This document shows, piece by piece, positions 1-57,603 of a stretch of DNA of 57,603 nucleotides. The stretch comes from Myxococcales bacterium. GTDB taxonomy: Bacteria > Myxococcota_A > Polyangia > Polyangiales > SLQV01. Position 1 is the first letter of the stretch. The number at the start of each line of letters is the position of its first letter. Both the position numbers and the translations under genes were made by a program. The stretch covers positions 1 through 57,603 of the forward strand of contig SLQV01000077.1 in assembly GCA_007131285.1 (NCBI GenBank), read 5' to 3'. Under the pieces are notes generated by a model. The model did no database searches. It worked only from the letters and a program-made list of their open reading frames with translations, and was not told the origin of the DNA.

Positions 1-132
1 GCTTTCTTTTACCAACCGAACCGCTCGCTCACGTACCTCCGATGAAAACCTGCTCCCTTTCATTCTCATGTCTCCTAGACTCCCTCTTTTCGGAGCCTCC
101 AGGAAACCCGGGGGGATTCAGATTGCTTTGAG

Positions 133-993
133 CTAGCGACGAGGCACGGGAAAGAATCTTGTCCAAGTTTGTGGAGGTATGCTAGAATCCCACGGAGTAA
201 TGGTCGTGGTCACGGTCACCACGCCAGGCTTGCATGTGTGGGTCTTGGGTTCCCCCAAGCTGGGCCCCTCAACAAAGTTGCAGCCGTGCTCTCCATCGAC
301 CTTCAATCTGACGGCGTGACCCCCAGCGAATAACGCGCAGGTCCTATTCGCAACGTCAGTGATGTACTCGTCATTGTCAGTTGAGCTTGTTAACAGCGAA
401 GCTTCTACACTCCATTTAGACCCACCCTCCCAGATCTCTCCATTTTCCAGCGCCAGAGACGTCTTTTTAGCGGGGAAATTGACCTTCGCGAGTCGACAGT
501 GCTCATTCTGCTGAAACGCTTGGGTATCGACTACGAGTTGCTCAGGCGACTCCTCCCCTAGCGGTAGCGGGCGGCCGTTGACGAGCGAGGTCCGAATTCT
601 ACGAATGTTGTTGTTCATCTCTTCTCTTGAAGAAACGGGAGTCGACCGAAGCCGATTCACGTTCAAGCGTTTACCAACCAGAGCTAGGAGTTCAAAGGCG
701 CTAGGATTGCGGAAAACGTGAAGCCTTTGATCCGGATCGTAAGCAAATACGACAAGCACCACGCTTGCTGTAAATACGAAAGCTACAACCAGAGCAACAT
801 CCATAAAAAGAAGCGCCGTCTTACCCTCGTCGGCATGCACAAGCGACGCGTCGCTTGGGGGTAGCGCATCGGCCGGATCAACCGCACAACCAAGCAGCAC
901 GCAGAGCGCTGCGCTGACCACCCGCGAACCTAGTTTCTTTGAATCCGACACGCGTATTTTCGATTTCACACAGCTGATTAGCGCGGATAACAA
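133..993 (-). CDS. hypothetical protein, putative lipoprotein with a second hydrophobic segment
   Basis: 286-aa ORF in AT-richer DNA. Lipobox-like VLLGC after a hydrophobic run, then ALLFMDVALVVAFVFTASVVLVVFAY. No recognised domain; start uncertain. Confidence 0.5.
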   Translation of the reverse strand: MLSALISCVKSKIRVSDSKKLGSRVVSAALCVLLGCAVDPADALPPSDASLVHADEGKTALLFMDVALVVAFVFTASVVLVVFAYDPDQRLHVFRNPSAFELLALVGKRLNVNRLRSTPVSSREEMNNNIRRIRTSLVNGRPLPLGEESPEQLVVDTQAFQQNEHCRLAKVNFPAKKTSLALENGEIWEGGSKWSVEASLLTSSTDNDEYITDVANRTCALFAGGHAVRLKVDGEHGCNFVEGPSLGEPKTHTCKPGVVTVTTTITPWDSSIPPQTWTRFFPVPRR

Positions 994-1525
994 TCCATGC
1001 CGAGATTAATGCTGTAAATAGAATGTAAACTTCTTTGTTTAAAACATGTTCACTGATGCCCGCACTCGGGCCGCACGTGCGACGCATGCAGCCCTTGACT
1101 GAGCCAGCGCTCCTCCGAGGCAAGCGCTCCGGGAGGAGGGTAGCGCGCGCAAAAAGGCAAGCGGGTGTTGGGGCCCTGGGCGCAGCTTTAGCTGGCATTT
1201 TAGACAACCAGCGAGGGACTCACGCCCTAAGACGCGGGGGCATGCGCGAAACATGCCCCCTTGAACAGTGGCTCTCGGAGAGGCACGAGTCTCAGCTTGG
1301 GGACCTGAGCAAGACCTCCCATGGCCACGCAAACTGAGTCAACATAGCGAATATCAAGCACAGACGTGGGCTTTCTGGCGAGGCTTCGCGGACGACTCGG
1401 CCCCTTAACCGAACACGGATGGCCTGAGCCCTGATCGTAAACGAACCAGCGCCCGGCGCCCTTGCACTGTTTCATTAGCTAAATACGTTAGGACTAGGGG
1501 TGAATGTTTACGGCATCGGCACGAA

Positions 1526-3319
1526 ATGATAGCGTTGGCGAACAGGCGTGGGGAACGGCGATCATGCAGCCGGCATTGTGGGGACCTCGTGTGCAGTCAC
1601 TTCATATTTTCGGGCAGCGCGCGAACAAGTCCTAGAGGATTGAAGCCGAGGGCACTCGGTGACCGATACGGAAGCCAGGGAGGCGAGCGCCTCCGATCGA
1701 TAGCGGCGGCGTTCGTCGTCGCTGCGTGGGCTTTAGGCGCGACGGGCGCACTGGCTCAGAACCACTCAGACGAGCGCGCTGACATACATTCATCCGAGCG
1801 CATCGGGGTAAACGGGGAGCAGCCGCGGGGTTCACGATTCAGTGTTGGCGGAGCGCTCTTTGCGGCGCTCCCGCTTGCGCGACCGGAGCGTGACCTTTTT
1901 CGGCCGGGTCCCGGGGGCGAGCTCAGCGTGCGCTACGCTTGGACCCATTGGATCATGCCGGAAATCGTTTTGGGGACGCTGCTGCTTTCGGATGGTTCAC
2001 CACCTGCGGATATTAACCGAGAGCCCCCTGGCGTCGGCACATGGACCGCACTCAACATCGGTATGCGCGTTCTACCTTTTTCCGATCGAAGGACGCCCGC
2101 ACGCATGCGCGGGCTCTGGCTTAGCGGCGGAGGAGGTGCTGGCCTCACAGGGCGCTCGGTCCGTCCGTCCGCTACAGCAGCGGTGGGCTACGCCTTCTCC
2201 CTGAATGCCTTCGCGCTCAGCCCGGTGGTGCGGTACGCGCATATCTTTCAACAGGATAACCCCGTGAGTTCTAGCGATGCGCGATTGTTGCTCGCCGGTG
2301 TTGAGCTGGCGTGGACCGCCCAAAAACCACCCGTGAAACCTGTGGTTTCGTCGCCTCCTCCGCCTAGTGATCGCGATGGTGATGGCATCGTTGACGAGGA
2401 CGATGCGTGCCCGGATGATGCCGAAGATTACGACGGCTTCGAAGATGCAGACGGCTGTCCCGACCCGGATAACGACGGAGATGGTATTCCGGATACCGAA
2501 GATGCCTGCCCTAATGCCCCAGAAGATTTCGACGGGTTTGAGGATGAAGACGGGTGCCCCGACCCGGACAACGACGGAGATGGTATTCTTGATGTCGATG
2601 ACCAATGCCCAGACGAGCCTGAGGTCTACAATGGCATCGAAGACGAAGATGGCTGTCCCGATGCTGGCGTTATCGAACTCAAGGATGAGCGCATTATCCT
2701 CGAGGAGCGCGTGCTATTCGATTTCGAGCGCGCGCGGGTCAAGCACAGCGCTCGCCCGATTATCGAAGCTATCGTGAAGCTTTACCGTCGACAACGAAAC
2801 TGGGAAAAGCTCCGCGTCGAGGGCCACGCAGACGTGCGCGGGTCCGAGTCGTTCAACGTAACACTAAGCGAGCGACGCGCGGAGCAAGTGCGCCTGGCGC
2901 TCGTTGAGGCAGGTATTCCCGCTGAGATCATCGACTTTGTGGGCTACGGCCGAGGCCGACCCCGCGTTCTCGGCGACACCGAAGACGCGCATCAGCGCAA
3001 CCGCCGCGTCGAGTTTGTGATCCTAAGCAGAACGCCAATAGACGCGCCTGACTTCTCTCAGGACACCCGCGCACCCGACACTGACACCGACACCGACACG
3101 CCAGCGGCGGGTGCGCGCGACGAGCCGGCAGCACCGCGCCCCTCTGTCAAAACACCCCCCACGCCAGCCAGTGAACCACGCCCCCAGCCCGATCGAATAG
3201 AGCACACGCCTGACACAGATGCGCGAATTCCATCGCCCACGGCACCGCAAGAGCGGGACGGCGAAACCGCCGCTACGCCGAATGTGGAGACGCTGGACAC
3301 GAAAGGCAACGTCCCGTGA
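1526..3319 (+). CDS. OmpA-family outer membrane protein with thrombospondin type 3 repeats
   Basis: Signal-like segment, beta-strand-rich N domain, DxDGDGI..D.CP...ED.DG.ED.DGCPD repeats, OmpA_C motifs (VLFDF, VEGHAD, NVTLSERRA, GYG, NRRVEF) and a Pro/Thr tail. True start probably downstream of 1526. Confidence 0.9.
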   Translation: MIALANRRGERRSCSRHCGDLVCSHFIFSGSARTSPRGLKPRALGDRYGSQGGERLRSIAAAFVVAAWALGATGALAQNHSDERADIHSSERIGVNGEQPRGSRFSVGGALFAALPLARPERDLFRPGPGGELSVRYAWTHWIMPEIVLGTLLLSDGSPPADINREPPGVGTWTALNIGMRVLPFSDRRTPARMRGLWLSGGGGAGLTGRSVRPSATAAVGYAFSLNAFALSPVVRYAHIFQQDNPVSSSDARLLLAGVELAWTAQKPPVKPVVSSPPPPSDRDGDGIVDEDDACPDDAEDYDGFEDADGCPDPDNDGDGIPDTEDACPNAPEDFDGFEDEDGCPDPDNDGDGILDVDDQCPDEPEVYNGIEDEDGCPDAGVIELKDERIILEERVLFDFERARVKHSARPIIEAIVKLYRRQRNWEKLRVEGHADVRGSESFNVTLSERRAEQVRLALVEAGIPAEIIDFVGYGRGRPRVLGDTEDAHQRNRRVEFVILSRTPIDAPDFSQDTRAPDTDTDTDTPAAGARDEPAAPRPSVKTPPTPASEPRPQPDRIEHTPDTDARIPSPTAPQERDGETAATPNVETLDTKGNVP

Positions 3320-5136
3320 AGCGCGCGTTTCTCCAGCGTTTGCGAGCCAACTTCGGCCGGGGTCACATACTGGACCTCCGGCATAGGCATACCCTGCGCG
3401 CGCTGGAGTACGCCGGTCGACCTACCGCACTGCTCTCAAGCGCCTGGCTAACGAGATGCGGATCAGCTCTCCGCGGCGCGTGCTTTGCGTGGTTGCTGGC
3501 GGCGATCAGCCTGGGAGGCTGCGACTGCCGCACAGAGCTGGTCGGTGGAACCTGCAAGCGCGGGTTCACGCCGTGTGCGGGGCAATGCGTCAATCTACGC
3601 AGCGATAACGCGCACTGCGGGGCCTGCTTTAATGCGTGTGAAGCCGACGAAACGTGTCACCGCGCCCAATGTGGAGCCCCCGACCCAGAGCCCGGTCCGG
3701 ATCCCTGCGGTTCCAATCAGCGCCTTTGTGAAGACACGTGCCGCACCATTACCGCGGATGTGAATCATTGCGGGGCCTGTGGGCTGCGCTGTCCCGCAAG
3801 CACTTACTGCGCCGAGGGGTTCTGTATTGGCGACGGCCTCGACGCTTTCTGTGGCTTTCCTGGCCTCCTCTGCGACGGGGTCTGCATCAACCCCAATATC
3901 AATCCCGCACATTGCGGCGGTTGCGGTCTTCGCTGTCCGGAGGAGAGCGCGTGCAATGGCGGCGTCTGCCGCATAGAACCCGGCGACGCCGGCTGTACGC
4001 CCCGTGAAACGCTCTGTGAATCAACTTGCATCGATACGAGTATCGATCCCAATAATTGCGGCTCTTGTGGCAATGCATGCCCGAGCGGGCAGCCATGTAT
4101 CGAGGGCGCGTGTAGTGAGACGGGCCAGCCCTGCCAGCCACCGCTGCTCGCGTGCGGCGGACGATGCGTCGATCCAGCCACCGACAACTCCCACTGTGGC
4201 GGCTGTTTCAACGTCTGCGAAGACGCAAGTATCTGCGGTGGTGGCAGCTGCAACATCGCTTGCACAGCACCGCTCGAGCGGTGCTTGGATACCTGTGTCA
4301 ACTTGGCGTCGGACAACAACAATTGCGGGGCCTGCGGCGACGCCTGCGACCCCAGCAATACCTGCGTACAAGGCATCTGCCTGCCACCCTGCTCCTTGGG
4401 CACGTCGCGCTGTGGTGCAAGCTGCGTAGACACGCAAAGCGACCCAGACCACTGCGGCATCTGTGGTGTCGCGTGCGATACCGCTATCTGTATCGACGGC
4501 CTGTGCAGCGGCAAGCGCACCGGGCAACTCGTACTGATCGGACACGACTACCAAGTCACGCGCGTGAACATGAATCGCATCGTGGGCAACAGTATCTTTC
4601 TGGCGCCTGGCAATCCGGTGCGGGTTGTCAGCTACATCGGCGCCGCACACAACAGCGTCGTGAACGGGACACGCGTCGCCCTGAATCAGGTCGCCGCGGA
4701 ACGCGGGCGCAGCTTCGCCGAAACCGTCGCCACGGCCGACGTGTTGGAAGATAGGCTTGCCGACGCAGATGTACTGCTGATCTACGCTCAAGGCGGCGCT
4801 AGTGATACCGCTTTGGCCAACCTGGGCCTTACGCTGGGCGCGGCCATGGAGGCGTTTCTCGGCAACGGCGGTGTGATTGTGGTGCTCGACGGATACTCAA
4901 CAAGCAATGCAGGCACCTGGCAACTACTGGCGACCAGCAACTTGCTTGCCGTGACTGACGCGAACGAGATCACCGGGTCGATTGTCAGTGTCATTCATCC
5001 CGGCAGTAGCATCGCGCTCGGCTCCGCTTTAAACTACCGGGCCGAACCGACGAGCGTCAGCTTCAGCGCCAGTGACGGCCAGACCGTCGTCCAGGCAGGG
5101 GACGACCCAGTCGTGATACATAAGCTCTTTTTCTAA
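3316..5136 (+). CDS. myxobacterial cysteine-rich repeat protein (MXAN_6577/STIG1-like repeats), putative lipoprotein
   Basis: Seven copies of C-x5-(D/N)-x2-(H/N)-CG-x-C-x3-C, LGGC lipobox candidate, ~200-aa alpha/beta C-terminal domain. GTGA overlap with the upstream gene. Confidence 0.8.
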   Translation: MKRAFLQRLRANFGRGHILDLRHRHTLRALEYAGRPTALLSSAWLTRCGSALRGACFAWLLAAISLGGCDCRTELVGGTCKRGFTPCAGQCVNLRSDNAHCGACFNACEADETCHRAQCGAPDPEPGPDPCGSNQRLCEDTCRTITADVNHCGACGLRCPASTYCAEGFCIGDGLDAFCGFPGLLCDGVCINPNINPAHCGGCGLRCPEESACNGGVCRIEPGDAGCTPRETLCESTCIDTSIDPNNCGSCGNACPSGQPCIEGACSETGQPCQPPLLACGGRCVDPATDNSHCGGCFNVCEDASICGGGSCNIACTAPLERCLDTCVNLASDNNNCGACGDACDPSNTCVQGICLPPCSLGTSRCGASCVDTQSDPDHCGICGVACDTAICIDGLCSGKRTGQLVLIGHDYQVTRVNMNRIVGNSIFLAPGNPVRVVSYIGAAHNSVVNGTRVALNQVAAERGRSFAETVATADVLEDRLADADVLLIYAQGGASDTALANLGLTLGAAMEAFLGNGGVIVVLDGYSTSNAGTWQLLATSNLLAVTDANEITGSIVSVIHPGSSIALGSALNYRAEPTSVSFSASDGQTVVQAGDDPVVIHKLFF

Positions 5137-5278
5137 TACGCTTCAGCCCTACATTCACGGCTCGCGCATCTAGCCTATCTAGGCGGGGATCGGCCGCTTG
5201 AGTTGACGCCGAAACTAAGGCTTGCATTGCTTGCCCTAGCTAGCCCTCGAAGCCTTAGTGTGAAAGAACCTCTGCCTC

Positions 5279-6451
5279 ATGGGGAATCGCAAAGCGCTGC
5301 TCTTTGTCAACGACTTAGGTTTTTTCTTCAGCCATAGGTTTCCCATCGCACTCGCCGGCCAGGCGCGAGGGTTCGATATGGCCGTGGCAGCGCCCGAAAG
5401 CAGCGCCAGCGCAGCGCACCTGGCGCAGTTGGCAGATCACAACATAAAGTGGCTGCCAGTGCCCGTACGGCGCCACGGCCTTAACCCATTGCGAGACTTA
5501 AGGACCCTAGAGACGCTTGCCCGTATTCTCCTCCGGGAACGTCCAGATATTCTGCATAACGTGACAGCAAAATGCATCTTGCACGGCTCGCTTGCGGCCC
5601 GCCTACTCTCGCTCCCCGGCCTGCCCCCGCTGCGCGTCGTCAATGCAGTGAGCGGTCTCGGCTTCGCCTTTATTCGCCAAAGCGCTGACGCGCGAGTCGC
5701 CCGTAGTGTGATTCGCGCGGGCTATCGCCTGCTGCCGCCGGCGCAGCGTACATGGTTTATCTTCCAGAATATTGACGACCAAGAGCTGTTTGAGCGAGAG
5801 GGCATGGTCAGGCCAGGCCGATCGGTAATTGTGCGAGGGTCGGGCGTAGACCTCAAATACTTCCAACCCGCCTCAAGCGCACCCGCTGCGCCCAGACGCG
5901 TCGTACTACCCGCGAGACTGCTCTGGGACAAAGGCGTGCGCGAGTTCACTGAGGCAGCGCGTTTACTGAGGTCGAGCCATCCTGAGGTGCACTTCTGCCT
6001 AGCGGGCGGCTTGGATACTACCTATCGGCAGCATGTCCCCGAAGCTCAGGTGCGCGCTTGGGAGTCCGAAGGATTGGTGCATTGGCTCGGCCATCAATCG
6101 GACATGCGCGCTTGCCTGCAAGCTGCTTCTATCGCTTGCCTACCATCCTATCGCGAAGGCTTGCCCAAAGCTTTGCTTGAGGCTGCGGCCTGTGGATTGC
6201 CCATTGTGACGACGGACGTGCCCGGCTGTCGCGAGGTGGTCACCGACGGCGTCAATGGCCTGCTGGTACCGGCGCGCGACGCTGCCGCCCTTGCTGCCGC
6301 CCTAGGGCGCCTGCTGACAGACCGCGACCTGGCCAACCGTCTCGGTGCGGCCAGCCGTCAACGCGCCACCGCCCACTTTTGCGCTCGAGCTCTCGCCAAC
6401 CAAACCATTAACCTCTGGCAGCAGGCGCTCGAAGCCGATTCAGCGCGCTAG
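5279..6451 (+). CDS. glycosyltransferase family 4 (GT-B, CapM/PglA-like)
   Basis: F.SHR.P.A, FQN.DD, GSGVD, ARLLWDKGVREF, LPSYREGLPKALLEAAACG, TDVPGCRE. Confidence 0.92.
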   Translation: MGNRKALLFVNDLGFFFSHRFPIALAGQARGFDMAVAAPESSASAAHLAQLADHNIKWLPVPVRRHGLNPLRDLRTLETLARILLRERPDILHNVTAKCILHGSLAARLLSLPGLPPLRVVNAVSGLGFAFIRQSADARVARSVIRAGYRLLPPAQRTWFIFQNIDDQELFEREGMVRPGRSVIVRGSGVDLKYFQPASSAPAAPRRVVLPARLLWDKGVREFTEAARLLRSSHPEVHFCLAGGLDTTYRQHVPEAQVRAWESEGLVHWLGHQSDMRACLQAASIACLPSYREGLPKALLEAAACGLPIVTTDVPGCREVVTDGVNGLLVPARDAAALAAALGRLLTDRDLANRLGAASRQRATAHFCARALANQTINLWQQALEADSAR

Positions 6452-6720
6452 GAGCGCGGCGTGCAATGGCGCCGCCAAAGGCGATAGCCCACGAACCGTC
6501 GGAGTCTCGGATGAGCCCCAAGTAGGATACGCAACTGCGTGCGGTTCCCTGTTTTTTGACTGCCGTGTGAGGCACGCGAGCGCACCCACGCACCCACCGA
6601 TTCCGTGGCGCCGAACCCTCGACGAGAGATTTCCCCCCAGCACGGACCTCGTATCAGCCAAGTGGTGCGCGCGCTCCTGACCTTGGGTGAAACGCGGTGA
6701 CGTGCCATGCTGTGCCCGAG

Positions 6721-7911
6721 ATGAGCGACAAACCCTCCTATGAGGCGCGGGGCGTCTCCGCCAGCAAGTCCGAAGTACACGCTGCGATAGCGAACCTACA
6801 CAAGGGCGTTTTTCCTGGTGCTTTCTGCAAGATTTTGCCCGACTTGCTGCTCGGTGACCGTGATTTTTGCACGGTGATGCACGCAGACGGCGCCGGCACA
6901 AAATCGGTGCTTGCCTACCTGCACTATCAAAATACGGGTGACCCTTCGGTGTTCGCGGGCATTGCCCAGGATAGCCTGGTGATGAACCTCGACGATCTAC
7001 TTTGCGTCGGAGCCGATGGCCCCTTTCTGCTTTCGAATACCATCGGTCGTAACGCGAAGCGCGTGCCTGGCGAGGTCATCTCCGCATTGATCCACGGATA
7101 CGAAGCCGTCTGCGCGCAACTCGCAGACTTCGGCGTCGAGGTATACGGCTGTGGTGGCGAAACTGCCGACGTTGGCGATGTTGTGCGCACGGTGATCGCC
7201 GACTCCACACTGATGACGCGCATGCGCCGCAGCGACGTCGTCGATGCGTCTCAGGCCAAACCAGGTCACGTATTGGTGGGATTGGCGTCTTTCGGGCAGG
7301 CTAAGTACGAGCCGCGCTACAACTCGGGCATCGGCTCGAACGGCCTGACGCAAGCCCGCCACGATGTATTCGGCGGCGACATGAAAGTTGCGTTTCCCGA
7401 GAGCTTCGCGCCGGAAATCAGCGACGTAGCCTACACCGGTTACGCCGACTTGAACACACGCCTTGAAGGCACACCGTTGACACTGCTGGAGGCGCTGCTG
7501 TCACCTACCCGGACGTATGCGCCCGTGCTGATACCGCTGCTACGCGATATTCGCAGCATGTCGGCGAGACCCATCTCCGCCATCTTCCACATCACCGGTG
7601 GCGGTCAGCTCAAGCCGCTGAGCTTCGGTCAGGGCGTGCGCTACGTGAAAGACAACCTCTTTCCGCTCCCCCCCCTCTTTCGCTACCTCCAAACCACACA
7701 AGGCTTGAGTCTCGAGGAAATGGCGCGGGTCTACAACTTGGGACATCGGCTAGAGGTGGCCTGTGAACCCGACTTCGCCCCTGAGGTTATCGAACGTGCA
7801 GCGGATCTAGGCGTTGAAGCGCGCATCGTAGGGCATATCGGAGCGTACTACGATGGTCGCAGCAGCATGCGGCTAGAGCACGCGGGCGAGGTCGTTGAGC
7901 GTTCGGCTTAG
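6721..7911 (+). CDS. purM: phosphoribosylformylglycinamidine cyclo-ligase (AIR synthetase)
   Basis: YEARGVSASK, HADGAGTK, MNLDDLLC, GGETADVGD, GIGSNGLT, LLSPTRTY, HITGGG. Start placed at ATG 6721. Confidence 0.9.
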   Translation: MSDKPSYEARGVSASKSEVHAAIANLHKGVFPGAFCKILPDLLLGDRDFCTVMHADGAGTKSVLAYLHYQNTGDPSVFAGIAQDSLVMNLDDLLCVGADGPFLLSNTIGRNAKRVPGEVISALIHGYEAVCAQLADFGVEVYGCGGETADVGDVVRTVIADSTLMTRMRRSDVVDASQAKPGHVLVGLASFGQAKYEPRYNSGIGSNGLTQARHDVFGGDMKVAFPESFAPEISDVAYTGYADLNTRLEGTPLTLLEALLSPTRTYAPVLIPLLRDIRSMSARPISAIFHITGGGQLKPLSFGQGVRYVKDNLFPLPPLFRYLQTTQGLSLEEMARVYNLGHRLEVACEPDFAPEVIERAADLGVEARIVGHIGAYYDGRSSMRLEHAGEVVERSA

Positions 7912-8037
7912 TCCTTGCTCCGACACCTAAGCGCCCCTAGCGACATCCGCTCAAAAGTAAAAAGCCACACGCTGCCAGAGATTCTCTGCAGACGTGTGGC
8001 GAATGTTGACCGGCCCGCAGAGAGGCCGCGTCTCAGC

Positions 8038-8859
8038 TCAGACTATGGGTCTAACACCCGCCCCGGGCATTGCGGCCTGCGCCGGCGCTCGGTAAGGGTA
8101 TCGTCCTTTCTGAACACGTTCCGGCATCTCGATGATGCCCAAACGCTTGAAAAGCCGAATCATAAGGTAGCCAGGGTCTACTTCGAACCAACGCACGGCA
8201 AAGTTGGGTGCCATGCCGAAGCGATGGTGATTGTTCTGAAAAAGTTCGCCGAACGTTACAAAGTCGAAGAAGAGGGAGTTGCGCGATTGGTCGCCATTGT
8301 TGTAGTTAGCATAGCCGTAACGATGGCCGCACCAGTTCACGATAGCGCCATGAACCGGACCCATCACAAAGTGAATAGGCAACAGCAACCACAGCCACCA
8401 CTTATCCGCAAACGCGGCGTACACACCAGCATAGAGTACACACCAAAGAATACGCATCGTCCAGCTTTGTCCAAGGCGGTCGAGCATGGGCCACGAGGGA
8501 TATCCGCCGTCAAAACGCGCCTCGGGAGACCGACGATTGTAGGCGTAATCGTCGTAGCGCGCTTTTGTTGAAAGCATCATCGACATCGGATTGGAATAAC
8601 CCACGGGTGAATGCGGATCTTGCTCCGTGTCAATGAACGCGTGGTGTTCGCGATGAAGGATGGCGTACCCCCTAGGATTAAGGAACGAGGAACCCTGGGT
8701 TACGTAGGTGACTAAGTAAAAAAAACGCTCCCACCCCTTGGACATCGAAAACATGCGGTGCGCGCCGTATCGATGCAGAAAGAAAGTCTGCGAAAACACT
8801 GACCCTAGCCAGTGTGCCGCAAAGAACGTTAGAATGATGATGGTTCCCGTTGTCCACAT
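8038..8859 (-). CDS. membrane acyl-CoA (delta-9-type) desaturase
   Basis: Three His boxes (HRYGAH, HREHH..DT..DPHSP, QNNHH) plus hydrophobic segments. Confidence 0.92.
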   Translation of the reverse strand: MWTTGTIIILTFFAAHWLGSVFSQTFFLHRYGAHRMFSMSKGWERFFYLVTYVTQGSSFLNPRGYAILHREHHAFIDTEQDPHSPVGYSNPMSMMLSTKARYDDYAYNRRSPEARFDGGYPSWPMLDRLGQSWTMRILWCVLYAGVYAAFADKWWLWLLLPIHFVMGPVHGAIVNWCGHRYGYANYNNGDQSRNSLFFDFVTFGELFQNNHHRFGMAPNFAVRWFEVDPGYLMIRLFKRLGIIEMPERVQKGRYPYRAPAQAAMPGAGVRPIV

Positions 8860-9065
8860 AGTTACTTGTTCCTTATCTCGAGGCGTAGGGCCATCGCAAC
8901 CCTAAGCAAGTGCTACGCTTACCTTCTGCCAAGTTGTGACGCGGGTGTCACTTGGTACAAGTTACTCATGCTTCCCGGCGGCCCGCGCCTCATTCTTTGA
9001 CGAGCTATCCACTGGCGTCAAAGATACCGCCTCCATCTCCCCACGACAGTATCGCACGATATGAC

Positions 9066-9626
9066 CTACTGCGCTTCGTCCGGGGGCAACGAAACCGCGG
9101 AAAGCGTATGGATCACCCCATTGGTGCAAGGAAGGTCCGTCGCGACCACCGGTGCCCCACCCACGGTGACCGACGTCTCCGTCGTGGACACGGGCAAGAC
9201 AGTGCCTGCAACGGTCGTAAAAGATTTCTCCGTCGCGACCTTCACGCTCGTGTAGGTGCCCTCAACGACATGATGCTTAAGGATGCGCTGAAGCGTCGGC
9301 CGACTTTCCGGAAGCAATAGTGCGTTCAGGGTGCCCTCGGGAAGCGCGGCGAAGGCCTCGTCGTTAGGCGCGAAAATCGTAAATGGTCCGGGGGCCCGCA
9401 GCGTATCCGCCATAAGTGCGGCCTGGATCAGACCCGCCAGCGTGGAAAACTTCCCATCAGCAATCACCGTATCGACGCAATCCGCGCTCGCCTCGGGCAG
9501 TTCGATATTCTCTACTTCAACAGGCACCTCGGCCTTGTCCGGAACATAAACGGGCTCTGGGGCCTTCTTTTCACCACACGCTACGAGCGAGAAAGCAGCG
9601 CCGAGTATCAAGCTCGTACGCATCAT
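9066..9626 (-). CDS. fasciclin (FAS1) domain lipoprotein
   Basis: Lipobox SLVAC after MMRTSLILGAAF; FAS1 motifs GPFTIFAPNDEAFAALP, ILKHHVV, NGVIH. Confidence 0.9.
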   Translation of the reverse strand: MMRTSLILGAAFSLVACGEKKAPEPVYVPDKAEVPVEVENIELPEASADCVDTVIADGKFSTLAGLIQAALMADTLRAPGPFTIFAPNDEAFAALPEGTLNALLLPESRPTLQRILKHHVVEGTYTSVKVATEKSFTTVAGTVLPVSTTETSVTVGGAPVVATDLPCTNGVIHTLSAVSLPPDEAQ

Positions 9627-9881
9627 TAAGTTCTTCTGAATCAACATGATATCTCCAAAACCGCACCAGCGCGAAACGCCGTTGCTCAGGTTCTCCATAA
9701 CTCGCCGCGACTTTAACTCAACCGAGGGGCATCAGGCCAGAACCAATGGCCCCGACCCCATAGAAAGCAACTGAGTCTTGTGTCGGCTAACCGCCGAACT
9801 AGAGCGCGAAGCCCGCGGGTTCGGTCGACGACCGGCGTTGGCGCAACGTTTCGCGTCTTAGACCTCTTTAAGCACGTGCGT

Positions 9882-11075
9882 TCAGGCGCCTTGCCGGCCA
9901 CACGTGGCTAGTAGCGACTGCAGGGCCGGCACTAATGCAAGACCACTCCTGAGTGCGCCTCCGCCCGTTCCATCGTCCAGCCAGTCTCCACACACACCCA
10001 ATCGGGAAACGCTTTCCCAGAGCGCGCCCCGCATTAACGGCTCGGTGGTGAACGCGTAGCGCCAACGGTGCAGCGGACGCGCCGCCCCCGCGACGGGCGC
10101 TAGAGTTCGGGAATTAGCTGCGATCACGTCGCTATAGTGCCCGTCGGGAACCACGGGCTTGTGCCCGAATGCTTGCTGCTGGTGCCAGGCCGATGCGATC
10201 GATTCCAGGACTGTCGCGGCATCTTGGCCAAAATGCACTTGGCTCCAGTGGGGCGGGGCGTGAATCACGAAACCATCATCGGCGTTTAGGCGCGTTCCAA
10301 GCGTTAAGCGCTGCGGCTTGTCAGCAGTTGCGACGGAACCCGCGGCATGAACGGCTTGGTCGGGAGGCCGCTGCGCCAGGAGCGCTGTTAGCACTGGCTG
10401 CCAGGTGGATGCGCGAGCCGGCCATGCATCCAGCCATGTTTGCAGCGCGCCCAAGCCAGCACGTTTCACGGCAGTTGCGCCTGCGGCGAAGAGAGGCGCC
10501 CGCTCAGCGGGCGCCAGCAAGGCAACCGCCTGGGGTTCCGGAAGGGCCAGTATCAGTGCGTCGAAAGGACCCGCCCGTTCAACGTGGGCTTCGTCGCCAG
10601 TCGAACGCAGCGTAAGATACCATCGGCTATCGATGTCGCGCTCAATGGCCTCGACGCGTCGCTGATACCGGACATCGAGATCCGCCGCCAGAACATCGAT
10701 GAACCCGGCCAAGTGACCATCAGCCGCCCCGTAGGCCCGCGCATCCTGCGCTGCTGGCGACTGACTCTCTGGCGCAAGCATCCGCAACGGGCCCGAATCG
10801 GCTTCTACGTTGAGCCCCGCGACGATGCCGAGCTGGGACTCGACAGCGCGCCAAAGGGCGGCATTTCCCAAGAGACTCGGCGCGCCGATGGCGACACGGC
10901 GTCCGGTATAAAGTGATCTCAGCGCGCAGCGGCCTCCCGGCCCACGGCTTTTCTCAAACACCGTGACCTCGCAAACCGACTGTCGACTCAGCCAACGCGC
11001 GCAAGCAAGTCCGGCGAGCCCCGCGCCGACAACGGCCACCCTGACGCTTTCAAACTTATCTAGCGGTTGAATCAT
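9882..11075 (-). CDS. renalase-like FAD/NAD(P)-dependent oxidoreductase
   Basis: VAVVGAGLAGL, VFEKSRGPGGR, HRWRYA, CGDWL. Start placed at ATG 11075. Confidence 0.85.
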   Translation of the reverse strand: MIQPLDKFESVRVAVVGAGLAGLACARWLSRQSVCEVTVFEKSRGPGGRCALRSLYTGRRVAIGAPSLLGNAALWRAVESQLGIVAGLNVEADSGPLRMLAPESQSPAAQDARAYGAADGHLAGFIDVLAADLDVRYQRRVEAIERDIDSRWYLTLRSTGDEAHVERAGPFDALILALPEPQAVALLAPAERAPLFAAGATAVKRAGLGALQTWLDAWPARASTWQPVLTALLAQRPPDQAVHAAGSVATADKPQRLTLGTRLNADDGFVIHAPPHWSQVHFGQDAATVLESIASAWHQQQAFGHKPVVPDGHYSDVIAANSRTLAPVAGAARPLHRWRYAFTTEPLMRGALWESVSRLGVCGDWLDDGTGGGALRSGLALVPALQSLLATCGRQGA

Positions 11076-11266
11076 AGGTAAGCGTTTAGGAGGTCCGGCG
11101 GACGCTAAAAGTCTACTCCAGAGTGCTAGCGGGGGTTGGGGTCCGACGCGCAGCCCTAGGCCATCTTTCCGAAGTGCCGTGGGGGAGCCGTGCTCGGGAT
11201 TCACGCCCGAACACTGAGCGGCTTTGATACAAAACCCCTCTGAACCGTTACAATCATAGGGCACTA

Positions 11267-11298
11267 TTGTCGATCTAGTCGTCTTGTCGATCTAGTCG
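11267..11298. repeat. 15-bp direct repeat x2
   Basis: TTGTCGATCTAGTCG at 11267-11281 and 11284-11298, in a divergent intergenic region. Confidence 0.85.
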
Positions 11299-11592
11299 GT
11301 GGCGTGGGCGCCGAACTTACGGAAGACCTCCCACGCACGGGACGTTCTTGGACGGAATGCCTACGCGCGGCAATATCGAGAGCGACCTCTCGCACGCCAA
11401 GGGCGTGCACGCTCGCGGCGATGACTTAGCGTAGACCCCCACTCACGCAGACGCGGCGACAGATACCGCCAAACATGAAGCGGCTCGACGATCGGCAGAT
11501 ACGGCACCGAGACGCCTAGCGCAGAGACCCTCCCTTCGCTTCAGGAGGCGTGACCATCAAGCCAACGCTACCTTACAGGGCCACAAAACATC

Positions 11593-12738
11593 ATGCAGAA
11601 TAAAGTCCCAGCTAGGCATCTTTTGCCATCGCTTTTTTCCCGGAACTCTTGGGGCGTGAAAGCCAGGTACGTTGTGCGTTCGACACCCCCTGCGCGGAGA
11701 ATACGCTTAAAGCCAGCGGAAGATGCGTCTCAGGCGTTGCGTAGCGTCGCGCCCGAGACCCACCTAGCGCGCCTGCTCAAACGCATCGCACTGAAGGCAG
11801 CGCTGCTCTTGCTTGGCTTACTCAGCGGCAGTTTACAACCCCGCACCACCTCAGCGACGCCCGTCGCAAGCGCCTATCGGGCGCCGGATGTTGGCGGCCC
11901 GCAGCGTTTTCGCTTTAGCGAACGCCCGATCAAAGTTGTGGTGGTCGCTGGGTCAATAGGAGCGTTTCGAGGCGCATCCTATGCGCGGCACATCGCCCGG
12001 CGCTGTCATGCGGTTGAGGTCGCGAACTTGTCCGCGACCGGCCTAGGAGCAAGCGCGCTTCGACAACGCTTTGTGGCCTTCGATCGGAAACTCTACGGGG
12101 CTGCGCGCGAACCTGAGCGCTGGCTTCTGTTCGCAGGGGGACTGAACTCCATCAGCAATGCGCCCAAGACGATCCTAGACGCGGTTAATCTTTTTCACTA
12201 CGCCCACGAACGCGGCTACCAGGTGGCGGCGATGACACCCACGCCCTGGGGCTCTCTTCGCGACCCACGCTTCCGAGGCAAGTCCGGGGCCGACTATGTT
12301 GCATCCACCCAGGCCATCGTTGATTTTTACCGCGGCAAGCATACCCCCGCGGAAGCACTCGGCACCTACCTCGACCGACGCACCTGCCAGGCTGAAGTTT
12401 CAAGCTTTGCCCCCACCGAACTCCCCGACTTGACGATTGACTTGTGGCATTCGCCCCTGCGTGCCCAGGAGGCGGAAGATGTCACGGACCGTTGGCTCTG
12501 GGGGCGCTTGCTTGCGGACCGCCAAATACGTTCAGATCTCAAGGCAGCCACAGATCGAGCCGCGTTTCGCGAAAAGGTGCTCAAGGCTCACCGACAACGC
12601 TCTCTGAACTTCATGGAGGCACGCTACCGCGGCTTCGACCATATCCATCCGAATGCCGATGGGCATCAGGTGATTTTCCAGCAGGCGTGCAAAACCCTGC
12701 CTAAAGATTGGCGGTGTGATTGCCTCACTCCCTTCTAG
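11593..12738 (+). CDS. secreted SGNH/GDSL-like hydrolase
   Basis: Block I variant VVVAGSIG, block II ATG, block III GGLNS, block V FDHIHP. Hydrophobic signal-like segment; true start likely downstream. Confidence 0.65.
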   Translation: MQNKVPARHLLPSLFSRNSWGVKARYVVRSTPPARRIRLKPAEDASQALRSVAPETHLARLLKRIALKAALLLLGLLSGSLQPRTTSATPVASAYRAPDVGGPQRFRFSERPIKVVVVAGSIGAFRGASYARHIARRCHAVEVANLSATGLGASALRQRFVAFDRKLYGAAREPERWLLFAGGLNSISNAPKTILDAVNLFHYAHERGYQVAAMTPTPWGSLRDPRFRGKSGADYVASTQAIVDFYRGKHTPAEALGTYLDRRTCQAEVSSFAPTELPDLTIDLWHSPLRAQEAEDVTDRWLWGRLLADRQIRSDLKAATDRAAFREKVLKAHRQRSLNFMEARYRGFDHIHPNADGHQVIFQQACKTLPKDWRCDCLTPF

Positions 12739-12807
12739 GGCCCATCCTTCCGAACGATCAGGCCTTCGCAGAAAAGCGGACTGCGCCCATTCCCCCTGTG
12801 ACTCACC

Positions 12808-13893
12808 ATGCGCCTTCTCGAAACAACCGCCGACCCAAAACGGGCGACTGACCTGACCCTACTTCTCGAGGCGGCGGGCGTCGAAACGTTTTACGAAACG
12901 TCGCAAGACGGTACTACGCATCGCGTTTATTACCTCAACGAGTTGCAAAAAGATCTTGCCCGGGACGTGTTCACAGCGTTTCAGAATGATCCGAAGGCAC
13001 CTGAGATTCGGTCCGCTATCCGCGAGCAACGGCGTAGGACGCGCGGGAATCGGGGAGGCGAAACCGGTTCAGGCGAACCACCGATCGAAGCGCAGAAGCG
13101 TAAACGCAACCCCAGCATTCGGCCTATCGCACCTGAAAGCTCACCGATACGAATGCCGGGCTCACTCAGACCTGCCCCGACATCCGAGCCGCCGAATCCG
13201 GACCGGTCTGGTCTCGACCGTTCAAATCCCGATCTGCCGAACAAGGCGTCTCGGCGCGCACCGCCTGCCCCGCGGCGCGGAATGCCTCGCATCGTAATGA
13301 TTCGCCTGGGCCCCCTGACAATCGCGCTCATTGCTCTATGCTTGGCCGTAGGTTTCTGGACGAGTTTCGGCAGCGAACTCGGGTCAGTAGCGCCTCTACT
13401 ACTCAGCGCTCCGGCGGCTGAAGGTGGGAGCTTTAACTCCCTTGGTGAGGTTTTGACGAGCGGCGAGGTCTGGCGCCTGTTGACGCCCATTCTGGTTCAC
13501 TTTGGCATCCTCCACCTCCTGCTCAATATGCTCTGGCTTAAAGACTTAGGCAGTTTAGTGGAGAGCGTGCGTGGACCGGTCACGTTGGCCGTCCTGGTGA
13601 TTTCGATTGGAGTCATTTCCAACGTAGTGCAGTTTCTGACAAGTGGCAGCGCCAACTTTGGCGGCATGTCTGGCGTCATCTACGGCCTGCTCGGCTTTGC
13701 TTGGATATCGGGCCGCATCCACCCCAAAGGCGGCCTTTTTGTGCCCAAGTTCATCATGATCTTCATGATGCTCTGGTTTGTTGTCTGTTTTACAGGTCTC
13801 GTTGGCAATGTAGCCAACGCAGCTCATGCAGCGGGCCTACTCTCGGGCCTGGCCTTCGGGGCAGCGAACGCGCTACGCCTGCGCTGGGCCTAA
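12808..13893 (+). CDS. glpG: rhomboid intramembrane serine protease (GlpG-like)
   Basis: WRLLTP, H.G..H...NMLWL, catalytic GMSG and ANAAH, N-terminal soluble domain. Confidence 0.88.
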   Translation: MRLLETTADPKRATDLTLLLEAAGVETFYETSQDGTTHRVYYLNELQKDLARDVFTAFQNDPKAPEIRSAIREQRRRTRGNRGGETGSGEPPIEAQKRKRNPSIRPIAPESSPIRMPGSLRPAPTSEPPNPDRSGLDRSNPDLPNKASRRAPPAPRRGMPRIVMIRLGPLTIALIALCLAVGFWTSFGSELGSVAPLLLSAPAAEGGSFNSLGEVLTSGEVWRLLTPILVHFGILHLLLNMLWLKDLGSLVESVRGPVTLAVLVISIGVISNVVQFLTSGSANFGGMSGVIYGLLGFAWISGRIHPKGGLFVPKFIMIFMMLWFVVCFTGLVGNVANAAHAAGLLSGLAFGAANALRLRWA

Positions 13894-13894
13894 A

Positions 13895-13920
13895 CGCACT
13901 CGAGACACCTCTTGAGTGCG
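13895..13920. terminator. stem-loop between convergent glpG and aroC
   Basis: CGCACTCGAGA-CACC-TCTTGAGTGCG directly after the glpG stop; no U tract. Confidence 0.4.
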
Positions 13921-14153
13921 CCCGTCGGCGACCGAAAGCCCCCTAAGTGAAGGGCGGCGTCTGACCCAGGCGCTCGGCGCTTAGTACGCCGAGGAAAGAC
14001 TCTGAGTCTGGCCGCCAACCGGGCGCGACGGAGAGAAGGCGTGGGAAGCGGCAAAGCCCGCGCCCATCAGGATCTTCCTGCCTGAGCAAAAACCAGATGT
14101 TTCGCGGACAGCGCACTTAGGACGGCAGAGCAGCAACCTGAAGCTGGAGTGCA

Positions 14154-15287
14154 TTAGAGGCGAGCGGCACGGGCGCGGAGCGCGTGGTCTGCGAGAACGA
14201 GGGCCACCATCGCTTCAGCCATCGGGACGAAACGTGGAAGCAGGCAGGGGTCGTGGCGGCCTTTGGTCTGCACCTCCGCCTCTCGGCCTGCTGAATCAAT
14301 CGTGGGTTGCGCGCGTGGCAATGAACTGGTCGGCTTCACCGCCGCCCGCAGTACGATCGGCTCGCCGCTGGAGATGCCGCCGAGCATCCCGCCGTGGCGA
14401 TTACTTGCAAAGTGGACGGCGGGCGCCCCGGCGCGCCTCGGCAAGGCATGTGCCGCAGAAACATCTGGATACATGAGGTCATTGTTTTCCGAACCGCGCA
14501 ACCGCGCGCAATCAAAGCCGATACCATACTCAACGCCCAATACTGCAGGCAGTGAAAATAGTGCTTTTGCGAGATCAGCTTTGAGTTTGTCGAAAACCGG
14601 CTCGCCAAGGCCGGCGGGAACCGCGCGCGCCGTCACTTCTGCAACGCCACCGATCGAATCCTGCGCCTTGCGCATCGCCTGAATCAGGTCGATCATTTTC
14701 GGCACAAGCGCGTGATCCGGGCAGCGCACTATATTTGGCGACCCATCAGGGAGGCTTTCGACGTCTTCTAAGCGCACCGGTCCATGGATCGCCGCGCGGA
14801 GGTCACCAATTTGAACAACGTAACCCACGACGTCCGTGCCAAATAACGCCGATAAAAGCTTTTTCGCGATGGCACCCGCAGCGACGCGCGCTGTCGTCTC
14901 GCGGGCACTGGAGCGGCCTCCGCCGCGGTGGTCGCGAAAGCCGAAGCGCGCGTCCAGCGTATAGTCCGCATGCCCCGGACGGTAGACGCTTTCGAGATTA
15001 CCGTAGTCTTTGCTCTTCGCATCGGCATTCCGAATGAGCACCGCGATAGGCGCGCCGGTCGTCTTCCCACCAAAAACCCCGGAAAGAATCTCCGGCACAT
15101 CTGACTCCTGGCGCTGAGTGACAACCTTGCTTTGCCCGGGCCTGCGGCGCTCAAGATCTACGCTTAGGTCTGCTTCGCTAAGCTCAAGCCCCGACGGACA
15201 GCCGTCGACGATCACAACGTTGCCTGGTCCGTGGCTCTCGCCAGCGGTGGTAACGCGAAATAACGTGCCGAAAGTACTACCCGCCAT
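14154..15287 (-). CDS. aroC: chorismate synthase
   Basis: GESHG, RPGHAD, RGGGRSSARET, KPTSS, GRHDPC. Confidence 0.97.
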   Translation of the reverse strand: MAGSTFGTLFRVTTAGESHGPGNVVIVDGCPSGLELSEADLSVDLERRRPGQSKVVTQRQESDVPEILSGVFGGKTTGAPIAVLIRNADAKSKDYGNLESVYRPGHADYTLDARFGFRDHRGGGRSSARETTARVAAGAIAKKLLSALFGTDVVGYVVQIGDLRAAIHGPVRLEDVESLPDGSPNIVRCPDHALVPKMIDLIQAMRKAQDSIGGVAEVTARAVPAGLGEPVFDKLKADLAKALFSLPAVLGVEYGIGFDCARLRGSENNDLMYPDVSAAHALPRRAGAPAVHFASNRHGGMLGGISSGEPIVLRAAVKPTSSLPRAQPTIDSAGREAEVQTKGRHDPCLLPRFVPMAEAMVALVLADHALRARAARL

Positions 15288-15316
15288 CAGGACGCCTCGC
15301 CCGAAGGCAGGATGTC

Positions 15317-16051
15317 TCAGCTTCCGGCGGAGCGCCAGCGCACATAGCCGACGAAGAACGGCCCCATCTGTGCGATGAACTCGGAAGTCTGACGGGTGTG
15401 GCGCATGGTCTGCACGACATGAGACAGCGGATGCAGATCTTTGCCGATAAGCCCGATCACGAACTCGTTATCTCTCGCGTCAATTCCGTGACACGCTAGG
15501 CGAACGTCGGTCGCCAGGTTTTGTGCGCCGTAGGCTCGGCCAATAATGCCGTGTTCCATCAAGATTTTGCCCTGCTCCGCCTTATCTAGCTTTTCGAAAG
15601 CCCCGTGCCTGCGAAGCGGATACCAGACAGCCCAGGGCGCCTCCTCCTTGAGCACAGTCTCGATGGGCCGGTCGAGAATCGTCCAGGGCAAGTTCGGCTC
15701 GTGACCCGAACCGTAACTGCGGCCGATCATCGTGAAATCTGGTCGCAACCTGGCTTTCGTGCCGAGTGCCTGCCGGACGCAAGGCCGAACTTGACGAACG
15801 AAGTGGCTCGGGTCGAGCGACCAGGTCAGAACCGCAAAGCTCTCCGGATCATTGACATCGTCGTACACAACGCCCGCTAGACCGGCGTCCTCAAAGGCGG
15901 ACGCAAGGTCAGCAGCGCAACTGTGTGTGCCTGGCGCCTGCTCGCGGAATACGAGCAGCTGCATGAACAGCCGTTGGTTGATGGACTGGCGCTCGCCATC
16001 GCGGCTGGCGCCGTGCTCCAATACATCGATGGTCGGCAGCTCATGGTGCAT
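15317..16051 (-). CDS. chlorite dismutase-family heme protein (HemQ/ChdC-like)
   Basis: WYPLRR, EHG.IGR.Y, G.D..D.EF, MR.T..T. Confidence 0.75.
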   Translation of the reverse strand: MHHELPTIDVLEHGASRDGERQSINQRLFMQLLVFREQAPGTHSCAADLASAFEDAGLAGVVYDDVNDPESFAVLTWSLDPSHFVRQVRPCVRQALGTKARLRPDFTMIGRSYGSGHEPNLPWTILDRPIETVLKEEAPWAVWYPLRRHGAFEKLDKAEQGKILMEHGIIGRAYGAQNLATDVRLACHGIDARDNEFVIGLIGKDLHPLSHVVQTMRHTRQTSEFIAQMGPFFVGYVRWRSAGS

Positions 16052-16167
16052 GCGGACGATGATACCGACTTCACTCGTCGACCGCCACCCCCCCTTTTCA
16101 GGGTCCGAACGCGCCGACCTGCCATCACGCCACCCGAGGGATGGATGCGCTGTCTAACGCCCGTCGC

Positions 16168-17370
16168 CTAAGCGATGACTTTAAAGGCTTTGCCGTATTG
16201 AATCAGTAGCTTGACTGCACGATCGATATCTTCCTCGCTATGCCCCAGGGTCACATTGAGACGCAGCCGTTCTTCGCCCTGCTTAACGCCAGGGTAGGTA
16301 ATCGGCACCATCATGATGCCGTGTTCGAGCAAAGCTACGTGCAAGAAAAGCGCCTTACGCTCATCACGCACCATGATCGGCATGATGTGCGTATTGCTCT
16401 GAGCAAGGTCAAATCCCGCAGCGAGTAGTCGGCTGCGCATGTAATCCGCACGCGATTGAAGCGCATTCACCAAAGCTGGCCCCTCTGCTTCAAGCATGCC
16501 CAAGATCGTATCGGCGGCGGCAATTAGCGGGGCCGGCAAGCTAGCGCTGAAGAGAAAGGAGCGAGCGCTATGCTTGACGTGGTCAACCACCTGCTCGGAA
16601 CCGAGCAAGATACCGCCTATTCCACCGAACGTCTTTGAGAAGGTGGAGATAACGACGGGCACGCGGCCTTGCAGACCGTACTTTTCAAGAATGCCTCGCC
16701 CACCATGCCCCAGCGTGCCCGTTCCGTGAGCGTCGTCGCAAAGCACAGCTGCGCCGTATGCGTCGCAAACATCGAGTAGCTCCTCGAGGTTAGCTTCATC
16801 GCCGTCTAGCGAGTAGATGCCTTCCAGCAGAACCAAGGCATTTTTGCGCTCTTTTGTGCGCAGGCAGCGCGCGAGCGACTTGGGGCTGTTGTGGTTAAAA
16901 AAACGCAGTTCTGCTTGAGAACCCGGCGTGCCTGCGGCCATAAATGAACCGTCGAGAATGCACGCGTGACTGTAACTATCCAGTATAAGCGAGGTGTCTC
17001 GGTCGGCGAGCGCCATGATGGTTCCCACCATGGCTTGATAGCCCGTCGTAAATACGAGACAGCGCTCGAAACCAAACCACGCAGCCAAGCGCCGCTCCAG
17101 GGCAACGTGGGCATCGGTCGTGGCCTGCACCCGTGACGAACCCAGACCCGTACCATATCGGTCAATAGCCGACTTAGCCGCTTCTCGGACAGCAGGGTGA
17201 TTGGTTAGCCCGAGGTAGTCATTTGAGGAGAAATTGACGACGGGCTTGCCCGCAATCGTGGTGTGGAGCCCTCCGCTCTCAAACTCGCGAAAATAGGGGT
17301 AGACTTGGCGACTTTGAGCCTCACGGACCCGCTCGAGAGCCGATTGCGCTTTCTCCTCAATCCACAACAT
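16168..17370 (-). CDS. PLP-dependent alpha-oxoamine synthase, serine palmitoyltransferase-like
   Basis: VYPYFR, NFSSNDYLGLTNHP, DSYSHACILDG, DDAHGTG, STFSK (PLP Lys), FLFSAS, RLRL. Start at ATG 17370. Confidence 0.85.
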   Translation of the reverse strand: MLWIEEKAQSALERVREAQSRQVYPYFREFESGGLHTTIAGKPVVNFSSNDYLGLTNHPAVREAAKSAIDRYGTGLGSSRVQATTDAHVALERRLAAWFGFERCLVFTTGYQAMVGTIMALADRDTSLILDSYSHACILDGSFMAAGTPGSQAELRFFNHNSPKSLARCLRTKERKNALVLLEGIYSLDGDEANLEELLDVCDAYGAAVLCDDAHGTGTLGHGGRGILEKYGLQGRVPVVISTFSKTFGGIGGILLGSEQVVDHVKHSARSFLFSASLPAPLIAAADTILGMLEAEGPALVNALQSRADYMRSRLLAAGFDLAQSNTHIMPIMVRDERKALFLHVALLEHGIMMVPITYPGVKQGEERLRLNVTLGHSEEDIDRAVKLLIQYGKAFKVIA

Positions 17371-17514
17371 CGGCGCGCAGCCTAGCACGCAACGCGGCGC
17401 GCACGGCTTTTGAATGACGTGATGGCGAGCGCTCCGGCTGTCGACAGGTAGAAACAGGGGTGAGTGCGGCGGGGCACAGGCGCAGGAAGTGCCTACTTTG
17501 AGCTGAGCTAATCG

Positions 17515-18870
17515 CTAGGTTGCCCCCGGAGAACGCAAAAGCGTTGCCGCCGCCAAGCCCTGAATATCCATTGAGACGATCAGGATGACATCGGGCGCGT
17601 CCCGCTCAACGCTACCGCGCCCCGCCCCACCGGTTTCAGCGCCCCCCTCTCGCGGCACGCTCGCTTCAGAGAGAGGCGGCGCCTGCCAGCTGCCGCCCGC
17701 AAACAAAGAGAGCGCTACGAGCCAGTTAAATCCGGCGCTGACCGCAAAGCATTCACCCCACACGGCACCGGGGACACACACCCGGGCACCGCGACCTAGA
17801 ACCGCGCGCACCGCACGCAGCTCCGCGGCGAAGACCGCCCCTTCGGTGAGACTACCACCGAGCAGCACGACATCGACGTCATGAGGCGCGATCGCAGCCT
17901 CGGCCAACGCTGCGGCAATGGCTCGTTCCAACGCCCGTTCCGGGTACACCATACGCCGCGAATGGCCTGGGCTTTCGAAACGCAGCGCCGTAGCCAAATG
18001 AAAACCGAGCGCTGGAACCTCGGCGCCGCATACGCGTGCGCCCGCCTCAGGGCCTTCGTCTTGGCTTAGCGCTAAAAAGACCGAACCTTCGCCGTAGCGC
18101 TCGGGAAACCCCGAAAGACTCAGTGCTTTAGCGCGTGCGGCTTGTGCATCCAGCGCCTGGCACATGCCAAGCGATAGGGTCTCGGAAACGCCGACGAGCA
18201 TGCAATCCGCCTCGCCGGCGCTGAGCTTGCGCGCCGCATGCGTCAATGCACTTGCGCCCGAGCAGCGGCCATCGACGGCAGTAATGTTCGGACCGCTCAA
18301 ACCATACCAAATGGCGACTTGACCCGCGGCAGCATTGGCAACCGTATTCGGAAAGCGATTCGGATTAATGAACCGGGGCTCCTCCATTTCGGCTACCCGA
18401 TGAAGCTCTTCTATCGATTCGAGCGCGCCAAAGGCACTACCCCAGGCCACACCGAACCGGTCTGGATAACGCGCCGCCAGCTCGCCCAGCCCGGACTCCT
18501 GCAGCGCACCCTGCACAGCGACAAGCGTCAGGCGGGTCAGACGATCGAATGTGCGCAAGCCCTTGGATCCAAGGAAAGGTTCGGCGCGAAAGCCCCAAAG
18601 CAAGTGCGGCTCAATATGCTCAAATAGTGCACCCGCGAAGGCGCGGACGTCCCCCAAGGGGGGTGGCGTGGGCGTGATGGCACCCGCCCCATCAGGGACC
18701 AGACCTGGCCATACGCTCTCGCGAGCCGCCAACGCGGGCTCCCCCCCGTCAGGAGCGATCTCTACCGAGAACAGCGGCGCATATTGCCGTTGACTGTCAC
18801 TTAGCCACTGGCTCGGCCGCATACCGGCCCACCCCACCACTCCGAAGCCCAGGATACGCTGCGCGGTCAT
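17515..18870 (-). CDS. beta-ketoacyl synthase-like protein, catalytically degenerate (chain-length-factor-like)
   Basis: KS N-domain motifs (RTFDR, FPNTVANAAAGQVAI..GLSGPNIT, GEGS). Catalytic Cys position is R in DGRCSG; both His motifs are absent (LGGSLT, WGECFA). ATGA overlap with the upstream KS. Confidence 0.8.
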   Translation of the reverse strand: MTAQRILGFGVVGWAGMRPSQWLSDSQRQYAPLFSVEIAPDGGEPALAARESVWPGLVPDGAGAITPTPPPLGDVRAFAGALFEHIEPHLLWGFRAEPFLGSKGLRTFDRLTRLTLVAVQGALQESGLGELAARYPDRFGVAWGSAFGALESIEELHRVAEMEEPRFINPNRFPNTVANAAAGQVAIWYGLSGPNITAVDGRCSGASALTHAARKLSAGEADCMLVGVSETLSLGMCQALDAQAARAKALSLSGFPERYGEGSVFLALSQDEGPEAGARVCGAEVPALGFHLATALRFESPGHSRRMVYPERALERAIAAALAEAAIAPHDVDVVLLGGSLTEGAVFAAELRAVRAVLGRGARVCVPGAVWGECFAVSAGFNWLVALSLFAGGSWQAPPLSEASVPREGGAETGGAGRGSVERDAPDVILIVSMDIQGLAAATLLRSPGAT

Positions 18871-20201
18871 GGCCTCAGCCCCCCTGAGACGCCCTCGGGC
18901 GCATCGTCCTCGCGAGCACCTTCAGGAACCGCGATGCCAGCCGACGCACTATACCTTCCAGAGGCAGGCGCATCCGGCTGAAGCACGACATCTTCGGCAT
19001 TTATCAGAGGCAAGACCGCATTGTAGCCGCCAAATGCGAGCGAGTTGTTCAGCACGACCCGCAGCCGTGTTGAGTGTGCAGTGCGCTTCAATACGTCGAT
19101 CTCCAAAGCGGGATCCGTTTCTTCGAGGTTCACAGTGCCGGGAACAACACCGGTGCGCAACGCCTGCACGCATGCCACCGCCTCGATCGCGCTGGCAGCG
19201 CCCATGGCGTGTCCAATAGCGCCCTTAAGTGAGGAGACCAGGGGCACATGCGTTCCGAAAACAGCGCGCAAGACCTGCGCCTCGACTGCATCGTTGGCCT
19301 CGGTACCGGTGCCGTGTGCGCAAAAATAATCGACGGCGTCCGGCGCGAGGCCGGTTGCACTCAGAGCACGTAGAAGCGCCGCCCGGCTACCGGCGCCTTC
19401 GGGATGGGGACGCGTAATGTGAAACGCGTCGCATGTGAGCCCAAGCACGCCAAGCTGAGCCAAGGGTTGCCCACCACGACGTACCACGCTCGCGGCGGAT
19501 TCGAGCACAAAGAACGCGGCCCCCTCGCCAATCATTAAGCCTTTGCGCTGGGCATCGAAGGGCTGGCAGCGCTGCGGGGCGATCGCACCTAAACGAGCAA
19601 AGCCTGCATACTGGAGGCGCTCTATGACCTCGCTTGCCCCCGCAATGACAAGGTCAGCGTGCCCCGTGCGTATCAACTCCGCTCCCAGCCCGAGCGCATA
19701 GTTCCCCGCAGCGCAAGCGCCCGGAACGGTATGAATGGGTCCCTCGCACCCCGCGGACCGAGCGACGAGGGCGGGGAGCGTGACCGACCCAAACGGGACG
19801 ACCGCCCCGGGCGCCACGCCGGCTGCGTTCCCGTGGAACCAAGCCCGATGCACTGCACCTAAGCGGTCGCCCTCGCCCATCGACGTGCCCACGACGACCG
19901 CACGACGTTCCGGCGCCGGCGTCTGCGCGTTGGGGTGCCCGGCTTGTTCAAGCGCCTGGCGCGTCGCCGCAAGCGCATAACCCGCGGCCCTTCCGACCTG
20001 CCGTTGCTCACTTCGTGTGAGCCAAGGCTCCCAGGGCACCCCCTTGACCTCGCAGGCCTGATCCCGCTCAATGCCATCGGTCGAAAATCGGGTGACCTGG
20101 CCCTGACCACTTTCGCCTCGGCACAAAGCCTGCCACCAGCTCTCGACATCGCTTCCGAGTGCGCTGACAATCCCCATCCCGGTCACGTAGACCGCTTCCA
20201 T
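18867..20201 (-). CDS. beta-ketoacyl-ACP synthase II (FabF-like)
   Basis: Intact triad motifs GACAAG, AHGTGT..ND..E, KGAIGHAMGA; also DAFHIT and NSLAFGGYN. Confidence 0.92.
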   Translation of the reverse strand: MEAVYVTGMGIVSALGSDVESWWQALCRGESGQGQVTRFSTDGIERDQACEVKGVPWEPWLTRSEQRQVGRAAGYALAATRQALEQAGHPNAQTPAPERRAVVVGTSMGEGDRLGAVHRAWFHGNAAGVAPGAVVPFGSVTLPALVARSAGCEGPIHTVPGACAAGNYALGLGAELIRTGHADLVIAGASEVIERLQYAGFARLGAIAPQRCQPFDAQRKGLMIGEGAAFFVLESAASVVRRGGQPLAQLGVLGLTCDAFHITRPHPEGAGSRAALLRALSATGLAPDAVDYFCAHGTGTEANDAVEAQVLRAVFGTHVPLVSSLKGAIGHAMGAASAIEAVACVQALRTGVVPGTVNLEETDPALEIDVLKRTAHSTRLRVVLNNSLAFGGYNAVLPLINAEDVVLQPDAPASGRYSASAGIAVPEGAREDDAPEGVSGGLRP

Positions 20202-20299
20202 CGCACGCCGCTCCTAGTCCGAGCGACCCCAAAAGGCAAGAGCGTGGTCGCGGCTCGCGCCTTGACACTTCACCCTACGGAAACGTAAAGAGCGGCCTC

Positions 20300-22108
20300 A
20301 TGGCGGAAAATCTCGCGACAACGCTGGTGACCGCCCTCCTCGACTTACCCGAGCGGGAGGGGCGAGGCTTTACGTGCGTGAGGCGAGATGGCAGCGAGAA
20401 GTCTCTTTCCTGGCGTGAACTGAAGGCCGCCGCGCGCGCCACCGGAAAAATACTCAAGACGTCACTTGGCGTGGTGCCAGGTGACCGAGTGGTGGTGGTT
20501 CTACCCGAGCCTGATGACTTCGTAGTCGCGTTTTTTGGCTGCGTCCTCGCGGGCGCGGTCCCCGTGCCGCTCGCCAACAAAGCGCCTTTTCGCGCAGCGG
20601 CGGCCTACCGCGATCATCTCGCACATATCTTGCGAGCATCCGGGGCTAAGCTGATCCTTACGGACCGTCAGTGCGCCGAGGCCGCGGAGCTATCGCTTCT
20701 TGACGCGGAACTCGGGCGCGACACGTCTGAGCCGACTTCCCGGTCACCCATGAGCACCGCAGCAACGGCACGCGTGACCGTTGCTGATGTAGACACGCTC
20801 GGCGCACAGTTGGGCCAGATATCCGCTGCGGGCGACTTCGACCAGCCTGCGCTGCCTAGCCCAGACGACCTGTGCTTCCTTCAGTTTACGTCCGGCAGCA
20901 CGTCTGAGCCGAAGGGCGTGAGGGTGTTGCATCGCAATCTCGTCGCGAACGCGCGGGCTTTTTTGGGCCCCGCTGGCCTCGACCGCACCGATGCAGACCT
21001 GGGCTTGAGCTGGCTGCCGCTCTACCACGACATGGGACTGATTGGCTTTGTCCTGGGCCCTGTCATCTGTGATATCTCGGTTGTCTTGATTGCGACCGAA
21101 CGTTTTGCAAAGCTCCCGCGATCCTGGCTGGAGGAGATCAGTGCTCGCGGCGCTACGATCACATTTGCGCCCAACTTTGCGTACCGACTGGTCACGCGGC
21201 GCGTGCGCGAACGAGATCTAGAGCGACTTAACCTCCGCAGCTTGCGCATCGCAGGCTGCGGTGCCGAACCGATTCAGGCTGAAACGCTTGTAAGTTTCGC
21301 TGAACGCTTTGCTCCGTGTGGCTTCAACCCGATAGCATTCGCCCCCTGCTACGGCATGGCCGAAAGCACTCTGGCAATATCGTTCACTCGGCCAAACGAT
21401 CCATTGGCGTTCGAATGGGTTGACACCAAGCAGCTGGCCCAAGGTCAAGCCGTTGTGTCGCAGTCTGCGCAAAGACCCGAAGCAACAACTCCAGGCACCC
21501 ATGTGCAGCCAGTCCAGTCGCAGATCGTCGATTGCGGTCAGCCGTTCCCGGGGCATGAGGTGCATGTCGTGCGAGAGGACGGTGCAGTGGCCGATGAGCG
21601 AGAGGTTGGCGAAGTCTGGGTGCGCGGCCCAAGCGTAGCGGACGGCTACGAGGGGCTCAGTAGCCCGGACACATTCGATCCAGACGGCTGGCTACACACC
21701 GGTGACCTTGGCTATTTCGCTGAGAATCATCTTTTTATCTGTGGACGCCTGAAGGACATGATTATCGTCAATGGATCCAATCATTTCCCTCAAGATATCG
21801 AATGGTTGGTGGCGGGCGTAGAGGGCGTACGGGAAGGCGGCGTCGTGGCCTTCGGGTTGCCGGGAACCCAGGGCGATGAAATCGTTGTGGTTGCCGAAAC
21901 ACGCGCCAGCGACGCCGGGCGCGTGCGCGACGAAGCCGCACGACGTGTGGCTGCGGAGATGGGCGTTCAGCCCTCCGTGGTAGCGGCCGTGCCTCCCGGC
22001 ACAATACCCAAGACATCTAGCGGAAAAATACAACGCAGGCGGACCCGCCAGCTCTATCAAAACGGTGCGCTCTCCGAGCATGGTACCGCGACCGAAACGC
22101 CGAGCTAG
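20300..22108 (+). CDS. fatty acyl-AMP ligase (FAAL)
   Basis: FLQFTSGSTSEPKGV, SWLPLYHDMGLIG, APNFAY, CYGMAESTL, TGDLG, GRLKDMII, PKTSSGK. Confidence 0.92.
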   Translation: MAENLATTLVTALLDLPEREGRGFTCVRRDGSEKSLSWRELKAAARATGKILKTSLGVVPGDRVVVVLPEPDDFVVAFFGCVLAGAVPVPLANKAPFRAAAAYRDHLAHILRASGAKLILTDRQCAEAAELSLLDAELGRDTSEPTSRSPMSTAATARVTVADVDTLGAQLGQISAAGDFDQPALPSPDDLCFLQFTSGSTSEPKGVRVLHRNLVANARAFLGPAGLDRTDADLGLSWLPLYHDMGLIGFVLGPVICDISVVLIATERFAKLPRSWLEEISARGATITFAPNFAYRLVTRRVRERDLERLNLRSLRIAGCGAEPIQAETLVSFAERFAPCGFNPIAFAPCYGMAESTLAISFTRPNDPLAFEWVDTKQLAQGQAVVSQSAQRPEATTPGTHVQPVQSQIVDCGQPFPGHEVHVVREDGAVADEREVGEVWVRGPSVADGYEGLSSPDTFDPDGWLHTGDLGYFAENHLFICGRLKDMIIVNGSNHFPQDIEWLVAGVEGVREGGVVAFGLPGTQGDEIVVVAETRASDAGRVRDEAARRVAAEMGVQPSVVAAVPPGTIPKTSSGKIQRRRTRQLYQNGALSEHGTATETPS

Positions 22109-22599
22109 CCGGCCGCGCACCCTCCCTGCGCGCTCACTTTTAGGAGTTATACGCACCGGCCTTCCTCAGATAGCTGAGGGTGAATCCGAATCATACTTCG
22201 GCGCCAAAGCCGCCCGATGCCAGCGTGAGAAGCGCTCACGGGTCTCGGCCTAAAGCGAGTCTACCTGCCTCTTGGGGCTCCCCGACCCGTGTATCAAAAC
22301 CCGTCTGACCAGAGGCGCGTTTGACCTGGGTCTGGGCTTAGCGTCAGGCTGGGCTATAGTCGGCGCGCTCGCAGAGGTAAGCCCGGACCATAGACGAAAC
22401 CTCCGCGCTAGGAGGCCTTCCCTTAGGGAACGCGCGAAAGCGCGGTCTGTGGCTTCGACGGGAACGACGTGCCTGGTTTTTACACCAGCCACAGGATACC
22501 CCCTTATCGAGCAACCTAGTAAACGGCCTCGACGAACGACCGCCGTACCCCGACAGAACGCAAACGCCCGAGCGCTGATCCGGGCGCCGCAGGAGGCCG

Positions 22600-22854
22600 A
22601 TGGACACCGACGAACTTTTGATACTCTTCCGAGAACTCGCCAGCGAGATCGCCGAAAAGGACTGCTCGAGCATTCCGGCCGACGCGCAGGTAACGCAGCT
22701 GGGGATCGACTCCCTCGGTTTGATGGAACTTGTGGGTACGCTTGAGCGTGAGCTTGCGATCCGGCTTCCGGAGGCGGAGCTTGCGGAAGTTCGCACCGTC
22801 AACGACCTTTTGCGCGTCGCGGCACAGCAACTTAAGGAGCGCCGCACGGGCTAA
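22600..22854 (+). CDS. acyl carrier protein
   Basis: Acidic 84 aa, LGIDSL phosphopantetheine site, AGGAGG RBS. Confidence 0.9.
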   Translation: MDTDELLILFRELASEIAEKDCSSIPADAQVTQLGIDSLGLMELVGTLERELAIRLPEAELAEVRTVNDLLRVAAQQLKERRTG

Positions 22855-23209
22855 ACGCCAGAGGCTTCGAGCGCTACCCGAAAAACCGTTAAGCATTTGA
22901 CATAAAACGTCTTTCCTGCGATTTACAGGCAAGCTGACTCCGAGCGGAGGCCGACGTAAATGGGCGCGAGACTGGCGCCCTCGAGTCTATACCCGTACCC
23001 TTAGAGCCGGCGAGACCGAAGCCGACAGGCCGATGACGGGTCGACTTGCAACGGTGTGGCCGCCAGCGGCGTAGAACCTGCAAGGGAGTCCTTGAGGCCC
23101 GGTGGCGAAGGAGCAGGTCGTCACCGAGCGAACGTAGCCGCAGGCTCTTGCCAGCGGGGTGACTTTTAGATTGAAGGCCGTGGTCAAGCCGAAGTGACGA
23201 GGATACAGA

Positions 23210-23446
23210 ATGGATATCAACGAGCTTCGCGAAGAAATCCGTCAGATTATCGCTGAGGTAAGCGAGGTGGACATCATTCCCGACGCCACCTCGTTCGGCG
23301 AGCTTGGAATCGACAGCATGATGGCGATTGAGATCGTTGCCGAGGTGGAGCGCAAGTACAAGCTTTCTATCCCCGAAGACGAGCTTCAAGAGCTCACGGA
23401 TCTGGACCGCGTCGTCGAAAAGGTAACCTCGCGCATCGCAGCCTAG
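23210..23446 (+). CDS. acyl carrier protein
   Basis: Acidic 78 aa, LGIDSM site, GAGGA RBS. Confidence 0.92.
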   Translation: MDINELREEIRQIIAEVSEVDIIPDATSFGELGIDSMMAIEIVAEVERKYKLSIPEDELQELTDLDRVVEKVTSRIAA

Positions 23447-23503
23447 ACTCGGGCCTGCCGTGTGCTTGGTGGGTCGAGCGCATGTGGTTGAGGCGCCGCA
23501 GGC

Positions 23504-24217
23504 TTAGCGTTCGATACGCACCGCTTCGACGCGGCGCAGCTCGACCGCTTGTTCACGCGTTAAGGCCACGTAAACAGGCAAACCCGTATCTTCTACGGCT
23601 AAACGGAGGAAGCGCCGCTCGTGACGACAGGCAGCAAGATACCGGTTGAGGGTTGCGATAAGCTGGATGAGAGACACCTCATAATCTTCGGGCTGTTTAG
23701 CTGAATCGGACGTTCGGGGAACGGTCGCATGCCAGCTATCGGCCAACAAAACGACCTGCCCCCCTGGTTCGATCCAAGCGACATCTAGCCCAGCCAGAGG
23801 CATTGCAAATCCCCTGAGGTGATTGATGCACTGCGCTAGAGTTCCGCAGGCCGCTTCTTTCTCGATAACCAGCGCCCGGTCCGCTAGTTGGCGCGTCAAC
23901 GCCACGCTTGCACCAGGGTCATCCTCGGCCAGGTAATAGGTGCGCAGCAGATCGTCCTGCGTGTCCTCCGCGCCGGGATTTGCAAGGGCCGCGCACAGCG
24001 CGTCAAACCGTTCGTCAGGCAGCGCCGCCAGGAGTCCCGCGGCGCGCAGCGCGCGCGCGTACACCACGCGCCGACTTAACCTTTCCGAGAAGCCATCGGC
24101 CGGGTAATCGTCCACCGAATGCCGCGCGGCCTCCAACTGATCATGCGACGAGAGCACGGCCGATGCCGGTGGATCGGGTGGCTGGGAAGCCTCGGACGGT
24201 GGCGACGGAAAAGACAC
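23504..24217 (-). CDS. hypothetical protein
   Basis: Protein-like composition, fills the gap between ACP2 and hflX; GTG 24217 chosen as start. Confidence 0.55.
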   Translation of the reverse strand: MSFPSPPSEASQPPDPPASAVLSSHDQLEAARHSVDDYPADGFSERLSRRVVYARALRAAGLLAALPDERFDALCAALANPGAEDTQDDLLRTYYLAEDDPGASVALTRQLADRALVIEKEAACGTLAQCINHLRGFAMPLAGLDVAWIEPGGQVVLLADSWHATVPRTSDSAKQPEDYEVSLIQLIATLNRYLAACRHERRFLRLAVEDTGLPVYVALTREQAVELRRVEAVRIER

Positions 24218-24349
24218 GGCGTTGCCTACAGGATGCCTGACCTTGTGACGTCGACGCAACGAGGGAGTTCAACCGCAGCGCTGAGCCTCCGTCCCGTCGC
24301 CGACGCAGCCTTGCTTTGCCGCAGACAAGGCACCATCCTGCGGGATCAC

Positions 24350-26080
24350 GTGACGTTACATGGTCATCTTCAGGGACTGGCTCCTTCCGAAACGAAGCTC
24401 CTTGAGCGGCTCTATCGGCGGAAGGTGCCCACCCAATCGCTTTTCCCGACGGAGCTTGCGCGACCGCTCTGCGATATTTCTCACCAAATACGGCGTCAGG
24501 TCGGACTCTTGGTAGACCGTAGCGGAACGGTTACCCACGTCATCGTCGGTGACAGCACCAAACTTTTCATCCCGGATCTCGGCCGCGTCCGCGCGGGTGC
24601 CAGCCGCTTTCGCGGCCTTCGTCTGCTCCACACCCATCTCCATCAAGAGCCGATCAGCCGAGACGATCTTGTCGACCTGACCCGGCTTCGCCTTGACTTA
24701 GTAGCGGCGCTGCTTGTCGCAACCGATGGATTGCCCTTTCGCGTCTACTACGCGCACAACGTCCCCAATCGCGAGGGCCTTCCGTACGTTACTGTCGGCC
24801 CGATACCCTTCAGCCACCTCGACCTCGATGTTGGCCTTCTGATTCGGGAGCTCGAGACGGACTTTGCGCGTGAGGCAAAGCGCTATCCCCGCAGGACGCC
24901 GGAGGGCCGGGCGATTCTCGTCCACGTGTCGAATAAGCGCGATGCACATGAGACCGAGGCGTCTCTCATCGAACTTAAGGAACTGGCGCGGACAGCCGGC
25001 CTGGAAGTCGTGGACACTATCACACAGGTGCGACCACAGGTTGACCCTCGTTATGTGGTCGGCCGAGGCAAGCTAGATGACATTACCCTGCGCGCAATGC
25101 AGCTCGACGCTGATGTCCTGGTCATTGATCGTGAAGTCAGCGCGGCCCAGAGCACTGCTCTCGCCGAGGTTTCCGAACTCAAAATAATTGACCGTACCCA
25201 GCTCATTCTCGACATCTTTGCCATGCGCGCCGAGAGTCGCGTCGGCAAGGTCCAGGTCGAGCTCGCCCAGATGAAGTACCTGCTTCCGCGCCTCGGAACG
25301 CGGGATGACGCGCTTTCGCGACTGACCGGCGGCATTGGCGGGCGCGGCCCAGGCGAAACCAAGCTAGAGATAGGGCGGCGGAGGGCGCGCGAACGGGTAC
25401 ATCGGCTCGAAGCCGAGCTGAAAACTCTCGCCAAGACGCGACGACAAATGCGGGGGCGGCGCCGGCGACGCGAGGTGCCCCACATTGCCATCGTGGGCTA
25501 CACAAACGCGGGCAAGAGCACGTTGCTCAATACGCTTACGCAGGCAGATGTGTTGGCAGAAGACAAACTCTTTGCAACGCTGGACCCACGTTCGAAACGC
25601 CTCAGACTACCAAGAGAGCGCGAGGTCGTTATTTCAGATACCGTGGGCTTCATTCGACACTTGCCGAAAGACTTATTCGGGGCTTTTCGGTCCACCTTTG
25701 AAGCTGCTCAGGAAGCTACTTTATTGCTGGAGGTGATCGACGCCTCTGATCCGGAGCTTGAGACCTACGTCACGACCACCGCCAAGTTATTGACCGAGCT
25801 TGAACTCGACCACGTTGAAAAACTGACCGTCTACAACAAAGCGGACAAACTGAGCGAGGCTCAGCGCGAAGGACTGCGCACGCGGGGACTGGTTGTCTCA
25901 GCGCCCGACCCGGCGACCCTGAGACCCCTGCTCGAAGCCATGGAAGCCTGCCTAGACATCGCGTTGACCGCCAGCGATGCCTCTGCGAACAGCACTGCTA
26001 TCGCGGAGGAGGATGCCATTGACCGCGAGCCGCCAGACTACGGCACGCGAGACAACGCAGCCGCAGATGGCTTAGGGTAA
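24350..26080 (+). CDS. hflX: ribosome-splitting GTPase HflX (long form)
   Basis: [37 protein letters not shown]; N-terminal HTH..S..D domain. GTG 24350 chosen as start. Confidence 0.95.
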
Positions 26081-26381
26081 AGCGGACATGGGATAAACAG
26101 GCGCGGTTCTTGGGCATGGACCGCTGACTGGGCCCGCGGAATTTGCGGGGTGCGCGGGGATCATGGCACGCCGGCGCGCGGCGCTAGATCGCCCCCCCCC
26201 GCAACCCTCCGCCCGACGGGCTCCTGCCTGAATGAAAGCAATATATTCGCAAGAATCTAACATAGTACTGTCGAGGAACGACCTTAAGCCAAAGCCGAGT
26301 ACCCCCGATTCCCCGATCCCGCGCGGTCGATTTACACGCCCAGGGTTGTCATCTGCGATCCCTGCCTTGGTTCACCCGGCG

Positions 26382-27143
26382 CTAGCGCTGTCGAGGTTTG
26401 ATAGCGATAGATCCGGTTTCGTCTACCACTGCAAGTACGTAGTTCCCGGCACCGTATTTAGCGTCTAGGCGCGCTAGCCGGGGGGCGAGCCGTGCGCGCA
26501 TACCCTCCGGCGTCAGTCGAACGGGCGCAAGCCCTGCAGCCTTTCGCGCCGCTTGAACTTGTCGATATACATCGATAACAGGATCGGGAGGCGAGGCCGG
26601 GTACGAAGGCTCGATGACATCAATATCGAGCTCAATCCCTTGCTCCGTGTCGCGTGCTCTCTCCCCCGGCTCGCTCCGGGAGTCCGCACCTGCCCTGCGT
26701 CCCGCGGTGCCTCCGGTCGGGGCGAGGCGCTTTCGCGCGCGCTTGACGTCGCGCTCGAAGGTGCCGTCTTCAATTTGGCGGCTGATGCGGCTCCACTTGG
26801 AAAATAGCGTCTGATAGCGGCGCGCGAGCTGCCGGATGCGAAAATTGACCGCCGTGTTGGTGACGCGACGATCAAGCAAGTGCTGCAAGAGTCGCTCGAA
26901 CTGCTGGCGTGGCACCGCGGGCTCCAGCCGCTCCACGCCTTGAAAGTACATGTCGTAACGCGCCGTCAATGCCTTGAGCTGTAGCTCGCCGCGCTTGAGT
27001 AACGCCTCCGCCGTCTCGGGAGCATTCTCCACAACTCTTAAAGTTAACCGATTTTTCGCAAGCGAACCAAGCGCTGAGACGCTCGACTCGCGCTGCTTGC
27101 CTAAGTCTTCGGCAAGCATACTGCGTGCTTGGACAAGGCCCAT
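26382..27143 (-). CDS. MXAN_5187 C-terminal-domain-like myxobacterial protein
   Basis: RYDMYFQGVERLEP...NTAVNFR...W.RI.RQIEDGT.ERD pattern, recalled from the family; start uncertain. Confidence 0.65.
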   Translation of the reverse strand: MGLVQARSMLAEDLGKQRESSVSALGSLAKNRLTLRVVENAPETAEALLKRGELQLKALTARYDMYFQGVERLEPAVPRQQFERLLQHLLDRRVTNTAVNFRIRQLARRYQTLFSKWSRISRQIEDGTFERDVKRARKRLAPTGGTAGRRAGADSRSEPGERARDTEQGIELDIDVIEPSYPASPPDPVIDVYRQVQAARKAAGLAPVRLTPEGMRARLAPRLARLDAKYGAGNYVLAVVDETGSIAIKPRQR

Positions 27144-27172
27144 GCGTCAGGAACGATTCAAGAGTTCGTACT

Positions 27173-28699
27173 TTATCGAACCTTGGAAGGCGCGCCTACG
27201 GCCGCATCCTTGCTCTCAAGAACCGCGTTGGTCTTCGGGCCGTCTGGGTCTAACGTGTCCTCCGGCGGGGGCGCGGGCTCACCGGCACGCGCGCCTAGTG
27301 CCGGACTCTCGTGGAGAACCGGGGTTCCGTCTTCTGAGATATCCGTCTCCGTGTCGTCACCGAGTTCTTCGGATGGCGCGTCATCCACCGCATTCGTGCC
27401 GGACACACCTTCAGCGGCCGGAGCCGGTGCCAACGCATCCGGCGCGGCATTCAGGTCGGACGCCGGTTCATCGTCGTCGCTAAAGAAATCATCGTCGAAC
27501 ACGGAACCTTCATCGACATCAGGACAGCCGTCGTCATCCTCGACGCCATCGAAGTCTTCCGGGAGCATCGGGCAACGGTCCAAATGATCGGGAATGCCGT
27601 CTCCATCCTGATCACGCGTCTTCGGCTGGTAGGTCACCTGCATCAGCCCTTGAAGCGCCGGCACTCCCGGTGCGACGGAAAGCCCCGTACCGAAGCCCGC
27701 GCCAAATAGCCAGTCTCCTTTTTCCGCGCGCAGCGCAAAAAACACCTCAAGCGGTGTTCTGTCTGACCTTGCAAAGGGCGCGCCCGCGTCCACGGACCCC
27801 CGAAGCTCGGCGATGGCGCGCAACCAAGACACCTCCATACCGCGGTGCGCCAGCGCTAGGACGTAACGCAGCTCATCACGAAAGCGCAGACCCGCAAAGG
27901 TAGTTGGTTCGTAGCGGTGCAGCCAGCTCAGCTCAAGCGCCGCCTCCAGAACCAACAAGTTGTACTCCTGAACCAGCCCAAGCTCGCTCTGCACCGAACC
28001 CGCCGACGCGAAGTCCGCATCGAAGCCTGTCGGCAGCCACAGTCGTGAACTTAACGCCAGTGCGTATCCTGCTGCCTTGGTATCGGGCGAAGTCGCCGCC
28101 TGAGCCTGATAAAGCAGCGTGGTTACCCCCAACTGCGTATCGCCCAACGCAAATGCGCGTGGGTCGCGCATACCTGACGTTCCCGGCGCCGCAAACGGCT
28201 CCAGTGCGGCGAAACCCGCGCCCGTACTCTGCCCAAGCACCCCCGTCACCCGAAGACTCACGCTGGTACGGGCCCCTAAACCGAAAGCACCCCCCATCGT
28301 CGTTGTATGGCGCCAATCGAGCAGATTGCGGCGTACACCGTCCACTGCGACGCGAATGGGCGCCTTGGCCCAGGCATCGGTGAGTTCAAGCCGATAGTTT
28401 CCGTGGCCAAGCGGTCGGCTACCGGGAGTTGTCAAGTAGCCGAAGCGGCCGCCCTGCCAGTCGACAGGGCCGGGGTTCAGGCGCGTTGTCACGACCAAAG
28501 GCGCACCGGCGCCTTGCGCCTGTGCCGCATGCAGCGGCACCCCGGCCCCCAGCAACGAAAGCGTCAAATGCCACGCGGCAAGTGCGTATGGACGCCGGGT
28601 GCGGCGCATACGACCACGACTAACGCGGTAGAATGGTGCCAATCGAGGCCTGGGCGCGCCGCCCGATGCCGGCCAGCCATGTGCGTTTTCGTGAACCAC
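27173..28699 (-). CDS. outer membrane beta-barrel protein with TSP3 repeat and acidic tail
   Basis: Signal-like segment, amphipathic beta strands, DQDGDGIPD..D.CP..PED.DG.ED.DGCPD, no OmpA_C motifs. Start possibly at the MRRTRR Met. Confidence 0.7.
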   Translation of the reverse strand: MVHENAHGWPASGGAPRPRLAPFYRVSRGRMRRTRRPYALAAWHLTLSLLGAGVPLHAAQAQGAGAPLVVTTRLNPGPVDWQGGRFGYLTTPGSRPLGHGNYRLELTDAWAKAPIRVAVDGVRRNLLDWRHTTTMGGAFGLGARTSVSLRVTGVLGQSTGAGFAALEPFAAPGTSGMRDPRAFALGDTQLGVTTLLYQAQAATSPDTKAAGYALALSSRLWLPTGFDADFASAGSVQSELGLVQEYNLLVLEAALELSWLHRYEPTTFAGLRFRDELRYVLALAHRGMEVSWLRAIAELRGSVDAGAPFARSDRTPLEVFFALRAEKGDWLFGAGFGTGLSVAPGVPALQGLMQVTYQPKTRDQDGDGIPDHLDRCPMLPEDFDGVEDDDGCPDVDEGSVFDDDFFSDDDEPASDLNAAPDALAPAPAAEGVSGTNAVDDAPSEELGDDTETDISEDGTPVLHESPALGARAGEPAPPPEDTLDPDGPKTNAVLESKDAAVGAPSKVR

Positions 28700-28880
28700 C
28701 TGGCGCGGACCTTAGCGCAAAGTCAGGGGCTGGGATACCGACGGCACACACACGGGCGTGCACCAGCCACCAGCGCTTCGCCCGCGGACACTCGAGCGAA
28801 GGGTGACGAGGAAACGTCGACTTCTTAACCCACGTCACGACGCCGACTCGGCTGCCGAACCAGACATTGGCAACGGCGCA

Positions 28881-30413
28881 TCAGCGCTTCAACAGCTCAA
28901 GCGCAACATCGTGGTCACTAAAAGGCAGCTCGGCTGAGCCGATGAGTTGAATGGTTTCGTGACCCTTTCCCGCAATGAGAATGGCGTCTTGAGCGTGCGC
29001 GTTCCCGATAGCCCAAGCGATGGCCGCGGCGCGGTCAGGCTCGCGGCGCACAGACTTGGGCCTTTCGGGAGCTTTGGCAATACCGGCGAAAATCTCAGAT
29101 ATAATGACGTCCGGATGCTCGCTACGGGGATTATCACTGGTGAGCACGACCTCATCTGCCAGCTCCGCGGCAATGGCACCCATCTGCGGCCGCTTACCGC
29201 GATCACGATCACCACCGCATCCGAAAACCAGCCACACGCGCCCGCGCGTGCTTTCGCGTACGGCCTGGAGAGCCGCCGCAAGCGCGTCTGGCGTGTGTGC
29301 ATAGTCCACAAATACAGCAGGCCCGCTCGCGACGTCCGCCGCTATATCTGCGCCGACACGCTGAAGCCGACCAGGCGGCAAAACTGGCCCCTGAGCGCGA
29401 GAACAAGCGCTGATGACCGCACTGGCGAGTTCGGACCATGGCGTGCCAAGTGTCAGGTGAGCGCCGATTGCGACGCCCCAGTTGGCCAGATTGTGGCGAC
29501 CCAAAGGCGCGGCCTCAACGGTCAGGGTGTTGCCGAACGCGCTTAAGTTGGCCCGGGCGCTACCGGGCACTCTGCCGAACGTAAGCGTAGCCTGCAAGGC
29601 GGGGTCGGTGCTCACGGTTAGCGCGTCTGGATGCTTCTTTGCGAGAAGCCGGCCATGTTCCGTGTCGATACAAATCACGCGGGCGGTGGGCGCAAGCTCG
29701 GAAAAAAGCCGCGCTTTCGCCGCGAAGTAGGCATCAACGGTCTTGTGATAGTCGAGATGGTCGCGGCCAAGCCCCGTGAAGCCGGCTACCGCAAAACGCA
29801 GCCCGTCTACCCGGTGTTGGCCAAGGCCGTGACTCGAAACTTCCATCGCAAGGTGCTGCGCACCGGCTGCCACGGCTCCCGCCGCAAAGCGGCTTATTGC
29901 GGGCGCCTCCGGGGTCGTGAAGGGCGATGCCTGCGGGGCGCAACCCGGCACGTGATGGGCAATCGTAGACCACGTCGCACAAGCATGTCCGAGCGCTCGC
30001 GCGAGCACCGCATAAGCCCACACCGTAGTCGTTTTACCGTTCGTGCCCGTCACGCCGAAAAGCGTGAGGGCTTGGCTAGGCGCACCGTAGACCGTTTCGG
30101 CCAGAGGGCCAATGGCGCGCCGTGGCGCACTCAGTTCAAGCCAGGGCATACCCGCTGCACACGCCGGCAACGGAGGCGCGCATGCCACGGCGACCGCACC
30201 GCGAGCAATCGCCTCGACCACGAAGTCACGACCGTCGCGCGTGCCCGGCAACGCGACGAAAAGCATGCCCGGTAGCACTGCCCGAGAATCACTTTCCACC
30301 CCAGAGACGCGAACATCGCGAAGCGAATGATGCGCCACGACCCCGGGCAGGGACAGGAGACTTCCAAGCGACACCCCTTGCCCTACGCCCTCAGTGCTTT
30401 GCTGCTCGCCCAT
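28881..30413 (-). CDS. murE: UDP-MurNAc-L-Ala-D-Glu--meso-DAP ligase
   Basis: GVTGTNGKTT, TTPE, MEVSSH, DHLDYH, DYAHTPDA, GCGGDRD, DNPR (meso-DAP type), AGKGHE. Confidence 0.96.
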   Translation of the reverse strand: MGEQQSTEGVGQGVSLGSLLSLPGVVAHHSLRDVRVSGVESDSRAVLPGMLFVALPGTRDGRDFVVEAIARGAVAVACAPPLPACAAGMPWLELSAPRRAIGPLAETVYGAPSQALTLFGVTGTNGKTTTVWAYAVLARALGHACATWSTIAHHVPGCAPQASPFTTPEAPAISRFAAGAVAAGAQHLAMEVSSHGLGQHRVDGLRFAVAGFTGLGRDHLDYHKTVDAYFAAKARLFSELAPTARVICIDTEHGRLLAKKHPDALTVSTDPALQATLTFGRVPGSARANLSAFGNTLTVEAAPLGRHNLANWGVAIGAHLTLGTPWSELASAVISACSRAQGPVLPPGRLQRVGADIAADVASGPAVFVDYAHTPDALAAALQAVRESTRGRVWLVFGCGGDRDRGKRPQMGAIAAELADEVVLTSDNPRSEHPDVIISEIFAGIAKAPERPKSVRREPDRAAAIAWAIGNAHAQDAILIAGKGHETIQLIGSAELPFSDHDVALELLKR

Positions 30414-30428
30414 AGGCCCTCATCTACT

Positions 30429-32684
30429 TCATTGCGGCGCCACCGGTGCCGCAGCCGGACTAACCGGCACACGCCCTAAACTTGAGACCACCTCGGATGT
30501 GGACGCGTCGGAGGGGTCAATGCCACGCGCGCCCCCTAGGGCCCCGGACCGATGCGCGTGGCGCGCCACCACGCCGTAGGGCTCCAGCGTCAGGCGGACG
30601 CGATCGCCTTTTTCCACGATAGTGTGAGCCTCCGGGTCTTGCTGAATAACGATACCGCTACCTTCAACTTGAGGCAGCAACCCTGCCCGCGCGAGCCGCG
30701 TCACCGCGTCTTTGACCCCAAGTGCTGTCAGCGACGGCACTCGGGCCGCGCCTGCGGGCACGGGCTCGGCAGATCGCGGCGTTTCCCTGGGTTGGCCCTC
30801 CGCTTTTACCCGCGAGCGCACCTCACTGAGCTTCGCAATCAGCGAGCGCGTCCCGGTCGCTGGCACCCCAAGGCGCCGCAGTGCGGCATCCGTGACGCGA
30901 CGAAATACAGGGGCCGCGAGCACGCCGCCAGCGTGCACCGCCATGGGCTCGTCGATCACGACTGCCATGGCGATGCGCGGTGATTCGAGAGGTGCAAACC
31001 CAACGAACGAGGCTATCCACTTGTCACGCTCGTAGCCACGGCCGGTGAGTTTCGCCTTCTGGGCCGTGCCGGTCTTGCCGGCTGCTAGGTGATGCTCAAG
31101 CGAGGCCTCAGAACCCGTTCCCGAAGCGCCGGTCACCGCCGTCAACATCTCGGCGACAAGGCGCGCACTACGACTCGGCAGAACGCTGCGGCGTACTGTG
31201 GGCGCGAAGGTCTTGACTTCACGACCAGAAGCGCTTGTGATGCGCTTGACAAGTCGAGGCTCCATGAGGTTCCCGCCATTGGCTAAGGCTGCAGTGGCGA
31301 GCGCCAGTTGCAGCACAGTCACGCTCATGCCTTGGCCAAAGGCTATCGTCGCTGCGTCCATCTCGAACCACCCGTCGTAGTGGGTGAGCTGGCCTTCTGT
31401 CTCTGCGGGCAGCGGAACCCCCGTCAGCGCGCCGAAACCAAAGCGCCTAAGCGCGTTGTAGAGCTTATCTTTTCCGAGCAGGCGCCCAACCTTGGCGGTA
31501 CCTATATTGCTTGAGTAGGTGAGAATTTCCGCGGGCTTAAGCAAGCCATGTGGGTGGGTGTCGTGAATCTGCTGGTCCGCCACCACCATGCGCCCGCCCT
31601 CACAGTCGATAAGGTCCGAGGGCCGCAGCACGCGCGCGGCGAGCGCGGCAGCCACGGTAAAGGGCTTCAAGGTCGATCCCGGCTCAAAGCGGTCGGTGAC
31701 CGCTCGATTGCGCCGCGACTCCGCCGCGGCGTGGCCGGGTTCATTGGGATTGAAGGTAGGATAATTGGCTAGGGCTAGGATCTCACCGGTGGCGGGATCT
31801 ATCGCAACCAGCGATCCCGCGCGCGCTTCCGACGCCCGAACCGTCCGGAACAGTTCCTGTTCGGCACGGTGTTGGATTGCGCGGTCGAGGGTCAACATAA
31901 GGTCGTCTCCTTCCGCCGCTCGGTCATCGAGCAAGCGCTCGGAGAACACAACGTTGCCATCGCGGTCACGAATAGCTGGCGCGGCCAAAATCGATCCGCG
32001 CAGCGATGCTTCGAAGTGCCGCTCCAAGCCTTCTTTGCCTACACCGTCAATATCCGCAAAACCGAGCACGTGGGAGGCGAGCTCTCGATGTGGGTAGAAG
32101 CGTCGCGCTTCTCGCGTTAGGTAAACACCAGGCAGATCGAGTGCTTGAAGTGCCTCTGCCTCCTTGGGTTGAATATGCCGCTTGATCCACACGAAGAGCT
32201 TGTCACGGTTAAGTCGGTTACTTACGAGATCGGGCGCCAACCCGAGTAGCGCGGCAAGTGGCTCACCGACGCTTGCCAATGGCACTTCCCGCCGCTTGAG
32301 CTCCCTGGGATTTGCCCAGACGCTGTAGATCTCGACAGACACAGCGAGTTCAACGCCGTGGCGGTCGCGAATGGTTCCGCGCTTTGGCGCCAGTTGCAGG
32401 TGCTTCAAGTACTGCGCCTCCGCGAGTTCGGCAAGCATGGGGGAGCGCACCTGCTGAAGCACGTAGGCGCGATAGATCAGGAGCGCCGCGGCACATGCAA
32501 CTACGCCCCCGAGCAATAGAAGCCGGAACCGCATCCAGCGTTGACGCGCCGCGGCGCGTGCCGCGGCGGCAGCTTTCGTCGGCCGTGACGCCGCACCAGC
32601 ATCCCTAGAGACCGTTTCAGGCGCCCCGGATACCGCTGCAGATCTCGTCGTGTAGCCCTTATTAGGCCGCGGCGTCTGCCTCAT
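30429..32684 (-). CDS. ftsI: cell division transpeptidase PBP3 with PASTA domain
   Basis: RGTIRDR, RFYP, G..GLE, STLK, SSN, KTGT; follows ftsL. Confidence 0.95.
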   Translation of the reverse strand: MRQTPRPNKGYTTRSAAVSGAPETVSRDAGAASRPTKAAAAARAAARQRWMRFRLLLLGGVVACAAALLIYRAYVLQQVRSPMLAELAEAQYLKHLQLAPKRGTIRDRHGVELAVSVEIYSVWANPRELKRREVPLASVGEPLAALLGLAPDLVSNRLNRDKLFVWIKRHIQPKEAEALQALDLPGVYLTREARRFYPHRELASHVLGFADIDGVGKEGLERHFEASLRGSILAAPAIRDRDGNVVFSERLLDDRAAEGDDLMLTLDRAIQHRAEQELFRTVRASEARAGSLVAIDPATGEILALANYPTFNPNEPGHAAAESRRNRAVTDRFEPGSTLKPFTVAAALAARVLRPSDLIDCEGGRMVVADQQIHDTHPHGLLKPAEILTYSSNIGTAKVGRLLGKDKLYNALRRFGFGALTGVPLPAETEGQLTHYDGWFEMDAATIAFGQGMSVTVLQLALATAALANGGNLMEPRLVKRITSASGREVKTFAPTVRRSVLPSRSARLVAEMLTAVTGASGTGSEASLEHHLAAGKTGTAQKAKLTGRGYERDKWIASFVGFAPLESPRIAMAVVIDEPMAVHAGGVLAAPVFRRVTDAALRRLGVPATGTRSLIAKLSEVRSRVKAEGQPRETPRSAEPVPAGAARVPSLTALGVKDAVTRLARAGLLPQVEGSGIVIQQDPEAHTIVEKGDRVRLTLEPYGVVARHAHRSGALGGARGIDPSDASTSEVVSSLGRVPVSPAAAPVAPQ

Positions 32685-32992
32685 CTCACCCCGCCAGCCC
32701 GACTCGCGAAACGCGTTTCGCGGTCGAGGGTCACTAGCTGATCGTGGCTGGGGTGCACGAGGCGCAGCCGTTGCTCGGCTAAACGTTCGATGCGTTCAGC
32801 TTGACGCAAGACTCCCGCTTCTACGCTGAGCAAACGCAACTCCTCGAGCAGTTCACGTTGCTCTTTGCGGGCAGCGCCGACCTCGTAACCAAGCCGAATG
32901 GTTTCGAAGCGCACTGTCAAGTGCACGATGAAAGCGAGGGCTGCCGCCACCACCGCGAAGGTCCACAAGACAACGAAACGCGAACGTAACAT
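32681..32992 (-). CDS. ftsL: cell division protein FtsL
   Basis: TM helix plus coiled coil, RIERLA..L, located between rsmH and ftsI. Confidence 0.85.
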   Translation of the reverse strand: MLRSRFVVLWTFAVVAAALAFIVHLTVRFETIRLGYEVGAARKEQRELLEELRLLSVEAGVLRQAERIERLAEQRLRLVHPSHDQLVTLDRETRFASRAGGVR

Positions 32993-33994
32993 CTAGAGGT
33001 CCTCCTCTCTTTTCTCAACCTGATTGAGCAATGCTGCACCCGTCGTGCGCGCGCTCACATCCGCCGTGCGCGTCGCCACGCGCAGCTTGGCGCTACGGGC
33101 GCGCGGGTTTTCCAAGCGCTCCGCATCACTGGCCACCACGGGCCGCCGCGTCAGCGCTTGCCACAAGGTGACATTGCGAAACGTCCACTTCACCATGCGG
33201 TCCTCAAGCGAGTGAAACGTGATGACCGCCAGTCGACCATCGGGCGCGAGCAGCGCGCGCACGTCCGCCAACATGCGTTGCAGGGCGCCTAGCTCATCGT
33301 TGACGGCGATGCGTAGCGCTTGAAAGGTGCGTGTCGCAGGGTCGATGCGCGAGTGTCCCCAACCTCCGATGGACATGACAGCTTCGCGCAAGTCGAGCGT
33401 TGTCCGCAGGCGACCAGCGGCGAGCGCTTCAAGAATGGCCCGCGCAATGCGCCGGGAGCGCCGTTCTTCGCCGTAGTGATAGATGACGTCGGCCAACGTT
33501 GTCTCGTCCTGACGGCGAAGCCAGTCTGCGAGGGTATCGCTAGTGCGATCCATGCGCATATCGAGGGGGCCCGCATGGCGAAAGCTGAAACCCCGCTCGG
33601 GCGAATCGAGTTGCGGGGACGAGACACCAACATCTGCAAGCACGCCGTGGAAAGGCCCGCCCAGTTCAGCCGTCAGTGCGGACAGTTCACCAAAATTGCC
33701 TTCGACAACACGAAGGCGTCCTCCCTGTTGCGCTGCCAACAACTGGCCGGCAAGCACAGCTTCGGGGTCGCGGTCGAGCGCCACCACGCTCACGTTTGGC
33801 GCACTCGCCAACAACGCCCGCGTGTGGCCCCCGCGCCCAAAGGTAAGGTCAAGAAAGCGCCCCCCTGCTGCAACGTCTAACCCACGCATGCATTCATTGA
33901 GCAAGACAGGGGCGTGCCCACGATTGACCGCACCCGTCGCGGCCTTGCGCGGCTGAGACGGGTGCGCTCCCGCATCGCGATCGTCCATCGTCAT
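32993..33994 (-). CDS. rsmH: 16S rRNA m4C1402 methyltransferase
   Basis: HAPVLL, DLTFGRGGH, GVSSPQLD..ERGFSF, PLDMRM, FQALRIAVNDEL, FHSLEDR, NPRARSAKLR. ATG 33994 overlaps the mraZ stop (ATGA). Confidence 0.96.
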   Translation of the reverse strand: MTMDDRDAGAHPSQPRKAATGAVNRGHAPVLLNECMRGLDVAAGGRFLDLTFGRGGHTRALLASAPNVSVVALDRDPEAVLAGQLLAAQQGGRLRVVEGNFGELSALTAELGGPFHGVLADVGVSSPQLDSPERGFSFRHAGPLDMRMDRTSDTLADWLRRQDETTLADVIYHYGEERRSRRIARAILEALAAGRLRTTLDLREAVMSIGGWGHSRIDPATRTFQALRIAVNDELGALQRMLADVRALLAPDGRLAVITFHSLEDRMVKWTFRNVTLWQALTRRPVVASDAERLENPRARSAKLRVATRTADVSARTTGAALLNQVEKREEDL

Positions 33995-34587
33995 ACGCCA
34001 AGCTCCGCGAGGCGGGCAAGTAGCCTGGCTTTGCGCTCGGGCTCGTCGATTACTGCTTGCGTCAGCGCCGAGAAGCGCTCCGGCGACCACAGCTCGATAA
34101 AACGCCCCATGCCGGCGAAGAGGATTTCGCCATCGATGCCCGCATGCGCGCGCATGGTTGCCGGCAACACCAGCCTCCCGTGACGGTCCGGCGCAAACTC
34201 CATTGCACCCGACACAATGCAGCGCTGTAGCAGTCGCACATCTGGATCGAGGTGTGGCAAGGCAGCCAGTCGCGCTTCGAAGCGGCGCCACTCTGCCACC
34301 GGATAAGCGACCAAGCAGGGATCGAGCGCTGTTGTGATGACAATGGAGCACGCGTCGGGCGCCGTGCTCAGTGCGGTGGTGGCTGCGTCGCCGGGTGCTT
34401 GCGGACTGTGCTTGGGCGAGACCTTCCGGCTCGCAGCACTTGGTGCCAAGGCGGCTTCGGAGTCCCGTGGGGTAAAAGTGCCGCTCTCCGCGGCGCTCAC
34501 GTGTCCGTAGAGCGTTTCGCGAAAGCGTGCCGGCAAGGAGGTGCGCCCCTTGCTGTCGATGCTGTGCTGAAACCGGCCGCAAAACAC
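33991..34587 (-). CDS. mraZ: division/cell wall cluster repressor MraZ
   Basis: F.G.F.HSIDSKGR..LPARFR, DRHGR..LP, IELWS; ~45-aa insertion. Confidence 0.93.
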   Translation of the reverse strand: MFCGRFQHSIDSKGRTSLPARFRETLYGHVSAAESGTFTPRDSEAALAPSAASRKVSPKHSPQAPGDAATTALSTAPDACSIVITTALDPCLVAYPVAEWRRFEARLAALPHLDPDVRLLQRCIVSGAMEFAPDRHGRLVLPATMRAHAGIDGEILFAGMGRFIELWSPERFSALTQAVIDEPERKARLLARLAELGV

Positions 34588-34735
34588 CCATTGCTCCCCA
34601 CTCGAGACCGTAGCGTCGCCGGGCTCACCCCGTACTGGGCCGCAGCGCCCGGATGCCGGGAGCGCGCGCGACTCGCGGTCCCCGCACGGCGCAGTCTCTC
34701 TGTGGATTGCGCCCGACGCAGCTCACTCGAGTGAT

Positions 34736-34780
34736 CCACTGCTTACCACGAAATGCCACCAATCTTCCCCTTTGATCCAC
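34736..34780 (-). promoter_or_regulatory. MraZ-binding repeats
   Basis: CCAC (GTGG on minus) at 34736, 34746 and 34756, CCCC at 34767, CCAC at 34777: ~10-bp phasing upstream of mraZ. Confidence 0.75.
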
Positions 34781-35075
34781 GGATAAGTCATTAGCGTCCG
34801 CTCACACGTCCGAACGTCCCAGCCCCCGACGAGCCGGCTGCACACCGTGCCCATGGTGCAACATATTGACTTCAGTGAAATTTGACCGTGTCACTCGGCG
34901 ATATCGCGAGGAACTTGGCCTTTCCGGGCAGCCTGCCGGATAGAAGATCTCTTTTCTCAGATAGGCACCGGCGCTGGCCGTTTTCTTGGCTCCGTACCAA
35001 CCGAAGACCCACGTGCCTAACATGATGCCGGGGCCTCCCTCGGCACGTGTGCAGATAAACGAAGGGACCTCGGTC

Positions 35076-36917
35076 CTAGTGCGATGGACAGGCCTGCAGC
35101 TGAGGGAGGCTCAGCAGCAGCGCCGGGGCCCCAGCCCGTGCCCAGGCCGCAAGAGCAGGAGCGTCGAAATCTCGGGCGGCACGCAAATCCACCAGTGCGA
35201 CGCTCGGCGCAGCCGCGAGTGCCGCCGGGTCGGCAGCCGAAGGCGGCACTAGGACCGGCAAACGTTCGCCTCCCGTAATGGCCGTCGAAACGAGCGCGAG
35301 CTGGCTCGCCTCCGCGAGTACGGGCAAGGCGAAACCCGCAAGTCGGCGCTGAACAGCAGGCGACGGTGGCGCACCGGGTGCGAGATAGAGCGCGCTCACA
35401 GCGGGTGCGGCCTGGCGGCCTTCGTCCTCACCGAGCTCAAGCACTAAACTGTAGGCTCGGGCACGTGCTTCAGCGGCGATTGCTTTAGGCGAAACCGTCG
35501 CAGCGCCGGCAGGTGCTGCAAGCACCCAGCCAGCCACATCGAAACGCTCGCTCGCTTCGATGGCGGCGCGCAGCGCGGTCCCCGAGGTGTAGGCTGGCAG
35601 CGCCAAAAGCAGCAGGGGCCGCGCGGAGGCCCGGTCAACACCGAGCACGTGCCAGAATGCTAAAGCGGGATCCGAAAGGGGCGCTGTCGGACGCATCTCC
35701 TCCCCCTTGACCCCTGAATCAACATCCGCCGCCACATCTCGCAACCGAGCACGAAACATACGCGGCTCTTGCTGCAGAGATGGCTGGGCGGGGTATGTAC
35801 CGAGCCAGCGCACGAAGACGGACATCTCGGCAATCGCCTTTAGGACCGATGACGCTTCGGGGTCCGTGCCGAGACTCCCCTCAAAGTCCGCGTAAAAAAC
35901 GTATTCCCAGGGCCGGTGGCGACGCGGACGGGACTCGAGCTTGGTTAAGCTCAAGTTGGCTTCTGAGAATACCTCAAGGGCTCCAAGCAACGCCGCCGGC
36001 TTGTGCTTAAGCGCAAAAACGATAGACGTTTTTGGGGCTGCCCCCTCAGGCGGCGGCATCGGCTCCCGCGCGACAAGCACCATGCGCGTGGTGTTGTTGC
36101 GCGTGTCGGCAATGTCCGTCTCGCGAATCGCCAACCCGTGGAGGTCTGCGGCACTCGCGCTGGCGATAGCCGCAACGCTCGGGTCGCCAAGCGCGCGGAC
36201 CTTCTCTGCCGCGAGAGCCGTATCCACGAACGATTCGGCGGCAGCATAGGGCAAACTGGCCTCCAGGTACTTGGCACATTGGGCTAGCGCTTGCGGGTGA
36301 GACAGGATTCGGCGCACCTGGGATAGGTCGACGCTTTCATCCAGCGTCAGCAGGCAATGGCTCACCGGTTGTAATACCTCGCCAATAACGAAAAGCTTGG
36401 ATTCGAGCAGCAGATCGTAGGCTTCGTTGATGGAACCTGCGGTAGAGTTTTCGATTGGCAAAAGGGCCGCATCGGCATCACCCGCTTCGACCGCTTGGAG
36501 CATCGCGCCAAAACTCGCCGAAGCCTGCACCTTGGGCGGCAAGGCAAAACCCGCCGCGATACGACTTGCGGCAATGTAGCTGTACGCACCAGGAGCGCCC
36601 TGATAGAGCAGCACACGAGGCGCGAAGGTATCACCCAGCGCGACGCGAAAGTGATGACTTTGGACGAGGAGCGAGTGCTCAATGATGCGCGAGACCAAGT
36701 CTTTCACATAGTGAGCGGGCAGACCCTGCTGCGCCGCGCGCTCGAGCAAGCGTGCGAGCAGGCGCGCTTCACGTTTCCGGTCTCGCAGCATCCAACCGCT
36801 CTGGCGCTTGAGCGCCCCGATTTGGGCCACGACCTGGTCTCGCCGCGCAAGCAAGTCGACGAGCTGGTCATCCAGCCTGTCGAGTTCCGCCCGATAGTCT
36901 TCCAGTCCTTCCGCCAC
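35076..36917 (-). CDS. pheA: chorismate mutase/prephenate dehydratase with C-terminal extension
   Basis: AroQ CM (R..LD.LD..LV.LL..R), YQG.PGAYS, PIENSTAGSI, SHPQALAQC, NTTR, ACT domain LTKLESRP; ~230 extra C-terminal aa. Confidence 0.92.
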   Translation of the reverse strand: MAEGLEDYRAELDRLDDQLVDLLARRDQVVAQIGALKRQSGWMLRDRKREARLLARLLERAAQQGLPAHYVKDLVSRIIEHSLLVQSHHFRVALGDTFAPRVLLYQGAPGAYSYIAASRIAAGFALPPKVQASASFGAMLQAVEAGDADAALLPIENSTAGSINEAYDLLLESKLFVIGEVLQPVSHCLLTLDESVDLSQVRRILSHPQALAQCAKYLEASLPYAAAESFVDTALAAEKVRALGDPSVAAIASASAADLHGLAIRETDIADTRNNTTRMVLVAREPMPPPEGAAPKTSIVFALKHKPAALLGALEVFSEANLSLTKLESRPRRHRPWEYVFYADFEGSLGTDPEASSVLKAIAEMSVFVRWLGTYPAQPSLQQEPRMFRARLRDVAADVDSGVKGEEMRPTAPLSDPALAFWHVLGVDRASARPLLLLALPAYTSGTALRAAIEASERFDVAGWVLAAPAGAATVSPKAIAAEARARAYSLVLELGEDEGRQAAPAVSALYLAPGAPPSPAVQRRLAGFALPVLAEASQLALVSTAITGGERLPVLVPPSAADPAALAAAPSVALVDLRAARDFDAPALAAWARAGAPALLLSLPQLQACPSH

Positions 36918-37133
36918 ACTCCTCCAGCCTTACCACCACCGACCCCTCGCCCACAGGTGGAGCAGCATAGACCGCTTCGCCGGCCTCGGAAAGGTGACGC
37001 TCCTTCGATTAACGTCGCAACCCGTATGCCCCCTCCCGTAGCGATGAATGCTCGGCGGCTCCGGCTACTACTCGGTGGGCGCAGACCGTGCGAAGAAAAA
37101 GCGCTTGCGCCGTTAGGGCGCTAGGCTTGACAC

Positions 37134-38300
37134 GTGGCAAGTGAGCGTGAGCGATTAAACTGGCTCGAGCAGACCTACGGGGAGAATGGCCCGGGGCTCG
37201 TGGGCATTGGCGACGATGGCGCCTACCTCACCCTCGACGCGCCGCATCTAGTGGCGAGCGTCGATGCAGCGATTGAAAGCGTCCACTTTCGGCAAACCTG
37301 GCTGGACTGGGACGCGGTAGCTTTTCGCGCAGTACAAGCTGCTCTCTCCGATTTGGCGGCTATGGGCGCATCGCCCGCGGCCATTTTGAGTTCTGCGTCA
37401 CTTCCGCCGAACTTCAGCGAGGCTGCGTTCGCAGCGCTGGCACGTGGTACCGCCAGAAGCGCAAAACACAGCGGAGCCCGCCTCATCGGTGGCAACTTAA
37501 GTTCGGGCCCTCACGTGGAACTGCACACAACGGTTATTGGGCATGTGCCCAAGGCAGAAGCGCTTCTGACGCGACGCGGCGCTAGCCCCGGCGACACGGT
37601 CTGGGTCACGGGCCCCCTCGGCGCCGCGGCCCTCGGGTTGCGCGTGCTGGAGCACCTGCTGCCATCGCGGCATGCCGATGAAGATCCTTTTTGCCACCAC
37701 CCTCAACCGCAGCGCGGAGAACAATCGGACTCTGCCGCCATTCCCGAAGTGCCGCACGGACAGGCGCGCGTACCCATCCCCAACGATGGGTATGCCAGAT
37801 CACAAATAGAGACCTGCCTCGCGTCGAGCGGCATACCTGAACGTTTGCGGTGGCTCGCGCGCGCGTGCGTCGCGCGCTGGCAAACGCCTTCGGCACGCAT
37901 CGAGGCAGGTCTCGCGCTGCGACTCTGCGCCAGCGCTGCCATCGATCTCTCTGACGGCCTGTCTTCGGATGCAGCGGCTCTCGCGCGAGCGAGCGGGATC
38001 ATGCTCCTCGTCGATCAACCACTGCCCGCACCGACCTTTGCTCGCACGACAGGGGCTTCAGTCCGGACCGCGACCGCCGGACTTTGTGCGTCATTGGCAG
38101 CCGAACTGGGGGCCGATTGGACTCACCTTCAGGCACACGGTGGCGAAGACTACGAGCTTTTATTTACCCTGCCGCCGGATACGGAACCGCCGTGCGCCGC
38201 GTTTCGCATCGGCCGGTGCTTACCCGGCCCCGCCACCGTCAACTTTATCGAACCACGACTGAGACAAACTCGTCCGTTAGGTTTCGACCACTTCCTCTGA
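37134..38300 (+). CDS. thiL: thiamine-monophosphate kinase
   Basis: GIGDDGA, LSDLAAMGA.P, GGN, TG.LG, IDLSDGL..D, GGEDYELLFT, GFDHF. Confidence 0.95.
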   Translation: MASERERLNWLEQTYGENGPGLVGIGDDGAYLTLDAPHLVASVDAAIESVHFRQTWLDWDAVAFRAVQAALSDLAAMGASPAAILSSASLPPNFSEAAFAALARGTARSAKHSGARLIGGNLSSGPHVELHTTVIGHVPKAEALLTRRGASPGDTVWVTGPLGAAALGLRVLEHLLPSRHADEDPFCHHPQPQRGEQSDSAAIPEVPHGQARVPIPNDGYARSQIETCLASSGIPERLRWLARACVARWQTPSARIEAGLALRLCASAAIDLSDGLSSDAAALARASGIMLLVDQPLPAPTFARTTGASVRTATAGLCASLAAELGADWTHLQAHGGEDYELLFTLPPDTEPPCAAFRIGRCLPGPATVNFIEPRLRQTRPLGFDHFL

Positions 38301-38492
38301 GCAGGCCTCCTCGCTCCAAGACAACGACCTTTTCGTTCCTTTTATACGATTCACCGGACCTTCGGGGCGTGGAATCTCACCATGGAAAGTGCGTGGGGGG
38401 TGCGGGGAACAGGTAGAGACACAACAATAAGGGTTTGGTTTCCCCCGGTGGAATCTTAGGCCACCTTGTGACGGATAGCTGGGAGGGGCTTT

Positions 38493-38520
38493 GCGGACTT
38501 CACCCTGCAGACTTCACCCT
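38493..38520. repeat. 14-bp tandem repeat x2
   Basis: GCGGACTTCACCCT GCAGACTTCACCCT. Confidence 0.75.
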
Positions 38521-38689
38521 GGGAAAGACCGCCGTATGCTCCGCCTCACTTACGTGAGTGAGGTGCGCGACGCGCACATCGAAAAAAAGCCGCTACGCTT
38601 CTACCGTAAGCGTGCATTCGACTTTCACAACTTCATGTTCATAGTCTCTCTATCATGAGTCTGGAACCAAAAAACAAACGCCGGCCAAA

Positions 38690-39265
38690 ATGCTTTTTTT
38701 CCCTAACCTCCCCGGGAGCTGCCGTGAGCCATCGACACGGATTCTGGGCTTGTGCGCGATGACGCCGCTTTGTGCCTGCACTATTGCGTGCACACAAGAA
38801 GTCGAATCCGGCGGCGAACCTGACCTAAAGACCAGCCAAGGCATGGACACACAGGACACGGTCGTTGTCCTCGATGGTTGGCCAGAAGGCGATGTCGCTT
38901 GCGAGGCTCAGAGCGATGAGGGTTGGCGCTATGGCCTTAAGGTTGTGAGCGCTACCGCTCGGAAGCGGCCGAATCAGCGCCACCTCTACATGCAAAATCC
39001 AGAGACTGGCGACGTATGGCAACTGATAGCTTCCCGCGTAAAAAAACCACAAAATTCGATCGTTTACAATGTGGATTTCTCACCGATTGGGAGGCCGCGC
39101 TCGACGCGACGCATTGACGTGTATCGTGCTTCCATTTGGAAGCCTTTTTCTGGATTTACGCGCGGCATCAAGTACGTCCAATCAGACACGTCTACTACCT
39201 CACCCAGGGTTGTACATACGGTGTTATCACAAGCAGACGAGCATTGCTTTCTTCCTCGTTTATGA
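38690..39265 (+). CDS. hypothetical putative lipoprotein, paralog 1 of a local family
   Basis: LCACTIAC-TQEVESG, DGWPEG, SDEGWRYGL, C-terminal CFL; similar to the ORFs at 39544 and 43131. Confidence 0.7.
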   Translation: MLFFPNLPGSCREPSTRILGLCAMTPLCACTIACTQEVESGGEPDLKTSQGMDTQDTVVVLDGWPEGDVACEAQSDEGWRYGLKVVSATARKRPNQRHLYMQNPETGDVWQLIASRVKKPQNSIVYNVDFSPIGRPRSTRRIDVYRASIWKPFSGFTRGIKYVQSDTSTTSPRVVHTVLSQADEHCFLPRL

Positions 39266-39543
39266 GAACCCTTGGTTGCCATTTTCCAGGGAAACATGTT
39301 TGACGCACATACCCAATATTTTTCGGGCATGAACCCCGCACCCTCTCCCCCACTGTACCGTCAGAAAAGTGGTCTAAAGCTGCGCGCGGGGCCCCAACGC
39401 CCACTTGCTTCTTTCCGCAGCGTTTTTGCTTTATGGACCCCCTGAACGGTTACGCGACTGCTTGCTCGCCCCAACGCCTTTGTCTTAAAAATTTCTAACG
39501 CACGCACTCGACATTTCGACATCCGCGTTCACACTTTACTTCC

Positions 39544-40095
39544 ATGACCATTTACGCACCTGTACGCGCTTCGGTCCAATCGATTTCGCGGATCATGCGA
39601 AGTCACACCAGCCAGATAAATACAAAGACGCGATACAGCTTATGGACCATGATGGCCCTTTGCGCCTGCACCTTCTCATGTGCTCAAGATATCGAAACCC
39701 ATCCTGAAACCTTCCTAAAGACAACCCTATCTAATGTCACCGAGATAGACAAATGGCCAGCAGGCCAAGTTACGGATGTTGGAGTTAGCGATGACGGTTG
39801 GCGTTTCGGCCTTAAGCCCCTAGTACAGTGGAGAACATTGTTCAATCGAGCACCAAGATAACGCATAGTCTACATACAACCCAACCCCCCTGATGGCAAA
39901 ACGCTGGCGATTAAAGCGGTTCGATTTTTAGAGACAATGCGCTACGGTGGAGAACTAGATTCCACGCGCGACATCGTCGTAGAGCCTATCAAAGTTTTTG
40001 GTTATTCATGTATCGGATACCAGGTCCTAATTGGACCTGCTGAAGGAGAGCGCCTGGCAATAGAGCGCCAGGCACAGGGGGGATGCTTCTTGTGA
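39544..40095 (+). pseudogene. paralog 2 of the local lipoprotein family, in-frame TAA at 39859-39861
   Basis: LCACTFSC-AQDIE, DKWPAG, SDDGWRFGL. The frame continues past TAA (RIVYIQPNP...STRDIVV...QAQGGCFL*), matching paralog 1 (RHLYMQNP...STRRIDV...QADEHCFL). Confidence 0.75.
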
Positions 40096-40169
40096 TCACG
40101 CCTACGCTCCCTGTCTCTTGGCGCAACCCTGCGGGCACAGCCGAATCAATTGTCCTCGGCCACGACAGC

Positions 40170-40193
40170 CCCCACTATCCTCCCCACTATCCT
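40170..40193. repeat. 12-bp tandem repeat x2
   Basis: CCCCACTATCCT CCCCACTATCCT. Confidence 0.75.
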
Positions 40194-40418
40194 AGGGAGC
40201 TTTTGGTTGGCTCGTACCTCGCCGACCTTAACAGCCACTGACGCGCTCAACGAGTCCGCTCAAGTCGATAGGTGTTACCCGACGATACCCCCCTGCCCGC
40301 TCTCGCTTTGCGATCCGCTGGCCTCCCACGAGGCTCTAGACACTCCAAGCGCGCACGCTCGCCACTGCGGCCGCTGGGCCGCCGAACCATAGGTCACGCC
40401 ACAAGGTGGCTGACGCGC

Positions 40419-41471
40419 TCAACCCAGCGAGAGACACAACGCGACTGGGTCGGCGCCTTGTGGGACCGTCTCGCACTGCGCTAGTCGCTGCTCTTTTAGC
40501 CACCAGGTGCCAGCCGGGAGACAGACGCCCTTGAGTCCCCGCTGCATTTCAGATCGAGCTTTCCTATAGGCGGTGCGCCAGGCATTGAGGACGGCGGACG
40601 CCGTACGCATCAGGTCCTTGCACCTCGCGACCAACGCAGGCTTGATGCGCTGAAAAGTGTCGTAGCGACTCGGCGCTAACGTTTTGGATTGCGAAGTTCC
40701 GAGCTGCTGTGCGCATTGCTGGCTCAGTTCAGGGCTACGGGGCCGCTCCAAGTGTGACTGGCGGGCAAGCCGGGCTCGCCCAAGCACTTTGCAGCCGCTG
40801 AAGCGGCGCGCCTCCGCCAACGCCGACTCCTGTGCCTCCACTTCGTCTAGTGCGCCTTTTAGAATCTCCCCCATAAAGCGCGCAGCCTCGTTTCGGTGTT
40901 CCGCTCCGTATAAGGAATGAGGCCGATAGAGCGTGATGCGATAGGTCGCCTGAGGGGGCAGCGTGCGCAAAGTCTTAACGGGCCTCGGCACAGTTTCCTC
41001 CACGCCCCCACGCGCCAGAACTTCGGCAAGCATCGCTCCCGTGGTGATGAGACCGGGCCACTCATCGTGGCGCTCGACAAGGCGTGCCTTCACAGGATTT
41101 GCAAGCAGATAGGCTAGCTCCGCGGTGGCAGCCGCCTGGCCGAGAATCATCAGGGCATTGTAGGGCTGGCGGTCGAACACCTCTCCCTCAATGTCGGGAT
41201 AGTGAGACTTTACCACACGGGCTAGATTACGGTTTAGCGTATGCATAAACTTCGGCAGCAGCCCAGAGGTATCGGTGAGCCACAGGTGGTAATGGTTTGA
41301 CATGAAAACTACGGCGTGAAGTTCGATATCAAAGGTGTCGGCTGCACACGCAAGGACGTACTTGAAGTCACGTACCAGCGCGGCCGTGGGGGTGAAGTGG
41401 AAGCGCCGCTCGGTGCAACGCCGCGCCACCACATACGATGTTCCAGGAAGGATGCGCCTCGGAAGAGTCAT
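40419..41471 (-). mobile_element. Y1/HUH tyrosine transposase (IS200/RAYT-like)
   Basis: PR...PG..Y.V..RC, MSNHYHL (HUH), Y...NPVKA.LV...EWP; GGAGG RBS before ATG 41471. Confidence 0.88.
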
Positions 41472-41530
41472 GTCGCCTCCTTCGGCCACCTCCCGTTACC
41501 GGTTGCGGGGCTTGAAGCTCCTAGGGAGCG

Positions 41531-41554
41531 TTGGGTTCTTGGGTTCTTGGGTCC
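41531..41554. repeat. 8-bp tandem repeat x3
   Basis: TTGGGTTC TTGGGTTC TTGGGTCC, upstream of the transposase. Confidence 0.7.
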
Positions 41555-41984
41555 ATCATCTTGATACAGCGCACTTCAAATTGAGCTTCGTTTCCTCGCG
41601 CATCGCCGCAGGGTTCATGCCCACGCCTCCGAGCTTCGGCGCTTGCGCGTCGTCCAGTACACGGTCGCGGACGCGCTCACACAACCCGCCTCGGTTGAAG
41701 GCAGAGCCTTGCAACACTTTGCATGTTTCCTAGACGCAGCGGGGTTTTAGGGCTCCGAGCAGCGCCAGCTGGGGTCGACGGATACCGCTCTGCGCGCCCC
41801 GCCAAACACGCGCGCTGCGCGTCACGCTAGTCCATGCGTCGCAGCCGAGAATCCAACGATTCGGAAGGTAGGCAGCCTTGGCTCACTCCTTGCGGTGCCC
41901 TTAAGCGCGGAGCGAAAGGAGACGAGCAGCTTCGCCTCCTCTTCACGCACTAGACCCCGGTTGTTTCGGGAGCAGGAGATTATC

Positions 41985-42134
41985 ATGGGCACCCTTCTTT
42001 TTTCACTATTCGGCCTCGTGACCGGAGTCATTGTCATCGTGTTTGTTGCCGGAGCTCTGCGCCGTCGGCGCGCAAACAATAGGCAAGCAACGCAATCTGA
42101 CAGCACGTCCGGACCATCAACAGCTACGCCCTAA
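41985..42134 (+). CDS. small single-pass membrane protein (49 aa)
   Basis: AGGAG RBS, ATG 41985, TM helix followed by RRRR. Confidence 0.6.
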   Translation: MGTLLFSLFGLVTGVIVIVFVAGALRRRRANNRQATQSDSTSGPSTATP

Positions 42135-42313
42135 ATCCGCAGCAGCACGCACTGCGCTTGGCTAGGGCGGCACCCACTGGCGGCGCCAAAAACCGCGCAT
42201 TCACGGATCTCTGAGGGAGCAAGGCCCACGGCCGCCGCCTCCGCCGGAGCAGTATCGTTCGAGCGGACACCATCCAATCGGACTCGACAAAGGAAAGCAC
42301 AGAAGGAACAGTT

Positions 42314-42871
42314 ATGGCATCGAACACATCGGTTATCTCGCTCGCGTCGTCCGAGGCACAGGCGGCAGGCATCGTCACAGACCTGCAGAACGCGGGCTTC
42401 TCCAACAGTGATATCTCTGCTTTGCTACCGGATAAGCGAGCAACACGGGACTTCGCTCACGAAAACAGTACCAAAGCCCCAGAGGGCGCTATCGGTGGTG
42501 TGGGCGCGGGCGGCGCAGTCGGCGGTACGCTCGGGCTTCTCGCAGGGGTTGGAGCACTGGCCATTCCTGGCGTAGGCCCCTTTATCGCCGCAGGGCCTAT
42601 CATGGCGGCGCTCAGCGGTGCCGCCGCGGGTGCAGCCGTCGGCGGCATCGCGGGCGCCCTCATCGGGATGGGGATTCCTGAAATCGAAGCTAAACAATAT
42701 GAGGAGAAGGTCAAAGGTGGCCGCATCCTGCTCTCTGTTCACGTCGACGACAGCGATAAGCGGTCTCAGGCTAAGAAGATTCTAGCGAACGCGGGCGCCG
42801 ATGATGTGGTGACTGTCGGCGAACAGGGCGTACCCGAAGCGCCACACGCCCAACACGCTGCGTCCCGTTAG
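42314..42871 (+). CDS. glycine-zipper general stress protein-like membrane protein
   Basis: GF...DIS, TKAPEGA, Gly zipper LAIPG.GP.IAAGP, GIPE.EAK.YE. Confidence 0.8.
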   Translation: MASNTSVISLASSEAQAAGIVTDLQNAGFSNSDISALLPDKRATRDFAHENSTKAPEGAIGGVGAGGAVGGTLGLLAGVGALAIPGVGPFIAAGPIMAALSGAAAGAAVGGIAGALIGMGIPEIEAKQYEEKVKGGRILLSVHVDDSDKRSQAKKILANAGADDVVTVGEQGVPEAPHAQHAASR

Positions 42872-43130
42872 CGCAGAGCTGGGGTCGGTTGGCGCGAAAG
42901 AGGATCGACGGTGGGTGGCGTTCTCGGGATCACGCAGTGCTGCTCGTGAAACCCACCTTCCATCTCAGCCCAAGCCCACCTCTCCGTCCCATATCTACGC
43001 CCTATCTTTCAGATTTAATGCTCACATGCTGGAAAACACGTTGCTGCGCAGCTACCGCGATCGCAGCGCGTCTTAAAGTATTACTACTGCGCGCACTGGA
43101 CTTACTAATCTCTTCTCATAAACTCCAAGC

Positions 43131-43754
43131 GTGAATAGCACCTACTTTGCGACCATGCGCCATTTAGCTACACAATCTGCAACCGCGCAACGAGCTAACC
43201 ACTCAACACCTTTATCTAGACAGATTTACCTGTGGTTAATGGCCGTTCTTTGCGTTTGCAACTTCTCCTGTGTGCAAGGCATCGAATCCGGCGATGATCC
43301 GGAGTTTCACGGCAAAAGCGATGACTCAATCTGGCTATTAACACCTGAAGCAGAGCCACACGAGACTCGGCCACTCTCACCTTACATCATAGATGAATTT
43401 GAAGGATGGCCCAATGGCTTCACCTGTGTAGCCGTTGCCGAAAATGGTTGGTGGTACGCACTTGAAGCCCCAAGTTTGTCAAACCTCTCTGGTTTACGGT
43501 TCTCTTTGAGTCGTGATTTAATTATGTTCGACCCATTAACATCGACAGGATATAGGATCCAAGTCCCGAGGGTGGGCCTTTCAACATTTGCTACTTATCT
43601 ATATTCTAAGCGAAAGGTTAAGGTCACGCTGGGCGCCCTGAACTATATTGGTCGGGCTTCAGCTAGCAAGCGGTATGTTTGGTACGAGCACGAAATGGAT
43701 ACTCCGAGCGGTGACATCGTTTTAAACAGAGCTGTCGCCGAATGCCAAAGGTAG
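43131..43754 (+). CDS. hypothetical putative lipoprotein, paralog 3 of the local family
   Basis: LCVCNFSC-VQGIESG, EGWPNG, AENGWWYAL, RDLIMFDP, C-terminal Cys; AT-richer DNA. Confidence 0.72.
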   Translation: MNSTYFATMRHLATQSATAQRANHSTPLSRQIYLWLMAVLCVCNFSCVQGIESGDDPEFHGKSDDSIWLLTPEAEPHETRPLSPYIIDEFEGWPNGFTCVAVAENGWWYALEAPSLSNLSGLRFSLSRDLIMFDPLTSTGYRIQVPRVGLSTFATYLYSKRKVKVTLGALNYIGRASASKRYVWYEHEMDTPSGDIVLNRAVAECQR

Positions 43755-43854
43755 TTAGGGGGCTCAAGGGTGTACACAGTTAAGCGAGCTGCATGCGCGG
43801 CTTAAGGGTCTGTGCTCGTGCACCCACGTAGGCAAGAACCTAGTCGTGCACCCT

Positions 43855-43918
43855 CTTTTGACAAGGCCGCTTTTTGACGAGGCCGCTTTTTGACAAGGCC
43901 GCTTTTTGACAAGGCCGC
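43855..43918. repeat. 16-bp tandem repeat x4 (VNTR-like)
   Basis: Unit TTTTTGACAAGGCCGC x4, with single-base variants in units 1 and 2. Confidence 0.92.
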
Positions 43919-44046
43919 GCAGCCGGCTCAAGTGCTTCATCGAATACGCATGCGTGGACCCGAAGCGCACAACGCCTGCGCTTTGGGCATGGGCGTATTG
44001 GAGTCGTGCCCGACGCAGACCGATTCCGGACAGGACTTATTCCGAG

Positions 44047-45219
44047 TCAGTTAAGGGTAAGGGCTACGCGAGCAGGGTGACGACGGTTGTCAAGACGCAC
44101 GGTGCGCAGAGCGCCCATGTCCTTGCTAGCCGCACTCTGCACGCGCTTGAAGCGGCGCAGTTTGTCTAAGTAGGGCGGCTCGCCTAGCTCCACTTGTACC
44201 GGAGGATCACTCACCAAGAGCCGTACACTGTGACCGTGGATGTGAATCTCTTGCAGGGGTGTGGAGCGGCGCAAGCCGACACGCGCATAGTCTGCCAGTA
44301 GCGCGGCAAGGCGGTCAGCGAATGCCTGGCGGGCCTCTTGTAACGGAACCGCGGAGCCACTGGCACGTCCCGATGCGGCAAGGGGCGACGTTCCAGCCGC
44401 AACGAGCGATGTCGTGCCGGTTCGCTCTGCGGCGCCCCTTGAATCGGCCCGAGGCTCAGCCGATGGATCTTCTAAACCTGAGTCTAGCTCGAAGAGGCCA
44501 TCGGGAGCACCGGTGACGAAGGGAATATCGAAGCGCTCGTCCAAGCTGAAACCAGCCAGCAATGCGCCATCGTCAGCCATGAGCTGCGGTAGACCTTGAA
44601 CAACGAGGTAGGCAAGTGGGGTACGCTCCTCGATAATGATATCGAGACCGTTTGGCAGGCGTCGCCGTGCCTGCGCCTTACGAATCCAAGGGTGCTGCAG
44701 TACGGCCTCCTCCACCACTGCGCCGTCAATCGCGAAGAGGTTCTGGCCAAGCGCGACGCCGCCCGCCTGCACTACCGTGGCTTCGCTCAGGCGTTCACAG
44801 CCCTCGACCCTTATGTCGGAGAGCGCGAATACGGGAGCGCGCCGCATAAAGCCTTCTAGCCATTCGCCCGCTTGCCACAGGCCAACGCCCAGTCCTATCA
44901 CCGCCGCAGCGCATCCAGCGATAAGCGCAAGCTTCACACCAAAACCAACCGGCCAGCGGCGCCCCTCTCGTTCCTGCGCACCTGAAGCCTGCGGTTGTCT
45001 CGCTGCCTGGCTTGCGCGCCGGGCATTCACGCCTGACGGTGCAATCATCCTCGACCCAATCCCCAGCTGCGGCGCCGTTGTCAAAGGCGGTGCGGTACGA
45101 TCCGCCGTCGACCGAGCAACCGAACGTGGCCGGTGCACGACGCTAGGGCCGCGTGCGTGATCTAAGCGCGCACGCGTTGCCTGCTTAACGTTACGCCTGG
45201 GTTTCGCTCTGCTTAACAC
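44047..45219 (-). CDS. ftsQ: cell division protein FtsQ/DivIB
   Basis: TM helix, POTRA domain (F....I.VEG, GQNLF, HPWI..A..RRRLP...I.IEER.P); follows murC. Confidence 0.88.
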   Translation of the reverse strand: MLSRAKPRRNVKQATRARLDHARGPSVVHRPRSVARSTADRTAPPLTTAPQLGIGSRMIAPSGVNARRASQAARQPQASGAQEREGRRWPVGFGVKLALIAGCAAAVIGLGVGLWQAGEWLEGFMRRAPVFALSDIRVEGCERLSEATVVQAGGVALGQNLFAIDGAVVEEAVLQHPWIRKAQARRRLPNGLDIIIEERTPLAYLVVQGLPQLMADDGALLAGFSLDERFDIPFVTGAPDGLFELDSGLEDPSAEPRADSRGAAERTGTTSLVAAGTSPLAASGRASGSAVPLQEARQAFADRLAALLADYARVGLRRSTPLQEIHIHGHSVRLLVSDPPVQVELGEPPYLDKLRRFKRVQSAASKDMGALRTVRLDNRRHPARVALTLN

Positions 45220-45281
45220 CGAGCCTTAACTTCCTCTGTGGCCGCCTCAACCAAACCCTCACGCGGCCTCACTCGCGCCCC

Positions 45282-46691
45282 TCAGCGCGGCAGCCTAGCA
45301 GGATGCGAGGGCATCCTGTCACATAACGCCGAGGCGAGTTCGCGTGCAACCTTGGAGATTGAACCCGCGCCTAAGCACACCAATACCTCACCCGGTGCCA
45401 CTTTGGCCAGCACATGTTCTGTTAAATGTTCAATGGGGCCGACGTGCTGCACATCACGATGACCACTACGGCTAATCCGGGCAGCAAGCGCGCTTGCGTC
45501 AATACCGGGCATAGGCGCTTCGCCCGCGGGGTAGATGTCCGTCAGCAGCAAGCTATCCGCCCCATCAAATGCCACCGCGAAGGCATCGAAAAGGGCAGCC
45601 GTGCGCGTGTAACGGTGGGGCTGAAAAGCGGCAACGATGCGCTGACCGGGGAAGGCCGCCCGAGCGGCGCGTAGCGTGTGCTCAATCTCAGTCGGATGAT
45701 GACCGTAGTCGTCTACGACCGCGACGGGCGCGTCCGGCGGCGTCAGCAGTGTAAACCGCCGGGCCACGCCGCCGAAGTTTGCAAGCGCCGTGAGCGCGAC
45801 CTCGCGGTCGATATTCAGCTCCCGCGCGACCGCGAGCGCAGCCAGGGCATTAAGGACCTGGTGGCGTCCGGGCATCGCCACCTGGCCGGACATCCGCTCA
45901 CCATCCACCTCAAATTCAAAGTGCGAGCTGAGCCCGCGCGCTTCCACGTCGCAGAGGCGAATATCCGCCTGCGGGCTTTCGCCGTAGGTGACCAGGCGCC
46001 GCTGAATCTGCGGCATGATCTCGCGCAGAGGCGGGTTGTCGCTGCAAGCGATGATGGTGCCGAAGAAAGGCACACGGTTGCAAAAGGTGACGAAGGCTTC
46101 TTTCAGCGCGGCATAGGAGCCGTAGTGCTCCAGGTGCTCTTCGTCGATATTGGTCACAACGGCGATGCACGGCGTCAAACGCAAGAACGAGCCGTCAGAC
46201 TCGTCTGCTTCCGCAACGAGCCAACCGCTCTCTCCCCGCACCCCGCCACTACCGAGCGCATTGAGACGCCCACCGATGACCACCGTCGGATCGAACTTGG
46301 CTTCACGGAGGATGGTTGCCACCAGCGAGGTTGTGCTCGTTTTCCCATGGGCTCCGGCAATTGCGATGCCGTCCTTTAGGCGCATCAACTGCGCCAGCAT
46401 TTCCGCTCGGGGAATCACGGGAACGCCCGCCTGCCGCGCCGTTTCAAGTTCGACGTTGTCTGACGCGATCGCCGACGAGTAGACCACCACATCTGCGCCC
46501 GTCACCTGCGCAGCCGCATGGCCCGCGAAACAGTGCACGCCCCGGCTTTCGAGATTCGCGGTGACATCGCTGAGTGCCCTATCTGAGCCGCTGACGCGAA
46601 AGCCGTCCGCCGCCAACACCTCGGCGATACCGCTCATCCCCGAACCGCCGACGCCAACAAAATGGATGTGCTTAATTTTCGAGCGGAACAC
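45282..46691 (-). CDS. murC: UDP-MurNAc--L-alanine ligase
   Basis: HFVGVGGSGMSGIA, GAHGKTSTT, EADESDGSF, DDYGHHPTE, FQPHRYTRT. GTG 46691 chosen as start. Confidence 0.97.
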   Translation of the reverse strand: MFRSKIKHIHFVGVGGSGMSGIAEVLAADGFRVSGSDRALSDVTANLESRGVHCFAGHAAAQVTGADVVVYSSAIASDNVELETARQAGVPVIPRAEMLAQLMRLKDGIAIAGAHGKTSTTSLVATILREAKFDPTVVIGGRLNALGSGGVRGESGWLVAEADESDGSFLRLTPCIAVVTNIDEEHLEHYGSYAALKEAFVTFCNRVPFFGTIIACSDNPPLREIMPQIQRRLVTYGESPQADIRLCDVEARGLSSHFEFEVDGERMSGQVAMPGRHQVLNALAALAVARELNIDREVALTALANFGGVARRFTLLTPPDAPVAVVDDYGHHPTEIEHTLRAARAAFPGQRIVAAFQPHRYTRTAALFDAFAVAFDGADSLLLTDIYPAGEAPMPGIDASALAARISRSGHRDVQHVGPIEHLTEHVLAKVAPGEVLVCLGAGSISKVARELASALCDRMPSHPARLPR

Positions 46692-47021
46692 GAGCAAGAG
46701 CCTAGCCGCAATCGCGCAGCTATGCCCAGAACCCTGCGACTCAATCTCGTGTCCGTCGACCTAGGCTCGGCCCGATGCAGCTCTCAGCTCGGTTCGCGCC
46801 GACGATCCCGCATGCATTCAAGGACGGGTCCGGCTCTAACCATCTCAGCCTTACACAGCCAGGCTTATCCCGGGCCCCCACCGGACGAATACGATCCGAT
46901 TCGCAACAGACCTACGTTCGCTTCTCGCACATCTTGCGCGCACTTCATCCAGGCCGGGTCCCGCCGGGCGCCGTCTCTCCGTCGTGCCGGGCTTCCGGTC
47001 AGATTCCGCCTATTTCTTCCG

Positions 47022-48161
47022 CTACTTGTGGTCGGCGGCGTAAACCTTGTAAAGGATGTCGGCAATCGTTGCAGCCGCGTGCGGGCGAGCGAGCACGCGC
47101 ATCTGGTGGGCGCGCCTGTCGAGCGTTTGCGCACTAGGGGTGCGGCCACTGCCCGCGCCTAAAAGCTCGGCGAAGGCGTGTACCGCCACCGGGGTCGCGA
47201 GGTCTGAATCGGATATCATCAGCGCTGCGCCATCGCGGCCGTAGTGCGCTGCGTTGGCGCGCTGATGGTCCGACGCGGCGTGGGGGTAAGGTACCACGAG
47301 GGCAGGAATGCCCAGGGCCGACAGTTCCGCCAACGTCAGCGCGCCGCCGCGACACAGCGCAACGTCCACGTCGTCGTACAAAGCGCCGGGCTCGCCGACG
47401 AAACCAAAGACATCCGCGTGCAGCCCCGCTTCAGCATAAGCACGCGTTACTGCATCAACCTCGCCTCGCCCTACTTGATGGCGAACCTCGACATCGAAGC
47501 GGCGCAGCACTTCTGGCGCATGCCGGTTGAGCGAGCGAGCGCCCTGGGAACCCCCGAGCACCAGCACACGGGGGCGCCGTACGCCCGGAATCCGGTTTGA
47601 GAATGGCGCCTGCGACTCACGTGCTGCCTCACGGGCAAACGCGTTGGAAAAGTAGGCACGCAAGGGGCTTCCCAGAATCCGCGCCCGTCGCCTCAGACGC
47701 AGCGGCAGCTCCAGGGGCAGCCCGGCAAAAAGCGCATCAGCATTGAGCGACAACAGGCGATTGCCTGCTCCGAGCACTGCGTTCTGTTCGAGCAGCACAC
47801 TGGGAATGCCTTCGAGCGCGGCGGCGCAGAGCAGCGGCACGGCCGAGTAGCCCCCGAGCCCGACGACCACCGCGGGACGGTCTTGACCACGCAACAACGT
47901 GCGCGCTTCGCTAACGCCCGACCGAAGCGCACGCGCGGCACGCACAGCACCGCCGACGCCAGCGCCGCGAAAAGGAAGGACCGCAAACGTCGTGAGCTCT
48001 TCACCGAGTTCGGGCAGCAGCCGGGCTTCGATGCCGCGTTCCGCGCCCGCGAAGACAACCCTCAATCCGCATTTGCTCCGCAACCGCTCAGCCAGCGCAA
48101 GACCAGGGAAAAGATGGCCGCCCGTGCCACCACCGGTCAGCAGTATCGTTGTCACGCTCAC
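47022..48161 (-). CDS. murG: lipid II GlcNAc transferase
   Basis: GGGTGGHLFP, GGY, EQN, GGSQGA, ELSALG.P...VP, HQ..NA. Confidence 0.95.
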   Translation of the reverse strand: MSVTTILLTGGGTGGHLFPGLALAERLRSKCGLRVVFAGAERGIEARLLPELGEELTTFAVLPFRGAGVGGAVRAARALRSGVSEARTLLRGQDRPAVVVGLGGYSAVPLLCAAALEGIPSVLLEQNAVLGAGNRLLSLNADALFAGLPLELPLRLRRRARILGSPLRAYFSNAFAREAARESQAPFSNRIPGVRRPRVLVLGGSQGARSLNRHAPEVLRRFDVEVRHQVGRGEVDAVTRAYAEAGLHADVFGFVGEPGALYDDVDVALCRGGALTLAELSALGIPALVVPYPHAASDHQRANAAHYGRDGAALMISDSDLATPVAVHAFAELLGAGSGRTPSAQTLDRRAHQMRVLARPHAAATIADILYKVYAADHK

Positions 48162-49501
48162 GAACGCGCGCTTCCTCGCAGAGGTGCCAAAGATGTCGAT
48201 AGTGCGCTCTGTTCAATGCGCGCGGTTGCGCGCGGCGCGCTTGCCGTGCGGTGGGCTTGCAACGCGCCGCTGCGCGTGTGTGCGCGGGAGACCGCGAGGA
48301 TGATCCCAACCGCTACACAGTCAACAAGCAGTGCCGAACCACCGTAGGATACGAAGGGCAGAACCAACCCCTTGGTCGGCAGGACCCCCATGGCGACCGC
48401 GAGGTTCGTCATGCCCTGGGCCGTCAGCAGGAAGGTCGCCCCGGCAGCAAGCAGGAGCGCAAACTCGGACGGCGCGAAGTAAGCGACACGCAGCCCGCGC
48501 CAGAGAATGACTAAGTAGGCCCCGATGAGTAGGATAATCCCGATCAAGCCCAGCTCTTCGCCAATAATGGCGCTGATAAAATCCGTGTGCGCTTCGGGGA
48601 GAAACAGAAGCTTTTGCTTGCTATCGCCGAGACCAACGCCGGTGACACCACCCGCACCGAACGACATCAGCGATTCGGCAATTTGATAGCCCGTGCCGTA
48701 GCGATGCTCGAAGGGTTCAAGAAACGCCTCAATCCGCCGCATACGGTAGGGCGAAAAGGCCACGAGCGCCCAAGCGATAGGCACCAGCGCCGCGGCACCA
48801 CCGAGAAGGTAAGCCGGTCTGCCGCCCGCCACCAGTAAGAGCACGAAAGCTAAGAGCCCAAGAATGACGGCGGAGCCAAAATCCGGCTGCTTAAGACACA
48901 AGAGCATCAGCAGGCCCGTGACAAGCATGTGTGGCAGAAAACCTACACTAAAGGTGCGAATCTTGAGCCGCTTCTGTGAGAGCGATGTCGCAAGCCACAG
49001 CACGAGCGCGAGCTTAGTCGCTTCTGCGGGCTGCACGTTAACTGGTCCGAGTGAAATCCAGCGAGCCGCGCCGCCCGCCGAACGACCAAAGCCCAATATA
49101 ACCGCCAGCAAAAGAAGCGCAGACCCGATAACGGCCGGCCAAGCGAGCCTGCGATACCAGCTTAGTGGCACCTGTGCTGCCGCGAGCATCAGGGTCAGCC
49201 CCGCGCCGGCGAAAAGCCCCTGGCGGATAAGGTAAAAGCGACTATCGCCGAAGTTCTTTTGCGCCCAGATGGCGCTCGCGCTGTAGACCATCACCACACC
49301 AAAGGTCACCAACGCAATGACGGTCGCCGCGAGCACTGAGTCGAAACCGAACGTGTTTCTACGCTCTGTGCCAAGTGCCCCCCCGTCGCGCACGTCAGCG
49401 TCGTGTACGTGAGCACTGGGACCCGCGGGCGGGCTCTGCTGCGCGTCGGCCGCGGGGCGATCGAAGGCGTGCGGCGCCACTGCGTGCTGCCTTAGCGACA
49501 T
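48158..49501 (-). CDS. ftsW: SEDS peptidoglycan polymerase FtsW
   Basis: MVYSAS, GAARW, QPAE..K, QPDFG, GYQ..ES, LPEAHTDFI..IIGEELG, PTKG..LPF.SYGGS. ATG 49501 chosen as start. Confidence 0.95.
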   Translation of the reverse strand: MSLRQHAVAPHAFDRPAADAQQSPPAGPSAHVHDADVRDGGALGTERRNTFGFDSVLAATVIALVTFGVVMVYSASAIWAQKNFGDSRFYLIRQGLFAGAGLTLMLAAAQVPLSWYRRLAWPAVIGSALLLLAVILGFGRSAGGAARWISLGPVNVQPAEATKLALVLWLATSLSQKRLKIRTFSVGFLPHMLVTGLLMLLCLKQPDFGSAVILGLLAFVLLLVAGGRPAYLLGGAAALVPIAWALVAFSPYRMRRIEAFLEPFEHRYGTGYQIAESLMSFGAGGVTGVGLGDSKQKLLFLPEAHTDFISAIIGEELGLIGIILLIGAYLVILWRGLRVAYFAPSEFALLLAAGATFLLTAQGMTNLAVAMGVLPTKGLVLPFVSYGGSALLVDCVAVGIILAVSRAHTRSGALQAHRTASAPRATARIEQSALSTSLAPLRGSARS

Positions 49502-49630
49502 GATGACCCAGCCTAGCTGAAAACGATCGCGCTGTCCCAAAAACCCCGGGCTCGACGCGCATCCGGGCCCCGCGTGTGCGGCTCGGAGCCTGAGCCGCAC
49601 ACGCGGCGACGCCAAGACCCCTCACGCGTC

Positions 49631-51313
49631 TTAGAGCGACTGACTCCGGTGCATGTCGAGCCACGCGTGGGCAGCCGCCTCGAAAGCGCTACCTCGTGCT
49701 TCAAAAGTGTTGAACGCGTCGAAACTAGCGCAGGCAGGTGCCAGCAGCACAGTCGCAGACGAAATCGTCGCAAGCGAAGCATCCTCTGCCGCAGCCTCGG
49801 CGGCCTCAACCGTGGCTGTTGCCAGGTCGGAGGCGCGCAGAAACGGCAGCGCATTCGCCTCAAGTGCGGCGGCTAGGCGCGGTGCCGCGTTTCCCACGAG
49901 GACAGTGCGTTGGGCATGTGCCCTAAGCGCGGCGATGAGCGGAGCGTAACTGCCGCCCTTCTCGCTGCCGCCTACGAGCACCGTGAGCGCGCCCCTACCG
50001 GCCACCGCTTGGATGGCCGCCACCGCAGCGCCTACGTTTGTGGCCTTTGAATCGTTGATGAAACGCACGCTCGCAGCCTCACCCACGGTTGCTAAGCGAT
50101 GTGGCAGCGGCCGAAAGGCAGCAATGCCTGCACGAATCGCCTCAACGCTGAGACCGAAGTGCCGCGCGACCCGAACGGCGCACGCCGCGTTGATGCGGTC
50201 ATGGCCTACAAAGAAGCATCCGTGACCCGTTTCAAGCGCATCGAGGTCACGGCCCGAGGCCGTATGCAAGGGACGCCCAGACGCACGCGCCAACGCAACC
50301 GCCGCGGGATCAGCCCCGCTCACAACGGCTTCTACCCCGCTCGGCAGCGCGAGCAGTGCCTGAAGCTTGGCTCGACCGTAGCCGGAAAGCGTGTGATGGC
50401 GCGCGAGGTGGTCCTCACTGAAGCTTGTCAGCACCGCAGCGTCAGCGCGCACGGCCGGTGCGTATTCGAGTTGGTAGGACGATGCTTCTATCACCGCGAC
50501 GGCGGCCGGGTCTTCCCGGTGCGCAAAGGACCACAGGGCCATCGTAGGTATGCCCAAATTGCCGCCGACAAAGGCTGGTGTGGCGCCAGCCTTAACTATC
50601 GCGCCGAGCAATGCGGTGACCGTACTCTTTCCGTTGGTGCCAGTGACAAGCGCCACACGACCGAAAAAGGCGGCAAGTCCTAGCTCTAGGTCCGTGCTTA
50701 AGCGTGCCCCGCTCGCCATCACAGCCCGCATGCAGTGCGTCAGACTGACGCCCGGTGAAACCACCAGCAGCGTTTTCGCATTAAGGGCATCGAGCAGCTC
50801 ACGTTCGGAGGCCAATGACCGCACAGCTAGCTGTGAACCGGATTCCGAACGCGTGTCGCTAGGCACGAAGGACGCCAGCACCTCCGCTCGGCTATCGAAT
50901 GCCGCAAGCTCGATTAACCCCGCGTTTATCCGGGCACGCACGCGCTCAAAAAGGCTTACCTTGCCGTCGCTTGGGCCGGGCGCCACGACTGCGGTCGGCA
51001 CATGCAAGCGTACCGAAGACCCGCCCGGCCGACTCTTTGGCACGCGCACTCCAAGGGCGTTGTCACGGTTTACGGCGGCGTGCTCGGGCAGCGCGACCTC
51101 GGGCCGCATGGGTAAAGCAGCGGGAAATCCGCCGAGGGCACCGAGCACCGCCCGTCCACTCAGGCCAATGCCCCAGACCACCACGCGCTCCGCCTGGGCG
51201 AGAAACGCCAGCACGTCGGACTCGTGCACGTCACCGGCGTGCCTGGAGCGCGGCAGTGCGGGCGAATGTACGGGCGGCAAGGAGCGAGGTTTCATCATGG
51301 GCACGCATGTCAA
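49631..51313 (-). CDS. murD: UDP-MurNAc-L-Ala--D-glutamate ligase
   Basis: G.GLSG, VSPG, TGTNGKST, GGNLG, EASSYQL, DHL.RH, PHRL, NDSKATN, PACASFD; long insertion. Confidence 0.93.
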   Translation of the reverse strand: MTCVPMMKPRSLPPVHSPALPRSRHAGDVHESDVLAFLAQAERVVVWGIGLSGRAVLGALGGFPAALPMRPEVALPEHAAVNRDNALGVRVPKSRPGGSSVRLHVPTAVVAPGPSDGKVSLFERVRARINAGLIELAAFDSRAEVLASFVPSDTRSESGSQLAVRSLASERELLDALNAKTLLVVSPGVSLTHCMRAVMASGARLSTDLELGLAAFFGRVALVTGTNGKSTVTALLGAIVKAGATPAFVGGNLGIPTMALWSFAHREDPAAVAVIEASSYQLEYAPAVRADAAVLTSFSEDHLARHHTLSGYGRAKLQALLALPSGVEAVVSGADPAAVALARASGRPLHTASGRDLDALETGHGCFFVGHDRINAACAVRVARHFGLSVEAIRAGIAAFRPLPHRLATVGEAASVRFINDSKATNVGAAVAAIQAVAGRGALTVLVGGSEKGGSYAPLIAALRAHAQRTVLVGNAAPRLAAALEANALPFLRASDLATATVEAAEAAAEDASLATISSATVLLAPACASFDAFNTFEARGSAFEAAAHAWLDMHRSQSL

Positions 51314-52437
51314 CGAATCTTCAACGTCGCGAGCGCGCCAATGCCTAGCATGATGCTCACGATCCAGAAACGGACGATGACTTTAGGCTCAGCCCATCCC
51401 TTCTTTTCAAAGTGATGATGAATAGGTGCCATCAGCAGAATGCGCTTCCCGAACACGCGGTAGGAAAATACCTGCCCGATAACCGAAACGCTTTCGATGA
51501 CAAAGATGCCGCCCAAGAAGATAGAAAGAACCTCGTTTTTGGTTGTGAGCGCCAAGGCACCGAGCCCGCCGCCGAGTGCGAGCGAACCCACGTCACCCAT
51601 GAAAATTTGAGCCGGATAAGTATTGTACCAAAGAAAACCGAAACCCGCGCCGACCAGCGCCGCAGCAAAAATGGTCAGCTCGCTGGCGCTATCGATTGAA
51701 GGAATGTCCAGGTAGCGCGCCACATCGTTGCCGAAGATGGTGACACCAGCGAGGTAGGCTAGAACAAGGTACACCGCCGCGTTGATCATGACAGGGCCAA
51801 TGGCGAGTCCGTCGAGACCATCGGTTAAATTAACTGCGTTGGAAGTCGCCACAAGCACTAGCGCGGCGAAGGCGACGTAGAGCGGCGGCGCAAGCGAGAT
51901 GGGGTAGCGCTCGAAAGCCACAAATGGCAGCGCGAGCCGATGGCGCACGAGCAACCAATCCGCTGGCAGCCAGTCCGTATTCATGTAGGCGAAGGCGCCA
52001 ATGCCGATGCCGAGCAAGCACTGCGCCGCCAGCTTTTGGAAAAAGCTGAGTCCGCCAGACGATTTGCGGCTCAGCTTGAGCGCGTCGTCCACAAAACCGA
52101 TCGCACCAAATCCTAACGTGGCAGCCAACACGATCCAGACCAGCGCGTTCTCCGGGCGCGCCCAGAGCGCGGTGGTGAGCACGACCACGAAGAGCAGCAG
52201 CGCCCCCCCCATAGTGGGCGTCCCGCTTTTACTAAAGTGACTCTCCGGACCATCGCTGCGCACAACCTGACCGATTTGACGCGCCTGCAGTCGCCGAATG
52301 AACGCCGGGTAAAAAAGAAAGGTGAGCAGTAGCGCCGAGAGCGCCGCCGCCAGCGCCCGAAATGAGACGTAGCGAATGACGTTGAGGAAGGAAAACGGGC
52401 CTTGCCCTGCAAGCGGAAATAGGAATGCGTAGATCAC
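51310..52437 (-). CDS. mraY: phospho-MurNAc-pentapeptide transferase
   Basis: K.GTPTMGG, GFVDD, NAVNLTDGLDGLA, FMGDVGS, MAPIHHHFE. Confidence 0.97.
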   Translation of the reverse strand: MIYAFLFPLAGQGPFSFLNVIRYVSFRALAAALSALLLTFLFYPAFIRRLQARQIGQVVRSDGPESHFSKSGTPTMGGALLLFVVVLTTALWARPENALVWIVLAATLGFGAIGFVDDALKLSRKSSGGLSFFQKLAAQCLLGIGIGAFAYMNTDWLPADWLLVRHRLALPFVAFERYPISLAPPLYVAFAALVLVATSNAVNLTDGLDGLAIGPVMINAAVYLVLAYLAGVTIFGNDVARYLDIPSIDSASELTIFAAALVGAGFGFLWYNTYPAQIFMGDVGSLALGGGLGALALTTKNEVLSIFLGGIFVIESVSVIGQVFSYRVFGKRILLMAPIHHHFEKKGWAEPKVIVRFWIVSIMLGIGALATLKIR

Positions 52438-52557
52438 TCGTTCATCGTCCCCATGAATCCCAGAGCCTGGCTGCCTACCGCGACTACCGCCACCCCGATG
52501 CCGCGGGTCGCAGGGATCCGCGGCTCGCGGGCAGACTAAAAAGGCAATGCCGAAGCA

Positions 52558-54105
52558 TCATCCGGCAGGCTGACGCATTACGTCAACTAAGGCCTCAAGA
52601 CCGTACGCACGGGCGCCTTGCACCAAAACGACCTCGGAACGTGCTGGGTCCGCGGCGCGTCGCTCAAGAAGTGCATGCGTCATGGAATTAAGGCTAGTAA
52701 AAATACGGTCTGCGGGCCGGGCAACCGCCGCAAAAGGCTCGCCAAGCAGCCAAGTTTCGCCGATTCTATGTGCGTCAAGGGTCGCGACGACACGCTGATG
52801 CAGCGTTTCGCTAGCCTCTCCGAGTTCCCCCATCGCCCCGAGCAACGCCAAGGTGGGCGCGCTCCGCGCTTCGCCAAGCTGAGCGAGTGCCTTAATGTTC
52901 GCACCGACTGCCAGCGGGCTTGCATTGTAGGTCGCATCAAGAATGAGCGAATGCCCACAAGTGATTAGCTCCATTCGCCCAGCACCCGGGGTGAAGTTCC
53001 GGCCCATACGCTCGAGCGCGAGCGGAAGGTCGAGGCCAAGGTAGGCACAAGCCAGTGCAGCGGCGGCAGTCGGCATGGCTACCGCCGCGTTGGGGTGACC
53101 CAGCTTGACCGCAAGACAACGGCCCCTAGCTGCGGTCTGCTGGTCGTGGAGTTCAATGAGGAGGGAGCCGTCCGGCCGAAGGACCGTGCTGGCCACGCGC
53201 ATATCGCTGTGGCTGTCTGAGCCAAAGCTTGCGCTGGGCACCCGCAAAGAGCTGAGCCTGGGCCAAAGCCGCGCATCGTCCCTTGGCCCCAACGCAATCC
53301 CATCTGGTCCGAGCGAGTTCCACAAGCTGGCCTTTTCAAGCGTGAGCGCCAAATCCGAGGCGAACGCGCCACGATGTGCACCGAAAGCATTAAGCACGAT
53401 GGCGATATCCGGCCGCGCCAGACGCCCGAGGCTTTCGATCTCGCCGGGACGATTCATGCCGATCTCAACCACCGCATAGCTGTGCTGGGGGTTGAGTCCG
53501 AGTAGGGTTAGAGGCACACCGAGGTGATTGTTGTAGTTGCCCTGGGCACCCCAGACTTGGGGGACCGAGCCGCTCTGCCCCTGCGCCTGCTCTCCGAGCA
53601 CTGCAAGCGCAGGCTTAGGCGAAACACCGCCGCCCGCCGTCGCGTCCTCGTTCTCTGCAGACAAAGCAGCCACCATGAGGCGCGCCAAGGTCGTCTTGCC
53701 TGTCGAGGCGGTCAGCGCGATGAGCTTGCCCGGCCAACGCAAGCGATGCGCGGCGGCAAGTTGCCCCAGCGCTTGCACCACATCTTCAACGGCCAGCAAA
53801 GGCAGCCCGCCCGCACGGCCCTCCACCTCGGCGCTAGGCAGCGCCGCAACGGCAGCGGCGTCGACCATGATCGCGATGGCACCCCGCGAGCGAGCCTGCG
53901 CTGCGAAGGCCAGGCCATGGGCTCTTGTGCCGGGCAGCGCGACAAATAGCTGACCCGGCGCCACCGCGCGGGAGTCGATGTTGATGCCCGCAACGCGCTC
54001 TGGACCTGGGGGTGCGAGCCACTGGCCGCCGGTCAGCAACGCGAGTTCTTGGTTGCTGAATGAGGCCGTATTTGGCAGCAACTCCGCGACTGACCCGTGA
54101 GTCAT
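52558..54105 (-). CDS. murF: UDP-MurNAc-tripeptide--D-Ala-D-Ala ligase
   Basis: IDSR, TASTGKTT, NYNNHLGVPLTL, EIGMNRPGEI, EKA, D.TYNASP, LG.MGELG. Confidence 0.93.
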   Translation of the reverse strand: MTHGSVAELLPNTASFSNQELALLTGGQWLAPPGPERVAGINIDSRAVAPGQLFVALPGTRAHGLAFAAQARSRGAIAIMVDAAAVAALPSAEVEGRAGGLPLLAVEDVVQALGQLAAAHRLRWPGKLIALTASTGKTTLARLMVAALSAENEDATAGGGVSPKPALAVLGEQAQGQSGSVPQVWGAQGNYNNHLGVPLTLLGLNPQHSYAVVEIGMNRPGEIESLGRLARPDIAIVLNAFGAHRGAFASDLALTLEKASLWNSLGPDGIALGPRDDARLWPRLSSLRVPSASFGSDSHSDMRVASTVLRPDGSLLIELHDQQTAARGRCLAVKLGHPNAAVAMPTAAAALACAYLGLDLPLALERMGRNFTPGAGRMELITCGHSLILDATYNASPLAVGANIKALAQLGEARSAPTLALLGAMGELGEASETLHQRVVATLDAHRIGETWLLGEPFAAVARPADRIFTSLNSMTHALLERRAADPARSEVVLVQGARAYGLEALVDVMRQPAG

Positions 54106-54552
54106 CCGGCAAAGCGTAGATGCCGAGGGCCCCGCGCGCTAGCAAGCACTCACGATCCACTCCGCGCTACGTCACTCGCGGCCGCCCTGAGTCCTGCGAT
54201 CCCACACACCCTGGGAGAAGGGCACTCAATACCCCGTTGGAACCGTGAAGCGTCGTGATAGCCCGTTGGCCGTCCGAAGCCCCGGCGAGGGAATGGCGTG
54301 AATTGCCGCGGCGTCCATGGACCGGAGGATGTCGCAGCGATGCCCGCCCCGCGAGCTCCCCGGGAGGCGTGCGAGGCGTGCGGTGACGGGCATCGGGAGA
54401 TACGCATGCGCCGGCGGCATGTCGGCGCGCAACCTCGTCGTCTCGAGCGCTATCGAACCGAACAAGAGCGGGGCATCGTACATCGAAAGCGGGCACGCAA
54501 GACGGAAGGCCCCGCCTAACAACGCCGATGAGCGGCATTACACACCACGCAC

Positions 54553-55722
54553 TTAATAGCGGATTGTAGCGGCCAGGCCTGTCTTTGTGGGCATGGCCTC
54601 GGGAGGAACAACGAGAACGCGACCTCCCTTCGCGGAAACGATCTCGCCGAGGTCATCAAGCAGATCATCCACATCCGGGGCGTCTAGTTGGGCCAACGCT
54701 ATCGCTCCGGTAGCGAGGTCTAGCCGACCGGGATAGGCACGTCCGGATTCGAGCAGCAACGTATCGATACGCCCTTCAACTCCAGCACGCGCAGCCTCTG
54801 CGAGGTCTGAGATGCCTCGACCCTGCGACTGCGCATGGCCGAAACGCTCCGCATGCTCTGCTAGACTTGCCGCGTAGGCGGGTGCGAACGTCTCCCAGGC
54901 GCGCACTTCCAGATCTTTGTGCGAAAGCGCCTCGGGGTCGATACTAAGGCCAGGAGCGACCAGAAGACTATTCTGGCTCAGGCCACGAAAGTGACCCTGA
55001 TACTCACCGAGACAGCAGAGCAGTAGAGGAAGCCCCGACGGCTTGCTAACGTGCTCAATGACGGCGCGGTCGACAGCGCGGAAAAACCGCTCGCGGTCGT
55101 TGTCTACTTCGTCCGCCTTGCCACCATGGCCATGGCGCATGGACGAACCCAGGCCCACGCCACCGTGGGAGGTCACGGTTTGGTGCTTCTCCGTCAGCTC
55201 ATGACCGAGAGCTGCCGGGAGGTCTGTCGGGACGCTGCCTTCGAGGTCGAGCTCGTCGAGGTGGTGACGGTTGCCTTCGAAGACGCGCACCTTTCCCAAG
55301 GACAACGCCAAGACCTGATAGCGCCCCGTCGACTGAAAATAGCGCCGAAGCGGCTTGACGTGAAACGTATCGGCGACCACCGACAGGTCGGGCAGGCCGG
55401 TTGGCAGACGGAGCGCTTTGAACACGCCGGGCGCGCTAAATACAGCGAGACCATCAAGAGTGTGGTTCCAAAAGTCAGCGTCATCCGCTAGTTTCTGCAT
55501 GGGCGCCAGCAACGTCTGGGCGTTTTCCGCCGAGACGCTTTGCGCCAGCGACGCCTGCAACGAGCCTAGCAGGTTACGAAAACGAATGGGATCCTGCTGG
55601 TTATCTGGGTGATGACGATGAGTCGCCTGGTAAAGAGACACGCAAGGGCCCGTTTGACCCGTGAGTTCCCCACGGATGATATCTTCTGTGACCAGCCTAA
55701 AGCTTCGAACCTGTTCGACCAT
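54553..55722 (-). CDS. bacterial archaeo-eukaryotic release factor family protein (baeRF3-like)
   Basis: PCVSLY..THR..PDN.QD.IRF.NL, FW.....GLAVF, FHVKPL, HGHG, RFFR.VD, GRI.TL, DDLLDDL.E.V...GG.V, AA..RY. ATG 55722 chosen as start. Confidence 0.85.
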   Translation of the reverse strand: MVEQVRSFRLVTEDIIRGELTGQTGPCVSLYQATHRHHPDNQQDPIRFRNLLGSLQASLAQSVSAENAQTLLAPMQKLADDADFWNHTLDGLAVFSAPGVFKALRLPTGLPDLSVVADTFHVKPLRRYFQSTGRYQVLALSLGKVRVFEGNRHHLDELDLEGSVPTDLPAALGHELTEKHQTVTSHGGVGLGSSMRHGHGGKADEVDNDRERFFRAVDRAVIEHVSKPSGLPLLLCCLGEYQGHFRGLSQNSLLVAPGLSIDPEALSHKDLEVRAWETFAPAYAASLAEHAERFGHAQSQGRGISDLAEAARAGVEGRIDTLLLESGRAYPGRLDLATGAIALAQLDAPDVDDLLDDLGEIVSAKGGRVLVVPPEAMPTKTGLAATIRY

Positions 55723-56056
55723 ACCTTCGGTGTGAGCGCTAAGCCGCCGTTCCGCAAGTCCTGACTCGTCTGGACTTGCGACTGCATGGACTTGCTTTGC
55801 GCATTTTCGAGCCTTGCGAGCGTATGACCCGCCAAGTCTCGCCGGTCGTCTTTGTGCAAGCGACCGGATGCAAGCGACCGGGGCCGACCTCAAGCCAAAG
55901 CCCGAGTCTCTACAGCTCATGGTCGCCCGCTGGCCGTACCGAGCATGCTGTGGACCTGCTCACTTACGTGAAGTGATGCCGTTCCGGCAAGTACGCAACC
56001 CAGTGCAATTAGCTAGTCAAAACAAACTGCTCTGGCTTAGTTTCGTAGCTTGGTGG

Positions 56057-57603
56057 ATGGGGGTGTCTGCACGGCGAAGCCTGGAGCGTGAATATCAAAG
56101 CGAGCGGGCCGCAGCGGGAGAAGTTCGCGCGCGTCGCCCGCGCCAGCGAGACACAGCGCACCTCCGTTTCGTTGGCGCCGTGCTGGCGTGCGCTCTGGGG
56201 ACGGGCGTAGCGTCTTCCGCGCAAGCGCAGTACGCCGCCACCGTCGAGGCTACGCCGCCAGCGGAAGTAGAAAGCGCAGGGTCTCGCGTCACCCGCCGCG
56301 ATCTTGACGAACGGCTCCCTAAATCGGCACCGGAAGCGTTGCGCTTCGAGCCCGGCGTCGCGGTGCAGCAGACCGCCCACGGACAGGCATCGCCCTACGT
56401 GCGCGGCATGACCGGGCAGCAACTCATGCACCTCTTCGACGGGATTCGCCTCAACAACGGCATCTACCGTCGCGGCCCCAACCAGTACTTCTTCACGGTG
56501 GACAGCTATTCGCTGCAAAGCCTCGAAGTGCAGCGGGGGGCTGCCTCCACGCGCTGGGGCTCGGATGCTCTCGGCGGCGCCATTCTGGCCACGCCGCGAC
56601 AGCCAGACTTCGCGCTGCAGCGCAGGGATGGCGCCCCCCCACTCGTGCCGCGCCTCTATCTACGCACCGGCAGCGCCGACAACGAGTACGGCGGGCGTAT
56701 GGAAGTCGAGGCGGCCCCCACCAAGAACTTGGCGCTGCTCGGTGGCGGCGGCTACCGCGAGCTTGGCCTGCTGCGGGGTGGCGGCCTCGTCAGCAACGCG
56801 GGCAGGCCTACGCCGGACGTGCCTCGCTTGGCGGAGGACGGCAAGACCCAGCTCGGTACGGGCTTTCGGGAAGCCACCTACGACTTGCGCCTCGAAGGCC
56901 GCGTCAATGCGCGCCTGAGCTGGGCACTCGCCACCTACGGCTACATGCAGTTCGACTCACCGCGCACCGACCAATGCCCACCGACCGAGGCACCCGAGAG
57001 CGAGTGCCTCTCGACGGACCTGCTCTACCGCGCCCTCACCTACGGCGCGCTCACCGGGCGCAACCTAAACGCGGCGGTCGCACGCCTCGATGTGCGGCTC
57101 TCCTGGCAGCGCCACGAAGAAACGCAGACGCGAGACCGGCCGCGCTCCTTCGTACGCCTCGACTGGCAGGACGAAGTCGACACCTTTGGCATCAGCGCTG
57201 TCGCGGAAACGGCAAAGTTACCCGCCGCCCATGGCGCGCTGTGGGTGGAGTACGGCGCGGACCTCTACGTTGACCAGGTGCGCTCGAGCTCGGGTCGGAG
57301 GTTTACGGACATCGAGAATCGGCGCACCTTCTCCCGGGACCAGTATATCGATGGATCGAGCTACCTTAGCTCTGGGCTGTTTGCGAATGTGAACTACCGG
57401 CCGCGCCCCGACCTCACCTTCAGCGCGGGCGGTCGGGGCGCGCTGGTGCATGCGGCCGCCCCCGGCGACCCGGCCTCGGGTAGCGTGAGCGTTGCAGAGG
57501 TGTTCGGCGCAGCGGTTGGGCGGGCGGGCGTGACCTATCGCGCGCTCGCACCCTGGCAGCTCCACCTCAACGTCGACCAGGGCTTTCGCGCGCCTAACCT
57601 CGA
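56057..57603 (+). CDS. TonB-dependent receptor (3' truncated by the window edge)
   Basis: Hand-translated frame: signal LRFVGAVLACALGTGVASSAQA; plug PEALRFEPGVAVQQT..GQASPYVRG..G......DGIRLNN, EVQRG..S..WGSDALGGAI; ends QGFRAPNL. Start uncertain. Confidence 0.9.
   Translation, partial: MGVSARRSLEREYQSERAAAGEVRARRPRQRDTAHLRFVGAVLACALGTGVASSAQAQYAATVEATPPAEVESAGSRVTRRDLDERLPKSAPEALRFEPGVAVQQTAHGQASPYVRGMTGQQLMHLFDGIRLNNGIYRRGPNQYFFTVDSYSLQSLEVQRGAASTRWGSDALGGAILATPRQPDFALQRRDGAPPLVPRLYLRTGSADNEYGGRMEVEAAPTKNLALLGGGGYRELGLLRGGGLVSNAGRPTPDVPRLAEDGKTQLGTGFREATYDLRLEGRVNARLSWALATYGYMQFDSPRTDQCPPTEAPESECLSTDLLYRALTYGALTGRNLNAAVARLDVRLSWQRHEETQTRDRPRSFVRLDWQDEVDTFGISAVAETAKLPAAHGALWVEYGADLYVDQVRSSSGRRFTDIENRRTFSRDQYIDGSSYLSSGLFANVNYRPRPDLTFSAGGRGALVHAAAPGDPASGSVSVAEVFGAAVGRAGVTYRALAPWQLHLNVDQGFRAPNL

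Follow-up and report, generated by a model that had tools for sequence, protein, structure and literature searches.

A Six-Gene Polyangiales Locus with an Spt-like α-Oxoamine Synthase and a Ketosynthase/Inactive Ketosynthase Pair: A Candidate Core Pathway for a Sphingoid-Type Envelope Lipid

Results

Gene Content and Surroundings of the Locus

The window, a 57,603-nucleotide stretch of DNA from a Myxococcales bacterium (contig SLQV01000077.1, source genome G000), contains a divergent locus with a three-gene arm on each strand. All six ORFs were confirmed by Pfam and NCBIfam profiles at the positions given in Table 1, each with the domains claimed in the original prediction, which had described a KS/dead-KS pair with an α-oxoamine synthase (AOS) on one arm and a FAAL-ACP-ACP series on the other.

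Table 1. Features of the six-gene locus (positions within the window).
Feature	Position	Strand	Size and profile matches
AOS, Spt-like	16168-17388	(-)	406 aa; Aminotran_1_2, E 2.8e-49 (Pfam)
KSb, dead KS partner (CLF-like)	17515-18870	(-)	451 aa; of the KS domains, only the N-terminal one (ketoacyl-synt), E 2.7e-19
KSa, elongating ketosynthase	18867-20201	(-)	444 aa; both KS domains
Divergent intergenic region, KSa start to FAAL start	20202-20299	none	98 bp
FAAL-like adenylating ligase	20300-22108	(+)	602 aa; AMP-binding and DIP2-like C-terminal domain (Pfam)
ACP1	22600-22854	(+)	84 aa; PP-binding, E 3.4e-13; DSL motif
ACP2	23210-23446	(+)	78 aa; PP-binding, E 5.2e-14; DSM motif

The region between the two arms is presumed to be their shared promoter region; a single promoter-like match was detected near it, within chance expectation. 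Pfam analysis revealed no KR, DH, ER or other lipid enzyme within the locus, in line with the earlier statement that KR, DH, CerR and bCerS are missing from it. The flanks carry a chlorite-dismutase-like gene, chorismate synthase, a 251-aa gene belonging to no family and HflX (Pfam). The cluster is surrounded by dcw, aro and hflX genes and its composition is unshifted; it is not a sporadic natural-product locus, but lies in housekeeping surroundings. No regulator, receptor or exporter was conserved beside the cluster in the loci of relatives. The chlorite-dismutase/HemQ-like gene adjoins AOS in the window and lies ~5 kb away from it in genome G009, where BioB is also located ~5 kb from AOS. 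In one family, a 4HBT thioesterase gene follows ACP2.

KSa and KSb Resemble a KS/CLF Pair

When the window pair was aligned together with 14 orthologue pairs, the catalytic triad of KSa, Cys163-His296-His331, proved to be kept as Cys-His-His in 15/15 sequences. At the Cys position, KSb carries Asn in 13 of the 15 sequences, Arg in the window copy and Pro in the remaining one, and its first His is replaced by Ser, Ala or Gly and its second by Glu in 15/15. None of the three catalytic residues is left in KSb, and its orthologues share the loss. The stop codon of KSa overlaps the start codon of KSb (ATGA), and the genes are translationally coupled.

The best PDB matches of KSa were the catalytic chains of KS heteromers, 9s5h_B (316.6 bits) and 6kxd_A (258.7 bits), and KSb matched the partner chains of solved KS heteromers, 6kxd_B and 9s5h_C. 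The Atlas look-alikes of KSb were 'beta-ketoacyl synthase N-terminal-like' proteins. KSa also matched the PigJ model of NCBIfam, weakly (69.8 bits vs. the cut-off of 900). An active Cys-His-His KS is encoded beside a triad-less paralogue by coupled genes, the arrangement of a KS/CLF pair, suggesting that KSa and KSb may form a heterodimer.

The FAAL-like Ligase and Two ACPs

The best match of the ligase among 105 NCBIfam families was PRK09192, 'fatty acyl-AMP ligase' (483.8 bits, missing the cut-off of 600), and its best PDB match was 3pbk, 'Fatty Acyl-Adenylate Ligase' (327 bits). An ACP gene is located 3' of the ligase gene in the window and in those relatives having an adjacent ligase. In relatives, ACP1 follows FAAL, and its presence goes with that of FAAL and of the KS pair. 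ACP2 is the better-conserved carrier, with 45-68% identity across 15 orthologues and an invariant LGIDSM motif; it stays beside AOS where the KS pair is missing, and is similar to 9s5i_E, the ACP found in the 9s5i KS complex.

Residues, Affinity and Placement of AOS

AOS residues were mapped onto the positions of Sphingobacterium multivorum SPT (SmSPT) named in PMC10196870. Of the 17 cluster-clade sequences, 16-17 have K252 (the PLP-Lys), H141, D219, H221, S193, T249 and N56; AOS thus combines the AOS fold with the Lys that binds PLP and the catalytic His/Asp/His residues expected of an Spt. The substrate loop reads SSR-VQATT, owing to a clade-specific one-residue deletion that makes it unlike every reference group in the residue table, so that AOS may use another amino acid or another acyl substrate.

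The PDB ranking of AOS was headed by S. multivorum SPT (3a2b, 250.5 bits), followed by Kbl (219), BioF (198) and CqsA (110). Ser at the FSK motif (S251) and Ala282 are common to the AOS clade and the Spt-like clade (17/17 each), whereas the same two positions are Gly/Asn in Kbl and Gly/Thr in BioF; the Kbl rows show V/G/N at the cluster-clade positions S85/S251/A282, and the FSK motif has Gly in 8/8 BioF rows. In a maximum-likelihood tree built without any experimentally characterised Spt sequence, the cluster AOS clade (100) was sister to the Spt-like clade (SH-aLRT 95), outside both the Kbl and BioF clades, with E. coli Kbl and three paralogues from the order forming a separate clade (100). 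A long stem (1.98 changes per column) leads to the AOS clade, and AU tests rejected neither a grouping with Kbl (p 0.379) nor one with BioF (p 0.339), which leaves its deep placement unfixed.

On the NCBIfam models, AOS scored below every curated Spt cut-off: 320.1/640 for NF047600 (SptCFB), 287.9/500 for NF047599 (SptBeta) and 216.6/670 for NF047603 (SptAlpha). Its nominally best score, approximately equal to that for SptCFB, was with the bioF model TIGR00858 (327.4 vs. the cut-off of 426.45); the Kbl model PRK06939 gave 293.2 vs. 460, and the ALAS model TIGR01821 gave 232.1 vs. 338.55. Affinity to Spt is the best-scoring reading for AOS. The Spt-like identity originally proposed is supported by the best PDB match and by the tree position beside the Spt-like clade, but not by the AU tests or by the curated cut-offs.

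The only other AOS gene in the source genome adjoins bioD and has the same bioF score, and BioF-like paralogues are also found in relatives in the AOS tree. The source genome further encodes HemA, glutamyl-tRNA reductase of the C5 pathway (431.5 bits vs. the cut-off of 209.55). The genome has a separate, bioD-linked BioF and a C5-pathway HemA, and AOS is very probably none of BioF, Kbl and ALAS; that it is not the BioF of this genome supports the original prediction.

Distribution of the Cluster and a KS-less Variant

An orthologue of AOS (63-74% identity) was found in 124 of the 151 sampled Polyangiales genomes and in 0 of 166 genomes of other Myxococcota. KSb orthologues were present in 105/151 Polyangiales genomes, and KSb co-occurs with AOS in 102 of the 124. 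Among the 16 loci fetched from other families of the order, the KS pair adjoins AOS in 14 and the six genes are all together in 8, an arrangement that is far from chance. The synteny expected across Myxococcota was thus seen in Polyangiales, but not elsewhere. Within the same genus as the source, no orthologue was found in genome G001 (82% complete). The cluster is retained in a 1.8-Mb single-contig genome and, given this retention, its core-gene surroundings and its unshifted composition, it looks essential.

One genus (g9) had no KSb orthologue in any of 20 sampled genomes, and neither KSa nor a separate ACP1 was found in the 4 g9 genomes searched for them. AOS and ACP2 were adjacent in two of the three short g9 loci fetched, as well as in locus L030, and the g9 AOS has the substrate-loop residues of the rest of the cluster clade. 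Since this genus keeps AOS and ACP2 without the KS pair or ACP1, these two appear to constitute the core, and the KS pair seems to be an add-on that feeds the pathway or elongates the chain, not its heart. We infer that FAAL, ACP1 and KSa/KSb make up a removable feeder or elongation module. The original prediction had the loaded fatty acid elongated by a dedicated KS heterodimer; the pair is real and co-inherited, but it is not obligatory.

Complementarity with Canonical Spt-like Genes

A canonical Spt-like gene, defined as one scoring at least 400 bits to NF047600, was present in 21 of the 151 genomes of the order, 20 of which were without cluster AOS and one of which (G239, 6% contamination) had both. 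KSb was found in 0/20 of the Spt-like-only genomes, and one family was split 13/13 between the cluster AOS and the Spt-like type. The distribution of the two is almost perfectly complementary, reflecting few independent events (one whole family and part of another) among non-independent kin.

LpxC had no match in 48 of the 54 cluster-bearing genomes that were at least 90% complete, G000 included. Two attempts to find proxies for downstream enzymes through the neighbours of Spt-like or g9 loci yielded nothing in G000. On the genomic evidence of order-wide conservation, a housekeeping neighbourhood, retention at 1.8 Mb and complementarity with Spt-like genes, the locus appears to behave like a core envelope-lipid pathway.

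Discussion

A Proposed Pathway

Our preferred explanation, which we hold with moderate confidence, is that the locus encodes an order-specific core pathway for a sphingoid-type envelope amino lipid, built around an ACP-dependent synthase equivalent to Spt and supplied by a feeder resembling a type II PKS. FAAL would adenylate a free fatty acid and load it onto ACP1, from which the acyl group would pass to Cys163 of KSa in the KSa/KSb heterodimer and be condensed with malonyl-ACP2, giving a chain that is two carbons longer and is now carried on ACP2. The 3-oxo group would then be reduced, most likely by housekeeping FabG/FabZ/FabI, and AOS, using PLP, would join acyl-ACP2 to an amino acid (most likely L-serine) by decarboxylative Claisen condensation, yielding a 3-keto long-chain base. 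Enzymes encoded elsewhere would complete the lipid. AOS and ACP2 would represent the indispensable core, the counterpart of Spt and its dedicated ACP.

A bolder form of this proposal, which we regard as possible but rather doubtful, is that most Polyangiales have swapped canonical Spt for the six-gene hybrid, in which a FAAL/ACP/KS-CLF feeder in the style of a type II PKS is joined to a divergent ACP-dependent AOS with a remodelled substrate loop; the hybrid would build a structurally new long-chain base (chain-extended, C5-oxygenated or non-serine), and this base would replace LPS as the principal lipid of the outer membrane.

Alternative Explanations

In prodigiosin biosynthesis, MBC is formed along the series PigI, PigG, PigJ (in which a KS is accompanied by an inactive KS domain) and PigH (ACP-ACP-AOS). 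By the same logic, the 3-oxo product of KSa/KSb might stay unreduced and AOS might condense the amino acid directly with 3-oxoacyl-ACP2, an alternative that we consider unlikely. Its product, proposed with equally little confidence, would be a 2-amino-3,5-dioxo lipid, which could give an alkyl hydroxypyrrole or pyrrolinone by cyclisation or a 1,3,5-triol base by reduction. The parts of the locus match PigI/G/J/H one for one, the cluster is without KR, DH and ER, the clade-specific loop deletion in AOS could suit a different acyl group, and ACP2, closest to the ACPs of KS complexes, is also the carrier tied to AOS. The weak match of KSa to the PigJ model points the same way, but lies far under the cut-off. 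Moreover, g9 has AOS and ACP2 with unchanged pocket residues but no KS pair to supply 3-oxoacyl-ACP2, and the order-wide, housekeeping-like conservation and Spt-like complementarity are more in keeping with a membrane lipid made in bulk than with a reactive diketone.

It is still less probable that the product is a diffusible signal (an amino-ketone or α-hydroxyketone, in the style of CqsA/LqsA) or another specialised metabolite. AOS enzymes of this type exist, an example being the Lgs enzyme of Bacteroides fragilis (10.1101/2025.08.20.671311). Type II PKS systems typically have KS/CLF pairs, and one family has the thioesterase after ACP2, whereas AOS, although it matches CqsA, is much nearer to SPT. 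The presence of the cluster in most genomes of the order at high identity, including the 1.8-Mb genome, its core-gene surroundings, the lack of a conserved regulator, receptor or exporter alongside it and its complementarity to Spt-like genes also argue against a signal. On the same grounds, the 'secreted amino-ketone' of the original prediction gives way to a core envelope-lipid pathway, which this order-wide, housekeeping-like locus resembles instead.

Finally, a cofactor or amino-acid role of AOS (that of Kbl, of ALAS, or of a BioF with a pimeloyl-ACP supply of its own), with KS, FAAL and ACP supplying the acyl substrate, is very improbable: the nominally top bioF score, the AU tests and the nearby HemQ-like and BioB genes would allow it, but an AOS with an equal bioF score stands beside bioD, BioF-like paralogues exist in relatives, the FSK motif has Ser unlike the Gly of 12/12 Kbl and BioF rows, C5-route HemA is present, the ALAS score falls short of its cut-off, and pimelate or succinate would hardly be expected to come from a long-chain FAAL.

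Significance

Bacterial sphingolipid synthesis has been elucidated recently, chiefly in Caulobacter and Bacteroides. To our knowledge, how LPS-less Gram-negative bacteria construct their outer leaflet is an unsettled question of the field, to which the locus brings a defined candidate pathway that spans the order. The locus and the canonical Spt-like gene are mutually exclusive; the locus also survives strong genome reduction and exists in a natural "KS-less" variant, and these three traits open the way to several clean experiments, both in vitro and with cultured members of the order. If the sphingoid-type pathway proposed above is correct, it would be the first case found of a KS/CLF pair feeding an AOS via free-standing ACPs in primary lipid metabolism. 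Our literature search found no lipid data on cluster-bearing organisms and no paper describing the six-gene architecture, consistent with the original remark that it was not recognisable as a characterised pathway.

Comparison with Known Systems

The Spt/AcpR/AasR system of Caulobacter provides a precedent for a dedicated ACP and an acyl-ACP synthetase acting with Spt (PMC9386255). The two systems share an AOS-family enzyme beside a small dedicated ACP, an adenylate-forming fatty-acid loader and an envelope-lipid context, and the corresponding AOS-ACP2 core persists alone in one genus. They differ in that AOS reaches only about a third of the cut-off of the α-proteobacterial Spt model, and in that the present locus has a FAAL-type loader, two ACPs and a KS/dead-KS pair, without CerR or bCerS nearby.

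SmSPT (3a2b/8guh), of the Bacteroidota/δ-proteobacterial Spt type (NF047600), is the best PDB match and a near-best HMM match of AOS. Its PLP-binding and catalytic residues, Asn52, His138, Ser185, Asp210, His213, Thr241, Ser243 and Lys244 (PMC10196870), all have equivalents in AOS, as does Ala274. In contrast, AOS reaches half of the NF047600 cut-off and forms a separate clade on a long stem, and the SmSPT loop Gly80-Asn85, GSR(F/L)LNGT, is one residue longer than that of AOS, in which the equivalent of Phe83 is consequently lost. Stand-alone Spt of the Bacteroidota type is described as acyl-CoA-using, and within the order the SmSPT type and cluster AOS have complementary distributions.

The KS/CLF pairs of highly reducing type II PKS (6kxd A/B, which we take to be the ishigamide system, and 9s5h B/C with the ACP 9s5i_E) resemble KSa in their catalytic chains, KSb in their partner chains and ACP2 in the complexed ACP. 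The class of KS heteromer to which 6kxd and 9s5h belong is presumably that of aryl-polyene-type clusters; such clusters have an adenylating loader and two ACPs, as does this locus. Classical CLFs have Gln at the Cys position, where KSb has Asn or Arg. Unlike these PKS, the cluster has no conserved KR, DH or thioesterase, release would be by AOS, and the KS pair is dispensable in one genus.

The prodigiosin module is an architectural precedent for the locus and shares with it the succession of an adenylating enzyme, a carrier, a KS with an inactive KS partner, an ACP and a serine-condensing AOS. The present proteins are, however, discrete and not fused, they would start from a fatty acyl and not a pyrrolyl group, KSa scores far below the PigJ cut-off, and the locus behaves as part of the core genome rather than as a pigment cluster.

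Organization of the Locus

The six-gene divergent locus claimed in the original prediction was present in the window exactly as proposed, with open reading frames (ORFs) and domain assignments in agreement. The minus-strand arm (KSa, KSb, AOS) and the plus-strand arm (FAAL, ACP1, ACP2) diverge across 98 bp, and the KSa stop and KSb start overlap as ATGA. The FAAL product scored 483.8 bits on the NCBIfam fatty acyl-AMP ligase model, against a cut-off of 600, and its closest solved structure was FAAL 3pbk.

Genes of the divergent locus, with window coordinates
Gene	Position	Strand	Assignment
KSa	18867-20201	minus	active ketosynthase; both KS domains, triad Cys-His-His
KSb	17515-18870	minus	dead KS partner; N-terminal KS domain match only
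AOS	16168-17388	minus	alpha-oxoamine synthase
FAAL	20300-22108	plus	fatty acyl-AMP ligase (best NCBIfam name)
ACP1	22600-22854	plus	carrier after FAAL
ACP2	23210-23446	plus	carrier after ACP1

A family search of the locus genes found no further lipid enzymes in the locus. It is flanked by a chlorite-dismutase-like gene, aroC, a rhomboid gene, a gene matching no family, and hflX; the remainder of the window holds the dcw cell-wall cluster together with pheA and others of that kind. The GC content of the locus (0.60-0.65) showed no departure from that of the flanks. An Rfam search of the window returned no match, and promoter and terminator scans gave nothing above chance level.

ACP1 is flanked by gaps of 491 bp (22109-22599) and 355 bp (22855-23209), which contain only short ORFs of no obvious family and no Rfam match. 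In relatives, the FAAL-ACP1 spacing is roughly 80-280 bp, and that between ACP1 and ACP2 ranges from 0 to about 900 bp, mostly below 100 bp. Just downstream of AOS lie the chlorite-dismutase/HemQ-like gene (15317-16051; a weak HemQ match of 32.6 bits vs a cut-off of 235) and aroC (14154-15287). In genome G009 both genes recur about 5 kb from AOS, at 56% and 68% identity. Elsewhere, the window encodes a 455-aa protein of baeRF family 3 (bacterial archaeo-eukaryotic release-factor-like domain; 54553-55920, E 1.4e-40) where the dcw cluster ends, and, beside an OmpA-domain protein, one of 606 aa in which Stig1-like cysteine-rich repeats are numerous (3316-5136; PF04885, E 2.4e-40).

The Ketosynthase Pair

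Catalytic residues were compared by aligning the window pair with 14 orthologue pairs. KSa retained Cys-His-His in 15/15 sequences. KSb lacked all three residues throughout the alignment, which bears out its designation as a dead KS: the Cys column held Asn in 13/15, Arg in the window copy and Pro in one, the first His column Ser, Ala or Gly, and the second His column Glu in 15/15. A nearby Cys of KSb sits one column past the catalytic position. In classical chain length factors (CLFs), a Gln falls in the register of the catalytic column.

The best PDB matches of KSa were 9s5h_B (316.6 bits) and 6kxd_A (258.7 bits), with FabF behind. FabF was the top match of KSb, and the partner chains 6kxd_B and 9s5h_C were also matched. 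Atlas look-alikes of KSb bear the name "beta-ketoacyl synthase N-terminal-like", and PF13723 is present in many of them; KSa scored 229 bits on the cispentacin AmcF model (cut-off 325). Because of these PDB, atlas and model matches, we assign KSa/KSb, as a putative pair, to the class of KS/CLF heterodimers found in highly reducing type II PKS, to which we take the 6kxd and 9s5h systems to belong. Our literature search found no paper citing 9S5H.

Identity of the Oxoamine Synthase

The window's own genome carries only two AOS-family genes. The second scored 329.9 bits on the bioF model, adjoins a bioD-containing ORF and groups with E. coli BioF in the tree; BioF is therefore accounted for, and this identity was rejected for the cluster AOS. 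An ALAS identity was likewise rejected, since glutamyl-tRNA reductase is present in the genome and no ALAS is needed.

The best solved relative of the cluster AOS was Sphingobacterium multivorum SPT (250.5 bits), followed by Kbl (219), BioF (198) and CqsA (110). It scored below every curated cut-off (bioF 327/426, SptCFB 320/640, Kbl 293/460, ALAS 232/339). In a tree of 47 sequences containing no experimentally characterised Spt, the 17 cluster AOS formed a single long-stemmed clade (support 100, stem 1.98), which joined the Myxococcota Spt-like clade (members at 405-584 bits on NF047600) with an SH-aLRT of 95; the two together sat apart from BioF and Kbl, including E. coli Kbl. The predicted affinity to Spt is thus recovered in the maximum-likelihood tree, but the junction is not secure: AU tests rejected neither a grouping of the cluster clade with Kbl (p 0.379) nor one with BioF (p 0.339).

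Residues were mapped using an alignment to 3a2b and the positions named in PMC10196870; all of the PLP and catalytic positions so covered were retained. The Ser of the FSK motif is common to the cluster AOS and the Spt-like clade, and is Gly in 12/12 Kbl and BioF rows. The two also share Ala282, which is Asn in Kbl and Thr in BioF. The Gly80-Asn85 loop of SmSPT lines its amino-acid and acyl pockets. This loop is one residue shorter in the cluster clade and reads SSR-(V/A)QATT vs GSR(F/L)LNGT in the Spt-like clade. Taken together, PDB rank, tree and residues point, at the sequence level, to an Spt-like enzyme.

Distribution and Synteny

All counts below come from samples that include partly incomplete metagenome-assembled genomes (MAGs), and the order tallies take in one genome flagged as unpublished (G280), counted once as positive for both AOS and KSb. 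AOS was matched (E <= 1e-90) in 30 of 201 genomes sampled across the phylum, namely the window's own and 29 of 34 others from its order, Polyangiales. Among 151 genomes of the order, 124 had an AOS orthologue (63-74% identity, E <= 1e-120) and 105 a KSb orthologue, the latter called at E <= 1e-22, above a FabF background of about 1e-17. AOS was found in 34 of the 40 nearest relatives; none was found in the same-genus genome G001 (82% complete). Public contigs of Polyangiaceae, Polyangiales and Myxococcales MAGs encode AOS proteins of 65-72% identity, and source names connect orthologues with Sandaracinus and Sandaracinaceae. A 1.8-Mb single-contig genome keeps AOS, KSb and FAAL within 6 kb. 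The window's assembly (3.1 Mb in 216 contigs) is 91% complete; its listed sequencing runs comprise three DNA runs of one study, on soda-lake and alkali-sediment metagenomes, and no RNA.

In 16 fetched loci of 15-19 kb from 14 families, KSa and KSb flank AOS in 14, with FAAL adjacent in 10, ACP1 in 12 and ACP2 in 13. The complete six-gene set occurs in eight of them and in four further MAG contigs (L038, L041, L042 and L047), and the flanks vary from family to family. The synteny expected across Myxococcota therefore holds within the order but does not extend to the rest of the phylum, where AOS was found in 0/166 genomes. In family f8, a 4HBT-type thioesterase gene follows ACP2, and in G018 it follows a detached FAAL (L029 14814-15356, L027 3786-4217, L081 2415-2834); its product may serve certain lineages as an accessory enzyme for editing or release.

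Complementarity with the Canonical Spt-like Gene

The canonical Spt-like gene, called at 400 bits or more on NF047600 (next-best score 344.5), was found in 21/151 order genomes. Twenty of these 21 are without the cluster AOS, and KSb was found in 0/20, an absence also seen in 5/5 single checks. The one genome with both AOS types, G239, is 89% complete with 6% contamination. Seven genomes, all 86-89% complete, have neither type, and three of them still have KSb. Family f11 has the cluster AOS in 0/9 and the Spt-like gene in 7/9 genomes, and family f18 is divided between 13 with the cluster AOS and 13 with the Spt-like gene, with zero overlap. Since related genomes are not independent, as few as two or three replacements may underlie this complementarity; it is nevertheless what functional equivalence predicts. 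In PMC9386255, delta-proteobacterial Spt, including that of Sorangium, group with Bacteroidetes Spt, which fits the Spt-like clade.

The Polyangiales Spt-like genes occupy long open frames (520-590 codons; e.g., L073 1195-2877), with about 150 codons ahead of the AOS domain. Pfam gave neither an ACP nor any other domain in these long N-termini, which are either real extensions or GC-rich open-frame artefacts.

A Probable Core of AOS and ACP2

Genus g9, which accounts for 20 of the 151 order genomes, has AOS in 20/20 and KSb in 0/20. In four g9 genomes checked singly, no KSa orthologue was found (the best match, 32-35% identical, was at FabF level) and no separate ACP1, the sole ACP1-like match beside AOS being ACP2. 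AOS adjoins ACP2 in 2/3 short g9 loci and in the longer locus L030, and another genus in the same family retains KSa and KSb adjoining AOS. ACP2 is the better conserved carrier (45-68% identity across orthologues with an invariant LGIDSM motif, as compared with 38-52% for ACP1) and the one that comes closest to the ACP in the 9s5i KS complex. ACP1 follows FAAL wherever FAAL adjoins the cluster.

Because g9 genomes lack KSb, and those checked singly also KSa and a separate ACP1, yet keep AOS and ACP2, and because ACP2 is better conserved, we read ACP2 and AOS as a probable core, equivalent to an Spt with a dedicated ACP. The remaining genes would act as a feeder, in which chains would pass from FAAL to ACP1, KSa/KSb and ACP2 and be delivered two carbons longer, and AOS would then use an ordinary reduced acyl-ACP2. 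An alternative, modelled on the prodigiosin MBC module, is that AOS takes 3-oxoacyl-ACP2. However, the AOS pocket residues of the KS-less g9 lineages are the same as those of other cluster AOS, which argues, by inference only, for the reduced acyl-ACP2.

Envelope Context and Search for Accessory Enzymes

LpxC (PF03331), for which control genomes gave the expected results, was found in 12 of the 61 order genomes at least 90% complete, mainly in the Spt-like family f11 (6/7) and part of f18 (4/6). It was not found in 49/61, the window's own genome included, which suggests that lipid A is absent from most of the order. Among cluster-AOS genomes at least 90% complete, 48/54 had no LpxC match. Sorangium cellulosum So ce56 is reportedly called lipopolysaccharide-lacking in the title of a 2011 paper by Keck et al. 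In other Myxococcota, the Spt-like gene adjoins MlaA in 4/11 short loci examined. Given the missing LpxC, the retention in the 1.8-Mb genome and the housekeeping neighbourhood, we infer that an envelope lipid is the most economical reading of the cluster's role.

Genes of roughly 383 aa follow the Spt-like gene in two families and are unrelated to one another; the one in L072 was not found in the window's genome, nor was a match to an HpnA-like reductase that adjoins ACP2 in G009. One stretch of the KS-less G009 (L079, G009:C14, 32-7213) could be a lipid-tailoring locus. It groups a relative of the window FAAL (40% identity) with two genes of the fatty-acid desaturase family, an alpha/beta hydrolase gene and genes for GT4/GT2 glycosyltransferases. 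The window desaturase (8038-8859) and GT4 gene (5279-6451), 8-11 kb upstream, were rejected as counterparts, with only 25-34% identity. A Cu2_monoox_C gene (PHM/DBH-type copper monooxygenase; L030 8095-9144, G009) directly adjoins the g9 AOS.

Comparison with Known Systems

The view that this is not a recognised, characterised pathway agrees with the literature, in which no matching architecture was found: full-text searches gave no paper on a cluster combining oxoamine synthase, ketosynthase/chain length factor, FAAL, ACP and palmitoyltransferase, and searches on myxobacterial Spt gave no description of the architecture. The cluster resembles PigI/PigG/PigJ/PigH of the prodigiosin MBC module in its chain logic, yet is not a member of that system. 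Nor is it a member of the Caulobacter Spt/AcpR/AasR system, although it would work like that trio as PMC9386255 describes it. The cluster is set apart from both in that its AOS fails the Spt models, its loader is a FAAL, and it further comprises two ACPs and a KS/CLF pair.
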